The translations under genes were made by a program, and so were the position numbers. The notes beneath the pieces are model-generated. The model was not told where the DNA came from. It saw nothing but the letters and a program-made list of their open reading frames with translations, and did no database searches. Positions 1-64,000 of a DNA stretch of 64,000 nucleotides are shown here, piece by piece. The number at the start of each line of letters is the position of its first letter. The stretch's first letter is position 1. Location: IMG/VR virus record IMGVR_UViG_3300028802_000009, positions 9,142-73,141 of that record; one strand, 5' to 3'. Source of the stretch: a virus.

Positions 1-2443
1 GCGCCGCTCGCGAGCCCAACAGCGTTGCTGGCTTGTTGATTGCCCCCGGTGAACCACTTGCCGAGTCATACGCTGTGAAGCCCAGCAGGGATTCGACCGT
101 ACCTTGGTCGATCGTGATATTCGAGATCGTATCAAACCCGGCCGGAAGCGCAGGAGGGGTCACCGTGCTCGTGATGATGAAGAATACATCTCCCGTGCCA
201 ACCTGCTTGAAAGTAACGACAGCATCAGAACCGGGGGCGTCCGCCAGAGCGATGCCATTCGTTATAGCAGTAACGATGTCGGCAGGAGTCATGGAGGTTG
301 CTGGCGTAAGCTCGATAGGCGGCACGACGGTGCCGTTAACCTTCAGCTTGAGCACGTTTCCGGGAGCATCCGGAATCGGAATAGCACCAGCGGTCAGAGG
401 GACGCGCGCACCGACCAGAGTCGCGGGCGACGGGGTCACCAAGTTCGTAAGCGCGGGAGCGCCGTTGACTTCGGTCTCCCAGTTCGCCGAGAACGGGCTG
501 TAGAAGGAGTACGGCGCTGCACCCTTGTTCGTGTACGCTGCGTTCGTAGCAACCGAAGTGCCAAAGGCAACCGTTACTACCTCCGAGACTGGCGTGCCAG
601 CACCCGTATGGAACGCATCAGGAATCAGCTCCGAACCGCGAGGCCACTGGATAATCTCAGCAGTGCCAGACTTGGAACCAAACCGGACCTCGAACAGATC
701 CTTGTTCTGCGTGGTTGAGAATACCGTGTACTGCCCAGCTCCGACCGCGCCTGGTACGACGTTCGTAAAGATGTACGTGTCGTCTGCCAGACGGCTGTAA
801 TAGAACGTCGCATACGCATGATAGTCAGGCGGCTGCGCCGTCTTGAGCTTGAAGCGGCGGGTAGTTCCGTCGAGTTCGAGAACCTCGACTGCCGGGCGAT
901 TCAGCGCATCGCGCAAGTTGCGCCCCGTGTAAACCTTCACGAGGTCCGGGCGATTCGTCACCAGATCTTGACGGCTGTTGGAAACTGAGTTGAACGTGCT
1001 CAGACCAAGTGTGGTGCTGCGGCCATTACCCGTGGTCGGGACCTCCGGCAGCAAATAGTCCGTGGCGGAAAGCGTAGCTGGGATCGTGGTCGTATCAACG
1101 ACGCGCGGGCAGTCTCCCAGGTACATCACGTCGTCGATCAGAGTTCCAACGATCTGACCACCAGAGCCGGTCGAGCCATCGAATGGCGTCGCACCAGGAG
1201 TCGTCGCAGATGCAGTAACCTGAAAGCTCGACCCCCAGTTGATCACGCTCACATCCGTAGATGGATTGCTGACCACGAAGTCCGTGCCCTGGATGAAATC
1301 GTTGCGTCCCGGCGAGATACCGCAGCGCAGCACCGTCGTGACCAGACTGTTAGGCAGATAGTCAAACGTGTCCTGCCAGGTGTTCGCCCAGTATTGGATC
1401 GTGACAGTCGACCCCATAGCCGGAGCGAAAGGCAGCGTCACGATACCGGCACCGCCGTTGACCGCCTCAGCGACTACCTGGAATCCGTCAACCTTTGCGA
1501 CCACCTTGGAAGGGTCAGTCGTTGTCGTCCCGCCGCCCGTACCGTCCACAATGGGCCGCTGAAACACGCGGAAATCGCGGTTACGGTTTGTAGTGGCACC
1601 CGTGGTCCAACCCAGCGGACCATTTGCCGAACCATCCCCAATCGTGATGCCGAACGGATTGGTCAGCCGAAGATGGTCGCGACCCTGGTTGTCAGTGAAC
1701 ACAGACGCCGAAAGGTTCGGCACCTGAGCCCCATTCACAGTGGAGGCGATGGTAGCCGCCGACAACGCGCCACCCGGCAGCACGATTGTCGCCGTTACGG
1801 CGTTGGCGGTAACAATGAACTGGTCATTGACCTCCGTGACGATGTTGAACCGATAAGCGCCCGGAGCCGGGAGGATCGTGGAATCAAATGTGCCGTAACC
1901 CGGAGACACCAACGTGGCGTTCTCCGTAGACACCTGCTCCGAGACATCATCCGTGAACGCGGTGTCCCCGCGATGAAAGTAGTAGGTGACCCGAACCTGG
2001 TCATTCGGCTGGGTCGGGATCTGAATGGTCACCAGACCCTTCTGGCCGTTGAGACTGCCAAGCGACACCGGCGATCCGTTCACAGACACAGAAGCCGCTC
2101 GAACATCGTTGGTGACACGGCCAAAACCCTGCCCGTCCACGATGGGGAAGTTACGGACTCGGAACGTCGTCAACGTCCCGTCCTGAGCACCCAAAAGCAG
2201 ATTGTTCGGATTCGTCGAGTCTACAACCCAGCTCTCAGACACATCTTCATTGACGATCTGCTGGTCTACGGTTGCCGACGACCCGCGGACAAGCTCAAAG
2301 TCAGTCTGCTCCAACTCCTCCTGGCCCACCCCAATCAACGCTGGGATCCGAAGACCCGCAACCAAGTTTGACGCGTTCGTCTCTGTCAGAGTGCGGGTAT
2401 AAACCCCCGGAGGCGCGTAAGAAATGAAGGGACCCAATGCCAT
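1..2443 (-). CDS. Contractile tail sheath protein, N-terminal part (runs off the window start)
   Basis: Missing from the ORF track, presumably because it has no stop in the window. Hand translation from ATG 2443 (SD AGGAG) gives MALGPFISYAPPGVYTRTLTETNASNLVAGLRIPALIGVG. PGVY plus (I)PALIG is the usual sheath N-terminus, and the gene follows neck/terminator genes. I did not check the whole frame codon by codon. Confidence 0.75.
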   Translation of the reverse strand, partial: MALGPFISYAPPGVYTRTLTETNASNLVAGLRIPALIGVGQEELEQTDFELVRGSSATVDQQIVNEDVSESWVVDSTNPNNLLLGAQDGTLTTFRVRNFPIVDGQGFGRVTNDVRAASVSVNGSPVSLGSLNGQKGLVTIQIPTQPNDQVRVTYYFHRGDTAFTDDVSEQVSTENATLVSPGYGTFDSTILPAPGAYRFNIVTEVNDQFIVTANAVTATIVLPGGALSAATIASTVNGAQVPNLSASVFTDNQGRDHLRLTNPFGITIGDGSANGPLGWTTGATTNRNRDFRVFQRPIVDGTGGGTTTTDPSKVVAKVDGFQVVAEAVNGGAGIVTLPFAPAMGSTVTIQYWANTWQDTFDYLPNSLVTTVLRCGISPGRNDFIQGTDFVVSNPSTDVSVINWGSSFQVTASATTPGATPFDGSTGSGGQIVGTLIDDVMYLGDCPRVVDTTTIPATLSATDYLLPEVPTTGNGRSTTLGLSTFNSVSNSRQDLVTNRPDLVKVYTGRNLRDALNRPAVEVLELDGTTRRFKLKTAQPPDYHAYATFYYSRLADDTYIFTNVVPGAVGAGQYTVFSTTQNKDLFEVRFGSKSGTAEIIQWPRGSELIPDAFHTGAGTPVSEVVTVAFGTSVATNAAYTNKGAAPYSFYSPFSANWETEVNGAPALTNLVTPSPATLVGARVPLTAGAIPIPDAPGNVLKLKVNGTVVPPIELTPATSMTPADIVTAITNGIALADAPGSDAVVTFKQVGTGDVFFIITSTVTPPALPAGFDTISNITIDQGTVESLLGFTAYDSASGSPGAINKPATLLGSRAA

Positions 2444-2591
2444 TGGCGGTTATCTCCTGGTGAAGGACGTCACATCTAGATCTGGGTGTACGACGAGACA
2501 CAAAAGCAGTGGCTTTGGGTGCTGGTCTTCATAAGATCCCTAGGGATCAACTGCATCCCCACGCAACGAAGCAATCTGATAGGACTGGACC

Positions 2592-2600
2592 ACAAAAGAA
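2592..2600 (-). promoter_or_regulatory. Putative late promoter element (TTCTTTTGT) upstream of the sheath gene
   Basis: Member of a recurring pyrimidine-tract+RT motif found in leaders of structural genes. Confidence 0.4.
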
Positions 2601-2615
2601 CTATTACCCACGAGA

Positions 2616-3038
2616 TCAGCGCCCCCGTCCCCCCCGTATCCTCTTAAAGGCTTCACGGGCCAGCACTTTGCGCGCCGCTCTACCTTGGTCTGACATAGGT
2701 TCATAATCGACGTAGTCGCTGCCGGTCCGGCGAATCAAAGCGTGCGTCGACCCATCTGCCCGTGCCTCATTCTTCACAAGCTCGCGGGCGGCAAGGTGCG
2801 CCCACCGCTCGCCGGCATCACGGCCAACAGCTTTATCAGCCGACGGGTAATCGTCGGCGTGCACCCCGGAGTTAGCCGGCGCCCCAGAGCCCTTGGCAAA
2901 AGAGAAGCCGAATTCACTGGGTACGAGGGCAGCCGAGTTCTTGCAGCTCGGGCACGGATACGAGACGTGATTATCTACCCGAAGGTTCCTCTCGAATCTC
3001 AGAACGCAGGTGGGGCACTCAAAAGCGTACCGTGGCAT
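2616..3038 (-). CDS. FmdB-family zinc-ribbon protein
   Basis: MPRYAFECPTC...CPSC matches the MPxYxYxCxxC...CPxC signature. Confidence 0.75.
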   Translation of the reverse strand: MPRYAFECPTCVLRFERNLRVDNHVSYPCPSCKNSAALVPSEFGFSFAKGSGAPANSGVHADDYPSADKAVGRDAGERWAHLAARELVKNEARADGSTHALIRRTGSDYVDYEPMSDQGRAARKVLAREAFKRIRGGRGR

Positions 3039-3046
3039 TTTTTGTC

Positions 3047-4228
3047 CTATTTGATGCGCTCGAAATCATAGTTACGGCCGATGATCACTGGCATGGTCGA
3101 GAACACCAGGCTGTTGTTCACGTCACCGATAATCGCGGTACGGCCAGCGACACCCGGCACGTCGCGCTGTGGGTCCGTAGTGACAACACTGATCGTCAAA
3201 GGCAGCGGCTCGTGGACTTCCCATGGGGTTTGCAGCTGGAGACTCAGAGAGGCCGTGTAGAAAAACTCGTCCCCGGTCTCATCCGCCACTTCCTCAGCTT
3301 CGCCGCCAATCGAGACATCCACTACTTCGATCCCCTCTGCGGACAGCTTCGGTCTTTTTTGGTAGAGCAAATACATCATCGTGAGGTCCGCCAGCTCTTC
3401 CATCTGGTGAGGGTCGCGGGCAATCACGTCCATCTCAAACGTAAGGTCGAAGCGCCCACCATACGCATTGGCCGTCGGTGTCCTATCATCGTAGACCACC
3501 ACAGCGACCTTATCGCCGGGCTTCCCCCTCTTACCAAAAGCAAGCACCACCCCCGGCAACGTCCTAAAGTCGGAGGTGTTCCATTGATACGTAACCGGCC
3601 CGATGGACGCGACGGGATAGCGATAATCCGCGGTGACCACAGCGCCATGAGAAAACCGCTCAAGGAAGGTCACCTCTCCCGTGGCGTAATCCACCGCATA
3701 GTGCTTGCCCTCGACCAGTCGATAGTTGCGGTTCTGCCACATGCGTAGCGTCCCCTGGACAGGCAACTGTTGCAGCTGTCCGAACGTCTCGATGCCCGAC
3801 AAGAATCTGATGACCGGCTCATCATTGACGGTGAGCAACGGGTCGATCATGAACTTGCCAATCGACTGCGCGTCCGCCGGAGCCTCAAGGATCTCCACAT
3901 AGTAGATCCCCGGAGGCAGAGGCATTCGGCCCCCGTGCAGGTCAAGATGGGCCGCATCTTCAACCACCCACTCAAGTGGGAAGGTCGGCGCACCCACGTA
4001 GCCAAGCATCACGTAACTGTTCAAGGTGCCGATGAACTGGTCAGCTGAGAGCGAGACCTTGTTGGCAGAAGCCCCTTTGACCACTATCCCGAACTGCGGA
4101 CGCTCGGCGAACGAGTACTTATTCTCAATATTGGAAACGATCTTGTTATAGACGGGGTGCTGTGCAAACGAGTCTTTTAGCTCAAGAATGAGCCGGCGCT
4201 TCATTGCGTTGAGCAGATTATAATACAC
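3047..4228 (-). CDS. Putative tail terminator/tail-completion protein
   Basis: 393 aa beta-rich protein just upstream of the sheath. Its C-terminal FDLTFEMDVIARD...ELAD...SLSLQLQTPW pattern resembles tail-terminator folds. Mostly a synteny call. Confidence 0.45.
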   Translation of the reverse strand: MYYNLLNAMKRRLILELKDSFAQHPVYNKIVSNIENKYSFAERPQFGIVVKGASANKVSLSADQFIGTLNSYVMLGYVGAPTFPLEWVVEDAAHLDLHGGRMPLPPGIYYVEILEAPADAQSIGKFMIDPLLTVNDEPVIRFLSGIETFGQLQQLPVQGTLRMWQNRNYRLVEGKHYAVDYATGEVTFLERFSHGAVVTADYRYPVASIGPVTYQWNTSDFRTLPGVVLAFGKRGKPGDKVAVVVYDDRTPTANAYGGRFDLTFEMDVIARDPHQMEELADLTMMYLLYQKRPKLSAEGIEVVDVSIGGEAEEVADETGDEFFYTASLSLQLQTPWEVHEPLPLTISVVTTDPQRDVPGVAGRTAIIGDVNNSLVFSTMPVIIGRNYDFERIK

Positions 4229-4249
4229 GGCGACCCTTTATTTCCCGAA

Positions 4250-5275
4250 CTAGACCTGACTGTGCTCCTCGGTTGCCAGCACAAGGAGCCCTTCAGCGAC
4301 GGCGGTCATTGGGTCTTTGGCAGCCCTGACTTCGCTGATCTGAATCGGAAAGCCCCGCTTCTTGATTGCCTCGAATTCCTCCATGAACACTTCCATGAAG
4401 CCTCCGGCGCGAGTCGTGCCCCCGCTGAATACGAAGGGGATAGGCTCCGGCAGGTTGATCCCTGCCTGGTTCTTTCGGAACTGAAGAGCGATGTTCTCTA
4501 GCACGTACTTGATCAGAGACCGAATATAGAGGGCGAGTGCCTCTTCTTCACGAGATTTGGGCTCGGCGAGATCAACGCCCTTTTCCTTGATGGCGCACAT
4601 GCGAGCCGACGTATTGCCCACCGCCTTTGCAGCGTGCGAATCAACCCAGTCACCTCCGCGTGCGACAGAGAAATCCATGCCCTTGATCGTCTGATAAGCC
4701 AGCGCAATGTTGCCCATACCAGAGCCAAAGCTCACGGACAGACCAGAGAAGTTCTCCGCGGCACATTGCGAGTAGATGATCGCCATGGCCTCGTTCATGG
4801 GATGGGGCGTGTATCCAAGCTCACCCAAGATCTTCCGAAAGACCTCTTGGTGATAGATAATATCCTGAGCGGTATCATCCACGGGCGACGCCGGAACACT
4901 GTAGTAGCAATGCTCCGCCTTCACGACGGGATCGCCAATGACATTTGAAATCAGCAAGCTGAGAATCTGCTGGGCATCCAACTCCCCAGCCGCAATCACG
5001 CCCTTGCTCAATGGCCGGCGCACCTCTCGGTTGAACAGATTAGCCATGGTCAGCGCGGAGTCTCCGAGTACCACCAGAGTTCCTTGGCGCTCTACGTAGT
5101 CGACCTTGGATAGGCGGAGCGTCTTCTTGGCCTCCAGATCCAGGTCAAGAAATGCGTCCCGAATTCGCCTCAGCTCCAAGCTATCCCCGTCCGCCAACTG
5201 GCGAGCTGAGACAATATTCATGGTGCCTAGGTCGAGCCCACACGCGGGCTTGTATTTTGACATCTCTATCTCCAT
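4250..5275 (-). CDS. Actin-fold ATPase (MreB/ParM/FtsA superfamily)
   Basis: All five actin motifs in order: phosphate-1 GLDLGT, connect-1 NEAMA, phosphate-2 SFGSG, adenosine FSGGT, connect-2 DPMTAVAEG. The start could be 5263 (MSKYK). Confidence 0.85.
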   Translation of the reverse strand: MEIEMSKYKPACGLDLGTMNIVSARQLADGDSLELRRIRDAFLDLDLEAKKTLRLSKVDYVERQGTLVVLGDSALTMANLFNREVRRPLSKGVIAAGELDAQQILSLLISNVIGDPVVKAEHCYYSVPASPVDDTAQDIIYHQEVFRKILGELGYTPHPMNEAMAIIYSQCAAENFSGLSVSFGSGMGNIALAYQTIKGMDFSVARGGDWVDSHAAKAVGNTSARMCAIKEKGVDLAEPKSREEEALALYIRSLIKYVLENIALQFRKNQAGINLPEPIPFVFSGGTTRAGGFMEVFMEEFEAIKKRGFPIQISEVRAAKDPMTAVAEGLLVLATEEHSQV

Positions 5276-5301
5276 CCTAAAGCCCTGTGCTTGGGCGGGG
5301 T

Positions 5302-5949
5302 CTAACGACTATCGTAACTGTAGGCTTCCCGGCCCCCGTTACGCTGCTGCAGCAGGTAAACGAATTCTTCGTGCTTATCTGCTACACCTTGAAGCAAGTT
5401 GTCAGTGCCTGAACTCAGGCAGTTCTTTTCCTCTAGCCGGGTCCTTGCCGTCTCCAAGCAGTCGAGCACGCATCGCTCAACCTCAAGACTTTGTCGCACC
5501 ATCTCGTCCGGGGATGGTGGCACAGGTGACCGGCACCAATGGCGAACCAAAACCGGGATCATATCGGCCTGCAGCTTCGGACAAACGAGCCCGTCACCCC
5601 CCGCTCCGACAGCTCTCTCGGCAACCTGGTCAATGAATCCGACCGACTCGTTGTAGAACCGCTCGAACAACAAGTGGTCTCCGTATTGAGCCGTGCCACA
5701 GGTCTGCCAGTGGTGACTCTGATGTACCAGTGCAGCGGCGCGCAGAATCCCGACCAAAACACCAAGCTCCTCAACACCGGCCCCCGCAGGCATCGTCTTC
5801 GCAAGAAGAGACACAAGGACGCCGCCTTCCATGGAGGCCGTTTTAGCCCTGGATTCTGGAAGATAGGGCGCGCCATTCTCAGATGGCTCGAAAGCCAGCG
5901 GGTCAACCCAGAGAGCGTGAATAGAATCTTGTGCCATCACCTTCACCAA
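5302..5949 (-). CDS. Dps/ferritin-like four-helix protein
   Basis: HQSHHW...DHLLFERFY...IDQVAER matches Dps ferroxidase ligand spacing (HW, H, D, E). Confidence 0.75.
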   Translation of the reverse strand: MVKVMAQDSIHALWVDPLAFEPSENGAPYLPESRAKTASMEGGVLVSLLAKTMPAGAGVEELGVLVGILRAAALVHQSHHWQTCGTAQYGDHLLFERFYNESVGFIDQVAERAVGAGGDGLVCPKLQADMIPVLVRHWCRSPVPPSPDEMVRQSLEVERCVLDCLETARTRLEEKNCLSSGTDNLLQGVADKHEEFVYLLQQRNGGREAYSYDSR

Positions 5950-6641
5950 GACCTACCCGGAACGTCGATAACGATGAAATGGAACTCGGCGCTCTGAAAC
6001 CTGACTTCGCTCTGCCGGACCAACTCCGGGTCCATGGCTCCCACAAGGTCAGCCCGCGACAGGCGCAGCAGCCTAGATTGATGAGCCTCAATCAGCATGG
6101 CGTCGAATTTGGACCGCTCCATACGCGGAAACCCGCGATCCTTCACGCTAGAGATGAAAACGTGCTCCTCGTAGTACTTCTTGCTTTGAGGTGACTTCGC
6201 GACGGCCAGCGCTTTAGCCGCGAACGCATGCAGGTCCTTCGGGTCGTCAGCATCATCCATCTTGGAGTCGGACTTGGTCTCATCCGCCTTCTCTTCCTTC
6301 AAGATCTTGCCGATCTGAGACGGCATTATCTTCTTAGGCTTCGTGGTGAATCCAGGTCCGCCGTAGGGCGAGCGAACAGTAGTCGTGATCTTGCGGTCTA
6401 GCCAAAACATGTTCCCCTCGGGATCCGTGTATTGCCAGAGCACCGCTTGACCAGCCGCCAAGTGCGTCGCCCCACCGCTTATCCGGTCGACGTAGTCAAC
6501 CAAGGCCATTACGTGGCCTTTCTTTGGTATCGCCCTAGTCTCACCACGCGCAGCGGTGCGGCGCTCCGAAGGAGGCTTGCCAGAGACCATAGCTGTCAAA
6601 GCTATAGCCCCCACCGATACATTAGCTTGACGTGGGTGCAT
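5943..6641 (-). CDS. Hypothetical protein, possible head-internal protein
   Basis: SD GAGG; RQA and RTA motifs near the N-terminus; compact C-terminal domain (VFISS...LSRADLVGAMDP...SE...FHF). Confidence 0.55.
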   Translation of the reverse strand: MHPRQANVSVGAIALTAMVSGKPPSERRTAARGETRAIPKKGHVMALVDYVDRISGGATHLAAGQAVLWQYTDPEGNMFWLDRKITTTVRSPYGGPGFTTKPKKIMPSQIGKILKEEKADETKSDSKMDDADDPKDLHAFAAKALAVAKSPQSKKYYEEHVFISSVKDRGFPRMERSKFDAMLIEAHQSRLLRLSRADLVGAMDPELVRQSEVRFQSAEFHFIVIDVPGRSW

Positions 6642-6680
6642 CGAAGATTCCTCTGTTCAGGTGTTCGCAAGAAAGGTTTA

Positions 6681-7328
6681 TCAAGGGCTGCGCTCTTTCT
6701 TACGAATCTGCCGCAGAAGATCAGCGGCCTCCGTGACGGCGTCCGAAGTGGACTCTTCGCCCTGAATGCTGATGCGAGCGTCGAGGTCTTTATCCCGGAT
6801 CTGTCCCGGTAGAAACGTCGGCGCCGTACCGTCTACCGTTTCAACGACAACGGGCGCGGATGCCGCCGCAACAGCTGAAGGCGCCGCCGACGCGACAGCC
6901 GCGGGGGGCGCTACCGCCACGCCTGACTGAATCGCCTTGAGAATCTGATCAAGCTTGTCTGAATGCGCATGAGCGCTGCCCTCAAGCTGATGCTTCAAGG
7001 CTTCATTCTCGTTCTGGAGGCGCACCGCAAGGGCCTCCAACTGAGCCGCATACTTCTCCAGACGAACCTTTTCAGGGTCGGGCGCTGACGCTGCGCTCGG
7101 GTAAGGAGCCGATGGGACCTGACACAGGAAACCTTGCGAAATAGCTCGCCAGAGATCTTTAGACATCAAGGCTTGCTCCTCGGGTATGATCACCAACGTC
7201 CGGAAGGCAACGTCTCTGCCGATGTCCTCGATCACATGGTTGCCAGCAACCATTCCAATCACACGCACATCGCCCATCATCTTTTTCATCCATCGCTTCC
7301 CCACCAATTTGCATAGTAGGCGGCGCAT
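6681..7328 (-). CDS. Coiled-coil hypothetical protein
   Basis: Heptad segment EKVRLEKYAAQLEALAVRLQNENEALKHQLE followed by an Ala/Pro linker; start uncertain. Confidence 0.6.
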   Translation of the reverse strand: MRRLLCKLVGKRWMKKMMGDVRVIGMVAGNHVIEDIGRDVAFRTLVIIPEEQALMSKDLWRAISQGFLCQVPSAPYPSAASAPDPEKVRLEKYAAQLEALAVRLQNENEALKHQLEGSAHAHSDKLDQILKAIQSGVAVAPPAAVASAAPSAVAAASAPVVVETVDGTAPTFLPGQIRDKDLDARISIQGEESTSDAVTEAADLLRQIRKKERSP

Positions 7329-7329
7329 G

Positions 7330-7872
7330 TCAGCTAGACTTCCTCATGGATTTGCGCACTTGCTTCGCCACCTCGACCCTAAATTTCTTACGCAGAAACT
7401 CGCGAGTCTCTTCCTTGGCGCGCTCTATAAAGTCGGATGGTGGTCTTCCTGGATGCAACCAGCCTTTTTTCCGCCCAACATTTGGCCCTGTCATCGGCCC
7501 TTGCGTCCAAGTCAACGACCGCGCATGAGCGCTCCGGAAAATCAGCTTTCCTGTCTCCGTGATGATCGGGATTGGGCGCCGAGCCTTCTTGAGCCACCTC
7601 ATTTGCCCACGCTTTTGGCCTAGCACGAGGGCGTGAAACCCAGGATGGTCGGTTGTCACCACAAGAGACGCCGGCCGGGCCTCGATCTGAATGGATTTGA
7701 CAAGGGACTTCTTGGCTCTGACCGAGTACGTGGTCTGCGTGAGCTTACGCTTGAGACGGACCATCAGTTCCCGGCGTGCTTTACGCAAGACACTGCTCAT
7801 ATCGCCGATGGTGATCCCGTGCGGGAACAACGGCTTTACCATCATGCGGGCGGCTATGACCTTCTTGCCCAT
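7330..7872 (-). CDS. Basic neck/tail-completion-like protein
   Basis: ATG 7872 overlaps the upstream TAA (TAATG). Very basic, with PIPI...IFRSA...WLHPG, a pattern seen in phage neck-region proteins. Confidence 0.5.
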   Translation of the reverse strand: MGKKVIAARMMVKPLFPHGITIGDMSSVLRKARRELMVRLKRKLTQTTYSVRAKKSLVKSIQIEARPASLVVTTDHPGFHALVLGQKRGQMRWLKKARRPIPIITETGKLIFRSAHARSLTWTQGPMTGPNVGRKKGWLHPGRPPSDFIERAKEETREFLRKKFRVEVAKQVRKSMRKSS

Positions 7873-9233
7873 TAGTACTCGATGTTCTCCCAAACCTTAG
7901 TGCGGCCTCTAAGCTCCCGCTCATTCGGAATGTTTGGCTTCTCCGTGATGCTCGTATCGGCCTCGCGCTCGGGTCCGGACGGTGCGAATTGCACGGCCGC
8001 GAACTTCACTGGGTTGCCGACCGGAACCTGGTAACGGATGTCCTTCTCATCGAGGTGGCCGATGTTGAAATGCTGCTGAAGCACCATGCCGCGATTCGAG
8101 GGGAACCGAACGGCGCCTATCGCGTATCGCTCACCGTTGAGCTTCACCACGAAATCGCGCTGCGACAAGATAGGAGCCGGCCCTGTCCACACCTCATACG
8201 CGTGTTCGACAGTGCGCCCAGTCTCCTTTTGAGAGATACGGCGCTCTGCATCATCAGGTGCAATCAAGGCATCGTAGGGTCCCTCGTACCCACCTAGAAA
8301 CCCGGTGCCGTAGCACTTGGGACAGTCGTTGATAGGCTGCTTGTGATACCCGTCCGGGACGCACGAGCAAGGAACGCCGACGTGCTTGCGTAGAAATATC
8401 TTCACCCGCTCGCCGCCTTGCTCCAGGATGAAGCGATTGCGACGCACGGATTCGCGCCAGATGTAGTCGAGTTTTTCGATCTCCATCGAGTTCGTGGCGG
8501 TCGCAAACTCAATAGGTGTCTCGATCAAGTCTTCGCATTGCACCTGACTGAGGTCGCAGCCCACGCGAACACCGACACTAGTGACGCGATAGAAGACACG
8601 CTGCCCGAGATCCGTTCGTACCAGCTCGCGATTACGCCGATACGTGCAGGTTACCGTGCTGTTGGGTCCTGGCACCAAGGCCGGGTCGTAGTTCTGCCGC
8701 GCCACGTCCGCATGGACGTACGGGTTGATCTCTACTTCGCCCGAAAACCCGTGCACCGCCAATGGAGTGACAGTGACTCCGTCGATTTTGACCCAGACAT
8801 CATCCGGCAGATCTGCTGTGACAGCTTGCGAGCCCTCGCGCACGATCGGGCTATGCAATGTCTTGAAGACCCAACGCGGTGCGTCCGGACCGGCAGCCGA
8901 CTCTCCTTCGCCTTTGAGAACGAACCTGTCCGTGACATCTTCATCTACGATCAGCTCGTTATCGGTCTGGTCGCGCCAAAAGTTGCTACAGATGAGCAAC
9001 TCTGAGATGCGCTCAAAAGGTCCGTACTCAGAGTCGAACGAGCGATAGAGGTTGACCCCGAGCAGCTGGTAGAGGCTGTTCAAGGCAAGTGTCGCTGGGG
9101 AGTCCCACCGGAGATCAAAGATTCCGGGCCGGTACCCACTGGTCATAAAAAGATTGAGCGGGGGCAGCGGCCAAGGAGTCTTTGTGTACTCTAGCTCTGT
9201 GGTGTTCCAATCGCGATTTGATGCGTAAGGCAC
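7872..9233 (-). CDS. Putative head-closure/neck protein with Cys cluster
   Basis: CSC...CPKCYGTGFLGGY motif followed by a beta-barrel-like segment (QRDFVVKLNGERYAI); neck-block synteny. Confidence 0.55.
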   Translation of the reverse strand: MPYASNRDWNTTELEYTKTPWPLPPLNLFMTSGYRPGIFDLRWDSPATLALNSLYQLLGVNLYRSFDSEYGPFERISELLICSNFWRDQTDNELIVDEDVTDRFVLKGEGESAAGPDAPRWVFKTLHSPIVREGSQAVTADLPDDVWVKIDGVTVTPLAVHGFSGEVEINPYVHADVARQNYDPALVPGPNSTVTCTYRRNRELVRTDLGQRVFYRVTSVGVRVGCDLSQVQCEDLIETPIEFATATNSMEIEKLDYIWRESVRRNRFILEQGGERVKIFLRKHVGVPCSCVPDGYHKQPINDCPKCYGTGFLGGYEGPYDALIAPDDAERRISQKETGRTVEHAYEVWTGPAPILSQRDFVVKLNGERYAIGAVRFPSNRGMVLQQHFNIGHLDEKDIRYQVPVGNPVKFAAVQFAPSGPEREADTSITEKPNIPNERELRGRTKVWENIEY

Positions 9234-9259
9234 GGGCTACCCCCTTCTAGAGAGAAGCC

Positions 9260-9268
9260 ACAAGGAAA
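9260..9268 (-). promoter_or_regulatory. Putative late promoter element (TTTCCTTGT)
   Basis: Intergenic copy of the pyrimidine-RT motif upstream of the GTG start at 9233. Confidence 0.4.
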
Positions 9269-9272
9269 AAGA

Positions 9273-9575
9273 CTAGGACGCCGCTGGCTCCTCCAGAGCG
9301 GTTTCCGCCTTGCGATCCAAGAGCTTCAGCTCACCCGTCTTATCATTGATACTGACCGGGGTCCCCGGCTGGAGACCCCGTTCAATCAACACCTGCTCGA
9401 ATAAGCGTTGCCGCTGCTGGTCCACCTGATGAGCCGCGGCGAGGACACGCACCCGCTCCTGCTCAAGTTCGAGTAACCGAAACCCAAGCTCGTAGCGGGC
9501 GCTGTCAAGGTCCGAGAATTTGGCGAGAACATCCGGTTGTACCGGGTCGCTGAGAGTCAGAGACGCGTTGGGCAT
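9273..9575 (-). CDS. Small coiled-coil hypothetical protein
   Basis: Start moved to ATG 9575 (MPNASL) to avoid overlap with the upstream gene; helical heptads. Confidence 0.6.
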   Translation of the reverse strand: MPNASLTLSDPVQPDVLAKFSDLDSARYELGFRLLELEQERVRVLAAAHQVDQQRQRLFEQVLIERGLQPGTPVSINDKTGELKLLDRKAETALEEPAAS

Positions 9576-9582
9576 GCCCCCG

Positions 9583-10461
9583 TTACACCAAAAGCTTCCA
9601 GACCGCGTCGCGCCACCAGCTGGCAACGCGCTTTAGCCACTGACGCGGAGTTGCGAGCGGCGCCTCTGGCTGCGGCTCCTCTGGCGGCGGCGCTGGCGGT
9701 CTCGCCTCCTCCACAAGGGCACGCATTTTGATGGGGTCTCCGGTCGCCCGATGATATCGGCTCGCCAGGTGTCCGTTCATACCGGGACGCTCCTGCCCCT
9801 CCCACATCTTGTTGGACGCATTAAACCCGATGCTCGGGTGCCACAGATGCAAGACTTCGGCATTCAAGGTCTTGTGCTTGCCGTACAACGTGTCGACAGC
9901 TCGCACGAAGGCCACGTCCTCACCACCCCAACCTTCGAATCTACGGTCCATGCCGCCAACGCTCTCAAAAGCCTCTCGGGGCATAATTTGCACCATCGCC
10001 CCGAAATGGTGACCATACGTGGCAGTGGTCATTGACTCCACGTCATCTGGTGACGGCGGTGACGGCAACCTAACCGGCCACTTCGGGTCTGAGTTCAAGA
10101 TCAGCTCCGTACTCGCCTCTACGAGACGGTACAAACGACGGTACGGAATGAACCAGCGGTTTTGACCTCGACGAGCCGACTCCTCGATGGCTCGCGCAGC
10201 CCGAAGAATCGTATCGCCCCGAAGATAGGCATCAGAATCCAACAACACAAAGATGCGGCCATGTGCCTTCTTGGCAGCATCATTGAGCGCCTCAGTCTTA
10301 GAGAACGCCGCGGCCGTAGACGTGCCGATCACGACCTCCGCGTCGGGCAACTCATATTGCCAATAGGTTCGCAACCAACTCCACAGGCGAGTCCGGTGTG
10401 GCGACGACGCGCTGGCCCGAAACGGAACCAACAATGAGATTTGCGGTCTAGGATAGCTCAT
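9583..10461 (-). CDS. Glycosyltransferase, GT-A fold (GT2/GT7-like)
   Basis: ISLLVPFR, ALNDAAK, DxD motif (LDSDA), GGMDRRFEGWGGED, HLWHP. Confidence 0.9.
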   Translation of the reverse strand: MSYPRPQISLLVPFRASASSPHRTRLWSWLRTYWQYELPDAEVVIGTSTAAAFSKTEALNDAAKKAHGRIFVLLDSDAYLRGDTILRAARAIEESARRGQNRWFIPYRRLYRLVEASTELILNSDPKWPVRLPSPPSPDDVESMTTATYGHHFGAMVQIMPREAFESVGGMDRRFEGWGGEDVAFVRAVDTLYGKHKTLNAEVLHLWHPSIGFNASNKMWEGQERPGMNGHLASRYHRATGDPIKMRALVEEARPPAPPPEEPQPEAPLATPRQWLKRVASWWRDAVWKLLV

Positions 10462-11210
10462 TTGGACAACCCCGCCAGTTTGCGCCCGTACTCTTCGAAC
10501 ACGTCGAAAAGTTCGTGCTGACGATCTTGGACCTTGTAGCGATGCGCCTCCTGAGTCACCCCAACCTGAAAGGGGACGCCAACGGCGGCACAGTGATCGC
10601 GGAACTTGAAGTCACCGCCCTCCTTGGCAAACCTCTCCGTCATCTCGATTCTTCGCGGGATACCAAAGGCATCCGCCACGATGATCCCGTGAAGCGAGGA
10701 AGAAACGATCTTCCGGCACTCCCCGATCTTACGGATCACCTCAAGTGGGTCCTCCGTTGGACGAATGATCACGGGATTGTAACGCGCGAACTCAGGACGT
10801 AGCTCCAACGTCGTATCCGACCAATGCGGAACTAGCCCGAGCGCGTGCTTCTTTTCCTGCCGTGGGACAAGCTCGTCGGCAAGAAGCCCAGCGTCACCAA
10901 GAACAAACTCCTTCTTCACACCCTTGACGCACTGAGCGGTAAGCGGCCCACGCAACGCCAATACCTGCGCTCGCGACAGATCAATGCTGCTGCCCTCCTT
11001 CAATTTGCCAGAGCCAATGATCGTTCCGGACCAGCCCGGAGGAAGATGCTCAAGGACAGAACCGACGCAGACAAAACTAGCTTCGCTCACTGGAGCCCAA
11101 GCCACCTCTAGATCGGCAAAGTGTGACAGCAACAACGGTGTCAAAAGATCGCCGAAATTAGGTCTTCCCCGCCACCAATAGCCAAGAGGAGCTACGCGAG
11201 AAGAAAGCAT
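10458..11210 (-). CDS. Polysaccharide pyruvyltransferase family (ExoV-like)
   Basis: NFGDLL, VGSVL, LRGPLT, GLVPHW, SSSLHGIIVADAFGIP, FKFRD. Confidence 0.85.
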   Translation of the reverse strand: MLSSRVAPLGYWWRGRPNFGDLLTPLLLSHFADLEVAWAPVSEASFVCVGSVLEHLPPGWSGTIIGSGKLKEGSSIDLSRAQVLALRGPLTAQCVKGVKKEFVLGDAGLLADELVPRQEKKHALGLVPHWSDTTLELRPEFARYNPVIIRPTEDPLEVIRKIGECRKIVSSSLHGIIVADAFGIPRRIEMTERFAKEGGDFKFRDHCAAVGVPFQVGVTQEAHRYKVQDRQHELFDVFEEYGRKLAGLSK

Positions 11211-11258
11211 ATAGCATATTCTCCGTTGAAGGCCTACCAGTGTAATTTCATAAGGAGT

Positions 11259-12458
11259 CTATAACAATCCGTCGTCCGAAAACGCTTGGTAAACTGCGGT
11301 CAAGATCAGCTTGCGGCTGCGGGCGTTGAGGTCTTTCTCGATGTTCGACCACGTGAACGACAAGCGCAACGACGAATCAACCAACTTGGTACCGCTCATG
11401 TGCTCGCTGAGCTTGTGTGCCATTCGCACTGTCTCATCGACGATTTGCTGCATGAACGCGCGTACCTCGTGAGGGTCGTTTACGTAGTCTTTCTCATTCT
11501 TGACCTTGTAGTCCTTGTCATACTCATACTGGAGTGGCTTGCGGAACGCGGTCTCAGCGGCATGGGTCGTCTCGTGAATCAAGACAGTGTACAGACCAAA
11601 GGGAAGACAAGTCTCGGAAGTGCACTCGCTGAGTGGCGTGAAACGATCCGTGACAAACGAAGCCAGGTCCGTGTTGGACCCGTTGGTGGCGAGATATTCG
11701 TTCGGAGACATGGCCCCATTCAACTGAAGCGTCACCTGGACGAAAGCCTCTCCATTTTCAAAGTGCCGTGTCCCAGCCGTCCCCATTAGCACCGGATATG
11801 CCTTACGGGTTGCACGGGCCGAGATCACCAGCACATCGATTCTGAGCTGCTCTGTGCCATCCACTGAATCGACGTAGAATCTCGCTTCCGCCACGGCTGT
11901 ATCACGAGCACCGATCGGCTGGTCCGGATGCGGGTGACGTTCCAACCACCGCTTTACCTGAGGAACAAGCTCGTTTTGGACGACCCGTCTGATCAACGCC
12001 TTGTCTATGCGTATCGGTCGCGTCGCCATTCTGCGGTCATAGCTGTACCCCATCTTGACCTCCTTCAGCTGGATACCAGGGCGCAAGATGATCTCCCGCT
12101 CATGTCCGAACGCCTTGCCGCCAAGAGGCATCTCATCCTGGCCGTAATGCACCAAGGCGTCCTTGGCCCCGATCTCGTACGCCTTGAACAACGCCGGGTC
12201 CAGGTTGGGCTTCCGCGGCGAGACCGATGCGCCCCCCATGTCGCCGCGTGGCTTGTACCGATACACGGTCGCACTAGCGCCGTGCTCGGCGCGAAACGCC
12301 CGCTCCACGTCTGCGTCGTAGGCTGCCTTGGCTTTAGGCGACAAGCCCTCGTACGCCTCTAGCAGAGCGTTCTTGCTGGACCTGGACGGATGGTGGACCC
12401 AGTCCATGGCCGCTGGGTACATGGCATCGATCGCTTCGCCTAGCCACACGCCCAGCAT
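11259..12458 (-). CDS. Two-domain protein: ADP-ribosyltransferase-like N-domain plus HExxH metallopeptidase-like C-domain
   Basis: N-half has VYR...SVSP...HEREIIL (R-S-ExE). C-half has HETTH...YVNDPHEVRA. Strong internal SD (AAGGAGG) before an in-frame ATG at 12053. Confidence 0.55.
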   Translation of the reverse strand: MLGVWLGEAIDAMYPAAMDWVHHPSRSSKNALLEAYEGLSPKAKAAYDADVERAFRAEHGASATVYRYKPRGDMGGASVSPRKPNLDPALFKAYEIGAKDALVHYGQDEMPLGGKAFGHEREIILRPGIQLKEVKMGYSYDRRMATRPIRIDKALIRRVVQNELVPQVKRWLERHPHPDQPIGARDTAVAEARFYVDSVDGTEQLRIDVLVISARATRKAYPVLMGTAGTRHFENGEAFVQVTLQLNGAMSPNEYLATNGSNTDLASFVTDRFTPLSECTSETCLPFGLYTVLIHETTHAAETAFRKPLQYEYDKDYKVKNEKDYVNDPHEVRAFMQQIVDETVRMAHKLSEHMSGTKLVDSSLRLSFTWSNIEKDLNARSRKLILTAVYQAFSDDGLL

Positions 12459-12461
12459 AGG

Positions 12462-13379
12462 TTAGAACCCGATGAACTTCTGCGGGCTCAACACTCCGCG
12501 GCCCACGTAAGGACCGAACGCGCTTCGCAGTCCCATGCCAAACCGGGGCTGCTGCAGACCCTTGATGATGTTGACCGTCGCCTTAGTGTTCTCTAACTGC
12601 TTATCAAACTGGTCTGACAGCGACGAGAACGCGCCCTCATACTTGCTCGACTTCTCCAGATCGAGAGAAACCCCGCCAATTGAGTAGTTAAATTCGTCAA
12701 CTATCCAATTCAATCTTAGCGCTTGGATGGCAAACATCATTGCTCCAGTTAGGAGTAAGGTGCGCCACTCAGGGCGGAACATCACCATCTGATCGACCGT
12801 CTGAAACGGAGTGCGTGGGGGAGCCGATGAAATCAAGTCAAGCGAACGTGCCAAGTACTCCTGCAACTCCACATCTTCCCAGATGTAACCAAAGACCCTA
12901 CTGAACTGTTGTACCGTTTCTTCGTGTGAAGGTGGCCGAAAATGGTAGTTGCGATCTGGATTATTATCCCTAAGCAGGATTCTCAGCCGCCCCATGAGAT
13001 CGTACTCGATCGCCGTCGCATTGATCGCTCCCCCGGTGATCATGCTCGCGCTGCTCGTCGACAAGCCGGCCTTGTCGGTGACCGAGAACTCCTGCACCAC
13101 CTGTTGCTGCGCACCGCCGATGATCTCGCGGAACGTCCAACGGACCCGGTATTCGCCGAGATTGGCGTCAAGCGGGACGATAATGCTCGCAAAATACTCC
13201 CCGACCGAGGGGTTAGCCGGGATACGCATGGGAATGCCGACTAGCACCTCTTGACCCGTCGTGAAGTCATACAGGGCGTACGAGATCTCCGCGGCATTCA
13301 CCGGAGTGTTAGCGGCATTCACCAGATAGATGTTTAGGTCATTCCGGCCAAGCTGCTGCCCTCTGTAGAAGTTAGTCAT
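12462..13379 (-). CDS. Putative head-tail adaptor (neck) protein
   Basis: Ig-like N-domain, then a helical domain LRILLRD...WEDVELQEYL...YSIGGVSLD resembling head-tail connectors. Confidence 0.6.
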   Translation of the reverse strand: MTNFYRGQQLGRNDLNIYLVNAANTPVNAAEISYALYDFTTGQEVLVGIPMRIPANPSVGEYFASIIVPLDANLGEYRVRWTFREIIGGAQQQVVQEFSVTDKAGLSTSSASMITGGAINATAIEYDLMGRLRILLRDNNPDRNYHFRPPSHEETVQQFSRVFGYIWEDVELQEYLARSLDLISSAPPRTPFQTVDQMVMFRPEWRTLLLTGAMMFAIQALRLNWIVDEFNYSIGGVSLDLEKSSKYEGAFSSLSDQFDKQLENTKATVNIIKGLQQPRFGMGLRSAFGPYVGRGVLSPQKFIGF

Positions 13380-13399
13380 GCGTCACAGCCCCTAGTGGT

Positions 13400-13696
13400 T
13401 CAGTCCTTCGATGCGGGCTTTGGCGGCGGCTCAGACTTCTTCTTCTCCTGCTTCTTGTTGTGCTTGGCTCTAGACTCCAAGTCGGCCAACGACTTGTCCG
13501 CGTCTGTCGTGTCCTGCGGGCGAGCGACAGCGTGGGACCTTGCGTCGGCGTTGGGGTGCTCCTGCAGATACTTGTTGAGTGCTTCAGTGCTTGGAAACTT
13601 CTTAGCAAAGCGATACGCGATCGTCTCGGCTATCGACGCTTCCTTCAGAGCGCGCTCAAACTCCTCAACAGCTGATCTCTTCGTGATGTGTCTCAT
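13400..13696 (-). CDS. Small charged protein, possible head-internal protein
   Basis: KRSA, KEAS and IAYRFAK motifs; fits the gap between its neighbours. Confidence 0.6.
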   Translation of the reverse strand: MRHITKRSAVEEFERALKEASIAETIAYRFAKKFPSTEALNKYLQEHPNADARSHAVARPQDTTDADKSLADLESRAKHNKKQEKKKSEPPPKPASKD

Positions 13697-13699
13697 GCC

Positions 13700-14512
13700 T
13701 TAATCCCATCCGTACTTGCAATTTCGAGGTAGCGTGTCGCCGGGCACCGGACACAGCACCGAGTCGAACACGTAGAAGTAGCAGTCCTTCTCTATGGGAG
13801 CGGCACCAAAGGATATTTGATAGCTCCATCGAATCACCCATAGCCCCGGCTGGCCGCACTCCCCTGCAGTGCCGGTTGGGTAATAACACCCGAGGCTGCT
13901 GTTGCCGGGCTTGCGTCCGGACGGCCCGACCTGCTTCGGAGCACAGCCATTCTGAATCTGGTAAAGGGTATAGCTGACGCAGACCGGCCCCACGGGATTA
14001 CCGCTCTTGTCAGTCACGCACATCGTGAGCCCTCCAGGACCAAACTGCTGTCCCCAACGCAGCGTATTTGGGACCCGAGGGGTCTGGCAGATAGCGTACG
14101 GGACATGAATAACCTCCATGAACCCTGAGACGACCGACTGCCCATAGATGGGCTCCGGCTCCCAAACGAAGGCCCCGCTCGAACCAGCGGCATAGCCTTG
14201 GAACACCATGACATTCGAGAACACAGCGCTCACGTCCCCTGACCCAGTGACGGTCCCCGCGATATCCAGGATCGACTGTTCGACAACGGCCGACGAGCCG
14301 CTGGTAAGCCCGGACAGATTGAAGACCCTCACCGCGGAACCAGCAAAGCTTCCGACCCCGTGAAACGCCTGAAGTAACCACGGGTCAATCTGCGCCCTTC
14401 CGCTTGAAGAGGCAGCGCCGACCGTCTCGCCGGACAACGCCAGTGTCAACGGTAGCAAGCCTCGCACATCGGAGGTTCCATCCGCTGTCCCGCCTAGTAG
14501 AATCTCAGCCAT
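13700..14512 (-). CDS. Fibre-like protein with Cys-rich C-terminal Ig-like domain
   Basis: G/S-rich beta repeats; the C-domain aligns with the N-domain of the 12462..13379 neck protein. Confidence 0.55.
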   Translation of the reverse strand: MAEILLGGTADGTSDVRGLLPLTLALSGETVGAASSSGRAQIDPWLLQAFHGVGSFAGSAVRVFNLSGLTSGSSAVVEQSILDIAGTVTGSGDVSAVFSNVMVFQGYAAGSSGAFVWEPEPIYGQSVVSGFMEVIHVPYAICQTPRVPNTLRWGQQFGPGGLTMCVTDKSGNPVGPVCVSYTLYQIQNGCAPKQVGPSGRKPGNSSLGCYYPTGTAGECGQPGLWVIRWSYQISFGAAPIEKDCYFYVFDSVLCPVPGDTLPRNCKYGWD

Positions 14513-14527
14513 GGTTGATCACCCCTT

Positions 14528-14567
14528 AAACAAAATCATCCCGGAAACGTCCGCCTCCGAGATGATT
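14528..14567 (-). terminator. Intrinsic terminator-like hairpin
   Basis: AATCATCTCGGA-(10 nt)-TCCGGGATGATT followed by TTGTTT on the minus strand. Confidence 0.55.
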
Positions 14568-14590
14568 CAAGCTGTCAGCCACGCTCTGAC

Positions 14591-14860
14591 TTACTTCGGC
14601 TCAGGTGGGTCATCACCAGATTCGGGAAGCACCCCAATGGACGTAAGAGCCAACGCGTAAACCACATAGTACAACAGGTCATTTATCGGGTCAGTCTGAA
14701 AATACAGCCACACGGCGTGTGGTATGACGACAATCGCAGCTGGGAGCAGTATCGCAACGAGCTTCGGAACGCGACTCCACAGCGGCCGAGCCACATGGAG
14801 AAACCGACTCAGCAGCAGCAAGATCGACACCACTATCGCAACGACTTCAACAGTTGCCAT
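14591..14860 (-). CDS. Small membrane protein with about three TM helices (holin-like candidate)
   Basis: Three hydrophobic segments and a charged C-tail; SD AAGGAG; no endolysin seen nearby. Confidence 0.55.
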   Translation of the reverse strand: MATVEVVAIVVSILLLLSRFLHVARPLWSRVPKLVAILLPAAIVVIPHAVWLYFQTDPINDLLYYVVYALALTSIGVLPESGDDPPEPK

Positions 14861-14890
14861 CTCTATCTCTCCTTCATCTAATTAAGTCTG

Positions 14891-15286
14891 TTACGCCTCG
14901 ATGCAGATCAACTGTCCCGCAGGCATCCGGACTTGATCTTGCGCATCCACCGTTCGCGGAGCACTCAAATTGCCTATGTACAGGATGTGACCGCCTGCAC
15001 TAGCATCCATGAACGTGAAAGCAGCTATGGAACCCCAGAAAGTTTGAGCGACGGGGAACAACACATCGTCGACACTCACAACTTTGCCGTCCACTGGTAC
15101 CGTGAACTGAACCAGTTGCCGAAAATAGTCGCCGGCAGAGACCTCGGTGCCGGCATCACCAACGCCAGGGGCTACTGTGTAAAGCGCCACATAGATAGCC
15201 GGAGGAGGCGTGAACGGGATGCCACGCAGGGCAGCGTTCAAGAAATTATTATCAAGATAGATCGACTTAGGCATAGCTAGCAGCAA
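14891..15286 (-). CDS. Phage fibre-associated small beta protein, paralog 1
   Basis: YVALYT..P...G.EVS..DY.R...F...FP.A...WG motif; probable start MPKS at 15274. Confidence 0.65.
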   Translation of the reverse strand: MLLAMPKSIYLDNNFLNAALRGIPFTPPPAIYVALYTVAPGVGDAGTEVSAGDYFRQLVQFTVPVDGKVVSVDDVLFPVAQTFWGSIAAFTFMDASAGGHILYIGNLSAPRTVDAQDQVRMPAGQLICIEA

Positions 15287-15690
15287 CTCCCACTACCAGG
15301 AGGCTTGATAAAAGAAGCTGAGAGGCCAGACTCCATCGCCGGTGCTGATTGCACTACGTCGAAATCTTGAGCGGAGATCTGCTGACCAGCGGGATAAGTG
15401 AGAAGGTTCCGCCAGTAGCCGAGCGCATCGGGTCGAAACCGCACGCTGTAGAAGCCCGGATGTCCGGGGATCTCGTTGAAGTAAATGCGGCCCGCCGAGA
15501 CCTGTGCGTCAGTGACGGCGTTCCCAGATACCAAAGGCCAAGGCTGGATGGTGTTGTTGAAAAAGACCTGAGAGACCAAGACTCCCGGAACTAGCCCCGT
15601 CGCGCGCGTAAAGCCGTCGGGCGCAAAGAAGTCAACCTGGTCCAACACGACCTGGTTAGCCTGAACGATTCTACCGCGCGTGGTTGCCAT
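15277..15690 (-). CDS. Ig-like virion protein
   Basis: Beta-rich with GFYSVRFRP..LGYW; tightly packed between structural genes. Confidence 0.5.
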   Translation of the reverse strand: MATTRGRIVQANQVVLDQVDFFAPDGFTRATGLVPGVLVSQVFFNNTIQPWPLVSGNAVTDAQVSAGRIYFNEIPGHPGFYSVRFRPDALGYWRNLLTYPAGQQISAQDFDVVQSAPAMESGLSASFIKPPGSGSCC

Positions 15691-15851
15691 CAGGCTCCTT
15701 GCTTGGGCGGCTCCGGCTTAGTATCCGGTCTACGTGGCCGCTCACTAGCGGAGGTGCCCCGCATCACAGCCGAGACGCTGAACTGTCGAATAACCGCGGT
15801 CCGTGTCTCAGCAGACCCGGTGATATGGGCCTCGACATTGATGATTGCCAT

Positions 15852-16313
15852 TTAGCGTTCCTCTCTGCGTCTGTTTCGATTTGCTGCTGGAGTGATGGAA
15901 TAGGTCGGTGGCGGCGGGGCTTGAGGCACGACCCGAACAGTAGGGATAGTCGGCGGCTTAGCCGTCTGTGGAACTTGAGGACCACGGCTGAGATTGGTGA
16001 CCGTCGTCATCGTGGGGTCGACTACGACTACCGAGTTGCCGACAAGTGTCGCAACAAGGCTCCGCACAGAAACCGCAGCTGCTGCGAATAACGCGTCTCC
16101 TGGCATCGGCGACGTTCCCTGCAATAGGAAGCCGCCGTTCGGAACGACTGTTGTGCCACCCAACATAGCGGCCGTTGTCGAAACAACGACACTAGGCTGC
16201 GTCAAGTCAGCCTCACCAGGCATCGGAGCTGTTCCCTGCAATAGGAAGCCGCCAACTACTGCCCATGTGGTCTCAGCCGTAAGAGTAGCTATGCCTTCAT
16301 GTATTTCAGCCAT
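15852..16313 (-). CDS. Fibre-like protein with internal repeat
   Basis: GGFLLQGT(A/S)PMPG(E/D)A occurs twice, 39 aa apart. Confidence 0.55.
   Translation of the reverse strand: MAEIHEGIATLTAETTWAVVGGFLLQGTAPMPGEADLTQPSVVVSTTAAMLGGTTVVPNGGFLLQGTSPMPGDALFAAAAVSVRSLVATLVGNSVVVVDPTMTTVTNLSRGPQVPQTAKPPTIPTVRVVPQAPPPPTYSITPAANRNRRREER
16114..16253. repeat. 23-nt exact direct repeat (gttccctgcaataggaagccgcc) at 16114 and 16231
   Basis: Seen directly; 117-nt spacing, in frame within the coding sequence. Confidence 0.85.
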
Positions 16314-16411
16314 CGTTACCCCCGAAAGAGTCGAGATTTGGCGCCCAGCATGCCGATAGCGAAAATCGCCTGGCCACAGGAGGCTTTAGACGATGAGAAG
16401 ACCCCCGAGGT

Positions 16412-16813
16412 TTAGCTCTCCGCTACAGAGATCGCTCCGACAGCGAAGTTCAGCGAATCGCCAATCGCGACAGTCTTCGGGGCTGTAAGAGCGCCGTAAT
16501 AGAGTTGGTTGCCCGTGCCACTGACGGCGCTGCAAACAGCAATGGATGTAATGTCACCCCATGCCGCGGCCGCCGCGGGGAAAGTCACAGCTGCATCATT
16601 TGATGCGGTAGCTCCGTTTGCATTCGGAACTGGAGCCCCGAACGTAACCGGCAGCCTGTCATAGTCTGCGGCATCCACCTCCAAGCCTTCGCCAGTAGCG
16701 GTCGGCGCGGTCTTGAAGAGCGCAACAAACAATGCCGCAGGCCCTGTGTAAGCAACGGCGTCCAGAACAGCATTGAGTACCAAGACAGCAAGAGTTTGTT
16801 TTTTAGCAGCCAT
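16412..16813 (-). CDS. Phage fibre-associated small beta protein, paralog 2
   Basis: FVALFKTAPT...EV...DY.R.PVTF...SN...VTFP.A...WG...KTV..GD; co-linear with 14891..15286. Confidence 0.7.
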   Translation of the reverse strand: MAAKKQTLAVLVLNAVLDAVAYTGPAALFVALFKTAPTATGEGLEVDAADYDRLPVTFGAPVPNANGATASNDAAVTFPAAAAAWGDITSIAVCSAVSGTGNQLYYGALTAPKTVAIGDSLNFAVGAISVAES

Positions 16814-16944
16814 GTTTACCCCGATAGGTTTAGAGGACCATCGAATCTGGACCTGTCCCCGACTCTTTGCGGCGACAAGACCATTACGATCAGACGATCA
16901 CATCTAAGGATTATCGAGGCCGACTGCCGACTCGCCGCCACACG

Positions 16945-17247
16945 CTACTGCATGTGAACGACGGACTTGAGCGAACGGATTGAATACGCGTATGGCTGCG
17001 CGGCAACCTTCCCCGTATTGTTTATCCACGCCTGCTTCAGCTCGTCCATGTTGCCCAATGACGTGTCGAACACGAAGTAGGTTCGGTTGCCCTCCCTGTC
17101 GGTCCGAATCATCTCGACCCCGGCCGTCTGCAGGTACGCCGCGTAGTAGAGATCTGGAGTGCGAAACTCGCCGGGTCTTGAATTCTTCACTTCTGAGTCT
17201 CCATCTGAGCGCCCGAGGCGCTGGTTAGTGTAAGACAGCACATTCAA
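16945..17247 (-). CDS. Small putative DNA-binding protein (DUF5659-like)
   Basis: FRTPDLYYAAYL...G......R...R.YFVF pattern; start uncertain. Confidence 0.6.
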   Translation of the reverse strand: MNVLSYTNQRLGRSDGDSEVKNSRPGEFRTPDLYYAAYLQTAGVEMIRTDREGNRTYFVFDTSLGNMDELKQAWINNTGKVAAQPYAYSIRSLKSVVHMQ

Positions 17248-17263
17248 TCCTAATGTTCATGTG

Positions 17264-17285
17264 GCCGGGTCCCGAAGGACCCGGC
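17264..17285 (-). other. Perfect 9-bp hairpin with a cUUCGg tetraloop
   Basis: GCCGGGTCC-TTCG-GGACCCGGC on the minus strand, intergenic, no downstream U-tract. Confidence 0.75.
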
Positions 17286-17325
17286 AAAGCGTAAGCAAAA
17301 GCAAGCCAAATCTAGTGGCGAGTCA

Positions 17326-18441
17326 TCACGTCACGACAACCTGGACCGGCTTACCAATGTTCGGCCCGGTGGTCGCCACGTTTACAAGGCTCGTGTACTG
17401 AACTTGAACCTTAGAGCCGGCGACGCCGAGACCATTGAGCAATGGAGCCGGGATGACAATTGACGTGGGGGAGATCACACCCAGCGTGGCGCCCGCTATG
17501 GGCGTCTGAATCTTCTTCTGGTGAATCTGCACCGACCGCGAACCGTCTGCTGAATAGACGCGCACCACAGTCGCCTGATACTCGGGATCGCCGAGATTGA
17601 ACCCGAGGATAGTCAGGTCCCCAGCGGTTGCAGCTGCCGACGTGATCGATGTCAAAGGTACATCGTACGCCGTGGTGCCATTATCTTGTACAATGGAGAC
17701 CGCGGCGCCTGGAGTTAGGGCCGGAACACGACTCGGATCTGGATTATAGGCCAGGCTACGATACCCAGAGAGCATACCCACCTGGAAGCTCTTGATGAAC
17801 GCGTCAGTCTCGACAAAGCGAGGGGCAATCGAGCCAATCGCAGCGTCACGCTGCGCGGGTGTCCCCCCGGAGCCGAACTGAGTCTTGACGACACCTGCCG
17901 ACAAGTTTATTGGGCCTCCGATGGGCGAAGTTGCCGAGATTATCGCCGATGCCGCTGGCACAGTGAAAGACCCGGTAAGGCCCGCAGCGGTATTGAACGT
18001 CCCCGCGGTGCTTTCGATGTAGCTACCAGTGCCCCCCACCTTGCTCTGCAACACAAGAAACGCACCTGTCTCGTCCATGATAACGCTGGCGGCCAACGCC
18101 GATGCCCCGATAGCCGCATTCACGGCCTTCACTAGCGCGACACCCGAAGTATACACACCGGGAGGTATGGTCACGTTGGTGGTTGGGCCGGCAGACGCCG
18201 TCTTGGCGCCCAGCACGTTGTTCGTACCGTCAACGGTTAGACCAGCCGAACGATTAACAGTGCCAATAATCCCAGCCGGGAGTTGCGTCAATGCCGCCCC
18301 AACGGTCTCTGGGGTCGGGCGACCGAAACGCCGCTCCTGCCCCCGCGGCTCCGTTGGCGGGTTGTGCCGACTGACTGGTTCGAGGTCCATGACCGCTATT
18401 GGACCCTGCATGTCTCCACGAATAACTCCAACATACGCCAT
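17326..18441 (-). CDS. Virion structural protein with Ig/TIG-like C-terminus
   Basis: G/A/T-rich, GDLTILGFNL...TSIVIP; SD AGGAG. Confidence 0.55.
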   Translation of the reverse strand: MAYVGVIRGDMQGPIAVMDLEPVSRHNPPTEPRGQERRFGRPTPETVGAALTQLPAGIIGTVNRSAGLTVDGTNNVLGAKTASAGPTTNVTIPPGVYTSGVALVKAVNAAIGASALAASVIMDETGAFLVLQSKVGGTGSYIESTAGTFNTAAGLTGSFTVPAASAIISATSPIGGPINLSAGVVKTQFGSGGTPAQRDAAIGSIAPRFVETDAFIKSFQVGMLSGYRSLAYNPDPSRVPALTPGAAVSIVQDNGTTAYDVPLTSITSAAATAGDLTILGFNLGDPEYQATVVRVYSADGSRSVQIHQKKIQTPIAGATLGVISPTSIVIPAPLLNGLGVAGSKVQVQYTSLVNVATTGPNIGKPVQVVVT

Positions 18442-18444
18442 GAC

Positions 18445-18840
18445 CTAAACTCCTGTTGTAAGCCCGCTCGTTGCGGGTTCAGTAAACTTCCCACGCTGTT
18501 GATCAATCCTGAGCATTCTCAGCACCGCGCCGTAGTCCGCGTAGAATGCAGCCACGGACTTGATAAATTTGAGGTGGTCCGCTTGCCAAGCAAACGCGGC
18601 TTGTCGGACCCAGAGACGCATGCGGCGCAGATACTTGATGTACTTAGGCGCATATTCGAGCAGCTGCAGCTCGTGTTGCGCAAGCTCAAGGTTGAGGTAC
18701 CGTGCCTCGATGTCCTTGAGCAGGATCTGAACCTGGCGTAGAAAGAGCAACTTGCGTGGCTGCCAGACTTGATGGATCGACTGGAAGTCCTGGCTCGGCT
18801 CCTGCTCCAAGATCCATGAGAGATTTGGATAGAACGGCAT
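18445..18840 (-). CDS. Hypothetical helical protein
   Basis: Fills the gap between its neighbours with 3-nt spacing to the next start. Confidence 0.55.
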   Translation of the reverse strand: MPFYPNLSWILEQEPSQDFQSIHQVWQPRKLLFLRQVQILLKDIEARYLNLELAQHELQLLEYAPKYIKYLRRMRLWVRQAAFAWQADHLKFIKSVAAFYADYGAVLRMLRIDQQRGKFTEPATSGLTTGV

Positions 18841-18910
18841 CTCGATTCAGAGCTTTCGACAGGACAATCCACTGTTGTATAGCTTCCCACGCAACGCTTG
18901 CCTCTAAGAC

Positions 18911-19771
18911 TCAAGTGAGAGCGACAACTACGGTTGCTCCACCATTGGTCGTCACCTTCGCGGATGAGACGCTAGCGGCGACACCTGGAATGAGAGCCGC
19001 TGGAATGAGGATTGAGGTGCCACCGATTGTACCGCCGCCCGCTAGGATCTGAGCGCTCGTCAAAGTAATCGCGCCAGTATTAGTGATGGCCACAGTAAGC
19101 GGGGCCTGGAGGTTGGTGCCCGTCAGAGTGAGCGCGCCGGCACCAGGCTTGACGGCAGTCGTCAACGTAGGCGGTGCCGCCACGGTAAGAACGTTGCTGG
19201 ATTTCGCGTTCGCAATGACCTTCACAGATGAAGTACCAGCGGCGATGATCGGCGCCAGAGACGCGGGGATGGTTATAGTGGTTGCCGTAACACTACCGCC
19301 AACCGCGATCTGTGCCTGCGTCAGGGTCACCGCACCAGTGCCCGTGATCACTACCGTCGTGCTATCCGGAGCGACCGATAGGAGAGTGAGACCCGTCAGA
19401 GTAAGAATCCCACCAGCGGCAAGACTTGCACCTGTCAACGTCGGAGTCTGAACGTTCGCGGCAAGCACGGAGGTCACCGTGACTAATCCGGCTGCCTTCA
19501 ACCTACTGATCTTGCCTTTACCGGCAGACAACACGACTCGCGGAGTCTGATTCAGATCGATGTAGCCCGGAACAGTAGGATTGCCGGTGCTGGCTTGCGT
19601 CCGCGGTACGTAGCAAGGCTGCTTGGGCTTGTTTGCGTAGCCGTCGCGAGGGTACGCATCCGGGTTGCCGAGCGAACCAAGGCGGTGAACCTCTTTGTTG
19701 GGCAAGCCATCATCGATGTCATCGATCAGGATGGCACCAGCCACGGTTTGATTGTGCTGAATTCGGTACAT
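18911..19771 (-). CDS. Virion protein with two tandem TIG/Ig-like repeats
   Basis: PTLT...G.LTLTG..L...V.IT.TGA.TLT.AQI..GG...T.I.IPA.L.P occurs twice; SD AGGAG. Confidence 0.65.
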   Translation of the reverse strand: MYRIQHNQTVAGAILIDDIDDGLPNKEVHRLGSLGNPDAYPRDGYANKPKQPCYVPRTQASTGNPTVPGYIDLNQTPRVVLSAGKGKISRLKAAGLVTVTSVLAANVQTPTLTGASLAAGGILTLTGLTLLSVAPDSTTVVITGTGAVTLTQAQIAVGGSVTATTITIPASLAPIIAAGTSSVKVIANAKSSNVLTVAAPPTLTTAVKPGAGALTLTGTNLQAPLTVAITNTGAITLTSAQILAGGGTIGGTSILIPAALIPGVAASVSSAKVTTNGGATVVVALT

Positions 19772-19824
19772 TAGGGTGCTCTCTCCTAGGCGAGTACGAG
19801 AAAATGTCTCGTGAGAGATAGGAG

Positions 19825-19833
19825 ATAAAAGGA
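19825..19833 (-). promoter_or_regulatory. Putative late promoter element (TCCTTTTAT)
   Basis: Intergenic copy of the pyrimidine-RT motif. Confidence 0.4.
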
Positions 19834-19850
19834 AGTGCGGTCTTGGTCCG

Positions 19851-20735
19851 CTACTTATCTGTGCAAGTCAGGGGTGCCCCGCGACCAAGAGCACACGCAT
19901 CCTCGTATCCAAGCTCGATCAGCTCGCGCATGGCCTTCGGCTCGAACGTCAGGCCGTCCCCCGCAATCCTGCCCAAATCGATCTTGGGCTTAAGGACGCG
20001 CAGAGTGACCTTCCGGTAATCTGTATCGGCGTTTCTTAGCTCGCAGATCTTCAGGTCGTCACGCATGACCTCGTTGATCAATAGATTGACGGCCCGGAGC
20101 GCGAGGTCCGGAATCGCCGCCTTCCCTGCGCATTTGAAGGGGGATGGGAGCCGTGGATCAGTGCACAAGATCATGTCGATCTCGGTCGCCCCAGCCCGGA
20201 CGGCCTCCCCCAACGGGGTCACGGACCGGAGTGCCCCGTCCGCCCAAAGCCCCCCATCAACCTTGACCGGCAGAAACATCCCAGGGAACGCCGAAGACGC
20301 GAGCACCCAAGACAAGATGTCCGGCTCGGTCTCGTCCACTGTTCGGCTCTCACCCGACTCCCAAGAAACGGCCAGAACGCGAAGCTTCCGCCCCGAGTCA
20401 CGGATCTTCGCGGCATCCAACGTGCCACGAACCCATTTGTGCAGGGGCTCCGAGTTATAGACCGATGGTTTCCATAGAGCCGACCCCATGCCAAAAGGCC
20501 ACCAGGACTTGCGGACCTTGGCAGTAGTCACATCCAGCCAAAAGCGATTGAGGTGTACCCATGCTTCCATGGGAGCGCCCTTTGGCGACTGACACAGCAC
20601 CGCGGCGTTGAGGGCGCCAACGGAGACGCCAGAGATTAGGTCGTAGTCGACCCCGTCCTCCGCCATCCACTTCTTGAGAACGCCTGTCTCGTACGACCCC
20701 TTGGACCCGCCCCCGCTAAGAACCAAAGCTCTCAT
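19851..20735 (-). CDS. Patatin-like phospholipase
   Basis: LSGGGSKG oxyanion loop, GVSVG nucleophile elbow, ASSAFPG, DGA catalytic Asp. Confidence 0.92.
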   Translation of the reverse strand: MRALVLSGGGSKGSYETGVLKKWMAEDGVDYDLISGVSVGALNAAVLCQSPKGAPMEAWVHLNRFWLDVTTAKVRKSWWPFGMGSALWKPSVYNSEPLHKWVRGTLDAAKIRDSGRKLRVLAVSWESGESRTVDETEPDILSWVLASSAFPGMFLPVKVDGGLWADGALRSVTPLGEAVRAGATEIDMILCTDPRLPSPFKCAGKAAIPDLALRAVNLLINEVMRDDLKICELRNADTDYRKVTLRVLKPKIDLGRIAGDGLTFEPKAMRELIELGYEDACALGRGAPLTCTDK

Positions 20736-20772
20736 GCCATCATGGAACTATAAATGGCTTCCGTGGCCGCGC

Positions 20773-21864
20773 TCAGCCGGCGATCCACTTATTCGTGATA
20801 TCGCCCTGGAAGAACCTGACAAAGTCAAACGCGTAGTGCATGGGCGCCGAGGTCGTCCCCGGCATGGTGAAAGTGGAGTTTCCACTTTCCATTCGCACGC
20901 CGATCGCGGTGAACAAGGTCGGGTTCAGTGCATACGTGTTCATCTTACCGCCGTCCCAAAACGCGCCTGACAGCACCGGGGACTCCACGAAGATCGAATT
21001 ATGCCTAACGTTAGTCACGACACCACTAACACTTGCAAAGATGTAGTTCCCGACGATGTCGTACTTCGTACCTGTGCTGCCGGCCTCAGAGAGATTGCCG
21101 AAAGTGGATTCAGACCCTGCTATAACACGGCCTGTAAAGGCGGTGTTATTACCCGCGGCACCATTGTTATAGTTCGTAGCGTATAACCTGTTAGCTTCAT
21201 CCCAAACCGTGCCACCGGTAGTCGTATATGCGACCTCAGATGAGATTGAGCCGTCGACCACACCAGCATTTCCATATCCGTATCTGGCCCCGCGGCACCA
21301 TGTAATTGTGCCATTGGGCCATGTGGCGCTCATTGCTGGCGTTGCCTTCCACATCAGGTATTGTTTGTTGATCACGCCAGGAACCTGCAAGAACAACACG
21401 GACCCATAGATCGTAGATCGGTAGTGCCCAGCCGGGATCGGGTTTGATTGAAGGGCCGGGGTCGTGGTGAAGGCGTAGTATGGAATAACGTCGCCGTCGC
21501 GAATCATGGCGACACTCGGCGCTATTGAATCGACGAACTTCCAGCCGCGCACTACAAGGTCGGGCGACCCACTGTCAAACTCGTCATCGAAGGCGCTTGG
21601 CGATAGTGGAGGCGTGAGGAATGGATTGTTGCCGGAAGCTGATCCGGTACTACTACTGCTCCATACCGCAGTGCTCGGCCCTTGTGCCGTGAGCACCTGC
21701 CCTGCAATCGGCGCAGTGCTACTGATGGCAACGGGAGAGCCGCTGGTAGCGATCCGATTGGCAATCTGCGGATCTGCTAGCGTTCCGCTCAAGCCGGCGA
21801 TACTGATCTCATCAGTCCCACCATCTTCGTGAGTGACCGCGTGCTTTCCGAGATAATAAGGCAT
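20773..21864 (-). CDS. Fibre/adhesin with putative jelly-roll (lectin-like) C-domain
   Basis: HAVTHEDGGTDEI fibre motif; FDDEFD...FDFVRF brackets a beta-sandwich. Confidence 0.55.
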   Translation of the reverse strand: MPYYLGKHAVTHEDGGTDEISIAGLSGTLADPQIANRIATSGSPVAISSTAPIAGQVLTAQGPSTAVWSSSSTGSASGNNPFLTPPLSPSAFDDEFDSGSPDLVVRGWKFVDSIAPSVAMIRDGDVIPYYAFTTTPALQSNPIPAGHYRSTIYGSVLFLQVPGVINKQYLMWKATPAMSATWPNGTITWCRGARYGYGNAGVVDGSISSEVAYTTTGGTVWDEANRLYATNYNNGAAGNNTAFTGRVIAGSESTFGNLSEAGSTGTKYDIVGNYIFASVSGVVTNVRHNSIFVESPVLSGAFWDGGKMNTYALNPTLFTAIGVRMESGNSTFTMPGTTSAPMHYAFDFVRFFQGDITNKWIAG

Positions 21865-24764
21865 CAGGTCACCTCCGTACAGCGGGCGAAGCCGGTCGCC
21901 GAGCCCCAGAGCCCTGTGATGACCCCCGTGTAACTAAACGGGACCTCATAGTAAGAGCCCGATGCCATCTGGACCGTATAACTTGTCGCGGACGCGCCAG
22001 TTCCAAACTTTAGATAGAGAGTCGCGGTCGAATCATTCTGGACCATGGCCCCCTTCCGATTAGTGTTGCTCGCAATCAGCGTGACGCTTGAGGCCGAACC
22101 AGCAACGTTAGTGAGAGTGGCCGTGGGGTTTCCCGGAGCCGCCAGCAGAGCGCTATTCGGTGAGAGCGCAACAACGAGCGCCGGGTCAGCCGCGACTGGC
22201 GCGGTGCTCGCCGCTTTGACAGCAGCATTGCTCGTGCCGTCAGTGATCCTCGTGCGCTGAGTGCCACCGGTGAGAGTCGCGTCAAGGGCCAGCCCGTTGG
22301 TGGTCCCGATGTTGGCTGTTACCGCGCCATCCACGGTGATGGAGCCGCCGCCGTCGGCAATGGGGATCGACGACTGGTCACTCGCCAACACAACCGGGGT
22401 CGACGCCGCCATGGCCTTTTGGCCCAACGTGTTGATCCGAGCCGTGAAGGTTGCCTCAGCTAAGCGATTTCCAAGTGTTGCCTCCGTAGCTGCTCCGGTG
22501 GGCAGGGGCAACGAAGCAGCGCTTATCGCGACGGTATTGTTCGGCGAGACCGCAACAACAAGCGCGGGGTCTGCAGCCACGGCAGCTGTGCTCGCTGCCT
22601 TAACAGCGGCCGTGTTGGCGCCGTTGGTGATCTTGGTCTGCTGTAGCCCACTGGTCTGATTCGCGTTGATCGCGGCAAGATTTATGTCGTCTGTGGCGAC
22701 GGCGACTCGTAGGGTACCAGCGGTGGAGGCCCCTCTGTCAGTGGCAGTATTCGTTCCATTGATCTTGGACAGGTCCACCTTGGCGGTCGAAACAACGGTG
22801 CTAATCTCACTGCTGACATCACTGCCATGAACCTGACCGCCGATGGCCCACAGCGAATCGACCACCACTCCAGCGAGCGCGGCGTTCGCGCTAGTCATCT
22901 CAAGGCCCACCGCATAGTACGTGACTGACGCTAAATTCCAGCCAGCACCAACGCTCGCGTTGGAACTACCAAGCGCAGCACGAAAGGTCTGCCACACGCC
23001 TCCGACGCTAGTGGCCTCCGCAACGGACAGACTCCACGAGTTGTAGTTACTCGCGTCGGTGCCTAGACGAATCACCACGTTGCCCACGTTCACGAGACTA
23101 GGGATGAACATGAGCAGCTGGACAAACGTGATGCCCGTCGCGAGCTGACTGAGGTCTATAGCGGGAATCGTCTTCTGGATCAGCGCAAACGCGCTATTGG
23201 CGGCACTGTTGACGATGTCAAACGATACGGCACTCAGGCCTCGCACGTGGTTTGTCGACAGGGCGATGTTCGTTACGTCAGTATTGACCGCTGTGATACC
23301 GGTCGCAGACTCAAAGGCATCTATGACTACGAGGCCACCGGGCGAAACCCTGAGCCGACCCTTGTCGTCGATATTGAGGGTCGCGTAGTCGCCTGGAGTG
23401 TCGGCGCTAACTCCAACGGTGTCTGGCTGGTACACGCCAAGAACCGCCACGCCAGTGTCACCTGAAGCCGCCGCCGTGTCCTCTGCTTTACCAAGATTGG
23501 TGGCTCCGACACCCGAGACCAAGGACGTGATCGCCACGGAACCGTCAACGGTCAACGAGCCGCCATTGTCAGTAACCGGGATCGAGCTTTGATCACTTGA
23601 GATAGCGACCGGGAGGGACCCAGTCATTGTCTTCTGACCGATCGTGGGCGTAGTGCTCCCGAACCAAGATCCCAGGTTCGTATTGAGCCGACCGTTGACT
23701 AGCGCAGGCGGTAGTTGATCGGAGTCGACTGTGAGCGAACTACCGTTATCGGTGACTGGAAGCGGGCTTTGATCACTCGCAAGGACAACAGGGGTGGAGG
23801 CCGTTGAAGTCTTCGGGCCTAGGGTGTTGATCCTCGCGGTAAAGGTTGCATCCGCTAAACGCGTAGCGAGCGTCGCCTCAGTGGCCGCCCCCGCTGGCAG
23901 CGGTAACGAAGCAGCCGTGATCGGAATGGCTGTCTGGTCGCTAGAGACGACAACCGGCAGAGATGCTGCCATCGCCTTCTGGCCGACCGTAGGAGCCGTG
24001 GAACCTAGCCAAGCGCCGTTATTTACGTCCAAACGGCTGCCAACAAGCGAGGCGGGGAGCTGCGGCGTATCGACCGTGATGGAGCCACCGCCGTCAGCGA
24101 TAGAAACCGCCGTCTGATCGCTCGCCAACACCACCGGCGTGGAGGCGGCCATCGCCTTCTGGCCTTGCGTATTGATCCGCGCAGTGAAGGTAGCCTCAGC
24201 TAGCCGAGTCGCTAATGTGGCTTCCGTGGCAGCGCCAGCGGGCAGCGGAAGGGACACCGCCGATATCGGTTGCGTGGTGGTCCCCGTTGGGTCGACTCGT
24301 AACGGGTCGCTGGCCGTGCCCGCCTCGACCGAACCACCCGACGCAGCCTTACGTAGCCCTACCCCAAGAACGTATTGGGTAGCGCCGCCTGTGTCCGCAT
24401 CGAAAACCCTGGCCGCCTGAAGATTCGCGCCATCAGAGCCGCCGATCTGCGTAGACGACGCGGGGGCCGGCGAGCTGTTGGGGCCAATGGAAGGATTGGC
24501 AACAGACACCGACCCGGTGACCGGAAGTGCAACGCCGCCAGCCACACCTTGGATGCTGACTACCCCGCCAGCCGGGGCGCCCGCTGTTCCGGCACCAACC
24601 ACTATGGGACGGCCGTTAGCGTCAACCAGCAAGAGACGAGCAGCAGTGCCATCAGAACCAGCCGCTAAGAGGGCCTTGGTCCCTGCCGGGATTGCAACTC
24701 CACCCGCCACGGCCATCGCAACGCCGTTAGAATCGAATAGGATAACTGCGGGTGATTTAGCCAT
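21864..24764 (-). CDS. Long repetitive fibre protein
   Basis: SLPLPxGAATEATL..RLA.ATFTARINT three times; G(Q/P)KxxxxSxPVxxxSDQ five times. Confidence 0.7.
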   Translation of the reverse strand: MAKSPAVILFDSNGVAMAVAGGVAIPAGTKALLAAGSDGTAARLLLVDANGRPIVVGAGTAGAPAGGVVSIQGVAGGVALPVTGSVSVANPSIGPNSSPAPASSTQIGGSDGANLQAARVFDADTGGATQYVLGVGLRKAASGGSVEAGTASDPLRVDPTGTTTQPISAVSLPLPAGAATEATLATRLAEATFTARINTQGQKAMAASTPVVLASDQTAVSIADGGGSITVDTPQLPASLVGSRLDVNNGAWLGSTAPTVGQKAMAASLPVVVSSDQTAIPITAASLPLPAGAATEATLATRLADATFTARINTLGPKTSTASTPVVLASDQSPLPVTDNGSSLTVDSDQLPPALVNGRLNTNLGSWFGSTTPTIGQKTMTGSLPVAISSDQSSIPVTDNGGSLTVDGSVAITSLVSGVGATNLGKAEDTAAASGDTGVAVLGVYQPDTVGVSADTPGDYATLNIDDKGRLRVSPGGLVVIDAFESATGITAVNTDVTNIALSTNHVRGLSAVSFDIVNSAANSAFALIQKTIPAIDLSQLATGITFVQLLMFIPSLVNVGNVVIRLGTDASNYNSWSLSVAEATSVGGVWQTFRAALGSSNASVGAGWNLASVTYYAVGLEMTSANAALAGVVVDSLWAIGGQVHGSDVSSEISTVVSTAKVDLSKINGTNTATDRGASTAGTLRVAVATDDINLAAINANQTSGLQQTKITNGANTAAVKAASTAAVAADPALVVAVSPNNTVAISAASLPLPTGAATEATLGNRLAEATFTARINTLGQKAMAASTPVVLASDQSSIPIADGGGSITVDGAVTANIGTTNGLALDATLTGGTQRTRITDGTSNAAVKAASTAPVAADPALVVALSPNSALLAAPGNPTATLTNVAGSASSVTLIASNTNRKGAMVQNDSTATLYLKFGTGASATSYTVQMASGSYYEVPFSYTGVITGLWGSATGFARCTEVT

Positions 24765-24800
24765 CTAGGGTACCTCCTACCGCTTTAAACAAAAGCAGGC

Positions 24801-25928
24801 TCATATGATGGACCTCACCCGGCTAAGCTCGAAAACGCCAGAATAAGTCATCGTGTCTGTCACCGTCGCCAATACCGTAATTCCATCAGTGGCGTAGACC
24901 TTCCACTGATCAGTCGCGACGGTACTGTTCGAGTTATAGGTGACCGTCTCTTCGACGATCTTCGAAACTTTGGCCGCACTCGTCCACCAAATGACTGAGG
25001 TCGGGAATGGAGAGGCAGGCGGCAACGTCTCTTGGTAGGCGCCCGAAGAAAACCCCTCGTACGGCCCCCCTTCTTCCGCCAAGTGAACAAGCTGGCGCAA
25101 GGTTTTGTGTGTCTCGGTCGTGATCAACGTTGCGCCGCCCGGAAAGTAATCCGTGATCGTCCGGACCCGACTCAGCTCAAATACTCCAGAGTACGTGATC
25201 ACATCCGTGATCTGCGCCATCAGAGTCACGCCGTCTACGTCATAAACCTTCCAGTTGTCGGTCGCGACCGTGCTGTTAGAGTTGTACGTGATCGTCTCTT
25301 CTAAGATCTTCGCCGTCTTGCCAGAGCTGGTCCACCAAATCACGGAAGTGGGGAACGGCGTCGCGGAGGGCAATGTCTCTTGAAAAACGCCCGTCGGGAA
25401 TCCCTCGAATGGCCCACCCTCATCGGCGAGATGGATGAGCTGCCGCAATGCCCTGTGCTCGGCCAGGCTCATGCCGGTCCCGGTACCAGTCCCTGCCACG
25501 GCGTCCAGCTCTTCAATCGCCCCTTGAACGCTGCGAGAAGTGACATTGGTCAGCCCTGTCGGATCAAGGCCAATTAGCTCCGCACCAGCTCGATAGTGGA
25601 AAGCGATCGAGCCCCCGGTCGAGGTGCCGATGCCGCCCAAAACCGAGAACGATGTGTCACTCAGGACCGCGCCAATCGAGAATCTGCCGTCTCCCAGCCC
25701 GCCGCTGGTTCCTGTGATCACCACGAAGTCCCCGGCCTCAACCGGATGATCTCGACCAGACAATATCCCTTCGCCATCAGCGGGAAGATTAACAACCACC
25801 ACGTTCGTACCCGAAGTGGTCGAAACAACCGTGCTGGTCAGGTAAACGAACGTGCCATCGCTTCCAAGTTCCTGTTGATCAAGAAACTCGCTGTCGACTA
25901 CGTCCGTCTTGCTGATCTGATTGGCCAC
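24801..25928 (-). CDS. Virion protein with duplicated ~105-aa C-terminal domain
   Basis: H..LRQL.HLA.EGGP.EGF...PFPTSVIWWTS...VFELSRVR occurs twice. Confidence 0.7.
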   Translation of the reverse strand: MANQISKTDVVDSEFLDQQELGSDGTFVYLTSTVVSTTSGTNVVVVNLPADGEGILSGRDHPVEAGDFVVITGTSGGLGDGRFSIGAVLSDTSFSVLGGIGTSTGGSIAFHYRAGAELIGLDPTGLTNVTSRSVQGAIEELDAVAGTGTGTGMSLAEHRALRQLIHLADEGGPFEGFPTGVFQETLPSATPFPTSVIWWTSSGKTAKILEETITYNSNSTVATDNWKVYDVDGVTLMAQITDVITYSGVFELSRVRTITDYFPGGATLITTETHKTLRQLVHLAEEGGPYEGFSSGAYQETLPPASPFPTSVIWWTSAAKVSKIVEETVTYNSNSTVATDQWKVYATDGITVLATVTDTMTYSGVFELSRVRSII

Positions 25929-26305
25929 TACTTCTTCTTGGCTCTCGCTCGTTTGATCGGAATAGGACGCTCCGGTTCGCGTGCCGCGGCATCTTGCTCG
26001 ACCTTTCGCTCGGCCTCCTCCTGCGCGCGTTTCTGTCCAGCCTCAACGAAGCCGTTGACGATGCTAAACAGAATAGATGCCATCGTAGCGAAGGCACCGG
26101 CTTGAGCGTCCGCGGCAGCGGCTTGACGCCGAAGGGTCTCCGCCTGACTCAGAAGTGTCAAACGACGCCGATCAGCCTCCTGCCACGTCTGCAAGATTGT
26201 CTGTTCGTACATCCCTGCCGACTCCGGGCTCATGTACCCTAGGGCCTGAAGATCGTTGACCCGCTTCCGAAGCTTCAACAAGTCCATCTGCAAAGTGTTG
26301 TCCAT
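25928..26305 (-). CDS. Coiled-coil hypothetical protein (possible fibre chaperone)
   Basis: Helical and charged; its stop overlaps the next start. Confidence 0.55.
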   Translation of the reverse strand: MDNTLQMDLLKLRKRVNDLQALGYMSPESAGMYEQTILQTWQEADRRRLTLLSQAETLRRQAAAADAQAGAFATMASILFSIVNGFVEAGQKRAQEEAERKVEQDAAAREPERPIPIKRARAKKK

Positions 26306-26308
26306 ATC

Positions 26309-26539
26309 TCATCTCTTCTTTTGCCGTGCCATCGCATTGGCAACCATCAAACATGGCTCACAGTAAGTGCCGCTCACGCCGTGGTCGCTCGCGCTCGAAA
26401 CCTGAAAGAACTGCATCGGCAGCAGAGGCGTACCTGCCCCCTCTCTCGACCAACTCTCCGGTGCCATATGCCCAGACGAGCACCACCTACCCTGAGTAGC
26501 GGCAACCTGTTTGACCTGAAGATTAGCCTTCGGTTGCAT
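26309..26539 (-). CDS. Small hypothetical protein with Cys/His ligands
   Basis: CSSGH...CEPC; TGATG coupling to the upstream gene. Confidence 0.5.
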   Translation of the reverse strand: MQPKANLQVKQVAATQGRWCSSGHMAPESWSREGAGTPLLPMQFFQVSSASDHGVSGTYCEPCLMVANAMARQKKR

Positions 26540-28001
26540 CAGCCGTAGACGTAGTAGTTGATGTGATCGCCAGCCTTCTGCTTGGCGTAGAACGTTATCG
26601 AGGTCACGCTAGTCTCTGCGTAATCATCGCCATTGATGACAGTTCCGGGGTCTCGGAGGATGCCTCGCGTATAGACACTGAGCCCCTTGCCACTGTTGGT
26701 GCCGTCTTGCACATAGGTCGCGGCTCCCGGCAGCGTGTGCGCCGTGTTCGGAAGGAGATCGGCACCCAGACGTTCGATGTAACGCACGACGTTCGCGTTA
26801 GCTATCGAGTCAGACAGCGCCTGCAACGATTCGGTGATCGTCTCTCCGTCAGTCAAAAGCGGCCCGTTGTAGTCACGGTTGCCGATCTCCTCGTTCAACG
26901 TGTTGAGCGCCTGAACGACGGAAAGTAGTTAGTCGCATTGGTAAGGCTATCGAGGAACGTGTCCCCGTCGTCCATGCCAATGACTTGCTGGATGTCAGTC
27001 ACGTCCTGACGAAGAGTGCCAGACTCTTCTACGCCCAATGTCTGTAGCGTACGGAGAATATACTCGTTTGCTTCATCCAACTGCTGAAAGTAGCCATAGA
27101 CAAAATCGACCGCTGTCGGCAGCCCTGCTTCCCACGTGTAAGGGAGTGACTGGGTCGAGAGGTTGCCGCCGGCCGGGACAGAGTAGAACTTTACTGTTAC
27201 CGAGTCCGGAGACGTAGAACCCGCGGACTGCGTCAGACCATAAATCTTCCTGCCCGCGTTAGCACCACCCAAGACTCGGAACTCAGTGCCGTCCGCTGGA
27301 TTCGTGATGCGAACGTAACAGCCTACGTAGTCATTGATGTAGGGAGCCACGTCAAAACAAGGAACACCTGTCTTGTTGACAGAACCAGCGTGTTTTAGGT
27401 TGCCCGTGCTGGTGATAACGACCTGAGTGTTAGTAGCCGCGACAGCAGCCCCCACAAACTGCCGATTGAAGATGAAGCCTTTCGCATCCGTGGTCTTACC
27501 AGCAATATTCGAAAGGTTGGCTGGCACCAACGTGCCAATCGCCGACGGTCTCTCGTATGTCGGGATCGGATCGCTGTACAGAACACCCTTGATGGCCGCA
27601 CGATCCGTCCGCTCGAAGTCGAGGTCGTCATTCAAGCAATAGGCGCGCCGCTCAGTCCAAGTTAGGCCGGTGGCCGGAGAAGCACCGGCAGCGTTGGAAA
27701 TCACTACACTTGACGCGGAGATATACGCGACGATCAAGAACGTGCCGTTGTTACCCGGAGCAACAGCTCCGGAAACGGTCAAGAAATTGCCAACTGAGTT
27801 GGCAGTCATTCCCGCCAAACCAGCCACGGTCGACTGACCCGCGTTGAACGCGGTGATGGTGCCAGCCAACCCCGTCTGGCCAGTAATGGGACCGCCAAGC
27901 CCTGCAGGTTCGTCTAGCAGTAGCCTTGTAGCGTCCTGAGAGGACGAGCCCTGAATGTCTAGGATCTGGTCCAGTGCGTTGAAACGTGAAAATTGTGCCA
28001 C
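26539..28001 (-). pseudogene. Structural gene split by a frameshift near 26895-26930 (one protein in two frames)
   Basis: Frame 1 ends TNYFPSFRRSTR*. The -1 frame reads SVVQALNTLNEEIGNRDY through the same bases. No clear SD before the TTG at 26898. Confidence 0.6.
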
Positions 28002-28012
28002 AGTTTACTCTC

Positions 28013-28552
28013 CTAAGAAGGCGCCCTCTGGTAGCTGGCCAATAAACTGGACCTACCTACTGGAGCAAAAGTCAAAAGGTTTATCGTGTCGAAACCCGTC
28101 CCTACCCCGCCGCTTTCTCCAACCGTGTAGTCCCCTAGCGCGGGGTTAGGGACAGCGGTCTGAGTAAGGCGACGACCATTGTGCCAAAGCTCGATGGTTC
28201 TCCCCGTCCCACTCAAGTCATGTATGAAGTGTTCCGGAGTGGTCCTAAAGAGTCGATTCACGCCATCGATTGGACCCACCAAGGAAACCCCGACCCGAAC
28301 ACGGGCCGCTTCGCCAGGGGATGAAGACAGCTCCTTGAGGGACAAGATCCCGTCGCTGAACAGATCGTCGTACCAGTGCTCCGGCGCCGACTCGCCAAAG
28401 ATGATCTGGCGAAGCCGACTCAGGATGAAGACCTGTAGCTGCTCCTGTGTCTCGGAGGCGACCAACGCCCCCGAGATAGGCGCGGACCCTTGCTGGTCGT
28501 CTACATCATCAGTGCGCCGAATGCTGTTGTAGCGTTTGAGGGTGTTTCCCAT
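28013..28552 (-). CDS. Structural protein, paralog of 28552..28878
   Basis: LVGPIDGVN...NGRRL...DY.V.ESGG.GTGFDTI. Confidence 0.65.
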   Translation of the reverse strand: MGNTLKRYNSIRRTDDVDDQQGSAPISGALVASETQEQLQVFILSRLRQIIFGESAPEHWYDDLFSDGILSLKELSSSPGEAARVRVGVSLVGPIDGVNRLFRTTPEHFIHDLSGTGRTIELWHNGRRLTQTAVPNPALGDYTVGESGGVGTGFDTINLLTFAPVGRSSLLASYQRAPS

Positions 28553-28878
28553 CAGGCCGTCCGCAATATATAGTCGGCCAAGAGATGATCATCAGGCCGC
28601 GGCGGAGGCACCAGAAGCATGATGGTGTCAAACCCAGTGCCAGGGCCTCCAGACTCCATCACAAGATAGTCGTCCAGCAGCGCCAACCGGCTACCGTTGA
28701 AGAACACAGAGATGTCTAGGAACGGCAAGTTATGGGAGAACTTCTCAAGCCCTGGAGTGGCGAACATCACGTTCACCGCGTCCCGAGGTCCGACCAGATT
28801 CTGGCCGACCCGGTATCGGTCAACAGCTATGAATAGCTGCTGCGCAACCTGTAGCGATAGAGGGTTGAGAAGATACAC
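28552..28878 (-). CDS. Structural protein, paralog of 28013..28552
   Basis: LVGPRDAVN...NGSRL...DY.V.ESGGPGTGFDTI. Confidence 0.65.
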   Translation of the reverse strand: MYLLNPLSLQVAQQLFIAVDRYRVGQNLVGPRDAVNVMFATPGLEKFSHNLPFLDISVFFNGSRLALLDDYLVMESGGPGTGFDTIMLLVPPPRPDDHLLADYILRTA

Positions 28879-28929
28879 ACGATAAGTCCTATCTTGAGTG
28901 AGCTACAGTGACCATGAGAGAGGACGCGT

Positions 28930-31900
28930 TCATGTCCCAAGCGGCTGCAGCTCTAGGATCACGCAACCAGGGGAACCATCGCCGCCTTTGCCTCCACTGC
29001 CGCCTTTGCCCCCTCCAGCACCGCCTGACCCACCACCACCGCCGCCACCTCCGGCACCACCACCGCCGCCTCGACCCATGGAGCCGTTTGCACCAGCACC
29101 GCCTGCGCTTCCATCTGAGCCAGCATTGACCGGGAGCGCGCCTCCCGCACCCCCCTGGCCAGGATCCCCACCTGTTCCGGAACCAGGCCCGGTCTTCGGC
29201 ACTGGTCCTGCCAATCGTGTCTCCCATCCAAAGTACGAAGGGGCACCGCCACTACCAGCACCACCACCGCCACCAGCACCAGCACCTCCGCCAGGACCAA
29301 CTCCACCAGCACCAACTGCCGGCGTACCTATATTGCTAATTGTGCCTAAACCCTGAAGGTTTAGCGTATTGATGTTAATCTTAGCTGAACCTCCGCCGCT
29401 GGTACCGTTTGCGCCGCCCCCACCGCCGGGAGTGGCGCTGAGTGTTGGGTATGTCGTAGTATAAGGCCAATGAATTGGCGAGAATGTGGCAGCTGATGTC
29501 GAACCTGTACCGCCCGCTGCAGCACCGAATGCGGCCGTACCAACTGAGAGTGGACCTCCATTTGCCGGGGAGGCCGTCGCGATAATAATCCCGTCTGCAT
29601 CAGCGACTGAAGATAGTCCCCCGGCGAGACCGCCGACACCTACTGGACCAACAGCCCCGGCAAGAGGGCCTGTGCCACCAATACCTCCCGTTCCGCCCGC
29701 GCCAACAGTAATCGTCAAGACGAGACCTTCTCCCAAGCCCGCCACAGGAACATTAACCAACGAACATGAGCCGCCTGAGCCCCCTCGTCCTCCGCCTCCC
29801 CCTCCTCCGGTATTAGTTCCTGTAGCCCCACCACCGCCAGCGGTTCCACCACCTCCGCCACCGGCGCCAGCGGAAATCCATATGGTCGTTACCTCATAGC
29901 CAGGCGGCACCGTGAAGGGGAATGTGCCAGCCTCAAGATAACTGAACCTAATCGCCCGATTGCTGCTGACACCACTGGGGGTCAAGCGAGGATCATCGCC
30001 CGCGCAAAATGTTCCTGAACTTGTACCGAATGGTGGTAAACCGTGGCTGTGATCCGCTAGCGCACGACCCGGTCCGCTACCCGAACTGTTAGACGCGCCT
30101 GGCACCAATGCGATCGGCGCTCCAGTTCCTAGTCTAAGGTCATTCCCCTGGCAGAACGTATTTGCAGTTGTTCCGTATGCCGGCATGGCATGTCTATGAT
30201 TCGCGCTAGCGAGTTCAATAGCGTTTCCCACGTCACCTACTGCGCCGGGAACAAGCGTGGTCGGAAACCCCGTCAGCGCCTTATGCACGTGATCGTATGG
30301 TGCATAGTACGGACCCACCCCCGGAATTCCCTCTGAATAAGCTCCAACTGCCTGGGGCGACGGCCGCGCGCCCTCCAGAGAGCTTAGAAGCGCGTTTTCC
30401 TCACGCGGGCCGGGTACCCGCTCCCAGAGCCAGTGAGGACCGTTGGGAGGAGTCTGCGAAAACCCAGTAGTCCGCCATGCCGACCCCGCAAATGCATCGC
30501 CACCCGCCACCACCACAGTAGTGCCGACCGGCACTTTATCAGCAGTGTCTGCATCGGGCGCACGCACCCAGATGCCATCATTGCCGGTACCAGCAGACTG
30601 TACTAGATAGATTCCGTTGCCATTAGTCCCATCAGTTGTTGTGCCAGAAAGCACTAACACCCGATTGCCATTAACAAGCAGCACAGTATCAACACCAAGC
30701 GGCGCAGCATTCACATCAATAGCCGTCGAAACCAGGGGGCCGCCAGTTGTCGCGTGTACTGATAACTTGCCTTGCGCCATCAGCTTCGCATCACTAACCG
30801 TTAGGACACCGCCGCGCACCGAGACCCATCCCGTGTTCGTAGCCACGCCGGACTCTTTAACCCAAAGGGTCGAGCCAGCCCCGCCGTCCACGTTCGAATA
30901 AAGATCACCAGGGGACCCAAAGCGCTCCCGGCCCAGCTCCGCAGGCGAGCCTTTGCTAGATGTCCAGCGGCGCGATACCGTCTCATCGCCGATGGTCCGT
31001 GGCGACGTTCCAGCGAGATTGAGCTGAACACCGTTGGTCAAAATCATACTGCTGGGCAGCAGAGATGCGTTTGCATTGAGAAACAGCGGACCTTCAAGCT
31101 GCATCTCTTGCGAAACTACTGTCGTGGTGAGGTCTATTTGACTCTGCGTCAAGGGGTCTAAGGCGCCGCCGCTAATTCGTATGATTGTTCCGCCTATCGA
31201 CTGCCAGCGTACGGGCACAAACGGTGCAGTGCCTGTATCGCTGTCAATTACCCTCACGTCTTGGAGCGTCGAGTTAACAGCGAGGCCAGCTCCGCCGACC
31301 AGAGAAACGCCGCCCCCATGACAGTTTGTGATCACGATCGATTGGCTGAAATCCATCAACTGCGATGAAACGCCGATCGTCCCCAGAATGTTACAATCAG
31401 TAACAAAGAACTGCGATCCGCCATCAATGGGCGGAAAGTCTAGCTGAAAATTCGGGTACAGGCTTACGTTAGACACACCACCTATGGTAGACGGCTGATC
31501 CCACTCATCGGAAAGCGTCCAATCGGAATATGCCAGTATGCATTGGTCACGACTCGCACCGCAAACAAACGTGAACGGCGGCTGTGCTATCAATTCTTCA
31601 TTGAAGAGCGTCGAAGCGACCCACACACCATAGCATTTCTCGTATGTCGCATCAGTGATGCTCGCAAACGCCGCAGTCAGCGTCTGGAACGGCTTTCCAA
31701 TCGTACCGTCCCCAGTGATGTCGTCGCCATCAACCGACACATAGCGCCACGCTGAGATCTGTGGCAAAGCGCCGCCCCCTCCGCCCGCTACCGTGGTCCA
31801 ACTAGCCGCCGTAGGTCCGCTCGCGACAAGCGCCTGCCCTGCTGTCGGCGGGACCGCGCTAGACACCGTAACAACGCCCGAAGTGGTGCGTAGCCCAGAC

Positions 31901-32682
31901 GCCGTTCTGTCATTGGAAAGTCTTGGATCTGAGCCCTCCGCGAACGTCCCCGCTACGTTTCCAAACGGGGGTAGACCGTGGCGGTGATCCGCGTGCGCTA
32001 CCTCAGTCGACGTACCAATCACACTCGGCTGACCGGGGATCGATGGCGTTGGAACGATCGTGGTCCCATCCTGATTCGATGGCTCAAGAGAGGCCCCCAA
32101 AGCCAATCTCGCGGACATCGAGAAAGCGCCTCCTGTCACATAGATGGTAGCCAGCGACCCCAAGAAGCTGAGGGAATGAATCTCCGTCGCGCTTCCTGGA
32201 ACCTTGAAGGTTTGCCCACCTTCTTCCGTTCCGATCTCGATGTCACCGTCGCACTGAAAGGTGAAATCGCGCATCAACGGCAAGTCGAGCTGCTGCGTCC
32301 CTGTGGGCGCGCCCGCTATGAAGATAAGCCCCGTGGTGGAAATAAAGCTAGCAGGCAAAACAAGAGTCATTGCCCCCGGCGTGCCCTCAACACCGCCGGT
32401 CACTGTCACAAACTGCATCCAAAAGGCTATACCGTCGGGGATGCCGTACGAAGCCGGGTCAAATACGATGCGTATCTGGTCTTCCAGTGCCTGTACGCTA
32501 AGCCTAGAGCGATCAACATTCGGGTCAAGAAATCCGACGTTTGTCGCCGTAAGAAGGGGCTGCGGGGGCAAGTCAAAATTCTCAGCCCACTTCAAGCGAT
32601 ACCCGTCAACCCCCGGAACCCTAGCAGTGATAATGTTGACCACATGAGGGAGTCGGGGGAAAACACTAAACAATCGATTCAT
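28930..32682 (-). CDS. Large mosaic fibre protein with Gly-rich C-terminus
   Basis: Four (D/N)HxH motifs, three GxDxRL motifs, a beta-helix-like middle (YVSVDGDD.TGDG...PFQTL) and long Gly runs. Confidence 0.75.
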   Translation of the reverse strand: MNRLFSVFPRLPHVVNIITARVPGVDGYRLKWAENFDLPPQPLLTATNVGFLDPNVDRSRLSVQALEDQIRIVFDPASYGIPDGIAFWMQFVTVTGGVEGTPGAMTLVLPASFISTTGLIFIAGAPTGTQQLDLPLMRDFTFQCDGDIEIGTEEGGQTFKVPGSATEIHSLSFLGSLATIYVTGGAFSMSARLALGASLEPSNQDGTTIVPTPSIPGQPSVIGTSTEVAHADHRHGLPPFGNVAGTFAEGSDPRLSNDRTASGLRTTSGVVTVSSAVPPTAGQALVASGPTAASWTTVAGGGGGALPQISAWRYVSVDGDDITGDGTIGKPFQTLTAAFASITDATYEKCYGVWVASTLFNEELIAQPPFTFVCGASRDQCILAYSDWTLSDEWDQPSTIGGVSNVSLYPNFQLDFPPIDGGSQFFVTDCNILGTIGVSSQLMDFSQSIVITNCHGGGVSLVGGAGLAVNSTLQDVRVIDSDTGTAPFVPVRWQSIGGTIIRISGGALDPLTQSQIDLTTTVVSQEMQLEGPLFLNANASLLPSSMILTNGVQLNLAGTSPRTIGDETVSRRWTSSKGSPAELGRERFGSPGDLYSNVDGGAGSTLWVKESGVATNTGWVSVRGGVLTVSDAKLMAQGKLSVHATTGGPLVSTAIDVNAAPLGVDTVLLVNGNRVLVLSGTTTDGTNGNGIYLVQSAGTGNDGIWVRAPDADTADKVPVGTTVVVAGGDAFAGSAWRTTGFSQTPPNGPHWLWERVPGPREENALLSSLEGARPSPQAVGAYSEGIPGVGPYYAPYDHVHKALTGFPTTLVPGAVGDVGNAIELASANHRHAMPAYGTTANTFCQGNDLRLGTGAPIALVPGASNSSGSGPGRALADHSHGLPPFGTSSGTFCAGDDPRLTPSGVSSNRAIRFSYLEAGTFPFTVPPGYEVTTIWISAGAGGGGGGTAGGGGATGTNTGGGGGGGRGGSGGSCSLVNVPVAGLGEGLVLTITVGAGGTGGIGGTGPLAGAVGPVGVGGLAGGLSSVADADGIIIATASPANGGPLSVGTAAFGAAAGGTGSTSAATFSPIHWPYTTTYPTLSATPGGGGGANGTSGGGSAKININTLNLQGLGTISNIGTPAVGAGGVGPGGGAGAGGGGGAGSGGAPSYFGWETRLAGPVPKTGPGSGTGGDPGQGGAGGALPVNAGSDGSAGGAGANGSMGRGGGGGAGGGGGGGGSGGAGGGKGGSGGKGGDGSPGCVILELQPLGT

Positions 32683-33134
32683 GATGCAGCCTCTCGCTTA
32701 ATGTGGGGCTCAAAAGTCTGGGCGCTCTCAGCAGCCGCGCGAGCCGCATCTTGATGCCCATGCTCTCTTTCCACCCGTGCATAGGTAGACTGGTACGCCG
32801 CGTCCTTGGCCTCCGACCAGGAACTCGCGACCTGTCCGTTGTGGTTCGGTACCAAGCGCTTAGGCTTCACATGATCTCGCTCGCGGCGACCTATCACCTG
32901 CCGGCGAGCCGCTCGGTACTTGTTCTCTTTGGTGGCCTTGGAGATCCACCCACCGGCCTCACCGTCCTTCAGTACGAAGCTGACGGCCGATGGGTCGAAC
33001 ACCAAGTCAGGCTTGCCGCCACACGCACACGCCAGGGCGACAGACCCTGATTTCACCTCCTCATACTGCTCGAAGGACAGCTTGCGGGTTTCGTGTTTCT
33101 GGCACGTCTTGCACTGCGTATCGTACACCGGCAT
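32679..33134 (-). CDS. FmdB-family zinc-ribbon protein (second copy)
   Basis: MPVYDTQCKTC...CACGG; start set to ATG 33134. Confidence 0.7.
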   Translation of the reverse strand: MPVYDTQCKTCQKHETRKLSFEQYEEVKSGSVALACACGGKPDLVFDPSAVSFVLKDGEAGGWISKATKENKYRAARRQVIGRRERDHVKPKRLVPNHNGQVASSWSEAKDAAYQSTYARVEREHGHQDAARAAAESAQTFEPHIKREAAS

Positions 33135-33136
33135 AT

Positions 33137-34048
33137 CTAAATCTTTCTCTTCTTCGCGACAGACCAAGTCTTCACATGAGCTAGTACGGCCGCCACATGC
33201 TTACACACCCTATTGACCATCCCAGGGTCCCGAATCACCGGCACAGAGGCGGTCCCTCTGGGCTTGCCGTCCAAGTATTCTTCCCGCTGTGAATGGTGCT
33301 CCGGGCCTTGCCAACGCCACGCCGGGCACGAACAAGTCAGGTCCAGGTCCATCTTGGACAGCTTCGTTACACGCTGGTCTCGGAAGCCTTTGACCTTCAC
33401 AACCCGGTCGACGTTTCCGCAGTTCACAGCCAAAAGCCATCGCAGGTTTTTCGTGTCAGCCCGCTTGAGCTTCACGGCACAACGCCTCGATCGCCCCGTT
33501 ACCCTCGGATTCAGCCCACTCACGATTGCATCCAAACGCAGAGCGATCTTGGTCCGCCTGCTAGCTTCAATACGCCGCACAGGAGCGTGCTCTGCATCCC
33601 ATCTGGCCAGCACAAACTCCGCCGAAGCGTTGACCGTATTCGGGATGTCGTCTCGGTACGGATACTTGGTCTTCGGGCCTTCCCACTCGCCCTTGCCCCA
33701 GCCTCCTATGCCATCGTGCTTGTTCGCGTTCTCATCTTTGAACTCAATGCGCTCGCGATTCACCAACATGTCATCCGCATTGTCAGTGCGGTAGAGGCTC
33801 TCATCCTTGCCCTTGTCAAAGTCTCGAACGTCCTTCTCATCCTTGTCATGGACGGACGTTCCAGGGATCTTATTGTCGAGCGGCAGGCCCTTGCTCACGG
33901 GGTCATCATCGCCGGGAAGCTTAGCCTTATTCGACGGACCGCCGCCCGGCAGACCAGATTCACCAACGCGCTCGGCCCCCTTAGGCAAGGCTGGATTGCC
34001 CTCACCATAGGCGGGTCTAGTCATCAATGGTTGCTTCAAATCTGGCAC
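33137..34048 (-). CDS. Protein with disordered N-half and SWIM-type zinc finger
   Basis: CSCPAW...CKHVAAV. Confidence 0.75.
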   Translation of the reverse strand: MPDLKQPLMTRPAYGEGNPALPKGAERVGESGLPGGGPSNKAKLPGDDDPVSKGLPLDNKIPGTSVHDKDEKDVRDFDKGKDESLYRTDNADDMLVNRERIEFKDENANKHDGIGGWGKGEWEGPKTKYPYRDDIPNTVNASAEFVLARWDAEHAPVRRIEASRRTKIALRLDAIVSGLNPRVTGRSRRCAVKLKRADTKNLRWLLAVNCGNVDRVVKVKGFRDQRVTKLSKMDLDLTCSCPAWRWQGPEHHSQREEYLDGKPRGTASVPVIRDPGMVNRVCKHVAAVLAHVKTWSVAKKRKI

Positions 34049-34052
34049 TCAC

Positions 34053-35717
34053 TTAGACCTTCCAGGGATCTTGACCCCTGCTGGCAGTGCTTGTCCTAGC
34101 TTCCTTGAACTTGTCCTCGTACTTATCGGTGTTGGCTTTCCATTCCTTGGCAGCGTCCTCGGACATGTTGTCCGTCGGATCGGCGGGCTTACCTTCCTCG
34201 AAACGAGACTCCTTCTCATCCGAAGCGGACTTGAACTTGTCTTCGTACTTATCGGTGTTCGACTTCCATTCCTTGGCGTCTTCTTCGGACATGTTGTCAG
34301 TAGGGTCGGCTGGCTTGCCTTCCTCGAACTTTGACTCCTTTTCATCCGACGCGGAGCGCAGTAAGCCTTTAGCTTCACGGTTGATCAGCCTCTCAGCCTC
34401 TCTTGAGAGAACATCGGCGTTCGCTTCCAACCCATCTACGGATACCGACTTGCGACCCATTATTACCTGAATCGCGCCAAGCCCCTCTTCATCAATCGAG
34501 ACGAGACAGCTGATGTTGTCCCCCGGATCACTCTCCCGCTCAGCAACCTCCAACACTACCCCGCCGCCGAAATCACGACGGATCTCCGTGAGCAAACTCG
34601 GATACAAGCGGTTGAACCTGGCTTCGACCCTTTGCAGGACATCCCTATCGCCCGCAGCAGACTTCTTGAACTTGTCCTCGTACTTATCGGTGTTGGATTT
34701 CCACTTCTTGGCGTCCTCTTCGGACATCCCCTCAGTAGGATCGGCGGGCTTGCCTTCCTCGAACCGAGACTCCTTCTCATCCGATGCAAGCACCAGCGAT
34801 TCGAGCACATCGGGCTTCAGATAGCGCCGCGCAAGACGCACGCCCTTGCTCATGCGAATGGCTAGACCAGCCACATCGTTCGCCCCAACGCTGTCACACA
34901 TGAGCCCGATCTCCGAGACAATGCTCGCCAGCTGATCGAAGGCTTGCCGCATCTGGTTGCCAGCCGCGCCTCGGAGGTAAGCGATACGAGCGGCCCCGCG
35001 GATATACTCAAACCCTAGAGCCATGTTGTATGGCCCGTCGACCCCAAGCTCGCCAACGTCAGCCTTCTTTGGACGCTCCGACGCTTTGACCTCAATGGCA
35101 TCGCCCAGCACTCGCCGGAGAATAGCCGCCACCATCAAACGACTAGGACGGCCCTCATCCTTGCTGAGACCAGCAACCAGTCGGCGCAACGTCACAGCCA
35201 CCTCCTGGTTGGACGACGCGGTACGTACCGAGTCTCCTTCAAGGGATGCGATCAAGCGAGTCAGAGACTCCGTATCGATGTGCCCCGTTTTTTCGATCTC
35301 AGCGGCGACGTGCGTCAACTGTGTGGCAGCTTCTTCAACTCTCATGGGTGACTCCGGTTGTGATGACTTTCTCTTTACTCGACGTACACGGACGTCTTTC
35401 AAGGCGTCCTCCAGCTGTTCGACCTTCTCAGGCCTGAGGTCGTCTTTGATCTCCTCGTAATCCCATCGCGCTACAGCCATCGCCGCCGCATCCAAGGACT
35501 TGCTCACGCGCATCAAAGTGTCCGGGATCGCATGCAGCAGATGACCCGCAACCTCAAAAAACTGGTCACGATGGTCAGACTTCTCGATGAGCGTTGAAGC
35601 CTCCTCGATGTAATCTTTGAGCTGATTGCAGCGAAGCCGAGCATCGCCAATCTCCTCTAGTAGGAACACGGAGATTCCCGAGGCTGTTTTGACTTGCTTC
35701 AAGCACCGATCTTCCAA
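34053..35717 (-). CDS. Putative internal head protein with 42-aa repeats
   Basis: Many KTAS/RTAS/KSA sites, three 42-aa repeats, and a possible internal start (GGAG, ATG 35345). Confidence 0.65.
   Translation of the reverse strand: MEDRCLKQVKTASGISVFLLEEIGDARLRCNQLKDYIEEASTLIEKSDHRDQFFEVAGHLLHAIPDTLMRVSKSLDAAAMAVARWDYEEIKDDLRPEKVEQLEDALKDVRVRRVKRKSSQPESPMRVEEAATQLTHVAAEIEKTGHIDTESLTRLIASLEGDSVRTASSNQEVAVTLRRLVAGLSKDEGRPSRLMVAAILRRVLGDAIEVKASERPKKADVGELGVDGPYNMALGFEYIRGAARIAYLRGAAGNQMRQAFDQLASIVSEIGLMCDSVGANDVAGLAIRMSKGVRLARRYLKPDVLESLVLASDEKESRFEEGKPADPTEGMSEEDAKKWKSNTDKYEDKFKKSAAGDRDVLQRVEARFNRLYPSLLTEIRRDFGGGVVLEVAERESDPGDNISCLVSIDEEGLGAIQVIMGRKSVSVDGLEANADVLSREAERLINREAKGLLRSASDEKESKFEEGKPADPTDNMSEEDAKEWKSNTDKYEDKFKSASDEKESRFEEGKPADPTDNMSEDAAKEWKANTDKYEDKFKEARTSTASRGQDPWKV
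34104..34790. repeat. 126-nt coding repeat: two tandem copies (34104-34355) and one dispersed copy (34665-34790)
   Basis: Encodes ASDEKES(R/K)FEEGKPADPT..MSE..AK.WK.NTDKYEDKFK. Confidence 0.9.
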
Positions 35718-35763
35718 TGGAAAACGCTCCTCAGGTCGCGGTTAGGTCACGAAGAGCGTTCCC

Positions 35764-35772
35764 ACAAAGAAA
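35764..35772 (-). promoter_or_regulatory. Putative late promoter element (TTTCTTTGT)
   Basis: Intergenic copy of the pyrimidine-RT motif. Confidence 0.4.
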
Positions 35773-35787
35773 ACATCACACTAGCTC

Positions 35788-36864
35788 TCAGCCAAAAGCT
35801 TGAGGGAACAACTCAAGAATCCGCGACTTGATGACTTCTTCTTCCGCCGCAAACACGGCGCGCAGGATGTCTAGTCGATCCTCGAAATCCGCCTGCAGCC
35901 GCGCCAGCTTCTTCTTGGTGGGAGCCGCGAAGTCATACGACTCCGGGAAGTCAGGGCACATGGCCTTAGCGATCTTCAGCCGTACGGCGACACTCATGGG
36001 AGGCGCAGAAGCCTTCGCTGCGGGTCTCTTGGGCGCCTTCGCCGTCGGGATATTCGTATTTGAAAACGTGATGCCATCCTCCACCGTTTTGGTGGTTGGC
36101 TCGCCAATGCTCGCGACCACGGAAGCGTCACCACCATCCCAGGTCTCAATCCCCCCGCCCGTGGACCCCGTAACGGTCATACCTTCGGACGTTGTCTTGG
36201 ACCCGGAGGCCGTCTTCACTTTTCCGACGGTCCTACCGGAGCCCGAGCTTGTCGTGGTCGCCGGCACATAGCTAGCTCTAGCCGCCTCCTTCTTGAGCAG
36301 ATACGCATCCCGCTCGTCGTCGCTCATGCGCTCCAACAGCTCATCGACCGTGATCCCTTGACCCGGAGTGATGCTCACGTGGTCCAGTGCGTTCAAGACC
36401 TCCCGTGCCTGAGTTACGTTCGTGGTGGAGACCGCAGGGGTCTTGAGCTTACGCACCGGCACCCCATCAGATCCGGCCTCAGACGCCGTGCGGCGATTGC
36501 CCGCCTTGGTAGCAGAGGCGTGCTGTGCGTAATTCATCACGATCCGCTCGTCCTGCTCGACCGTCGAGATCATCGTGCGCGGCTGGTCGCGCTCCGTGGC
36601 GGAACGCACTTGGATCTTGGCGGACGCGGGACGGCCATACTCTGGGTCCGCTGAATCATAACTATCGGTCAGCACGATCCACGCCGCCGAGATGGCGCCG
36701 CGGAGCTGCGGAAATGAGTAGTCTGCACCGGCGTATTTCACCGTAGAGCCGTCGAACTCCAGCTCGGTGCCCTTCTCAATCCGCACATTGAAGTTGCCCA
36801 GCGCGAAGCTACGAGTGGCAGTGAAGGCTTGAAAGTCACCGGTCTTAAATCTGATTTGGTCCAT
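35788..36864 (-). CDS. Hypothetical head-associated protein
   Basis: Start set to ATG 36864 (SD GGAG); contains RTAS and KTAS; directly downstream of the major capsid gene. Confidence 0.6.
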   Translation of the reverse strand: MDQIRFKTGDFQAFTATRSFALGNFNVRIEKGTELEFDGSTVKYAGADYSFPQLRGAISAAWIVLTDSYDSADPEYGRPASAKIQVRSATERDQPRTMISTVEQDERIVMNYAQHASATKAGNRRTASEAGSDGVPVRKLKTPAVSTTNVTQAREVLNALDHVSITPGQGITVDELLERMSDDERDAYLLKKEAARASYVPATTTSSGSGRTVGKVKTASGSKTTSEGMTVTGSTGGGIETWDGGDASVVASIGEPTTKTVEDGITFSNTNIPTAKAPKRPAAKASAPPMSVAVRLKIAKAMCPDFPESYDFAAPTKKKLARLQADFEDRLDILRAVFAAEEEVIKSRILELFPQAFG

Positions 36865-37000
36865 TATGATCTCCATCGAAGGGCGCAACGATGCCCACCA
36901 ACAGGAAAACCATAGATAGAACATCTATGTGAAAGCTTCCGATCTGGCCGCTACACGTGACAGGCGGTCTCACTGAGGCACAGAATGCAGCGTTCACCGA

Positions 37001-37043
37001 AATTAAAGAAAAGAGGCCGATCCATCTCTGGACCAGCCTCTTT
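37001..37043 (-). terminator. Rho-independent terminator after the major capsid gene
   Basis: AAAGAGGCTGGTCCA-GAGA-TGGATCGGCCTCTTT followed by TCTTTAATT. Confidence 0.85.
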
Positions 37044-37064
37044 GCTTAGGTCAGCTGATTAGCT

Positions 37065-37946
37065 TCAGACGCGAGTGATAACCACACGGGTCAAACCACG
37101 CGGGTTGAATGCACCGATACCGAGATTCTCGAAGCACGAGAAACCGATCGTGCGCGCCTTCGGGTCATCCGCCGAAAGAACGGTGATCTCGGTACGAACC
37201 GGGATACGACCAAACTGCTCAGGCTCGCAGCAAACATATGTGAAGCCGGCAGGTACGAGACGCGACGTGATGATCTGAGCGCCCCAGATAACTGCCTGGA
37301 GACCAGTCTTCAGCAACGTGGCCTGGCTCTCAATGTCCAGGATGTCGCGACCGAACTTACGAATGTCAGCGTAGTCGACCGCGTTCATGTAGATGCGAGC
37401 GACGCGCAAGTCGTGACGCTCGATCTCGGCAAACGCGTCAGCAAGAACTGACGGGCTGATGGGGGCGACGACAGGAACGTCCGCGTTCGTCTGACCAGGG
37501 AGTGTGTCGAAACCAGAGACAGCGATGCTATCCATGATTGCAAACGTCCGCTCGTCTTCCGCGGCCTGAATCTGTGCCTTCGCAAGATCCTGAGCGCGCT
37601 CGATCAGATCGAATCGACGCTCCTTGATCTGCGTGAGTGGGATCTCCGGGTTCGAGGCAATCTCGAACAGCGGGAAGATCACGCGACGTGGCTTCTGGAT
37701 CGCAAGGATGTTCTCGCCCTCTTCGCCGACAACGAACGCCGTAACATCCGGGTCCTTGTCGTAGATCGGGAGAGCACCATCCGGAAGCTGCTCGACCAAG
37801 AAGGTCTTACGACCTACGGCCGAATAGTCGCGGCGCAGACGCAAAGGCTGCACCATCGAAGCAGCGAGCTTCTGGCGGCCAGCAGCGGTCTTGATGTACT
37901 CACTAATGACCTGCTGCTTGAGCTGGTTAGATACTTGGTGTGCCAT
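37065..37946 (-). CDS. Major capsid protein (HK97 fold)
   Basis: 293 aa with HK97-like elements (VGEEG E-loop, backbone helix LIERAQDLAKAQIQAAEDE, IYMN, WGAQIITS, GIGAFNP). Follows protease, scaffold and decoration genes and ends at a strong terminator. Confidence 0.85.
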   Translation of the reverse strand: MAHQVSNQLKQQVISEYIKTAAGRQKLAASMVQPLRLRRDYSAVGRKTFLVEQLPDGALPIYDKDPDVTAFVVGEEGENILAIQKPRRVIFPLFEIASNPEIPLTQIKERRFDLIERAQDLAKAQIQAAEDERTFAIMDSIAVSGFDTLPGQTNADVPVVAPISPSVLADAFAEIERHDLRVARIYMNAVDYADIRKFGRDILDIESQATLLKTGLQAVIWGAQIITSRLVPAGFTYVCCEPEQFGRIPVRTEITVLSADDPKARTIGFSCFENLGIGAFNPRGLTRVVITRV

Positions 37947-37984
37947 GGTTTTTCCTGGGCTCCTATTCTTCTTTGCCTAACGAC

Positions 37985-38611
37985 TCAGACCCGGAGGTCC
38001 AGGACTAGGAGTGAGGAGTTGGCGTCCGGAGCGACCTTGACGACGCCAATGACCGTGGCCACACCAGCAACGGTGCTATCCAACGCATTGGTCAGGAGGT
38101 TCGTCAGAAGACCGTTGACAGAAGCATATAGCTTGTCACCAACGGCATACGTGAGTGCCGGGAAAGCCCCGAGCTGATCCTTCGTCTCATAGACCGAGAC
38201 GCCTACGCACGAGCCACTGCCGGTCACGTAAGGCGCACGCCCTGAAGCAACACCTGGAGTGTTCTCGAAAGCGTTGCCAAGTGCATCGTTCAGAAAAATG
38301 CCGAGAGGCAAAATTCCAGCAGCCGCGCCAGTGTTAACAAGAGAGGCACCGATCGGACCACCAATATAGTTATTTCCGACGTCGCGGCGCGTGAACGCTA
38401 CCGATCCGCCGAGAACGCCAACCTTAGTGATGCTGGTGAGAGTTGTCGATTTGGCGCCAACCGCGAGACCCCCGGGAGGATTAGCCTGGGTGAAACCGTC
38501 CGGAGATAGCAGACCAACGCTGTTGCGGGTCACTACGTGGAACAGTTGAACACGACCAGACGTCTCACGGAAATCACCCGAGCTTTGGCCGCCGATTGCG
38601 AAAGTAGTCAT
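37985..38611 (-). CDS. Head decoration/cement protein
   Basis: Immediately upstream of the capsid gene; YAVGDKLYASVNGLLT...IGVVKVAP is a typical decoration-protein ending; SD AAGGAG. Confidence 0.7.
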   Translation of the reverse strand: MTTFAIGGQSSGDFRETSGRVQLFHVVTRNSVGLLSPDGFTQANPPGGLAVGAKSTTLTSITKVGVLGGSVAFTRRDVGNNYIGGPIGASLVNTGAAAGILPLGIFLNDALGNAFENTPGVASGRAPYVTGSGSCVGVSVYETKDQLGAFPALTYAVGDKLYASVNGLLTNLLTNALDSTVAGVATVIGVVKVAPDANSSLLVLDLRV

Positions 38612-38696
38612 TATTGACTTTCTCCTTAGGGCGTGAAAACAGGGTGCTTTACATTCGATCTAAATCTGAGAGGGAAACTGGTTCCCCCTAAACACT

Positions 38697-39995
38697 TCAC
38701 TTCAGGCCGAAGGCGTCACGGACATCCGGAGCCGACTGCCAGAGACTCGACAACTTGTCGACTACTGCATCGCTTGCGGTCTTAGAGGTAGAACCGCCGA
38801 GTTTCGCGACGCCTGCGCGGGGGCGGGTACCAACAGTGCGAGTGCTGGCAGTACGACGCGAGCCCTGCTTCTGCTGAACCTGCGCTTGACCCTGATCGTC
38901 TTCCTCGACCTGCTCATCTTGCGCGAACAAGGTGCGAAGGATCTCATCCTCACCGGCAAGGACAACGTTTTCCGTGTCCAACGGCGCGGGGTCCATCTCG
39001 ATGTCGCCCTCAGCCAACGGACCACACGAGTCGTCGGCAAGCAGCTGCTCAAGGTCGTCATCACCGCCCAGCACCGGCTCTTGACTCGGGAACTGCTGAC
39101 CAAGCGCCTGTTGCTGACCCGGCACTTGCTGACCAAGCGCCTGTTGCTCGCCCGGCAGCTGTTGCCCCTGCGCTTGTTGAATCAGCTGCTGCAGCTGAGC
39201 CATCATCTGTTGCATCTGCGCTACCTGTTGCTGTCCATTGGCAGACTTGGTAGGCCAGTTGTCGTTGGACTTGGCATTCTGATCGCCGCCGTCATCCTTG
39301 GACTGCTGCTCAGAGTTCTTCTTCTTAGCCAACATCCTACGAGAGGCCTGCTTCTGCTGGCCGTCATCGTCATCGTCATCGTCGGCATCATCGTCGTCGC
39401 CGCCCTTGGACTTGGCCTTCATCTTTTCGATGTTCTCTTTGAACTGCGGAGGGATCTCGCCGGCCTGCTTGTCCTGACCCTCGTCAGAATCATCATCCTC
39501 AGCGAAGCCGTCATCGTCGTCGGCCTCCTCCTCGACATCCTCTTCGCCCTGCTCAGCAGCCAAACGCCGATGCGTATTGATCAGCTCCTGGTCAGGCACA
39601 TACATGAGAGCGAAAGCCTGGTCCTCGATCGCATCGATCCCAGCCACCTTTCCGCCACGCAGCATGAGCTTGGCAACAGCGACGCACAGCTCGGCCTTCT
39701 TCAGGCGAACCCGATCAGACGCAGTCTTCTCGGCATGATTGAAGGTATCTTTACGTAGTTCCGGCATACCGATCTCATCACGGGCCGTCTGTCCGTCAGA
39801 GTACTCCTCTTCCCAAGTATTGGGCGAGTGCACGTCTTCAGCGAAGTCAGACGGGTCACCAATCACGTACTCATCCATCGCAGGTTGTGGATGGTCTTGA
39901 TTCATCGAATAGACATCGCCCGCGACTTCAGCTGCCTGCTTCTTGGCAGCCTGCCTCGCGATCTCTTGAAGATTCCAGGTTGAACGCTCACGCAT
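38697..39995 (-). CDS. Scaffold/prohead core protein
   Basis: Acidic, Q-rich and low-complexity; lies between the protease and decoration genes; about nine K/R-x-A sites. Confidence 0.7.
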   Translation of the reverse strand: MRERSTWNLQEIARQAAKKQAAEVAGDVYSMNQDHPQPAMDEYVIGDPSDFAEDVHSPNTWEEEYSDGQTARDEIGMPELRKDTFNHAEKTASDRVRLKKAELCVAVAKLMLRGGKVAGIDAIEDQAFALMYVPDQELINTHRRLAAEQGEEDVEEEADDDDGFAEDDDSDEGQDKQAGEIPPQFKENIEKMKAKSKGGDDDDADDDDDDDGQQKQASRRMLAKKKNSEQQSKDDGGDQNAKSNDNWPTKSANGQQQVAQMQQMMAQLQQLIQQAQGQQLPGEQQALGQQVPGQQQALGQQFPSQEPVLGGDDDLEQLLADDSCGPLAEGDIEMDPAPLDTENVVLAGEDEILRTLFAQDEQVEEDDQGQAQVQQKQGSRRTASTRTVGTRPRAGVAKLGGSTSKTASDAVVDKLSSLWQSAPDVRDAFGLK

Positions 39996-40033
39996 GGCAG
40001 GGGTTTTCCTTTTCCTCGTAGGCTTGCAGTTGT

Positions 40034-40042
40034 ATAGAAAGA
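40034..40042 (-). promoter_or_regulatory. Putative late promoter element (TCTTTCTAT) for the scaffold-decoration-capsid operon
   Basis: Intergenic copy of the pyrimidine-RT motif. Confidence 0.45.
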
Positions 40043-40046
40043 AAGT

Positions 40047-41597
40047 TCACGACCGACCTAAGGCGTAGAGTCGACCCTTTTCAAGAAGTTTACTCGCCTC
40101 AGAGCCGGTCACTACCCGGCCAATTACTTGACGGCACGCCGCCAAGTAGGTCTCATCATCTTCATATGGAGCAGTACCGCCCACACTAAGCACTGTCCTA
40201 TAAACTCTTGTTTCACCGGCCATAGACGATTTCTTCGTCAAGACATCTAGAACGCGAGAGACCGCAAGGATCTCACGGCCCGTTAAACCGGCTTGCCTCA
40301 CCCGGCGCCATCCTCCGTTCTTCTGGAGGATGAGCCCTTGCAAGACTCGCTTGGCTTGTGCCTTTCCAACAAACGAAACCACGATCTTAGCGATGCGTCG
40401 CCACTGAGGGTGTTCGAGTGCCGAACGGATCAAGCTCTCATTCTGCTTGTTGTTGTCGACGATCTCGCGAACTTCGTTCGCTTCGCCCTTACTAATCTCT
40501 TGCCGAACATGCTCGATGGCCTTGTCCCGAAGAGCCGTCGACAGATCCTTGACCGCCTTACTGATGGGGTCTTCCTCTGCGCCTCCCGGTGGAGCCGGCG
40601 CGGGTGCGCCCTCCGCGGGAGCTGCCGCAGGATCTTCCGCGGGCGCTTGAGTCTGTTCTGCGGGTGCCTGCTCTGCTGGCGCTTGCTCTGCTGGCGCCTG
40701 GCCCTGACCTTGGGCACGCAAAACGCGAGCGGCTTTAGAAACCCCTCCGGGTATCGGCGATGGAGCGGATTTCGAGAAAGCCATGTGAATCTTGTTCTCA
40801 GCGTGCGCGACTTCTTCAGCCGACAAAACGCTACGCAGAACGGCGCCCTTGAAGGCGGGATTGGCTACCCACGATGCCTCGATGAAGCGCACCGAGGTCG
40901 GATCCGTGTGGTGCCCGCAAAGCTCTGCGACCTTCCGCCCAGTCTTCGATTCATCCAAGAACTGCTGGCCCTTGAAATACCGGATGCACGCGCATAGCTG
41001 GGTTTCGTCTTTGGCGACGTTGCCGCACTTCGTGCAGGTCGTTGAGCTGGTCGAGCACCCCATGCTCAGAGTCCCGAGCTGGCCGGACTTGATCGACCGA
41101 ATCAGGGCCGCGTGCTTTAGGTCGTTGGCAATCAGGATGTCGACGTAAACCGAGTCCCCAATGTCACGAGCCGCCGCGTCAATGATGCGCCCCTGAGATA
41201 GCTCGGGGATCTGCACGTGCTCGATGTACGACTGCGCTCCGACAAACGACTTGAATGACGACATCAGGAGCTTGCGCTCGAATGCGTCGTTGTTGTTGTT
41301 GATGTAGCGCTGCGTTTCGGGCGTGACGTAGTAGTCCTGATATGGCCGGTCGATCTCAAACCCATCGACAAAGTGGCGCCCGACCGGAGCGCTAGCGTTG
41401 TCAACGTCGACAGACGCGACAATCGTCGCGTGGCTAAGCATGTACCTAGCTGGGTCGTACTCCTGTAAGATGACCCGTGCAGTTCTCTTCTGAAAATCTA
41501 GCTCGGGCAAGATCGCCGTACGACGCAATGCATCCCACTCGGCGAACTTGATTCCCGGCTTCTGAAGAGTAGCTTTAGCGAACTTGAGAAATGCCAA
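40047..41597 (-). CDS. Prohead maturation protease with zinc insert and C-terminal extension
   Basis: YIEH (His), LSMGC (Ser), CTKC..CAC insert, FIEASWVANPAF; AEQAP linker repeats. Confidence 0.8.
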   Translation of the reverse strand: MAFLKFAKATLQKPGIKFAEWDALRRTAILPELDFQKRTARVILQEYDPARYMLSHATIVASVDVDNASAPVGRHFVDGFEIDRPYQDYYVTPETQRYINNNNDAFERKLLMSSFKSFVGAQSYIEHVQIPELSQGRIIDAAARDIGDSVYVDILIANDLKHAALIRSIKSGQLGTLSMGCSTSSTTCTKCGNVAKDETQLCACIRYFKGQQFLDESKTGRKVAELCGHHTDPTSVRFIEASWVANPAFKGAVLRSVLSAEEVAHAENKIHMAFSKSAPSPIPGGVSKAARVLRAQGQGQAPAEQAPAEQAPAEQTQAPAEDPAAAPAEGAPAPAPPGGAEEDPISKAVKDLSTALRDKAIEHVRQEISKGEANEVREIVDNNKQNESLIRSALEHPQWRRIAKIVVSFVGKAQAKRVLQGLILQKNGGWRRVRQAGLTGREILAVSRVLDVLTKKSSMAGETRVYRTVLSVGGTAPYEDDETYLAACRQVIGRVVTGSEASKLLEKGRLYALGRS

Positions 41598-41603
41598 GGC
41601 TGT

Positions 41604-42329
41604 TCACCATCCAATCGGCTCGCCCAGCGGACCCAAGATCGCATCCGACTTAAGCAAAAACAGGTCTTTGGGGCATGCGAACAACCGGACACGGGCACCC
41701 TTGTCCATCTTATAGGTTGTGCGACGCATTGAGGTCGCACACTTCGGACAGCGCGGCTTGCCAAGCTCCAACTCACCGGCAGTCACACGATACTGGCGAT
41801 TTTGCGCAACCCAGTATGCCGCGGTCTTCGCAATATGCTGCTGTATCCGCAGATCACGGAGCCTCTCGCCCACCCGATAGAACTTCTGCACTTCGGCCCG
41901 CAGCCCGTTATCATCCACGCCTTGAGCTGCGTATCGATGCCAGGCGTCGTCATACGCAGCTACCTCGGAAGCGCCAGTCGCCCAGCTCTTTGCCAAGCTT
42001 GTGTAGAATCCCCGTGGGAGCTTTGACCCCGCCCATGGGCTAGAGGAAGCCCACTTCTTACGGGCTTTCTCAATGTCGTAACTGCTGTAAGACTGGTCGA
42101 ACTCGGGTGGCAGCCACTGCACAAGGTTGGGATTGACCCGCACGACCTCATCCGGGCTCATGCGCTCGTTGCCATAGGGCCATTGGACATCCAGGCAACC
42201 CAAACCACGATGCACGGCCGTTACGCGCCCGGTGAAAGGCGATAGAGACCAAGCGTCCGCCCCAGGAGCGTACCGTTGCACGGGATCGCCCTGCTTGAAG
42301 TCTTTGACGAGTTTCCAGATGTCGATCAT
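41604..42329 (-). CDS. Hypothetical head protein with SH3-like N-domain and C-terminal zinc ribbon
   Basis: FKQGDPV...GRVTAV...DVQWP; KTAA; CPKC...ACP. Confidence 0.6.
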   Translation of the reverse strand: MIDIWKLVKDFKQGDPVQRYAPGADAWSLSPFTGRVTAVHRGLGCLDVQWPYGNERMSPDEVVRVNPNLVQWLPPEFDQSYSSYDIEKARKKWASSSPWAGSKLPRGFYTSLAKSWATGASEVAAYDDAWHRYAAQGVDDNGLRAEVQKFYRVGERLRDLRIQQHIAKTAAYWVAQNRQYRVTAGELELGKPRCPKCATSMRRTTYKMDKGARVRLFACPKDLFLLKSDAILGPLGEPIGW

Positions 42330-42387
42330 GTTTGCGGTCCTCGTGCGGTCTCACACTCGCTCGGGCCAGCTTCAGGCCCCACACGGG

Positions 42388-45300
42388 TCACTTAGCCAGC
42401 GGGCGACCACTCGTGGACTTGCCGCTGCGAACGCCAGACGAATCGTCGGACTTGTACGCCTTCATATACGGCTCGTCGGCTTCCATCTGAATAGGCTGCT
42501 GAGGATTCTTGAACGTGTCCATGTACTTCTCATCGGAGTCGCGCTGCAACACCTGCGCTAGCTTAGAGCGGCCGATCTCGCTCGCCTGACGGTTCAGCAA
42601 CGATTCCTCACCGTAGGTTGCGGCTTCTAGGTCGTCCGCGATCTTATCGATCGCGTTCACCAGATTCTTAGCCGCCGTAAAGTCCATCCCCCACTTGCCA
42701 TGGTTAGACTGGACAACGGAGGCCATGCGGTCCAGGCGGGCCAAAAGCCCATCAGCCTGGGCGGTCTCAAGTTGAAGTTTGTTGTTCGGCATCGTGTTCC
42801 TCGCAGTTCTTGATCTAACCGTAAGTAGCGTCTCGTTCTCAGACACACCTGCAAGGCGTGCCAAGAGCTTGTTGTAAACAGTCGGATGTATCGCGTGATC
42901 GTAATTCTCATCGCGCAGAGCGAGATCCAGAGCCGCACGCAACTGGGTATCCCGGACAACGCCCTCGACCTTGGTCGACAGCGCTGGCGTGGAGAGCCAT
43001 TCGCGAGCCGCCTTTAGAAGCCGTGTATAGACCGGCTCACCGAGGTCTCTAGCCTGTGGCTGCTGCCACTTTCGATAAGGCTCGAAACCCTCATGGCCCT
43101 TGGGATAGGGGGCGACGCCCCAATAGACAGCAGAACGATCCATCGCACAAGTAGCGGAATAAAAAGAAAAGGCGTGCCCAGTGGTCCGATCCGCGACTCT
43201 TTGGGCGGCACGGCGCGAAGCGAAGTCATCCCAGATTTCCTGCGCGAACCCTGCCTGTTCTTCCGGGTCCTCAACGTCCCCCTTGTAGCGGGGCGGCTTG
43301 CGCGGAGGCTTCGGGGCGGCAATCTTCTGCTTTCTCAGACGTTCGCTACCCGTGGGAGGTGGCTCAGCGTCAACATCACCCGACTCCTTGAGCTTCTTGG
43401 AGTATGCCTTGTAGTCTGACTCGAACTCCTTGCTCGCCTTATGAAGCTGCTCCCGATAGTCCTGGGCGGACTTCTTGTACTTCACCATCTCTTGTTCGTA
43501 GTGCCGATTGTCCTGCTGATCTAAGATGCCCTGGACCGCATGCTGCTTGTCGGGTCGCAGATTCGCCAGATGCTTCATGACGCGATCCCGAAACGTCGTG
43601 TATGTGTCCTGCGAAGTCGCCTCGTCCGGGTATCGTTTTGACCGTTCGCGAAGAAACTCGGTCGCCTTACCGAGGCCCTTGGCAATCGCCTCCGGTGACT
43701 GTCGCTCGGAGATGGGGGCAAACCCCTTCGGGTCCAAGAATCGCTTGCGGGCCTCGCGGTAATCATTCGCCTGACAATAGCTAACAGCCAGCTTTTGGAG
43801 GTCCGGGTCCTTAGTGGACTTCAAAAGCTTCTGCGCTTGTTTATCTGAGAGGTCGGATGGGTCCGACTTGAGCTGCAACCCGCCGTAGAACAGACGCTCT
43901 GCCTCAGCAGTCGCCCGCTTACTGCGGTCCTCTGGGCTCTCTCCAGAACCTGAGAGCGCAAAGTTGGACATGGCGTCAGCCAGCTCCTTTGGCGCCCCCT
44001 TCCTAGCGAAGGCTTTAGCGACCGCACTCTCCGCGGCCAAACTCATAGCAACGGTCTTCACCTGATGCTTACGGTAAGCTTTCGCACCCTCAATCGGATC
44101 GGTGATGCTCTTGAACTCAACATCATTACCGTCCGCGTCCTTCACCATCTTGGGTGCCGGGACATTGTTGGGGTCGGTCGTGTAGAAGGAGGACGCCTCG
44201 TCAACAAGCGACGAGATATCCTCGGGGACGCGAATAGCGGTCACCTTCTCATAGTCTGCGACCATTTCCTGTATCTCGTCCGGGTGGTACCGGGGCTTGT
44301 TGGCGAACAGTATCTTGGCAGCCAGCTCACGCGGGAACGTCTTCATGACGAGCCGATCAGCTGCCTGGCGTTCTGCCTCTGTGACAGGTCTATCTGGCTG
44401 AAACGGGGCGAACTTGGGCGCGTTGGGGTCCTCTGGCGCCGTAGGCTTCGCTTTTGCCGGCCCCTTCTTCGCTTTGGCAACACCGGCCGAGCTGCGGGGT
44501 TTGAGCGATTTCGCGAGGGACTTAAGCCGTTTGGCCGTATCGCGAGATGTGTTAGGTTTGGCAGCCGTGTCTTGGAGTAACTGAATGGCCTGGTCGACAA
44601 GTTCTGGCTTTATCGGGTCACCTCCCTGTAAATAGAACACAAGCTTGCCGACTGCGTTGGAGGCTGAAGCTGGGTTAAACCCCGCGTCCTCCCAGACTTT
44701 GGTGATCTCAGCTTCCAGAGCTTCATCATCCGACTGAGCGGGCTTGGCGGCAGGTGCTCCTTGTGCCGGAGCAGGCTGTTGGGCGGGAGGTGGCTGTTGA
44801 CCAGGGCCTGGCTGTTGAGGTGGCTGTTGACCAGGGGCAGCTTGTGGTGGTGCCCCTTGAGCGGGAGCCTGCGTAGGAGCAGCTTGCGGGACCTCACCGG
44901 GTGTGGCTTCTTCGCCGGGAGCAACGGGCTTTTTCTTGCCCTTTTGTTTCTGCTCCTTGATGCTTTCGCGCGCGCGAGCCTCCACCTCCTCATCAGTCGG
45001 CGGCCCTTTTTTCTGGAGTTCAGCAAGAGCGGCTTTCGTTTCCGCCAGCTCCTTCATGATTTGCTCGCGCTCGGCGGTCGCCTTGAGAGCCTCCTTGATG
45101 GCAGCGCGCTCCTTTTGGGCGCCCTCTGACTTTGGGTCCTCCTTCAGCTCCTCTTTGACCTCCTTCAAGCGGTTCTTGAGCTGGACGCGTTCAGCGGCCG
45201 AGTCGCTCGTGTCTGGAGCTTCATCCGGACCTTTCTTGGGCTTTGGAGCTTGCCCTTGGACGCTCATGACGCGCGCCAAGTCCGAAACCGTCTTGATGCC

Positions 45301-45993
45301 TTCTGGCAGCGCTCTTCCCTGCATAAAGGGTTTAGCGCTGTAGCCAGGATTGTTCTTGGCGAACTGAGAGTTATCCGAGTCGGGTCTCCGGAATGACTTC
45401 AGGAATGCCTCGAACTTGGGATCCTCTTTCGCCAGCTGTCTCAGGGCATCGCGTGCCGCCATGTCCTTTTCGACATTCGGCTGCGCCGCGGGCTCCTTGG
45501 CTTGAGGTTCTTTCTCTTCGCCGGTTGGCTTTGGTACAAGTTTGAGGTTTGGCTTACCGACAGGCTTTGGCTTATCAGCTGGCTTTGGCTCGGCAGTCGG
45601 CTTTGGCTTGCCCTTGAAAGTCTCTTCTTCGGAGTCATCCGCGAGTTCGTATTTGCCAGGCAGCTCTTTAAGCTTCTCCGGGCTGATCTTACCCACCCAT
45701 CCTGTGGCTTTGGATCGGACCTTGACCTTCTTCCCCTGTGGGTCAGTCGCCTTGGCGCCCGGAGCGTTGGCCGCCCAGCGACGCAGGATTCTCGCCGCGG
45801 TCGATCCACCGATATCTTTGAAGTTTTTGGACTGGTCCTTGTCCCTATTGTCTAGGTCAGGGTCGTCATCCGGCTCCACCCGCTCCCTGCGTAGGTCATG
45901 CCGTGCCGGCTTAACCTTGGGGCTCGGGCGAACAAGCCGCTCGACTTCTTCATCCTCCCGCTCTCCGCGGCTCTTCGTAGCTTCGCGATCCAT
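42388..45993 (-). CDS. Large putative internal head (poly)protein with nested in-frame starts at 43143 and 42792
   Basis: 1201 aa, K/E/P/Q-rich; RILRRWAA, RVADR, RTA and RQAS motifs; internal promoter-like tract and internal SD. Confidence 0.7.
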   Translation of the reverse strand: MDREATKSRGEREDEEVERLVRPSPKVKPARHDLRRERVEPDDDPDLDNRDKDQSKNFKDIGGSTAARILRRWAANAPGAKATDPQGKKVKVRSKATGWVGKISPEKLKELPGKYELADDSEEETFKGKPKPTAEPKPADKPKPVGKPNLKLVPKPTGEEKEPQAKEPAAQPNVEKDMAARDALRQLAKEDPKFEAFLKSFRRPDSDNSQFAKNNPGYSAKPFMQGRALPEGIKTVSDLARVMSVQGQAPKPKKGPDEAPDTSDSAAERVQLKNRLKEVKEELKEDPKSEGAQKERAAIKEALKATAEREQIMKELAETKAALAELQKKGPPTDEEVEARARESIKEQKQKGKKKPVAPGEEATPGEVPQAAPTQAPAQGAPPQAAPGQQPPQQPGPGQQPPPAQQPAPAQGAPAAKPAQSDDEALEAEITKVWEDAGFNPASASNAVGKLVFYLQGGDPIKPELVDQAIQLLQDTAAKPNTSRDTAKRLKSLAKSLKPRSSAGVAKAKKGPAKAKPTAPEDPNAPKFAPFQPDRPVTEAERQAADRLVMKTFPRELAAKILFANKPRYHPDEIQEMVADYEKVTAIRVPEDISSLVDEASSFYTTDPNNVPAPKMVKDADGNDVEFKSITDPIEGAKAYRKHQVKTVAMSLAAESAVAKAFARKGAPKELADAMSNFALSGSGESPEDRSKRATAEAERLFYGGLQLKSDPSDLSDKQAQKLLKSTKDPDLQKLAVSYCQANDYREARKRFLDPKGFAPISERQSPEAIAKGLGKATEFLRERSKRYPDEATSQDTYTTFRDRVMKHLANLRPDKQHAVQGILDQQDNRHYEQEMVKYKKSAQDYREQLHKASKEFESDYKAYSKKLKESGDVDAEPPPTGSERLRKQKIAAPKPPRKPPRYKGDVEDPEEQAGFAQEIWDDFASRRAAQRVADRTTGHAFSFYSATCAMDRSAVYWGVAPYPKGHEGFEPYRKWQQPQARDLGEPVYTRLLKAAREWLSTPALSTKVEGVVRDTQLRAALDLALRDENYDHAIHPTVYNKLLARLAGVSENETLLTVRSRTARNTMPNNKLQLETAQADGLLARLDRMASVVQSNHGKWGMDFTAAKNLVNAIDKIADDLEAATYGEESLLNRQASEIGRSKLAQVLQRDSDEKYMDTFKNPQQPIQMEADEPYMKAYKSDDSSGVRSGKSTSGRPLAK
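43159..43167 (-). promoter_or_regulatory. Promoter-like element (TCTTTTTAT) inside the 1201-aa ORF
   Basis: T-rich motif 15 nt before an in-frame ATG (MDRSA), mirroring TCTTTCGAT 17 nt before the ORF's own ATG (MDREA). Confidence 0.5.
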
Positions 45994-46010
45994 TCGATAG
46001 GATCGAATTC

Positions 46011-46019
46011 ATCGAAAGA
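46011..46019 (-). promoter_or_regulatory. Putative late promoter element (TCTTTCGAT)
   Basis: Lies between the portal stop and ATG 45993; no SD present, so possibly leaderless. Confidence 0.4.
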
Positions 46020-47795
46020 TCAACCGAACCGGTCGTCAGGGGGCGCCTCTTGCTCCACCTTCTTGAGACCAAGGGTCTTAATGAGGCGATCGGTTACGTC
46101 AGTCTTGGTCACGAGTTCGTTGGACGCCGCACCGTAGATACCGCGCATCAACTCGTTAAAGAGGGCATCGTTGACGGTGAACAGGTCCCGCTCCAACTTG
46201 ACCCTAGTGTCATCTGGGTCGATATTGAACATCTCCAGGATGAGGGAGATATCGATCGAGCCCTTGTTGTAAAGGTTGAAAAGCGCATCGTACGTATCTT
46301 GAGAGTCGCGCAATGGAAGCCGCGTAAATGAGAGCCGAGGAAACAACACGACCTCTCCGCCCCATTGATTTTTCTCGACAAACCCCTTGCGACGCGCCAC
46401 GGGTTTGAAGATGTGTTTCTCGACGTACTCCTGAAGCATCTCGCGCAGGAACATGTAACGCGTGTTGATCACCTCCAGCTTGAGGCGGTCGCCCGAGTAC
46501 AGTTGCTCACCGGAAAGCAGGCTCTCCGTAACCCCGAGCCCAGCAAAGAGCTGCTTGTCTGTGATCTCGTACTCGCTCGAAAGATCGAGCAAGCGATCCT
46601 TGGACCCCATCTCTTCCCAGTGGACCTCGTAGTTCGCGACGATCGAGTAGTCCGGGTCAACCAGTGACAGGTCGACCTGTTCCCGTAGGTCCATCACGTC
46701 CAACTCAGAAATCTTATCGCCCCAAACGATTCGCTTAGGGGTCATGGCGCGAGACGCAATCTGCGTCTGAGCTTGGCGCAACTTTTCCCGATACATCAAC
46801 GTGCGCAACACTCGGTCGAGGATGCTCTGACCAAGGTCCTCACCCGCACCACGGCGACCGGCGAGATAGTACACGAACGATCCTTCATCCGCGTCTGTCC
46901 CGAGTGGAATGAGCTTGCCCTGCTCCAGGTGGTTGCGAACTTCTTCCGGGATCTCGCGAACCATCTCCTCCGCAAAATCATCGCCGGCCTTCGCCTGCTC
47001 GATGAGCGCCCGATCACGATCCGCAGGGATCAACTCGACCTTCATTTTGTCGGTGAACGAATAAGTGGTGACCTTCACTTGGTCAATCGGCAAGACGATG
47101 ATCCGGTCCCAGCCTTTATAGTGCTGCTGATAATATGCCAGCTCTTGGTCGTCCCGATCGGCGCGCTCGACCCGAGTAACGTCGGGCTCCTCCACCGCTT
47201 CACCGTCCTCGGTGACCTTGGATTTGGTCCCAACCGACTGCACGTCAAACCCGACATCATCAGGGACATCCACCGCCGAATCTTCGGCGAACGAGAACAC
47301 CGACCCGTCCAGCCAGTAGTGATGCACCATCGTCACCAAGCGCTGAAACAGCTTGATGCGATCGCACATCTCCGTGAAGAACCAGAGGATATAGTTGCCG
47401 TAATCGTGCGCGTCCTTGAATCCTTCCGGACAGGTCGTCGGCTTCGGAGTGGCGAGCCGGACCTTGGACAATGGCAGCTCAGTATGCAGGTCGATCGACT
47501 GTCCCACGATGGGGTCAGTATTGTAGAAATGCCGGTACAGCTCGCGCTTTTCGCGCAACGACTGCGGCAACTCCAGGAAGTCTGTCGACAGCTGCGGAGA
47601 AAAGAACTGGCCAGCTGTGGCCAGCGTCGTGTTCATCGAACCGCCGTCATTGGCCTTCTTTAGCCGACGCGCCTCTCGCTCCTTGTCCGTCAGCCCGTTG
47701 ACCGGGTTCTTAGCCACGTACGGTCGGCTCTGGACCTTCGTGGTCTGGGGTAGCGACACCCCACGTCTAACGTTGGTAAAATCTTTTGCCATCAC
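46020..47795 (-). CDS. Portal protein
   Basis: FYNTDPIVGQSIDLHTELPLS, YWLDGSVF, GQSILDRVLRTL, FAGLGVTESLL; located between TerL and the protease. Confidence 0.85.
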   Translation of the reverse strand: MMAKDFTNVRRGVSLPQTTKVQSRPYVAKNPVNGLTDKEREARRLKKANDGGSMNTTLATAGQFFSPQLSTDFLELPQSLREKRELYRHFYNTDPIVGQSIDLHTELPLSKVRLATPKPTTCPEGFKDAHDYGNYILWFFTEMCDRIKLFQRLVTMVHHYWLDGSVFSFAEDSAVDVPDDVGFDVQSVGTKSKVTEDGEAVEEPDVTRVERADRDDQELAYYQQHYKGWDRIIVLPIDQVKVTTYSFTDKMKVELIPADRDRALIEQAKAGDDFAEEMVREIPEEVRNHLEQGKLIPLGTDADEGSFVYYLAGRRGAGEDLGQSILDRVLRTLMYREKLRQAQTQIASRAMTPKRIVWGDKISELDVMDLREQVDLSLVDPDYSIVANYEVHWEEMGSKDRLLDLSSEYEITDKQLFAGLGVTESLLSGEQLYSGDRLKLEVINTRYMFLREMLQEYVEKHIFKPVARRKGFVEKNQWGGEVVLFPRLSFTRLPLRDSQDTYDALFNLYNKGSIDISLILEMFNIDPDDTRVKLERDLFTVNDALFNELMRGIYGAASNELVTKTDVTDRLIKTLGLKKVEQEAPPDDRFG

Positions 47796-48214
47796 TCAGT
47801 ACCACTTGCGTCCCCGTCCACCACGGCTTGGATGACGCCATCCGTAAGGTCTGAGTCCTCTCGATACATATTGAGCAGAGACTCCACCGGAGTGGAAGCC
47901 ACGGGGGCCTGCCTGATAGGTGGTTTGACAATAGATTCTGCAGGCGCTTCGGGAGTTAGCCCCTTGAGAACTCGACCGCCAGCCGAAGCTCTCTTGAGCC
48001 CTTGCCCCGCCATCCCCGAAAAACGGGTCCACGTCGAGGCGAAGCGCATGTAGATAGCGGTGTTGTCGTCAGCGGGTGCCCGCCGCACCCGTTGGTAAAG
48101 ACTCTGCGCGAGCCCCTGGATACGTGAAAAACGAGAATCTAGTTCTTGACGAAGTGAGGCGATTTCCGCCACAATCGCAGCCGGCTCCATTCGATCTGGC
48201 GGGGTGAGATTCAT
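47792..48214 (-). CDS. Hypothetical helical protein
   Basis: Four-nt overlaps with both neighbours. Confidence 0.6.
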   Translation of the reverse strand: MNLTPPDRMEPAAIVAEIASLRQELDSRFSRIQGLAQSLYQRVRRAPADDNTAIYMRFASTWTRFSGMAGQGLKRASAGGRVLKGLTPEAPAESIVKPPIRQAPVASTPVESLLNMYREDSDLTDGVIQAVVDGDASGTE

Positions 48215-48780
48215 AGACCGGCTTGGATCCCCAAGAAGAATTGATTGACTGGCATCGGGGTCTGATTCACGAAGCCGGCGACAGAAGCGGGCGTGAACGA
48301 TAGAGCTGGAGCCACCGATGACTCATCCTCTCTAGTCCACAATCCGCGCCTCGAAAAATAGAGCGGGTCCCGAACAGCATACACCAGAGGGACGAGCGGC
48401 CCGCCCCCAACTCTCGATGCATATGTGTATCTCTCGTAACTGGAGGTTGTCAGAATGTTGTTACCCCCCATCATCACGGCAGATCCCGGATGAACCAACT
48501 GAGCCCTCGTGCTGCCCACAAACTTGTCCGCCGACTCATCACTCCCCCACAGCATGAAGCCGCCGTATAGCCCGTTCGAGTAACTGACGACGGGCTCCGG
48601 TAGCGAAGAGTCGACCCACATCACGCCTTGTCCCCCGGCCCACCCGCCCTGCACCATCGCTGCGTCAACCGTGACGACGTGAGCGTCCCCCTTCGCAAAC
48701 AGGATGCAATCACGCGATCGAACCATGTCTAGCCCGTGAAAATCGATCTCGAAGGCGCCTACTGGAGGTGGGAAAGGCAT
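48211..48780 (-). CDS. Decoration-like paralog C
   Basis: Start set to ATG 48780 (TAATG); GW.GGQG..W...GGF.LWGSDE..D...YERYT. Confidence 0.7.
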   Translation of the reverse strand: MPFPPPVGAFEIDFHGLDMVRSRDCILFAKGDAHVVTVDAAMVQGGWAGGQGVMWVDSSLPEPVVSYSNGLYGGFMLWGSDESADKFVGSTRAQLVHPGSAVMMGGNNILTTSSYERYTYASRVGGGPLVPLVYAVRDPLYFSRRGLWTREDESSVAPALSFTPASVAGFVNQTPMPVNQFFLGIQAGL

Positions 48781-49295
48781 TAGATGGCCGTCTGAACCAT
48801 GAGTTGAAAGTTGTTCTGGTTCACGGGGGCCTGGATAACCGATCCGATGAAATAGGGATTCGGCGCTCTGGGATCCGCGGCTATTGTCCACTCGTCTTCA
48901 GGGGTGAACAGTCCCCGCAGGCTAAATTGTAGCCTTGCGCCGACCGAGAACGTGTTCGGCACAAGCGGAGGCGTCAACCTCGACTGCAACGTGTATCGCT
49001 CATATGCGACCGTCGAAATTACCCACGTCCCGAAACACGCCACCCCAAATCGATAAGTCGGCTGGTTACGGGTCATCGATATGTACTGGTCGGCTGGTTC
49101 GTCCGAGCCCCAAAGGAGAAACCCGCCGTAAGTGCCATCAGAGTACGTAACCACGAAGTTGTCAGAGGTGGAGGCGGCCCAAGTCACGCCTTGGCCCCCC
49201 GGCCAGCCATTTCGGGCCATGGCCGCATCTACCATGACCGGGAAGGTCAGATCCTGAGTGAGGACAATGACATTTCTAGTTCGCGGGATTTCCAT
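48780..49295 (-). CDS. Decoration-like paralog B
   Basis: Start set to ATG 49295 (TGATG); same motifs as paralogs A and C. Confidence 0.7.
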   Translation of the reverse strand: MEIPRTRNVIVLTQDLTFPVMVDAAMARNGWPGGQGVTWAASTSDNFVVTYSDGTYGGFLLWGSDEPADQYISMTRNQPTYRFGVACFGTWVISTVAYERYTLQSRLTPPLVPNTFSVGARLQFSLRGLFTPEDEWTIAADPRAPNPYFIGSVIQAPVNQNNFQLMVQTAI

Positions 49296-49813
49296 CAGAT
49301 GCTCACCTGTATCCCGAGATGTCCGTTGCGCTCCGGGATTGGCCGTTGCGTGACAAACCCAACGTAAAATTGGTTGGGCGCCCGAAGGTCCCCGGACAGC
49401 GTCCACTCATCCTCGTTCGTCCAGAGCCCAGACAGGCTAAAGACCAAGCGGTCGCTCGGGTTATACGTGATCGGCTCAAGCGGCCCTCCGCCCGTTCTGG
49501 AAGCGTAGGTGTAGCGCTCGTAGTTCGCGGTCGAGATCAGCCATCCGCCTGCCCCAAGAACCACGAACCTGTAGACGGGCTGATTGCGAGTCATGGCCGT
49601 GAAATCATCGGATGCTTCATCAGATCCCCACAGCGCGAAGCCCCCGTAATACCCGTCAGACTTCGTCGCCATGAGTCGATCTTGCGTCGTGTTGGCCCAC
49701 TGAAAACCCTGGCCTCCACGCCACCCCTGGCGTGCATCGGTCTCGGTTACGTCTACCGTGATGGTGACGCCCTTGAAGAACACGATCACGTCCCGAGTCC
49801 GAAAGACTTCCAT
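49295..49813 (-). CDS. Decoration-like paralog A
   Basis: Start ATG 49813 (TGATG); same motifs as paralogs B and C. Confidence 0.7.
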   Translation of the reverse strand: MEVFRTRDVIVFFKGVTITVDVTETDARQGWRGGQGFQWANTTQDRLMATKSDGYYGGFALWGSDEASDDFTAMTRNQPVYRFVVLGAGGWLISTANYERYTYASRTGGGPLEPITYNPSDRLVFSLSGLWTNEDEWTLSGDLRAPNQFYVGFVTQRPIPERNGHLGIQVSI

Positions 49814-50064
49814 CAAACTACCCTTTTGAGTTCGATTTTACGCATCGGCAGCTGGCCCCACGCCATGACAACCATACGAAGCCTCGCAAGCTGGGTGTGG
49901 TCACCGTCCAACAAGGCAGCCCAAGAGCCGCCGATTTGCCGAAAGACGACCCGAATCGAGGCGAAGTCTTCCCAGCTCGGCATCAACTTCTCCGAGACCC
50001 CGTGCTGGATTAGTTGCAGGATAACCTTGTTCGCCAGAACGCTGGGTTTCTGCTCTTGATCCAT
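49813..50064 (-). CDS. Small hypothetical protein
   Basis: Fills the gap and is translationally coupled to the next gene. Confidence 0.55.
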   Translation of the reverse strand: MDQEQKPSVLANKVILQLIQHGVSEKLMPSWEDFASIRVVFRQIGGSWAALLDGDHTQLARLRMVVMAWGQLPMRKIELKRVV

Positions 50065-50091
50065 CGTAGTAGGAGCTACCCAAAAAGATTC

Positions 50092-52167
50092 TCACCGAAC
50101 GCCACGTGGAGCGCGTGGTCGGACCATGCGATATCTCGCCGCTGGATTTCGATCCGAGTGCATCCCGTGGGTACGGGCGCGCATCATTTGGTAGCGCTGC
50201 GCGGTCATCGCCCCCGTATCGCTCAGACGCATGCCGGGCAACGACCCGTAGACATACTTCTGATTGCGCATGCGGTCCGCAGTCAGCCAGACGGCACGGG
50301 TGAAAGCGTCGCTCATATCATCGTGGTAGTCGACACCTGGAGGGGCAGCGACCTCGACGATGTTCTTGCTTTTGGTCTTAGCCTCAAGAGTTAGCAGCTC
50401 CTGAATGAAGGCAGAGTGCTTCTTCCCCGAGATCTCGCCCATGATGAACTTCGGGTAGTCGTACAGCAAGAGCCGCCTGTCGAACATGAGCATCTTGGCG
50501 TTCTGGTAGATGCGCGACCGCAGGTCGGGAGTGAAGAACTCGCATTTGAACTGCGTCAGCCCCTTCTTGAGCAACGCCTGCTCAAGCGGTATTCCGTTCC
50601 AACGGTCAAAGATGCCATCGGTGACGTAGAAGCGCTTGGTCAGCTTGTAGATCCACTCGCTGATCTCGTCGAACTCGAGCCTAGGAGCCTCCGCCAAGGT
50701 TCTGCAATAGTCGGTGGAATAGTCGCTACCAAGGTGCGGATTCGACTTCTTCCAATCCACGCCGGCTTGCCAAACCTCGTGGTAGACCAAGACGACCTTG
50801 CCGCCAATTTCAGAGGTGATGAAGATGGCCGTGCCGTCCCGCATGAGCCCGATATCGATGCCCATCTGGTGCGGATAGCGCGGTATTCCGACGTTCTGAG
50901 GCCGGTGTTCTTCCTCCACGCACGCCATGAGATCTTCTTCACGCTCAATCCAGCCGCGAACTCGGCTGCTGAACTGGGCTCCGTGCTCGGTGAGAAACAC
51001 CGCGGGGTCTTCGTGGTACTTCTGCTTGTAGTAGTCCGGCGAAACCGTCGGGTTGATTTCCCAGGTCGGCGCCTGAATGGCCAGCATGTTCTCCGAGCCG
51101 GGGCCAGCAGACATCGCAAGGTGATAAAGGTCGTAGAACTTGCCGCTCTTGTTCAGCGGGGATGAGATAGCGATAACCCGCGACTCCACCGGGTAGGATG
51201 ACCCGTCGGGCTTGAGCATCGTGAGCCCGGTCTTCGGGTCCTTCGGAGAGTACGTCGCGGTCGACGGCGTCACAGAATCATAGATATCCTTGGCGCTCGA
51301 CTGGCCAGAATCCTGATAGTGCGCCATCTCGTCCATGATCACCACGGCGTTGGAATGACCGCGGAGACCCTTTGCGATACATGACTTGAAGGTTACGCGC
51401 AGTGTAGCCTTGCCATTAAAACTGACGAACTTGCCGTTCTGGTGTCGGGACGTTGGGCCGTAGCGCTCGATGTCATACGGCGTTCTAAACTTGATCTGCG
51501 ACTGCGTGTTGTTGGCGATGTACGGCTTGAAGTAATCGCACTTCGCAAGGTGCGTCGTCACCTCATTGAACAAGATACCCGCTTGGTCCTTATCGGTCGC
51601 AACCGAGATAATCTGAATCAGGTTGCCGTTCGGAAACCCGTAGTAGGATTGCGGGTTACCGAAGTTCAGCAGCCGATAGATCTCGTAGCTGGCGAAAATC
51701 GAGCTTAGCGTGGTCTTTCCACCACGGCGGCCGATACTCAGCACTAGCTGGCGCCGCTCGCGATCTTGCTCGCCGATGTTGCAGCGCCCCTCGTTGTGCA
51801 AGAACGTCAGGTACTCGCGCTCCGTGAAGCGATACATGACCTTCGTGCCGAGCATGTCTTTGATCTCAATGCTCTTCTCCGTTGCGTCCAACGGCATGAA
51901 ATAGTAGAGCTTGACCAAGAAGCGCTGCACCGGGTAGAGCCGCATCCCGAGGCCCCAGCTGGACTCGATGTAGTCCAGGATGTTGAAAATCTTAGGGCGG
52001 AACGGCTTGACCTCGTCAAGCACGAACTCTGTCTCTACCCCCGAGTCTTCATGCTCGGCTTGCGCGGCCGCAGCCGACTTCTGCTCGGACTCTAGCTTAG
52101 CCTGGGACGCGGCCTCTCGAATGAATCGAGCGACACCCTCCCCGGTTCGTTTCTTTTGTGCAGGCAC
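50092..52167 (-). CDS. terL: Terminase large subunit
   Basis: Walker A GRRGGKT, Walker B VIMDE, ISSP coupling motif, nuclease GIDIG...HDDMSDA. Confidence 0.93.
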   Translation of the reverse strand: MPAQKKRTGEGVARFIREAASQAKLESEQKSAAAAQAEHEDSGVETEFVLDEVKPFRPKIFNILDYIESSWGLGMRLYPVQRFLVKLYYFMPLDATEKSIEIKDMLGTKVMYRFTEREYLTFLHNEGRCNIGEQDRERRQLVLSIGRRGGKTTLSSIFASYEIYRLLNFGNPQSYYGFPNGNLIQIISVATDKDQAGILFNEVTTHLAKCDYFKPYIANNTQSQIKFRTPYDIERYGPTSRHQNGKFVSFNGKATLRVTFKSCIAKGLRGHSNAVVIMDEMAHYQDSGQSSAKDIYDSVTPSTATYSPKDPKTGLTMLKPDGSSYPVESRVIAISSPLNKSGKFYDLYHLAMSAGPGSENMLAIQAPTWEINPTVSPDYYKQKYHEDPAVFLTEHGAQFSSRVRGWIEREEDLMACVEEEHRPQNVGIPRYPHQMGIDIGLMRDGTAIFITSEIGGKVVLVYHEVWQAGVDWKKSNPHLGSDYSTDYCRTLAEAPRLEFDEISEWIYKLTKRFYVTDGIFDRWNGIPLEQALLKKGLTQFKCEFFTPDLRSRIYQNAKMLMFDRRLLLYDYPKFIMGEISGKKHSAFIQELLTLEAKTKSKNIVEVAAPPGVDYHDDMSDAFTRAVWLTADRMRNQKYVYGSLPGMRLSDTGAMTAQRYQMMRARTHGMHSDRNPAARYRMVRPRAPRGVR

Positions 52168-52191
52168 ATATCACCAGGAATGCGGCTAGAC

Positions 52192-52824
52192 CTATCTAAC
52201 GAGGTCCGCCGCTCTCTCTTCCCAGCCATCCATTGCCGTAGTCAAACGGTTGAAAAACAGGTCGAGTTGCTCGGGGCCAAGAGTAGCGACGGCCGCATCC
52301 TTGACGATCTCAGTCCAGAGCTGGAAAACTCGTTGCAGCTTCTCGCCATGCAAGTCGAGCTGGTCAAACCCGATCTTGTGCATCTCAAGCTCAATGTCCG
52401 CGATCTTCTTCAGAGCGTCGATACGCCGACCCGAGATCGCGCTGGAGTCTCGGCCCATGCGCTCGTTGATGATGCGCTGGTAGGCAAGGCTGGCCGTCTC
52501 CCTGGCGACTTCTTTCTTCAGGGCTGACAGCAACGAAAGAGGGTCCTTGCCGGACGAGTTTTGAACTACCGGATCCCCGGATACAAACTGCTCGCGCTCT
52601 TCCGACAGCGCCTCGTAGTATTCGAGGTCCTCCTGTGATGGACGATTACGCACCATAGGGCGGGGCCTGTTTCCAAGTGCCTTTCCCCCGGCCATTGCTT
52701 GGTTCTTCGGCGGGACAAACAGTACTTGTATGGTTGGTTGAACGGTCTGTGTTTTTACTTCCGGGCCGGTGATCTCCGCCAAGAGTTCATCGGCATCGTT
52801 GTCATCTAATATATCGCTGCTCAT
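52192..52824 (-). CDS. Terminase small subunit candidate
   Basis: Helical 210-aa protein directly upstream of terL; synteny only. Confidence 0.45.
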   Translation of the reverse strand: MSSDILDDNDADELLAEITGPEVKTQTVQPTIQVLFVPPKNQAMAGGKALGNRPRPMVRNRPSQEDLEYYEALSEEREQFVSGDPVVQNSSGKDPLSLLSALKKEVARETASLAYQRIINERMGRDSSAISGRRIDALKKIADIELEMHKIGFDQLDLHGEKLQRVFQLWTEIVKDAAVATLGPEQLDLFFNRLTTAMDGWEERAADLVR

Positions 52825-52827
52825 ATC

Positions 52828-53241
52828 TCATTTCCCAACGGGCTTAGTGCCGCCTCCCCCATCGGTCTCCACCAAATACTGGCTGAGGTTCTTCACCGTG
52901 GCGTACCCCTTGTCTTTGGGGATCTGCTTCCGAATCGCCGTCTCCATGTCCTGATAGTCGTCACTGACACCCGGCCAGCCCTTGTTGACTAGGTCGAGGA
53001 CATTCATGTTGTTTGGCTTCGGCTGAAACACGTCCTGTGGGCGTAGGTCACGACGATCCGGATCAATGGTATCAGTACGGCGAAGGTCAGTTGTGACGTA
53101 GTCCTTGAGCGTCGTCTTGGACATGCCTTTGGCCTTGTTGATTGGGCCAACCAGGTCTTTGACGTTCTTGCGCGCACCGGGGCCTTGGTCCGCTTTCTTG
53201 AAGCGGGCCGCAACACGCATGGCTACGCGACTGAATGTCAA
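52828..53241 (-). CDS. Small basic putative head-internal protein
   Basis: Begins SRVAMRVAARFKKA. Confidence 0.6.
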   Translation of the reverse strand: MTFSRVAMRVAARFKKADQGPGARKNVKDLVGPINKAKGMSKTTLKDYVTTDLRRTDTIDPDRRDLRPQDVFQPKPNNMNVLDLVNKGWPGVSDDYQDMETAIRKQIPKDKGYATVKNLSQYLVETDGGGGTKPVGK

Positions 53242-55238
53242 AGCTTGACCTCCCCCTGGCCGAACATAATCGTCACGTCTCGCGGCGCCTCGGTCGCTTT
53301 GACATCGACCACGATCTCATTCTGCATCTGGAATTCATCCACCATCGAGGCTCCGTTATTCACGAGGTCCGCGTAAGCGATCGACGTAGAGCTACCGGAT
53401 GCCAGTACGGCTCGCTGCTGCGCCACCTTGTCTGTGTAAGGCGGCTCAGTGACCAGCGGCTTGTTGATCTTGGAGCAATACCCCGTCTTCACCTGATGCA
53501 CGCAGCTCATGCATTTCGAGCCGTACTTGAGGTACGGAACGCCGCGCGAGCCATAGAGACGACTTGCCTCATCACAGCCCTTGCCATAATCGTCATACAC
53601 GGAAGGGTCGAGGTAGTAGACCCCCTGCAGCCCTTGCTCAGCGACCACTCTCCGCAGCTCTTGTTTCGACGCCACAAGATCGCGTGGGTCGAACTGAGTC
53701 TTGAGCGCGGCGATAAGGTCCCGCCCATACAGGCCCTCGTTCATGTATCGAGACGCCTGCTTGATGACCTCTTTGCGCGCCACGCCACTTGTGGCGTACT
53801 CGGGCGTGTCGCCGTAGAAGCCTGTCATGGCTCCAAGCCGCTCCGGAGCCCCTGCCACCGACCGTGCAGAAGTACGAACAGCGTGATGAATCGCCTTCAA
53901 AGCCTGACTTGGGCTATCGCCCCAGCTCGCCGCCGTCTTAGTATTCAGCCCCGGCAAGCGACCCGCGGTGCGATGCTCAAGCAGCACGGCGTCCACAGTC
54001 TCCTGTGTGAGGATGTCCGCAGCTTGCTTCACCAGCGGTTTGCCGTAGAGCAAGCATCGCGTCTTGTTGTAGATGCAGGAGCCGCACTTCGATCCGGCCA
54101 CGATGGCTCGAACCGTTGGGTTGTGCTTCGCCAAGAAGTCGGCGCCCTCGTGGCAATCTTGGAAGCTGGCCTGCTTCGTGTAGATCACGCCATAAAGCCC
54201 AGTCTCTTTTAGGATCGGCGCCCAGTGACTGTGGGTACGACGCAGCACGCTCTCATCAAAAGCTAGCCGAAGAGAGCTAGCCGTCTCGGCGTGGGACAAG
54301 CCCTTAACCATCTGACGGTGCAAGAAATCCTGGACGGGCTTGGCCTCAACGGCGAGCTGGTCCTGAGCCAGCTTGCCCTTCAAAAGCGACGACGCCTCAA
54401 TCAGCTGCTCACGCGCCTGCACAGGGGTGGGTAACGCCGGCTTGTGCTGGTTGAGGCCCTGTCCTGCGTAGGCTTCAGATCGCCCGCTCCCCGGCGCCAA
54501 GTAAGCCGCCCTGATGCGCTCCTTGGCGGAAGGCGCGTCCGATGCCTGGATGATGCGACCGCGGGCCGCCTGAGACCGCTCCACGGAACCTGCGAGCTTG
54601 TCCGTGTACGGTACCTCGCTGACCAATGGGCGACCGAACTGGCTGCAATGGCCCGGCGCATTCGGCTGCGCCGTCCGGCAGTGTGGGCACCCGCCGCACC
54701 CAGTCTTGGAGAGGACGTAGCGCGAAGTCGGGGCGTGCTTGTTGATCAAGGCCGTGGCCTTCGCCGGGTCGAGCCCAGAAAAATCGTCAGCCACCACGTA
54801 GTAACGGCCGACAAGCCCGCGCTCCTTGAGCACAGACGCCAATACCTCGCGGTGCTCCCGGAGAACCTCCACAGGATAGCGGCGCCGTAGTTCGCTTCGC
54901 AGCCGAGCGGTGTCATCCGACTGCAGCAAACTCAGCCTAGCCACCTTGGCGATTTCTTCCCCTTTGGGGCGGAGCTTGCCGTGAACCTGAGACAGGTCCC
55001 CCATCGTATGAGGATCGTTGATCCCAACGTTGGGAACCGTCTGCACGTTCGGGATCAAATAAGCCGTCGCAGACTCGCCCTCGCGAGCCCACAGAGCCTC
55101 TAGGTCGGGCCTGATGTCGAGGTTCTGCTTCGGCAGTAGCGCCTCAGCTCGATACTTCTCTTCATCAACATCGAGCCAGTCCAGATCCGAGATCGCCGCA
55201 TCTTTCAGAAATCCACTTAGGTCTAGTTCAGCCATCAC
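53238..55238 (-). CDS. Protein with three repeated Cys-rich domains
   Basis: E.GL.G.(Y/I)Y...CxxC...C....(R/K)PLV occurs three times. Confidence 0.7.
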   Translation of the reverse strand: MMAELDLSGFLKDAAISDLDWLDVDEEKYRAEALLPKQNLDIRPDLEALWAREGESATAYLIPNVQTVPNVGINDPHTMGDLSQVHGKLRPKGEEIAKVARLSLLQSDDTARLRSELRRRYPVEVLREHREVLASVLKERGLVGRYYVVADDFSGLDPAKATALINKHAPTSRYVLSKTGCGGCPHCRTAQPNAPGHCSQFGRPLVSEVPYTDKLAGSVERSQAARGRIIQASDAPSAKERIRAAYLAPGSGRSEAYAGQGLNQHKPALPTPVQAREQLIEASSLLKGKLAQDQLAVEAKPVQDFLHRQMVKGLSHAETASSLRLAFDESVLRRTHSHWAPILKETGLYGVIYTKQASFQDCHEGADFLAKHNPTVRAIVAGSKCGSCIYNKTRCLLYGKPLVKQAADILTQETVDAVLLEHRTAGRLPGLNTKTAASWGDSPSQALKAIHHAVRTSARSVAGAPERLGAMTGFYGDTPEYATSGVARKEVIKQASRYMNEGLYGRDLIAALKTQFDPRDLVASKQELRRVVAEQGLQGVYYLDPSVYDDYGKGCDEASRLYGSRGVPYLKYGSKCMSCVHQVKTGYCSKINKPLVTEPPYTDKVAQQRAVLASGSSTSIAYADLVNNGASMVDEFQMQNEIVVDVKATEAPRDVTIMFGQGEVKL

Positions 55239-57148
55239 CGCTCTCCGTCTTTCTGATTGATGTATGGCCCGTCATCGTCTCGCTGGTACAACGGGTCCGG
55301 ACGCATATTGCGGGTGGAATGATCCCACTTTACGTAAGGCTGGTTTTGCTCGTGCCGGTAACCGATACCCGGTTGAACATCCATAGAATGGTCGTCAGAG
55401 GCGTCTGCCTCCGCAGGCAATTCAGAGTTCGAGAACATGTGCTCACGATAATGCGCCGGTCGAGGGCTCACACGTCTAGGCTGTCCTGGGAATGACTGCC
55501 CTGGCACCTTGGAAGATCCGACATTGCTCGGACCTACGTTGACGGGATTCGACCCCTTGTCTCCGCCGCGGTAATAGTCAGATCTCGCGACAGGCGGCTG
55601 ACCATCGTTCGGCAGATTTGACTGCCCTCTACGCGCTTGCCGATTGCTACGACCCATCTCCATCTCGATGGCCGGGGTCGTGTCACTCTCATCATCGTGC
55701 AGCTTGCCAGCGGGGTCGCTCGGCAACTTGGAAGACGGCCCAAAAACACCCTTCCCATCAGGGTCCTTTTCGCCGTAACCGCCCGCCCCCTGACCATGAG
55801 CATCGTTGCCATCGCCGTACCCGATGCCGAAGTCCCAACCTTCAGTCGGGGTGTTATCGGTATACCTACCGGGCATCCTGGAGTCGGCACTCTTCAACAA
55901 GCCCCGCTGGTCCATCAACATGAAATCGTCGAGGTCCTTTTTCGTAAGCTTGTACTTGCGTGCACCGTGGGTAGTTAGAATCTGAGCTGGCGGTCGGCCC
56001 TTCTTGATCAAATCTACGATGCCTCGAATGGTGTTGACGTCCGGCGCGTCTTGGTCTAGCCGCTCGTCATACTCAATGAGTGACGGCCATGCCGGCTGCC
56101 GACCCGCCGCCTTATCCGGCAACGCGTTCTCCCACTCAGACTCGTAGAGATAGTCCTTCCCAGCTCCGTCCTCCCTGCTCCACTCGTCACGCATAGACGG
56201 CGGTTCATCGGAGTTATAGGAGCCGAACGGACCCGTCTGATCGGTGTCTGCGCGGTCCATGTGCTGGACACGCGGCCCGCCAGACATCGTCTCCACGGGG
56301 ATCGATGAGTTGGCGTACCGCCGCGCGATCCGCTCAACCAAGGTCTCCGAACGAGAGGAAGCCGTCTTTACCTTCCCAGACTCGCTGTCGGGCATATCCT
56401 CCGCGTCGGGCACTTCGGAGCCGCCTTCTTCATCCTCGTCTTCCTCGTCTTCATCCTCGTCCTCCCCTTTCCCCTTGAAAGCGGGTGGAGGCGGGGTCTG
56501 AAAGCGCTCATCGGACTCCGGGTTCGAGACTTCACCTTCCTCAAGTTCGGCTTGCTCGCCCTTCTCTTCGGCCTGATTCAAACCGTCCTGTACGAAAGAC
56601 TCATCTTCGGGATTCTCAAGAACGCGCTCGGCATCTCCGACCAAGCGCTCGACACTCTCCACGTCTTGGCTTTCCAGCTCGCCCAACTTTGGGCGCCAGT
56701 GCGGGGCGTGAAGCTCATCGTGGATGGTATCTGAAACCGACGAGATAGCTTCGCACGCGTCATGCAAGGCGCCGCGGACATCCTTGACTGACATCACGTA
56801 GCCCCGACCGCCGATGAGGCCATCCGGTGAGATGGTCGCCGACTTGAGCTTCGTGAACTCCCGGTGCGCCGTCATCGCGTGCCCGAGAGAGATACTCAGC
56901 GTCCACAGCATCCGAGCCAGCGGCTTCAAGGCGCGGGGGTCGTAGTCGTAATCATTCGGGATCGCCCTTCGCATCGAAGTCGAGGGGCCGATCGACGCCT
57001 TATCCGGACGCTCCGGTTGCGCCGCAACACCCGCGGGATCGACCGCATCCTCTAGCCCGGCTTGTCTCAGGTGGTGTCTCAGGCGCGTCTGCTCAGAGGC
57101 GCGAAGGTGGCGCCGTAAAGCAGCTAGGGTCTTCTTGCGAGTTTCCAC
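55235..57148 (-). CDS. Acidic, disordered putative internal head protein
   Basis: KTAS, RIARRYA, KSA and RQA motifs; repeated S-x-[LIMV]-P. Confidence 0.65.
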   Translation of the reverse strand: METRKKTLAALRRHLRASEQTRLRHHLRQAGLEDAVDPAGVAAQPERPDKASIGPSTSMRRAIPNDYDYDPRALKPLARMLWTLSISLGHAMTAHREFTKLKSATISPDGLIGGRGYVMSVKDVRGALHDACEAISSVSDTIHDELHAPHWRPKLGELESQDVESVERLVGDAERVLENPEDESFVQDGLNQAEEKGEQAELEEGEVSNPESDERFQTPPPPAFKGKGEDEDEDEEDEDEEGGSEVPDAEDMPDSESGKVKTASSRSETLVERIARRYANSSIPVETMSGGPRVQHMDRADTDQTGPFGSYNSDEPPSMRDEWSREDGAGKDYLYESEWENALPDKAAGRQPAWPSLIEYDERLDQDAPDVNTIRGIVDLIKKGRPPAQILTTHGARKYKLTKKDLDDFMLMDQRGLLKSADSRMPGRYTDNTPTEGWDFGIGYGDGNDAHGQGAGGYGEKDPDGKGVFGPSSKLPSDPAGKLHDDESDTTPAIEMEMGRSNRQARRGQSNLPNDGQPPVARSDYYRGGDKGSNPVNVGPSNVGSSKVPGQSFPGQPRRVSPRPAHYREHMFSNSELPAEADASDDHSMDVQPGIGYRHEQNQPYVKWDHSTRNMRPDPLYQRDDDGPYINQKDGER

Positions 57149-57149
57149 G

Positions 57150-57419
57150 TTAGCCTTTCAGGGCCTCTCCGTTGTCATCAAACAAGCGCTCGATGAAATA
57201 CTGGCCGTCTGCCTCTTTCTTGAGCGCCCAAAGCTCGCGCTCGCTCCGGTGAATCAGCGTCTCAGCTGACAGACGAATGAAACCCTTGAGGTCCACCATC
57301 GAAGCCACCTTTCGGCGCCCGGACCCGTGTGGCTTCAAAATATGCTCTTCGCGCTGAAGCATGGCATCCAAACCAACAGCACCGGACATCACCATGTTGC
57401 CTAGATCGAAATCGGCCAT
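57150..57419 (-). CDS. Small hypothetical protein
   Basis: SD GAGG; RKVAS; LIHRSERELW. Confidence 0.65.
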   Translation of the reverse strand: MADFDLGNMVMSGAVGLDAMLQREEHILKPHGSGRRKVASMVDLKGFIRLSAETLIHRSERELWALKKEADGQYFIERLFDDNGEALKG

Positions 57420-57426
57420 CTTTCCC

Positions 57427-58323
57427 TCACGAAATGTTGAGTGTCACAACAACGTCTACACTCATGTTGGAGCTATACCCAGTAATTCTAAGCGTCTCCG
57501 TGTAGACACCCGACAACATGCCATTCGGCGGGGCTACCGCGACGGTAATGGGCTGCATGCTGCCCCCATTGATCGAACCATAAACCGGCGAGACGCTCGC
57601 CAGCCAAGGCACACCAACCAGGCGGCGGATCTGATAGTCGAGGACGCTGGAACCCAGCCCGCTGTTGAACAGCGAAAGCTGCTGAGACGGGATCGGTGGG
57701 AAATCCCCAGCGAACGGCGCCCCCACGTAGAACGACAAAGCCGTAGGCGCCGGGGATATCGTCGCCTTGGGTCTGACGGTCACCGCTACAGGTATTACCT
57801 GCGGACTGTTAGAAGCCGCACTACTCTGCACAGTCAGCCCCGCAGTGTACGGGCTCCCGCTTGCAAGCAAGTACGTGCTATCAACGGACACATCGAAGCT
57901 GCCTGATGCGTTGGCAACCAGCCCACCAATATTGGCAGGCATCGCAATCACATAAGGAGCCGACGACGTGATCTGGACACTCAGCAGAGACCCCAAGATA
58001 CCGTTGTTCGTAACGCGGATCGGCGCCGAGGCCGACACTCCACGCCCCTCATCAAGCACAAAGACCAGCGAAACCGGGTCGAGCAGGATCGACGGCGGGT
58101 ACGCCAAGAGAACCTGCTGGATCGAATCGGCCATCGCCTGCACGACTTCACCGGGGATCGGGATGGAGTCCCGCAGCAAGCCGTAAGGAGTGATCACGTC
58201 GCGGACCTCTGTCTGGACTTGCGCCTTTGAGACGTCCACGCGCGTAGTCCAGCGCCAAGCCCCGCTCGCAAGCGACACCTCGAATTGATAGTCTTGGAAC
58301 CGGAGTAGGGATTGGATCGCCAA
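57427..58323 (-). CDS. Protein with two BACON/Ig-like domains
   Basis: Start set to TTG 58323 (SD GAGG); VPWLASVSPVYGSI...ITVAV...GVYTETL. Confidence 0.65.
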   Translation of the reverse strand: MAIQSLLRFQDYQFEVSLASGAWRWTTRVDVSKAQVQTEVRDVITPYGLLRDSIPIPGEVVQAMADSIQQVLLAYPPSILLDPVSLVFVLDEGRGVSASAPIRVTNNGILGSLLSVQITSSAPYVIAMPANIGGLVANASGSFDVSVDSTYLLASGSPYTAGLTVQSSAASNSPQVIPVAVTVRPKATISPAPTALSFYVGAPFAGDFPPIPSQQLSLFNSGLGSSVLDYQIRRLVGVPWLASVSPVYGSINGGSMQPITVAVAPPNGMLSGVYTETLRITGYSSNMSVDVVVTLNIS

Positions 58324-58350
58324 CGAACAGTCCTCGACTATCCCCGGACC

Positions 58351-58359
58351 ACAAAAGGA
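58351..58359 (-). promoter_or_regulatory. Putative late promoter element (TCCTTTTGT) at the start of the structural cluster
   Basis: Extended context CTTTTGTGGTCC is identical to the copy upstream of the sheath gene. Confidence 0.5.
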
Positions 58360-58411
58360 AACGGGGGTTAGGCTGGCCCCGGCAACCCCCACCTAGCTCG
58401 ACAATAGTCCA

Positions 58412-59038
58412 TCACAGACAGCGGTCTAATCCGCGATTGCTCCACTGTGGCAACGAAACGGCACGAAGGATGTTGAACTTCTTCGAGGATATCGAGGTGA
58501 AAATCTTTTCGTAAGGACGGAATAGCTCGTTGTGCCCTGCCGCGATCTTGAGCTTGCCGACCGCCTTGAAGAAGCGATGCCGAACGCGCCCCTGAGTCAG
58601 CTGGAGGCTATTGGCGACCTCCGACTGGCAAGTCGTCTGCCACATGCCGACCAGAATATCGACATCGATCTGGTCGAACAGTTCACGAAGGTCCTCGCGC
58701 AGCTCTTCCTCCGTGACCGCTGGGATCGCCAACAGGAACTTCAGCCGCTGAATCCCCCTGTCCAATCGATAGCTAATCGCCGCCTGTGTCACATCAAATA
58801 TCTCGGCGATGTCCGCTTGCCGCTTTTTGCACACATAGTACAGATAGATCAAATCAGCTTCGCGCTCCGGGATTCGGTCCAACAAGGGAGCGATCCTGGT
58901 CTCATAGTCGCCACTTGAAAACAACGCCGATACGTCTTCCGACTCGGGCGGGACATCATCATCTAACAAGACGGCCGGCGCCGCGAAACGATTTGCCAAC
59001 TCTGCGGGATCGACAGGGATCACATAACCATTGGACAT
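58412..59038 (-). CDS. Transcription factor with tandem sigma70 region-4-like HTH domains
   Basis: IPEREADLIYLYY...QADIAEIFDVTQAAISYRL and a second HTH QSEVANSLQLTQGRVRHRF; no region 2 recognised. Confidence 0.7.
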   Translation of the reverse strand: MSNGYVIPVDPAELANRFAAPAVLLDDDVPPESEDVSALFSSGDYETRIAPLLDRIPEREADLIYLYYVCKKRQADIAEIFDVTQAAISYRLDRGIQRLKFLLAIPAVTEEELREDLRELFDQIDVDILVGMWQTTCQSEVANSLQLTQGRVRHRFFKAVGKLKIAAGHNELFRPYEKIFTSISSKKFNILRAVSLPQWSNRGLDRCL

Positions 59039-59066
59039 GAAGCCTCCTCAACACGAAACACTAGTT

Positions 59067-60770
59067 TTACATGCCCACGTCGGACACTGCTTCGGTGTGC
59101 GGTGGCGCCGCGAAGAACGCCGTCAAGATTGAATCCGGACGAATACTCAGCGCCTTAATCCGTGCGTGGGCGGCCTCTTGATCTTTGTTTGGTTTGATTT
59201 GGCTGAACGGCACGTCACGTAGAGACATCAGCTCTATGTTCAGCAGGACCTGTTTTGAACTCGCCCGAAGACTGGCTGCTTGCGCCTTAGTCAGGCCGGC
59301 TAGATTCGACTGAAAGAGTGTGCGGACCGTTCCATATGGCTTCAATGCCTTGGCTGCGGTCTTCAACCCAAAACCTGGCGCGCCGGGAATGTGGTCGGAC
59401 GTATCGCCACTGATTGCCCGGAGCTGAACCATAGAGCGCGGAGGTACCCCGTACTCGGCCTCAACGCCGGCTGGGTCGTACAATTTCTCTTTGGCGCCCC
59501 CCGCAGCGGGGCACAGCTGATGCGTGAACTCGGTGACCACCTGAAGCAGGTCTCGATCAGAGGTGATGATCAAGTTAGTTGCGCCACTAAGCGGGCCTCG
59601 CACAAGAGCGGCCATCACGTCGTCAGCCTCCTCCTCGGGGTTGAAGGCTTGATGCACACCCATCATTGGCAGAACCTCGCGTAGCCAAGCCCAGCCAAAG
59701 GAGGGCTCTTCGGACCGTGAAATCCTGTTGCCCTTGTACCCCTCGAACATCGCTTTGCGACGTTGCGAGCTACCATCCCAACAGATATAGATAGAACCTG
59801 AAGGAAATCGTTTGCGATACGCAGCCACGCTACGTAAGAAGCCGACGACCCCCCCGGTCCGTCGCCCCTGACTATCAGTCAGCGCACCTAGTCCAGGGGC
59901 CTCCATGCACCGGATGAGAAGTTGCGTCCCGTCGATCACAAGATTCAATGTTGGGCTTTGTTCCATGGGTGTTGCACGTACAGGGTTGAGCCGAGATGAC
60001 AATTCCTCCAGAGTTTGCAGCGCGTGAGACTTCTCTATGAGGAGTGAGAGGTCTAAGACTGAGTAGAATGCGTTGAACCAACGATACAGACACACACTGC
60101 GGTCGACCCATTCCTCCAGGCGGTATACGGCCGCCGCCCGCCCCCTCAAACCGTCCAGCCTATTGTTTGGCCAGTGCGCGACCTTACGAACAGACTCAAT
60201 CCAACTGCCGATGCGCCGAATGCGCTCCCGATACGACGTGTCTGGCGACTTAGACTCAAGGCGAAGAAAGGCCCTCGGCAAGGTAACAAGCCGGTCCGTG
60301 GACCTGAGGTGGATATGCACCACCACGGAGTCTTGCTCTAGTATCTCATCACGGACCGTTGCCTTGATATTCTTGTAGGGGCCGGAGACTATGGTTACGG
60401 CGTCCCCGACCTCGATACCCTGGTCTACCTCAACCGTGATCTGTGCCCGCAGTGTCTCGATTTGCACGTTCGAGACGGTTGCCAGTTTCTTCTCACGCCG
60501 ATTTCCGGATAGTCGATAGAGCGGAGCCTGGACGTACTTAGTTTCCTCCAGCCTCACGTAACAGTGGTCCGGGTGCCTATGGCGAACGAACGCGTAGCCG
60601 TCGACCAGGTATTTGAACTCCCGAATCGGGCCGCGTTGCACCACTGACGCTGGTATGAAGACCTCAGCATCTCGAATATGATGCCGTATCGAGGCTACGA
60701 TAGTATCAGGGTCCTCACCCTCAGCCTTGGTCGTAAGCTCAAGAACCACCCATTGAATGTCACTACTCAT
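59067..60770 (-). CDS. NusG-like (NGN+KOW) domain fused to a 5'-3' exonuclease/flap endonuclease
   Basis: QWVVL...VFIP...GYAFV and VGDAVTIVSGPY (KOW), then LVIDG, WDG, YKGNR, EADD, SDRD, GDTSDHIPG..G.KTA. Confidence 0.85.
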   Translation of the reverse strand: MSSDIQWVVLELTTKAEGEDPDTIVASIRHHIRDAEVFIPASVVQRGPIREFKYLVDGYAFVRHRHPDHCYVRLEETKYVQAPLYRLSGNRREKKLATVSNVQIETLRAQITVEVDQGIEVGDAVTIVSGPYKNIKATVRDEILEQDSVVVHIHLRSTDRLVTLPRAFLRLESKSPDTSYRERIRRIGSWIESVRKVAHWPNNRLDGLRGRAAAVYRLEEWVDRSVCLYRWFNAFYSVLDLSLLIEKSHALQTLEELSSRLNPVRATPMEQSPTLNLVIDGTQLLIRCMEAPGLGALTDSQGRRTGGVVGFLRSVAAYRKRFPSGSIYICWDGSSQRRKAMFEGYKGNRISRSEEPSFGWAWLREVLPMMGVHQAFNPEEEADDVMAALVRGPLSGATNLIITSDRDLLQVVTEFTHQLCPAAGGAKEKLYDPAGVEAEYGVPPRSMVQLRAISGDTSDHIPGAPGFGLKTAAKALKPYGTVRTLFQSNLAGLTKAQAASLRASSKQVLLNIELMSLRDVPFSQIKPNKDQEAAHARIKALSIRPDSILTAFFAAPPHTEAVSDVGM

Positions 60771-60796
60771 TCTTAGTAATGGGTCCTACACCTCAA

Positions 60797-62245
60797 TCAA
60801 GAATCCGGGGTATCAACTGACCTCTTTTTGTGAAGCCGTAGAAACTCGGCACGCCAAGCGGCGGGGGCTAAACCTTGTTGGTTACCCCGAGGCTTAGACT
60901 CGACTGGCGCCGGATTTTGCTTAGCACGCTGCCGGGGTTGACTTCGGCCGGACGCGGTCTCCTCGATAGGCGAGTCAGGTGGTGTTGGGTCTGTGAAGCC
61001 TAGCCCGAACTGCGCACCCACTGGTTCCGTCGTTGGCCGACCAGGGGTAGCAATCGTAGGTACATGGTCAGGCACAATCTCGCTCACGACCTCGTCAGGT
61101 GAAAGCTCCTCGATCGTTACTTCTGGCGCCGGGTCCACGATCACCAGCTGAGGCGCGCTCGAAACCTGACTGATAAACACCACCGGTGGCTGCGCCGTCT
61201 CGGGCGGCAACCTCCCCGCGTTCTGAGAGAAGGCAAGGATGTCTAGTTCGAGCGTCAACCTCGTTACATTGCGGTGCCCCAAGAACCACTTTGAGAATTT
61301 GACAACATGGTCCTGATACTTGCTGTAGACCTGACCCGCCAAGTTCTTATCGACATAGGCAAGGTCCGCGTGCCACCGATGAGCCATCCGGTAGCAGTTC
61401 ATCGCTGCCTCAGCCAAGCCCGCCGCGACCTCATCTGCCGGCGTGGCCTCACAAGCTTGGCGAAGCAAGTCGATAGCCTTGAGCGGATCGTCCAGGCTCA
61501 ACAGGATCTGGTAGTAGAGGGTGACGACCGAGAGATTCAGATACTCGCGAACACTGTCGACCGTGATGGCCCCAAGCTGGGAGACCATTTCAAGATTGTT
61601 GAGCGCGTTACGGACGTGGCCGCCCGCCCGATCGATGATGATCAAGACAGCTTCATCATCGTGTTGCACCCCCTGCTCATCGAGCACCATCTTCATGCGG
61701 GGCAACACGTCTTCACGCGTGGCCTTCTTGATCGTGTATTCCTCGCACCTGGAGCGGATAGCGCCACGAATCTTCTCTGCCTCCGTGGTGCAGAGGATGG
61801 CAACCATCTTTTTCTCTTCGATGGGCTTGAGAAGCACATCTTGAGCCGCATGGTGCATCCGCTGGCACTCGTCGATCAGGTAAATCCGCTTCGGGGCGTT
61901 CGACAGAGCATAGGGTAGCTCCTCGACCAAGGTCCGCATACTATCCGTTGACCCGCTACTCGCCGCGTCCCGCTCGGTGAACGCCTCAGACTGCTCCTGC
62001 AGGATGTCCTTACAGCTATCGCACTGACCGCACGGTTCCGGATCCGCCTGATTCAGATCCTGGCAGAGCATCGCCATCGCATGGATACGGCTCAGGGTCG
62101 TCTTACCCTGGCCGTACCCACCTGCGAAGATGTAGCTGGTATCAAACGCCGTGCCCCTCATGATCCGAGTCTTGAGGAGGCGGACACTGCCGGTTTGACC
62201 CAGAACATCCGAGTACTTGCGTGGCCGATACAAAATGTCCCACAC
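60797..62245 (-). CDS. dnaX: DNA polymerase III gamma/tau-like clamp loader subunit
   Basis: YRP...VLGQ, GGYGQGKTT, CGQCDSC, IDE, IRSRC. Confidence 0.9.
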   Translation of the reverse strand: MWDILYRPRKYSDVLGQTGSVRLLKTRIMRGTAFDTSYIFAGGYGQGKTTLSRIHAMAMLCQDLNQADPEPCGQCDSCKDILQEQSEAFTERDAASSGSTDSMRTLVEELPYALSNAPKRIYLIDECQRMHHAAQDVLLKPIEEKKMVAILCTTEAEKIRGAIRSRCEEYTIKKATREDVLPRMKMVLDEQGVQHDDEAVLIIIDRAGGHVRNALNNLEMVSQLGAITVDSVREYLNLSVVTLYYQILLSLDDPLKAIDLLRQACEATPADEVAAGLAEAAMNCYRMAHRWHADLAYVDKNLAGQVYSKYQDHVVKFSKWFLGHRNVTRLTLELDILAFSQNAGRLPPETAQPPVVFISQVSSAPQLVIVDPAPEVTIEELSPDEVVSEIVPDHVPTIATPGRPTTEPVGAQFGLGFTDPTPPDSPIEETASGRSQPRQRAKQNPAPVESKPRGNQQGLAPAAWRAEFLRLHKKRSVDTPDS

Positions 62246-62263
62246 GGTTCAGTCGGCCCTTTC

Positions 62264-62749
62264 TCAGGCTTGAATCTGGGTCTGCGAAAGCGTCTCCACT
62301 ACCTCCTGTGCGCGAGCCTCTAGATTCAAGCGCTGCGCGACTTCAACCATGCCCGAAAGCTCATCCGTCCACGCACCATGCCGGTTAAGAATGGAGGTGA
62401 ACTCCTTGACATCAGCCTCACGCATCACCCATTTCATGGTGCCTGTCTTCTCATCCTCGACGCCCGTGCAGGACTCAAGAAGATGGTCGACGAGCGCGTT
62501 CCGCTGCCGCTCTGACAGCTCGTTCCAGCCGTCCATCGCCACTTCCAACAGGAAGTCTCGTTCCAGAAGAAATTCGAGCGAGCCCGAGATCCTGCGTGCC
62601 TTACCAAGCACAGAGCGCCCCGCCTTCTTACTGGCCTTGTCCACAAAGATGTAGACGATGCGCGCCGTTGCCAACTCGGGGTGATACGTTGGGATCAAAC
62701 GAAGCGCAATCTCTTCTACCGTTTCTGCTGGACCGTATAGTTTAGCCAT
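62264..62749 (-). CDS. Putative phage metallopeptidase family protein with degenerate active site
   Basis: HPEL..ARI.Y.F...LGKA...DF...W..L...QR.ALVDH...DV.EF..I..RHG.W; HLLES where HExxH is expected. Confidence 0.65.
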   Translation of the reverse strand: MAKLYGPAETVEEIALRLIPTYHPELATARIVYIFVDKASKKAGRSVLGKARRISGSLEFLLERDFLLEVAMDGWNELSERQRNALVDHLLESCTGVEDEKTGTMKWVMREADVKEFTSILNRHGAWTDELSGMVEVAQRLNLEARAQEVVETLSQTQIQA

Positions 62750-62766
62750 CTACCGTCTCTCCTATT

Positions 62767-63456
62767 TCACGCGAGTGGGTCTTTAGATTTGACCAGCCCT
62801 TGGATGTACGGGATGAATCGCGAGTCGCCCCAAGCTTCCCACAAATCGCCCGGGTCCTTGGCGCTGCCCAGTACCGGATACGACACGATATACACCTCCA
62901 GATCACTGCCGTGATCCCGAAGGAAAGTGGAACAGCCGCGCCGGCCAGCCGCATCCATGTCGTAACCAACCCAGACACGCGCCACCAAACGCTTTAGCAA
63001 CCTGGCGAACATGGGGCTTGTCCGCGCTGTCAACGTGGCGACGACGGGCGTAAAAGCCCGTTGAATCGGGAAGAGATCGAAGGCGCCCTCAACAATGAAC
63101 GCCGACCGTGTGTCCCACATGGCCCGCGCCGCTTGCCCTAGACCGAAAAGACAGGCCTCATCCTTGTCGGGTAAATAGTCCGAGTACCCTGATTTATCTC
63201 GCTCGACACCGCGAACCTGGAAGCCTCTGATGTCGCCGTAAACATTCGTCAGCGGAAGCAAGAGAACGTCACTGATTTTCCCTTCCGCCCAAACACGGAA
63301 CTCGTCCGGCACCCCCTCCGGCAGATCCTTGTCTAGATGACCGATTCTGTATTGAGCCATCTGAGCATCCGAGACCCCACGCCCGAGCAGCTCGTCCCGG
63401 ACCCGAGCGTCTACCCGAGGCACTGCATAGGCAACCAGGTCGTCCATCCAGCTCAT
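62767..63456 (-). CDS. dnaG: DnaG-type primase (catalytic/TOPRIM core only)
   Basis: RGVS...YRIG, LFGL, IVEGAFD, YDMDAAG, KDPGD. Confidence 0.8.
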   Translation of the reverse strand: MSWMDDLVAYAVPRVDARVRDELLGRGVSDAQMAQYRIGHLDKDLPEGVPDEFRVWAEGKISDVLLLPLTNVYGDIRGFQVRGVERDKSGYSDYLPDKDEACLFGLGQAARAMWDTRSAFIVEGAFDLFPIQRAFTPVVATLTARTSPMFARLLKRLVARVWVGYDMDAAGRRGCSTFLRDHGSDLEVYIVSYPVLGSAKDPGDLWEAWGDSRFIPYIQGLVKSKDPLA

Positions 63457-63998
63457 GGCTGAACCGCCACAAAGCAGCGGTTCACGCGGTAAGCCAGAAC
63501 GCCCACGTAATCCCCCACCCTTGTGTGAAGGCCCGCGACAGCGGGCTCTGCAATCAAGAGCGCAGAGCCCTCCGTAAACCCCGCATCCAACACTTTCACT
63601 TCACGCGCGGCCGCACCGTCAGCCAACCATGGGCCGCCAACTAGATGACGCGGTTTGATTCCTTGTGAAGACATGAGACGCAGTGCCTCCCCGACCGTAG
63701 GAGCCGCGGAGATCCAGCCGTTTGCGTCTATTCTAGAGAGCAGCACCCGATGAAACTCCTGTAGAAGAGCGCCTTCCTGATTCACTGGGCACTCAGAAAA
63801 CCCAAATCTCGCATAGCCCGCGGCCGACACCCGACTCTGTAGAAACGTGCCCCGCGTTGTGGTTATCATCAGAGGCTCGATCGAGCGATCGTCAACATCA
63901 ATCTCAGAGGCAAGCGGCATAGAATACCCGACGTTACCGGCGCGCAAACGATGCCTCTCCGTGATGAAAATCTCAGACAGTAGAGTGAGCATCTTCAC
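63453..63998 (-). CDS. Hypothetical protein, possible degenerate capsid-fold paralog (start may lie outside the window)
   Basis: C-half aligns loosely with the C-half of the major capsid protein. Confidence 0.45.
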   Translation of the reverse strand: MKMLTLLSEIFITERHRLRAGNVGYSMPLASEIDVDDRSIEPLMITTTRGTFLQSRVSAAGYARFGFSECPVNQEGALLQEFHRVLLSRIDANGWISAAPTVGEALRLMSSQGIKPRHLVGGPWLADGAAAREVKVLDAGFTEGSALLIAEPAVAGLHTRVGDYVGVLAYRVNRCFVAVQP

Positions 63999-64000
63999 CC

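Follow-up and report, generated by a model that had tools for sequence, protein, structure and literature searches.

A portal-adjacent head-module ORF of giant phages with a probable nested co-terminal gene and a conserved internal T-rich tract

Organization of the locus

The window analysed is a stretch of 64,000 nucleotides that forms part of a longer virus record, and the record is a metagenome assembly. The 1201-codon ORF described here, from a giant soil phage, is a real gene of the head module. No Pfam family was matched by the ORF at E≤0.01 (0 families), and no PHROG match was obtained, a protease match included. The genes of the head module and the features in and directly before the ORF are the following.

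46020-47795: portal gene; it adjoins the 1201-codon ORF, which follows at once
46011-46019, minus strand: T-rich motif TCTTTCGAT; it follows the portal stop codon directly and ends 17 nt before the ATG of the ORF
42388-45993, minus strand: whole ORF with its stop codon, 1201 codons; head-module gene of an unannotated family
45787-45993, minus strand: start codon of the ORF (45993-45991) and conserved charged N-terminal motif, aa 1-69 (ERLVRPxPKxKPxRxD...KDIGGS)
43144-44526, minus strand: middle region as modelled, aa 490-950; all-alpha domain
43159-43168, minus strand: conserved nucleotide motif TTCTTTTTAT within the coding sequence; family consensus TTCT-W-C-TTAT
43141-43143, minus strand: ATG of M951 (MDRSA); candidate SD-less internal start of a 251-aa X+Y product
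42796-43143, minus strand: X domain, aa 951-1066; small helical domain, profile match 43137-42811
42798-42802, minus strand: SD GAGGA, 5-nt spacer before ATG 42792, inside the codons of the X-Y linker
42388-42792, minus strand: nested co-terminal gene Y, in frame; ATG 42792-42790, 134 codons, stop 42390-42388 in common with the long ORF
40047-41597: ORF with a prohead-protease match (PHROG), two genes downstream of the 1201-codon ORF
37065-37946: major head protein gene, in the same head module

Nearby ORFs of 432 aa and 208 aa are other scaffold candidates besides Y. A preliminary description of the window, made from its letters, had placed the ORF, the tract and the ATGs at 43143 and 42792, and all were found at the stated positions, on the minus strand. 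Two further internal sites with an SD and an ATG that it had listed, at 35345 and 12053, are present in the sequence.

Protein family and domain layout

The family of the ORF comprises 257 unannotated protein clusters at E≤0.001. Five relatives were examined whose genomes are complete or nearly so, measure 380-512 kb and carry terminal repeats. The protein is laid out as a charged N motif, a lineage-specific all-alpha insert of about 880 residues, a helical X domain, a disordered linker and Y. Among 151 family proteins examined, 57 carry N, X and Y, and 64 carry N and X without Y; the N-terminal motif was detected with an iterated profile in 128 of the 151. The middle region (aa 490-950) was modelled with AlphaFold2 at a pLDDT of 87.7 and a pTM of 0.79, and the model found no PDB fold match at E<0.001. 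Short-form relatives of 311-366 aa are devoid of the middle region and have the N motif joined straight to X and Y. The X domain was modelled with AlphaFold2 per-block pLDDT values of about 73-88, and the linker between X and Y is predicted to be disordered.

The SD-less start of the ORF and the T-rich tract

The start codon of the ORF (ATG 45993, MDREA) is without an SD. In the N-start contexts of 59 non-redundant loci the mean SD energy is -2.7 kcal/mol and 22% reach -5; the best match to the internal motif in such contexts clusters 17-21 nt before the ATG. Inside the ORF, the T-rich tract CCTTTTCTTTTTAT (43172-43159, minus strand) codes for AFSFY and ends 15 nt before ATG 43143.

Judged from its codons, the tract is an element separate from the Y start and selected at the nucleotide level. 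The set of 49 loci used here was obtained by a wider motif search, with 11 of 60 rows outside its pattern (six of these with CTTCTAAT, two with TTCTAYTTGT). All 49 loci have TAT as the Tyr codon of the tract, where the background counts are 282 TAT and 598 TAC. The codon before it ends in T in 49/49 (background 22%), and the Ser codon is TCT in 43/49. A narrower motif search gave TAT in 41/41 loci (Fisher p=4e-20 against the other Tyr codons of the same ORFs; here and below, p-values take loci as independent after removal of exact duplicates, and relatedness inflates them). Codon choice is overridden by the T-rich element, a precise target for studying how SD-less expression starts in these phages.

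The spacing from TAT to ATG is 18 nt in 31 of the 49 loci, with G at base +4 in 26 of these 31. An in-frame ATG lies 6-33 nt past the TAT in all 49 motif-bearing loci, and GTG and TTG variants occur at the codon homologous to 43143 in two lineages. Locus L007 lacks an in-frame ATG past the motif; at the position where ATG or GTG stands in sister clades, L026 and L057 carry ACG, followed by an ATG four codons on. A position matrix built from 58 N-start contexts scored the internal sites at +5.9 bits and 628 other in-frame ATGs at -6.4. Reciprocal matrix tests tied the tract to the N-start context and set both apart from SD-type starts (p=9e-20 and p=1e-14, with the same reservation on relatedness). 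The likeness extends to the bases flanking the ATG. The resemblance between this site and the ORF's own start, first pointed out in the preliminary description, is thus borne out.

No SD precedes ATG 43143, where energies are near 0. The site never follows a stop codon, and at least 83 codons are open upstream of it in 62/62 non-redundant loci. The short proteins that apparently start at this site were rejected as truncated gene calls: they come from contigs 995-4627 nt long or match the end of a 1361-aa protein exactly. Of the product proposed earlier to start at ATG 43143, the part that stands is a conserved nucleotide element like that of the ORF's own start; the part that does not is a start with an SD or at the beginning of a separate gene, and aa 951-1067, suggested as a possible stand-alone gene, were never seen alone.

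The conserved T-rich motif is at most a candidate for the promoter proposed in the preliminary description. No sigma-70-like site was found. In the five relative genomes TCTNYTTATA occurs 25 times against 25 for a reversed control, and TTCTNNYTAT 119 times against 132; the motif is not enriched over the control and is therefore not a general promoter. In the window alone, TCTNYTTATY has 1 match where 0.64 are expected, which is not significant. A similar motif lies right after the stop codon of the protease ORF in 27 of 35 non-redundant loci. In the window the motif also occurs downstream of the major head gene, past a terminator-like hairpin and before the gene that follows.

On this evidence, it is plausible that the tract marks a second internal start that would give a product of X+Y, 251 aa in length. 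The tract at 43168-43159 could instead be functional without being a start signal, as a regulator site for a few head genes, as an RNA processing or stability site, or as a decoding pause at a domain border, with M951 an ordinary residue of the motif S-x-Y-x5-M. This alternative has a substantial chance of being correct, although we regard it as falling short of even odds. It agrees with the lack of an SD and of any gene boundary at the site, with the lack of genome-wide enrichment, with conservation of the peptide motif itself, and with similar motifs 32-41 nt before the ATG of another gene, so that the distance to the start codon is not fixed across sites. It does not account for the likeness to the ORF's own start context, ATG-flanking bases included, or for the in-frame ATG kept in every motif-bearing locus, with GTG and TTG as the variants in two lineages; nor was a consensus RNA structure found that would account for the motif.

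The probable nested gene Y

ATG 42792 is M1068 (MPNNKLQ) and opens the last 134 codons of the ORF in frame; the GAGGA before it has a duplex energy of -5.9 kcal/mol. The homologous Met is present in 89/89 rows (redundant ones included), and the ATG is kept in every fused relative. At the DNA level, Y is fused in 36 of 62 non-redundant loci and separate in 26, where its gene starts at the homologous Met; aa 1068-1201 thus do exist as a stand-alone gene in relatives, as the preliminary description had suggested might be found. Mean SD energies at the Y start are -6.15 kcal/mol in fused loci (n=37) and -6.36 in split loci (n=19); for the other in-frame ATGs in these ORFs (n=529) the mean is -3.16. 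The value of -5 kcal/mol is reached in 35/37 fused loci, 15/19 split loci and 119/529 control ATGs. By Mann-Whitney tests, subject to the same inflation by relatedness, fused loci differ from controls (p=2.5e-14) and give p=0.10 against split loci. The two fused exceptions, L003 and L005, have two Mets each, and the GAGG fits the second. The linker peptides vary (ARNT, TEGN, REAN, QETD, RGTV, KEEN and others), and the DNA always contains GAGG, GGAG or AGGA.

By these sequence comparisons, the ATG and SD of the Y start, as kept in relatives, exceed what chance would give, and Y is very probably translated on its own from ATG 42792. The co-terminal product proposed earlier for this ATG is thereby supported: Y is free-standing in relatives, and the fused relatives keep both signals.

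The X-Y junction is a point of fusion and fission, in agreement with the earlier suggestion that stop codons were lost. On the tree, the fewest changes between the fused and split states number 8, and the well-supported branches alone force at least 2. The split locus L044 differs from its fused sisters essentially by the linker stop codon. Since fusion did happen, as this variation shows, relic signals would be expected just after it. The ORF might then yield only the full-length protein, with ATG and SD at 42792 as relics of fusion, the Met as an ordinary residue and the purine-rich codons as chance. We consider this improbable, because the SD is present in 35 of the 37 fused loci at stand-alone strength, across long-branched clades and more than 10 different linker peptides, and in a linker that varies freely a neutral relic would be lost. 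The conserved Met of the Y start could in principle be a structural residue.

About equally improbable is a polyprotein from which the prohead protease would free X and Y by cutting at the junctions, with no need of internal initiation. In favour of cleavage, the large head proteins of giant phages are commonly processed, a prohead-protease match is found in an ORF two genes downstream, and the linker is predicted to be disordered; a polyprotein is compatible with internal starts too. However, the R-x-A sites to which the preliminary description had attributed such cleavage are not conserved at either junction, and the residues before the Y start vary (ARNT, TEGN, REAN, QETD, RGTV). Cleavage would also leave the retention of the SD and the conservation at synonymous sites unexplained, and split relatives have Y without any cleavage. 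Finally, an assembly or sequencing error that deleted a stop codon in this record is conceivable in a metagenome assembly, where one point change switches the state (L044 versus L034), and can practically be dismissed, as the same fused frame occurs in 36 non-redundant loci from many samples, including L011 (90% identical over X+Y) and L012 (80%).

The Y protein is modelled as three long helices followed by an acidic disordered tail with conserved DExYM motifs. A homodimer model of Y scored 0.49 (0.49, 0.55 and 0.47 in three runs; best of three controls 0.00). In calibration the mark was reached by 20 of 30 proteins with a solved homodimer structure and by 1 of 23 solved as single chains; this calibration applies only roughly to a run on a purpose-made alignment. 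At least 96% of contacts agree between the runs, and the partner pLDDT is at least 58, that is, of modest confidence (about 58). The helical hairpin of Y is accordingly predicted, from the models, to dimerise. Y found no match in Pfam, PHROG, PDB sequences, Foldseek or Atlas. When 44 Y sequences were scanned singly, 2 gave weak matches to a PHROG of the protease/scaffold type, annotated 'head maturation protease'.

Proposed expression of the ORF

The reading preferred here is that of a head-module ORF with Y nested in it and with the T-rich tract as a likely second start; we assign it a probability of roughly 0.7. Y would have two roles in one frame, as the C-terminal domain of the long protein and as a gene nested in the ORF. 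Translation of the nested gene would begin at ATG 42792, with ribosomes using the GAGGA embedded in the linker, and give a free 134-residue protein ending at the same stop codon. Free Y would be expected to outnumber the long form, because the start of the long ORF is without an SD and the Y start has a good one. By analogy with lambda C/Nu3, UL26/UL26.5 and SpaO, free Y could bind its counterpart domain in the long protein, which would link an abundant small assembly protein with a large one present in minor amounts. The tract before ATG 43143 copies the architecture of the ORF's own SD-less start and would most likely be a second internal start leading to X+Y, by way of transcription or translation. 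More tentatively, and with rather less than an even chance, the ORF may hold an undescribed SD-less start module (TTCT-NN-YTAT, about 15 nt, ATG-G) at its own start and, duplicated, inside; with the Y start added, the frame would then encode three nested co-terminal head proteins, 1201, 251 and 134 aa long.

Implications

To our knowledge, metagenomes are almost the sole source of information on giant phages of 380-512 kb, and the way their heads assemble is uncharted. With the layout given above, a large conserved portal-adjacent family gains a testable anatomy. Automatic annotation undercounts the products of the locus, since the end of the long ORF conceals a small protein that is probably abundant. 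Fused and split states were both caught, so the evolution of the nesting can be traced. If only the nesting of Y holds, the locus is a solid and unsurprising new example of a known arrangement. The three-product reading, if true, would give the multiply nested assembly genes of herpesviruses a counterpart among phages; the SD-less module, if true, would be a new initiation signal, of transcription or translation, confined to a few head genes.

Comparison with known systems

Minor head proteins of the type of Mu F and SPP1 gp7 (Pfam name Phage_Mu_F) are likewise encoded directly after the portal gene, vary in size around a conserved core and have large additions in particular lineages. The ORF described here differs in having neither a Pfam (0 families, E≤0.01) nor a PHROG match, and its middle domain is without a PDB fold match.

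Bacterial isoform pairs are known for CheA, ClpB and IF2. In the long and short forms of SpaO, from the sorting platform of type III secretion, an internal in-frame start likewise yields a short C-terminal isoform. The short form is the last 101 residues of the long one (bioRxiv 10.1101/2025.05.15.654217). The Y-Y dimer model fits the same logic, with the binding of short to long form in our case predicted only. SpaO belongs to a cellular secretion machine and not to a virus head, and there is no homology.

The herpesvirus genes UL26/UL26.5 are likewise nested, in-frame, 3'-co-terminal head-assembly genes, and cytomegalovirus UL80 has several nested ORFs. This nesting is the closest parallel to the notion, raised in the preliminary description, of up to three co-terminal products. 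The short form UL26.5 is expressed from a signal of its own within the long ORF, and in excess: full-length transcripts were about 10-fold below the scaffold transcript (PMC11565193). The herpesvirus short forms arise from internal promoters with separate transcripts, whereas the Y start has a ribosome-binding site; there is no relation between the hosts, the signals or the proteins of the two systems, and the phage ORF differs further in that its long product is no protease.

The overlap of lambda C and Nu3 was reportedly described by Shaw and Murialdo in 1980, and Mu I/Z is a second nested case. In lambda, as here, a small gene with its own RBS lies in frame in the 3' part of a large portal-adjacent head gene and has the stop codon in common with it, and both products carry the same C-terminal domain. 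The portal B, the protease C and the scaffold Nu3 form the initiator of lambda head assembly (PMC3224144). The large product here differs in being without a protease domain, the protease match being in the separate ORF at 40047-41597; the small gene stands alone in about 4 of 10 relatives; and Nu3 is a scaffold, whereas Y is a candidate scaffold. No likeness of the ORF to Nu3, gpZ or known scaffold families was detected by Pfam and PHROG (E≤0.01), PDB sequence or fold searches. The device of lambda C/Nu3 and of herpesvirus UL26/UL26.5, a C-terminal domain common to a minor large and a major small protein, seems to have arisen again, in unrelated proteins.

Gene neighbourhood

The virus record is 73 kb long with a CheckV completeness of 15%, and the window is a portion of it. 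All long ORFs of the window lie on the minus strand. The head module contains the features listed below.

Features of the head module
50092-52167, minus strand, large terminase
46020-47795, minus strand, portal
42388-45993, minus strand, studied ORF of 1201 codons, after the portal in head-module order
Between the studied ORF and the protease-match ORF, minus strand, 241-aa ORF
40047-41597, minus strand, 516-aa ORF with a prohead-protease match
Between the protease-match ORF and the major head protein, minus strand, 432-aa ORF and 208-aa ORF
37065-37946, minus strand, major head protein

Two neighbours vary in size among related loci on viral contigs (L-numbers). The portal ORF has 591 codons in the window vs 1472 in L010 (2027-6445) and 1116 in L065 (1286-4636), where it is fused to extra sequence. 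Homologues of the 516-aa protease-match ORF come in two sizes, 494-529 aa and 904-983 aa, among relatives (L003, L007, L009 and L010, locus positions about 10200-13400); a large part has therefore been gained or lost there too.

The listed sequencing runs include no RNA run with this sequence; three soil DNA runs contain the stretch wholly or partly, and one of them may be its source. Family matches in binned genomes number two: one lies on a 5.9-kb scaffold assigned to Parcubacteria, the other on a 127-kb contig assigned to Lysinibacter (the L123/L124 set). They may come from phage contigs placed in the wrong bin or may point to the host, and because two possibly mis-binned matches are too few for a host claim, no host was assigned.

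Family and domain layout

Three parts of the studied ORF are named here N (aa 1-70), X (aa 951-1067) and Y (aa 1068-1201). The ORF had no match by tblastn in 50,697 phage records, no family in Pfam or PHROGs, one chance match among PDB sequences (E=0.66) and no usable match in the ESM Atlas. A PHROGs scan of 44 Y sequences returned weak, scattered matches only, Rfam had no match over the whole window, and no paralogues of N, X or Y were found elsewhere within the window.

A full HMMER search with query residues 420-1201 yielded 257 cluster representatives at E<=0.001, and two scans of viral contigs yielded 88 related loci on contigs of up to 512 kb; the genomes of five examined relatives measure 380-512 kb and carry terminal repeats. 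Parts were assigned with iterated profiles for N, X and Y over 151 proteins, of which 57 carry N+X+Y, 64 N+X without Y, 15 X+Y (mostly partial) and 15 other combinations. In short family members (about 300-370 aa) N is joined straight to X and Y, and the approximately 880 residues between N and X are therefore regarded as a lineage-specific insert. Within it, aa 490-950 (43144-44526, minus strand) are confidently modelled as an all-alpha domain (pLDDT 87.7, pTM 0.79) with a best Foldseek match of E=0.12 in PDB; the fold of this giant-phage head domain may be new. A Pro/Gln/Ala-rich low-complexity stretch occupies aa ~365-430 (44700-44900, minus strand), after a Lys/Glu-rich coiled region. The window's strongest AT skew, -0.315, is that of 44001-46000.

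Probable nested start of Y

The preliminary description proposed up to three co-terminal products from this ORF, and what it saw in the sequence is confirmed: all sequence details that it gave are correct. These include the in-frame ATG at 42792 (M1068) with GAGGA 5 nt upstream, and an in-frame ATG at 43143 (M951).

Candidate internal starts
MPNNKLQLETAQADGLLAR, minus strand, N-terminal peptide expected from a start at ATG 42792, predicted from sequence
TTCTTTTTAT, minus strand, T-rich motif before ATG 43143, inside the coding sequence
MDRSAVYWGVAPYPK, minus strand, N-terminal peptide expected from a start at ATG 43143, predicted from sequence

A nested Y gene starting at ATG 42792 is well supported by comparison with relatives. 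In distant ones the upstream ORF stops and a separate ORF starts at a Met homologous to M1068. Among 62 non-redundant loci, Y is fused to X in 36 and split from it in 26. The X+Y tree requires a minimum of 8 changes between the two states, at least 2 of which are forced by well-supported branches; L044, for example, is split by a stop codon within a short linker, and its sister L034 is fused. The homologous Met is present at the Y start in 89 of 89 rows and also, read by eye, in 64 of 64 proteins matching the motif pattern.

The ribosome-binding site is retained along with the Met. Shine-Dalgarno (SD) energy was scored by pairing a short 16S-tail motif, on the assumption that the host has the canonical tail, to bases -20 to -3, and on this scale averaged -6.15 kcal/mol at fused Y starts (n=37; 35 reach -5), -6.36 kcal/mol at split Y starts (n=19; 15 reach -5) and -3.16 kcal/mol at control in-frame ATGs of the same ORFs (n=529; 119 reach -5). 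Fused starts differ from controls at p=2.5e-14, and their comparison with split starts gives p=0.10; these and all other statistics count non-identical loci that are mutually related. The energy comparison leaves out nine more loci as ambiguous, since X and Y do not share a frame there. The two fused exceptions carry two Mets, and GAGG fits the second. Linker peptides vary widely, yet GAGG, GGAG or AGGA is retained in the DNA, which argues for selection on a ribosome-binding site. From this conservation, independent translation of Y in the fused forms as well is well supported. Release of Y by proteolysis had been suggested from R-x-A protease sites at the junctions; these sites are not conserved among relatives.

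In L007/L076 (322-kb contig), Y lies in a different frame from X, is open for 89 codons upstream and overlaps the end of the upstream ORF, which could reflect a frameshift, an overlap or an error.

The start of the ORF itself is of another kind. As described previously, TCTTTCGAT ends 17 nt upstream of ATG 45993. Over 59 non-redundant loci, SD pairing at this start is weak (mean -2.7 kcal/mol; 22% reach -5), and a T-rich stretch lies about 20 nt upstream. If SD strength governs yield, free Y would be more plentiful than the long form. A hairpin before the start, with stems that seemed by eye to covary, was ruled out by folding of 58 contexts (mean z -0.7).

T-rich tract and ATG 43143

The tract CCTTTTCTTTTTAT ends 15 nt upstream of ATG 43143, again as first described. 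At the peptide level it corresponds to a conserved motif, [FY]-[ST]-x-Y-x5-M. In 41 of 41 loci its Tyr is encoded by TAT, vs 282 TAT to 598 TAC for other Tyr codons of the same ORFs (Fisher p=4e-20). With a wider pattern, all 49 loci carry TAT and have T as the last base of the codon before it (background 22%), and 43 of the 49 use TCT for Ser, giving the consensus TTCT-W-C-TTAT. These biases point to selection on the tract at the nucleotide level. The spacing from TAT to ATG is 18 nt in 31 of 49. Eleven rows depart from the pattern: six, from the deepest clade, have CTTCTAAT, two have TTCTAYTTGT, and the rest are offset or without a nearby Met.

A matrix derived from 58 N-start contexts (positions -30 to +7, with the ATG masked) scored internal sites with 18-nt spacing at a mean of +5.9 bits (n=31), against -6.4 bits for other in-frame ATGs (n=628; p=9e-20); Y starts averaged -8.3 bits (n=65). 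In the reverse direction, a matrix from the internal sites scored N-starts at -14.1 against -27.1 for controls (p=1e-14), and Y starts at -26.6. The tract is a real element and resembles the ORF's own SD-less start; it may make a 5' end, recruit ribosomes or act in some other way. A strict matrix search found almost only the homologous internal site; the ORF-based 'intergenic' mask in that search was too crude for use.

A second nested start at ATG 43143 is a plausible reading of the tract, and a 251-aa product X+Y is given slightly less than an even chance. No SD precedes this ATG, and in none of the 62 non-redundant loci does a stop codon lie just ahead of it, at least 83 codons being open upstream in each. 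The suggestion that aa 951-1067 might exist as a stand-alone gene found no counterpart, as X never occurs as its own gene. Four related proteins that appeared to be stand-alone X+Y genes starting at or near M951 (P0037, P0085, P0058 and P0063) are truncated calls on contigs of 995-4627 nt, and P0058 and P0153 were ruled out as short genes, since the 1361-aa P0152 ends in the identical sequence.

Other roles for the tract were considered. The preliminary description had suggested a promoter of their own for the nested genes. Within the window, TTCTNNYTAT has 4 matches vs 1.25 expected, all on the gene strand and two of them intergenic. At 40034-40043 (minus strand), TTCTTTCTAT directly follows the stop codon of the protease ORF; among 35 non-redundant loci, 27 have this look-alike post-protease motif, ATCT-N-T-Y-TATA, at a distance of 32-41 nt upstream of the start codon of the SD-led 432-aa gene. 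In 36876-37043 (minus strand), the major head gene is followed by a terminator-like hairpin of 15 pairs (37043-37010) and then, before the next gene, by TTCTATCTAT at 36921-36912. A general promoter class was ruled out: no sigma-70-like site lies within 42300-46200, and the motif is not enriched in five complete relative genomes (25 vs 25 and 119 vs 132 for the reversed control). RNA structure receives no support from RNAalifold, which predicted 0 pairs around the internal motif in 24 sequences. Frameshifting or slippage at the T tract was ruled out, since most relatives have TCTACTTAT or TCTTCTTAT, with no homopolymer run.

Near the second intergenic match, the 378-aa ORF has a listed ATG at 36924; because its relatives start 16 codons downstream, at MEIIMDQ, this is probably not the true start. 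The fourth match, at 59787-59796 (minus strand) within ORF 59067-60770, lies in coding sequence and again encodes S-I-Y.

Other candidate internal starts

Similar internal SD and ATG sites had been reported at 12053 and 35345, and both are present; a nested gene at 35345 is so far without support. At 12053 (minus strand, in ORF 11259-12458), a very strong SD, AAGGAGGT (-12.4 kcal/mol), precedes the in-frame ATG. Three relatives were found, matching residues 135-396 only; that region is a stand-alone ORF in L090 and part of a 1162-codon ORF in L091. ORF 11259-12458 may hold another gene that is fused or nested, in line with the earlier suspicion. At 35345 (minus strand, in ORF 34053-35717), the in-frame ATG follows GGAG (-6.1 kcal/mol). 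A pattern search for the MRVEEA peptide starting there had no match in L093 or L095-L097; L093, which is 70% identical, has a 467-codon frame.

Possible role of Y and comparison with known systems

In the X+Y model, which is of moderate quality (pLDDT 63), a small helical X is joined by a disordered linker to Y, which has three long helices and a disordered acidic tail with invariant D-E-x-Y-M motifs; Foldseek found nothing for this model at E<0.001 in PDB and BFVD. A two-copy Y model passed its controls, scoring 0.49 with 0.00 for the best of three controls, on a calibration whose mark was reached by 20 of 30 homodimers and 1 of 23 single-chain proteins of solved structure and which is only roughly valid here since a custom alignment was used. 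The Y dimer runs agreed in at least 96% of contacts, with pLDDT of at least 58 and an interface at residues 3-60. The modelling is in favour of a predicted pairing between free Y and the corresponding domain in the long protein. From its position, shape and analogy, our guess is that Y would act as a scaffold.

The overlap of lambda C and Nu3 is reportedly the subject of Shaw and Murialdo 1980, cited in PMC8508860. Nu3 is not mentioned in PMC3185693. Among the matches listed from the jumbo-phage literature on internal starts, no paper on such a case appears. The pairing proposed for Y and the long form follows the same logic as lambda C/Nu3 (PMC3224144), as herpesvirus UL26/UL26.5 (PMC11565193) and as the long and short forms of SpaO (bioRxiv 10.1101/2025.05.15.654217). 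The arrangement of nested co-terminal genes is known, and the present case would be a variant of it in an uncharacterised giant-phage family.

Follow-up and report, generated by a model that had tools for sequence, protein, structure and literature searches.

The fusion gene and its domain architecture

The window analyzed here, a 64,000-nucleotide stretch of a viral genome, encodes on its minus strand a 567-residue protein that joins a NusG-like module to a 5'-3' exonuclease. The gene, at 59067..60770 (-), is delimited by the ORF list and by the end-to-end alignment of 27 full-length homologs. A first-pass annotation, made from the letters alone, had described its reading frame as uninterrupted, and the same frame proves to be open in 43 of 44 related loci. 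From the N-terminus, the protein comprises an NGN domain (residues ~1-105; 60456..60770 (-)), a KOW domain (residues ~115-175; 60246..60428 (-)), a variable linker recognized by its predicted helices and low column identity (residues 176-272; 59955..60245 (-)), a Pol I-type 5'-3' exonuclease/flap endonuclease (FEN) core with PF02739 and PF01367 above cut-off (residues 273-525; 59196..59954 (-)), and a conserved tail motif, D-S-I-L-T-A-F-F (residues 546-553; 59112..59135 (-)). The ATG of Met269 (59964..59966 (-)), a possible internal start, lies seven codons before the FEN core. The proposed order of NusG-like module, helical linker, and exonuclease with acidic motifs holds by Pfam, fold search, and alignment. 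In the homolog alignment, column identity is 0.71 in the N-half and 0.71 in the nuclease, but 0.39 in the linker.

No transcription factor family other than NusG/Spt5 is known to be conserved in all life. Taken by itself, the N-half of the window protein falls short of the Pfam cut-offs for NusG and KOW; a profile of its family finds solved NusG structures (2lq8, E 9.2e-9; 2xhc, E 1.3e-6), with T. maritima NusG as its best sequence match. Foldseek searches with a model of the N-half gave 43 matches at E <= 1e-3. Among the 47 matches listed (E <= 1.7e-3), all but two ribosome entries are NusG, RfaH, or Spt5 chains or Spt5-containing complexes, and many are structures solved on RNA polymerase (RNAP). 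Both parts expected of a NusG/Spt5 member are present, the NGN alpha/beta domain, whose possible absence the first-pass annotation had raised and which the structure search found, and the C-terminal KOW beta-barrel that follows it. The KOW domain of the window protein is predicted as a beta-barrel in one model, with which an alternative, fold-switched state would be compatible. The NGN-KOW module might instead tether the nuclease to a partner other than RNAP, such as the replisome, the ribosome through a KOW-S10-type contact, or another phage protein, and the gene would then be a replication factor; we consider this quite unlikely.

The nuclease half matches Pfam models 5_3_exonuc_N (PF02739; residues 277-441, E 9e-25, 87.7 bits against a cut-off of 34.3) and 5_3_exonuc (PF01367; residues 442-520, E 5e-14, 53 bits against a cut-off of 40), and has both the PIN-like N-terminal domain and the H3TH/SAM-fold domain of the FEN family. 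Among solved structures, it is most similar to Pol I (6vde, E 3.4e-27), followed by Taq polymerase (E 4.4e-24). Ten acidic residues (D280, D332, E380, E381, D383, D384, D405, D407, D456, and D459), invariant in all 27 aligned homologs, align with Pol I motifs, and we take them to be the two metal sites of the family. Judged by these features, the nuclease half is an intact Pol I-type 5' flap nuclease with predicted activity. Matches in cultured phages are restricted to the FEN half, none of 195 records covering at least 80% of the query. The tail motif lies outside the Pol I-aligned part. Its F552 and F553 are at least 90% conserved among the 27 aligned homologs, and a motif of the hydrophobic-hydrophobic-x-x-F-F type occurs in the last 60 residues of 100 of 119 full-length matches. 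Our guess is that this FF tail may serve as a docking peptide.

The type of nuclease also bears on the suggestion that it acts as an RNA torpedo, degrading nascent RNA 5' to 3' behind RNAP and so terminating or clearing transcripts. On architecture alone, a 5'-3' nuclease tethered to RNAP has what a torpedo formally requires. The enzyme, however, is by its closest solved relatives a Pol I-type, structure-specific flap nuclease, a poor fit to the idea; Pol I-type flap enzymes are distinct from Xrn- or RNase J-type exoribonucleases. Moreover, a terminating device heading a virion cluster of ~58 kb, paired with a NusG-type factor, would oppose expression of that cluster. We regard the torpedo as very improbable.

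Conservation of the fusion

The fusion is one open frame in 43 of the 44 related viral loci, corresponding to 32 of 33 lineages at 32-86% identity, rather than always two genes. Contigs of the relatives that carry it reach 529 kb. In the single exception, L029, the gene is split within the linker into two overlapping ORFs, as would be seen if the fusion were an assembly or frameshift artifact joining two genes. Against such an artifact, the single ORF in the other loci comes from many independent assemblies, a precomputed FEN Pfam domain is assigned to each of the best 120 listed matches, of which 119 span 536-840 residues, and a second assembly of the probable source run, though not independent of the first, contains the stretch without an indel. 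The one-ORF state in nearly every locus refutes the artifact for practical purposes. Both modules of the fusion protein are real, intact, and joined in nearly all relatives.

Only five short relatives of the N-half were found, and one of the two that were checked shares a 90% cluster with a full-length protein. An 840-residue read-through NusG-FEN-sigma4 protein is present in two assemblies, and the same NGN-KOW clade also includes fusions with a sigma factor (P0182) and with HTH or CI-type domains (P0185-P0187). Each of five near-complete relatives has exactly one FEN and one NusG-like gene. Only two sequencing runs contain the stretch, the probable source run and another that has a small share of it; no RNA run is among those listed.

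The linker and a possible internal start

Helices are predicted in the linker at residues 176-198 and 212-261, with pLDDT of 54-88. The linker ranges from 95 to 185 residues; the window has a short form, and many relatives have one about 90 residues longer. Since it is poorly conserved, the linker does not imply a fixed geometry between the two modules. In 25 of 33 lineages an ATG is found no more than nine codons from the FEN core, and in 31 there is a start codon of some kind, the two without a start at the FEN boundary being L024 and L043. An SD-like sequence precedes this start in 17 of 31 cases, compared with 198 of 1308 (15%) for other in-frame start codons. The window's own Met269 (ATG 59966) has no SD-like sequence before it, as had been pointed out. 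Given that 31 of 33 lineages have a start codon near the FEN core, the internal start may also yield free nuclease.

These observations bear on a reading in which the gene holds two functions without mechanistic coupling. The N-half would be an antiterminator for the late cluster, the C-half an ordinary flap nuclease of Okazaki processing or repair, made largely as a free enzyme from the internal start, and the fusion a matter of co-expression or timing only. The conserved FEN-boundary start, often with its SD-like sequence, means that the nuclease may act mainly as a free enzyme, and the weak conservation of the linker speaks for the same view. It is hard to explain, however, why the frame across a linker of 25% identity should stay open in all loci but one if the full-length product were useless, and two lineages lack the boundary start while the window's Met269 lacks an SD. 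The gene neighborhood and a sister phage, described below, add to the case for uncoupled functions, which we hold to be possible but doubtful.

Gene neighborhood and control region

A clamp-loader (DnaX-like) gene lies directly upstream of the fusion (60797..62245 (-); PF13177, E 3.9e-27; phrog_5846, E 2.7e-48), and a Toprim primase-like gene lies at 62767..63456 (-) (PF13155, E 3.7e-7; phrog_47, E 3.5e-13), so that Pfam and PHROG confirm both of the upstream genes that had been named. All 44 loci have the clamp-loader gene upstream of the fusion. When the same architecture and synteny were sought in viral contigs, as had been proposed, the order of clamp loader, fusion, and sigma4-like gene was found to be kept in relatives. 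In a complete relative, ligase, RecA-like, SbcCD-like, and RuvC-like genes are also upstream. Such neighbors agree with a FEN that works in ordinary replication or repair, and the replication, recombination, and ligase content of this upstream module would favor the uncoupled functions just described. Terminase, portal, protease, and major head genes follow downstream on the same strand, in a single-strand virion cluster of ~58 kb. The fusion gene lies where the replication/recombination module gives way to the virion genes.

The next gene (58412..59038 (-)), listed among the ORFs with GAGGAGG 5 nt before its ATG, encodes a 208-residue protein with two sigma-region-4-like HTH domains. The first (residues ~41-106; 58721..58918 (-)) is a sigma region 4, and the second (residues ~107-186; 58481..58720 (-)) is a diverged sigma4/LuxR-type HTH. 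Pfam Sigma70_r4 matches the protein in two stretches (E 5.6e-15), and hhalign aligns its two halves HTH to HTH with a probability of 92.8% (E 3.9e-7), which bears out the earlier description of tandem HTHs lacking region 2. Sigma70_r2 gave no match to the protein at E <= 0.1, and the structure model contains two HTH domains and short tails, with nothing else; without a region 2, the protein is not classed as a sigma factor. It has a weak PHROG match to phrog_79, "anti-termination protein Q-like" (E 0.0025), and folds of the Q type or the T4 gp33 type are not among its listed structure matches (50 listed for Q). The gene is highly conserved, and a homolog follows the fusion in every one of the 44 loci. 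A predicted complex of the fusion protein with the 208-residue protein scored 0.18, with the mark at 0.32, a value that counts neither for nor against contact.

In the spacer before the following gene, cross-locus alignment reveals a conserved T-rich element of 13 nt (58351..58363 (-); family consensus GGTTTTCTTTTAT). It is the top match of the position weight matrix in the whole locus, just upstream of the p321 homolog, in 32 of 40 loci, and ranks on top in 20 of 27 loci left outside the building of the matrix. Within the window the pattern has one match, a count equaled by 32 of 100 shuffles, so that the element draws its weight from conservation across loci only. We regard it as a candidate for a late promoter or for a recruitment site. 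The first-pass annotation had placed a late promoter just downstream of the pair of genes; a sigma70-type promoter is not what lies there (none found within 57000-61000, 1.6 expected), whereas the conserved element is. Terminator-like sites in the same interval number 4, against 3.5 expected. We also considered the spacer after the sigma4-like gene as a terminator and rejected it, as a hairpin abutting a T-tract occurs in 3 of 34 loci and the fold in the window has a z of -1.16.

A sister phage and the likely polymerase target

In a sister phage of 485 kb (LR745208.1), the genes stand in the same order, but the NusG-like gene is on its own and a FEN is absent. Since it keeps NusG and the sigma4-like gene without the nuclease, the NusG and sigma4 pair is the older module, and the flap nuclease was added to it. 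The transcription module therefore works without the nuclease, and this phage is a further point in favor of uncoupled functions. The stand-alone NusG-like protein P0193, used as a query, had no match in viral contigs.

In five near-complete relatives, neither RNAP beta' (PF04997) nor beta (PF00562) was found in any genome, though very divergent phage RNAPs could escape these models. Host RNAP is on this basis the likely target of the N-half, and the fusion belongs to the core genes of a widespread clade, phages of 400-530 kb that apparently depend on host RNAP. Sigma70_r2 was found in one of the five, and PF00940 in none, with its control also silent. Among replication parts, none of the five genomes has a match to the DnaN domains PF02768 and PF00712, although a divergent clamp could escape, and none has a match to DnaE (PF07733). 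No clamp was recognized in the 20 kb upstream of the fusion in the complete relative G003.

A model for the fusion protein

We propose that the gene encodes a phage-specific NusG paralog to which the phage's sole flap nuclease is attached by a long, flexible helical tether, and thus an RNAP-tethered nuclease, a reading to which we assign a probability of about one half. The NusG fold, the intact nuclease, the retained fusion, the sigma4 neighbor, the apparent dependence on host RNAP, the single copy, and the precedent of phage T5 all count for it. The NGN domain would dock on host RNAP in the manner of NusG, RfaH, and Spt5, so that the Pol I-type 5' nuclease on its tether would stay at the elongation complex. 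Wherever transcription runs into phage DNA that is being replicated or recombined, the nuclease could then cut 5' flaps or the ends of RNA:DNA hybrids (R-loops, primers, nicks). The NGN domain and the sigma4-like protein would together make up an operon-specific module enabling RNAP to transcribe the long single-strand late cluster, and a second product, free nuclease from the internal start, may do ordinary lagging-strand processing. So read, the fusion points to a possible physical link between transcription and DNA replication or repair.

A bolder proposal, which we think unlikely, is a late-gene switch responsive to the state of the DNA, built from NusG-FEN, the sigma4-like protein, and the 13-nt element. 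The nuclease, or an FF tail docked on a clamp that the neighboring clamp loader has loaded, would sense nicks, flaps, or primer ends while NGN holds host RNAP, so that late transcription would be licensed only on replicating templates. If true, this switch would be a NusG-based analog of T4 clamp-coupled late transcription and would explain in mechanistic terms the old requirement for T5 D15.

T4 late transcription uses the gp45 clamp, the gp44/62 loader, gp33, and gp55, that is, a replication-linked component and small sigma-fragment-like proteins. The phage locus, with adjacent clamp-loader, NusG-FEN, and sigma4-only genes, resembles it in logic. Unlike T4, the relatives have no gp55-like region-2 protein and no recognizable clamp (Sigma70_r2 in 1 of 5, DnaN in 0 of 5), and the RNAP adaptor of the locus is NusG-like. 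The lambda Q system has a similar layout, in which a regulator gene is followed by a short control region and a long single-strand late operon, but a hairpin plus U-tract follows the regulator in only 3 of 34 loci here, and the NusG-like factor is phage-encoded.

RfaH, LoaP, UpxY, ActX/TaA, and NusG/Spt5 share the two-domain NGN and KOW fold with the phage protein. To our knowledge, the known NusG paralogs act through protein-protein contacts, and we know of none that acts by carrying an enzyme. The phage protein differs from them in being phage-encoded, with predicted RNAP binding, and in having a tandem sigma4-type partner rather than one of the ops or UpxZ type. RfaH-type paralogs are recruited by a specific sequence element heading their target operon, a role for which the 13-nt element of the phage locus is no more than a candidate. 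In the available part of a NusG review (PMC7819879), specialized paralogs are described as encoded beside the clusters they act on, heading long mobile operons, and the phage fusion likewise heads a long operon on which it would act. The same part of the review mentions no addition like that of the phage protein, a flap nuclease of ~300 residues on a linker of 95-185 residues. It does describe T. maritima NusG as carrying an extra inserted domain, DII (PMC7819879); this is likewise a NusG with an extra domain, but DII is an insertion that stabilizes RNAP binding and not a C-terminal catalytic domain. The Pol I 5' nuclease, T5 D15, and the bacterial FenA and ExoIX have in common with the phage nuclease the PIN-like and H3TH domains and the full acidic set, but are free-standing or fused to DNA polymerase, none being known as a fusion to a transcription elongation factor. 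The first-pass annotation knew of no characterized NusG-FEN fusion, and we found no description of one in the literature covered or in the available part of PMC7819879; supplements of huge-phage papers may list such genes, although no paper on a NusG-nuclease fusion was found.

The precedent cited for a role in late transcription, T5 D15, is indeed a FEN reported as essential for late gene expression (PMC12673091), and the fusion gives a testable handle on why T5 late transcription needs a flap nuclease. Whether or not the nuclease is present, the conserved pair of NusG and tandem sigma4 has the look of a late-transcription module that is so far undescribed in huge phages. If the proposed reading is true, delivery of a DNA/RNA flap nuclease to the elongation complex by a NusG would offer a new route for dealing with transcription-replication conflicts or R-loops, or for coupling late expression to replication.

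Conservation of the fusion as a single gene

The 567-residue ORF at 59067..60770 (-) joins an NGN-KOW N-terminal half, a helical linker, and a C-terminal 5' flap nuclease (FEN) in a single open frame. The precomputed FEN Pfam domain is present in all of the best 120 listed database matches, whose identity to the window fusion ranges from 35% to 100%; 119 of these are 536-840 aa long, the exception being P0053 at 370 aa. Both halves have already been labelled by annotation pipelines, and many matches carry the JGI pipeline label "5'-3' exonuclease/transcription antitermination factor NusG". Full-length matches occur at 44 IMG/VR loci, the longest contig being 529 kb; the loci collapse to 33 lineages, and in 43 of the 44 loci the fusion is a single ORF. 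At the sole locus with a split (L029:2806-4561), two overlapping ORFs meet at a break within the linker, which either a frameshift or an error in sequencing could explain.

Column identity is 0.71 in the NGN-KOW region and 0.71 in the FEN core, but 0.39 in the linker, and the frame has therefore been held open over a fast-evolving spacer. Only five short relatives of the N-terminal half were found. Clusters were checked for two of these (P0122 and P0124), and the 90% cluster of P0124 also contains a full-length 635-aa protein. Among cultured-phage records, none of 195 matches spans at least 80% of the fusion, while in species-representative prokaryote genomes an end-to-end match was seen in two of the best 80 loci, both on MAG-bin contigs of 7 kb or less. 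This distribution, taken with the IMG/VR loci, marks the architecture as a phage feature. These data show that selection maintains a genuine NusG module together with an intact flap nuclease in a single frame.

Assignment of the two halves

The window N-terminal half, searched alone, gives sub-threshold KOW matches and a match to a PHROG "transcription antiterminator" only. In an alignment of 30 N-terminal halves, Pfam NusG is matched by 21 and KOW by 28 (E <= 1). The family profile finds solved NusG structures by sequence (2lq8, E 9.2e-9; 2xhc, E 1.3e-6; 1m1g, E 5.9e-4), with a match that covers both NGN and KOW. The family evidence settles the N-terminal half as a NusG module. An AF2 model (mean pLDDT 85.5), in which the linker forms two long predicted helices of lower confidence, yields 43 Foldseek matches to the PDB at E <= 1e-3. 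Among the matches listed, 47 have E <= 1.7e-3; all of these except two ribosome entries (E 1.1-1.2e-3) are chains of NusG, RfaH, or Spt5 or Spt5-containing complexes, and many of the NusG/RfaH/Spt5 matches were solved on RNA polymerase.

In the C-terminal half, the 5_3_exonuc_N domain (aa 277-441) and an H3TH/SAM-fold domain (aa 442-520) both score well over Pfam cut-offs. Among solved structures, this half comes closest to DNA polymerase I 5' nuclease domains (6vde, E 3.4e-27; Taq, E 4.4e-24), with FenA next and ExoIX far weaker. Ten acidic residues (D280, D332, E380, E381, D383, D384, D405, D407, D456, and D459) are invariant in 27/27 aligned homologues, and the nuclease looks intact. Outside the Pol I-like core lies a C-terminal tail motif ending in FF (aa 546-553, window 59112-59135 (-)), which recurs in 100 of 119 full-length matches. 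It resembles clamp-docking peptides and is a candidate of that kind.

Gene order and genome context

The 73-kb source record was judged 15% complete, and nearly all long ORFs of the window lie on the minus strand. Upstream of the fusion on that strand are clamp-loader/DnaX-like, phage metallopeptidase-like, and Toprim primase-like genes. A 208-aa sigma4-like ORF, named for its two sigma-region-4-type HTH domains (58412..59038 (-)), begins 28 nt past the fusion. Four genes follow (p321, p89, p637, and p666) for which Pfam and PHROG give no match, and then large terminase, portal, protease, major head protein, and tail-like genes. The order primase, metallopeptidase, clamp loader, fusion, sigma4-like, p321, p89, p637, p666 is kept in 44/44 loci as far as contigs extend; in 43 of them no more than about 150 nt separate the fusion from the start of the sigma4-like gene, which in L012 lies 1.6 kb further downstream.

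The four unmatched genes (window 53238-57419 (-) and 57427-58392 (-)) are syntenic in nearly all relatives, and p637 contains a long acidic low-complexity stretch. The 321-aa call at 57427-58392 (-) probably starts too early: its homologues have 295-308 aa, and the alignment favours initiation near 58324, at a conserved TTG/GTG with GAGG in front of it.

In G003, a complete relative, the upstream 20 kb encodes NAD-ligase, RecD2-like helicase, RuvC-like, RecA/UvsX-like, and SbcCD-like proteins, as well as PD-(D/E)XK nucleases, primase, and an intein-bearing clamp loader. Because of this content and the conserved synteny, the fusion is placed exactly at the transition from DNA metabolism genes to the sigma4-like and virion genes. 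The clamp-loader gene reaches about 900 aa in some relatives through an intein with a LAGLIDADG domain (L156:52-2790 in G003; L012, 3236-5974; L020, 3278-5992), and the SbcD-like gene of G003 also has a LAGLIDADG-type insert.

Five relatives are near-complete (412-529 kb, CheckV 87-100%, terminal repeats in two). Each has exactly one FEN gene and one NusG-like gene, both being the fusion. A recognisable RNA polymerase beta' or beta subunit was found in 0/5 and 0/5, respectively, sigma region 2 in one, and a DnaN domain or DnaE in none of the five.

The sigma4-like protein and a 13-nt element

Region 2 was not found in the sigma4-like protein, which is therefore not filed as a sigma factor; its N- and C-terminal tails are strongly conserved too. 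Over 58601-58811, inside its gene, 29 of 211 positions differ in a minor variant contig from the probable source run. Most spacings between these sites, 24 of which are listed, are multiples of three, which is what purifying selection in a related, co-occurring strain would be expected to produce.

A T-rich 13-nt element common to the relatives (consensus GGTTTTCTTTTAT; window copy 58351-58363 (-)) lies about 30-35 nt ahead of the conserved TTG/GTG start of p321. When a matrix built from 14 sites was scanned over either strand of the whole ~13.7-kb locus, the top match fell immediately upstream of the p321 homologue in 32 of 40 loci, in 20/27 of those outside matrix building, and in 23/31 when tallied over lineages. 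In loci with inserted genes downstream of the sigma4-like gene, the element still accompanies the p321 homologue. It occurs once in the window; weaker copies lie in intergenic gaps near 37014 and 19837. A hairpin-plus-U-tract is no consistent feature, being seen in only 3 of 34 loci, and the sequence is not that of a sigma70-like promoter. We treat the element as a candidate for a late promoter or a loading site.

The wider NGN-KOW family

An exhaustive search with the N-terminal profile found 458 representatives at E <= 1e-3 (77 at E <= 1e-30). Among the best 150 of these, 52 are NGN-KOW plus FEN, 50 are stand-alone proteins of 215 aa or shorter, 37 have a C-terminal extension (at least one, P0128, being a truncated fusion), and 11 an N-terminal extension. 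P0182 (541 aa), a single sequence from an 18-kb contig, carries an NGN-KOW of the same clade C-terminal to sigma regions 2 and 4, and in P0185, P0186, and P0187 NGN-KOW precedes HTH_3 or CI-type HTH domains. An 840-aa protein (P0091/P0268, from two assemblies) is a read-through of NusG-FEN into a complete sigma4-like protein; its 90% cluster also contains a 206-aa sigma4-like protein alone.

The 485-kb uncultured phage LR745208.1 encodes clamp loader, a stand-alone 207-aa NusG-like protein, sigma4-like protein, p89, p637, and p666 in the order of the fusion locus (413359-427868, with the NusG-like and sigma4-like ORFs at 6977-7600 and 7585-8178 within it). The FEN family PF02739 has no match anywhere in this record, and the 13-nt element is absent from its locus. 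The conserved core is therefore the NusG and sigma4 pair, and the clade to which the window belongs gained the nuclease as an addition.

A possible free nuclease

In 25 of 33 lineages the nine codons ahead of the FEN core include an ATG, against a chance expectation of 0.116 per lineage (binomial p 2e-17, the lineages being related); with any start codon counted the figure is 31/33, L024 and L043 being the two without one. SD-like sequences precede 17 of 31 boundary starts versus 198 of 1308 other in-frame start codons (Fisher p 6e-7). In the window, Met269 (ATG 59966) is seven codons ahead of the FEN core, and the first-pass statement that no SD precedes it is borne out. A second product, the free nuclease, is therefore plausible for the family, as far as start-site patterns indicate, and uncertain for the window phage. 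These starts bear on the explanation that the two functions are merely co-encoded and the nuclease mostly free, which we regard as rather unlikely, and less likely than the role proposed below; other explanations were graded lower still.

Proposed role

In these phages, which are without recognisable RNA polymerase, the fusion lies at the boundary between replication and late genes, with the gene of a sigma4-type DNA-binding protein beside it. We propose, with a probability of about one half, that the NGN domain rides host RNA polymerase, that the NusG and sigma4 pair would fit the polymerase for a long late cluster, and that the elongation complex, or its vicinity, is where the tethered nuclease would work on flaps, nicks, or RNA:DNA hybrids. 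R-loops are suppressed by NusG and Rho, according to one study (PMC11551753), which supplies one rationale for the tether: a NusG paralogue that excludes Rho would leave more R-loops for a tethered RNase-H-like 5' nuclease to remove. A NusG-nuclease fusion is not described in the literature searched or in passages of a NusG review (PMC7819879). The class represented here is a NusG paralogue that carries an enzyme.
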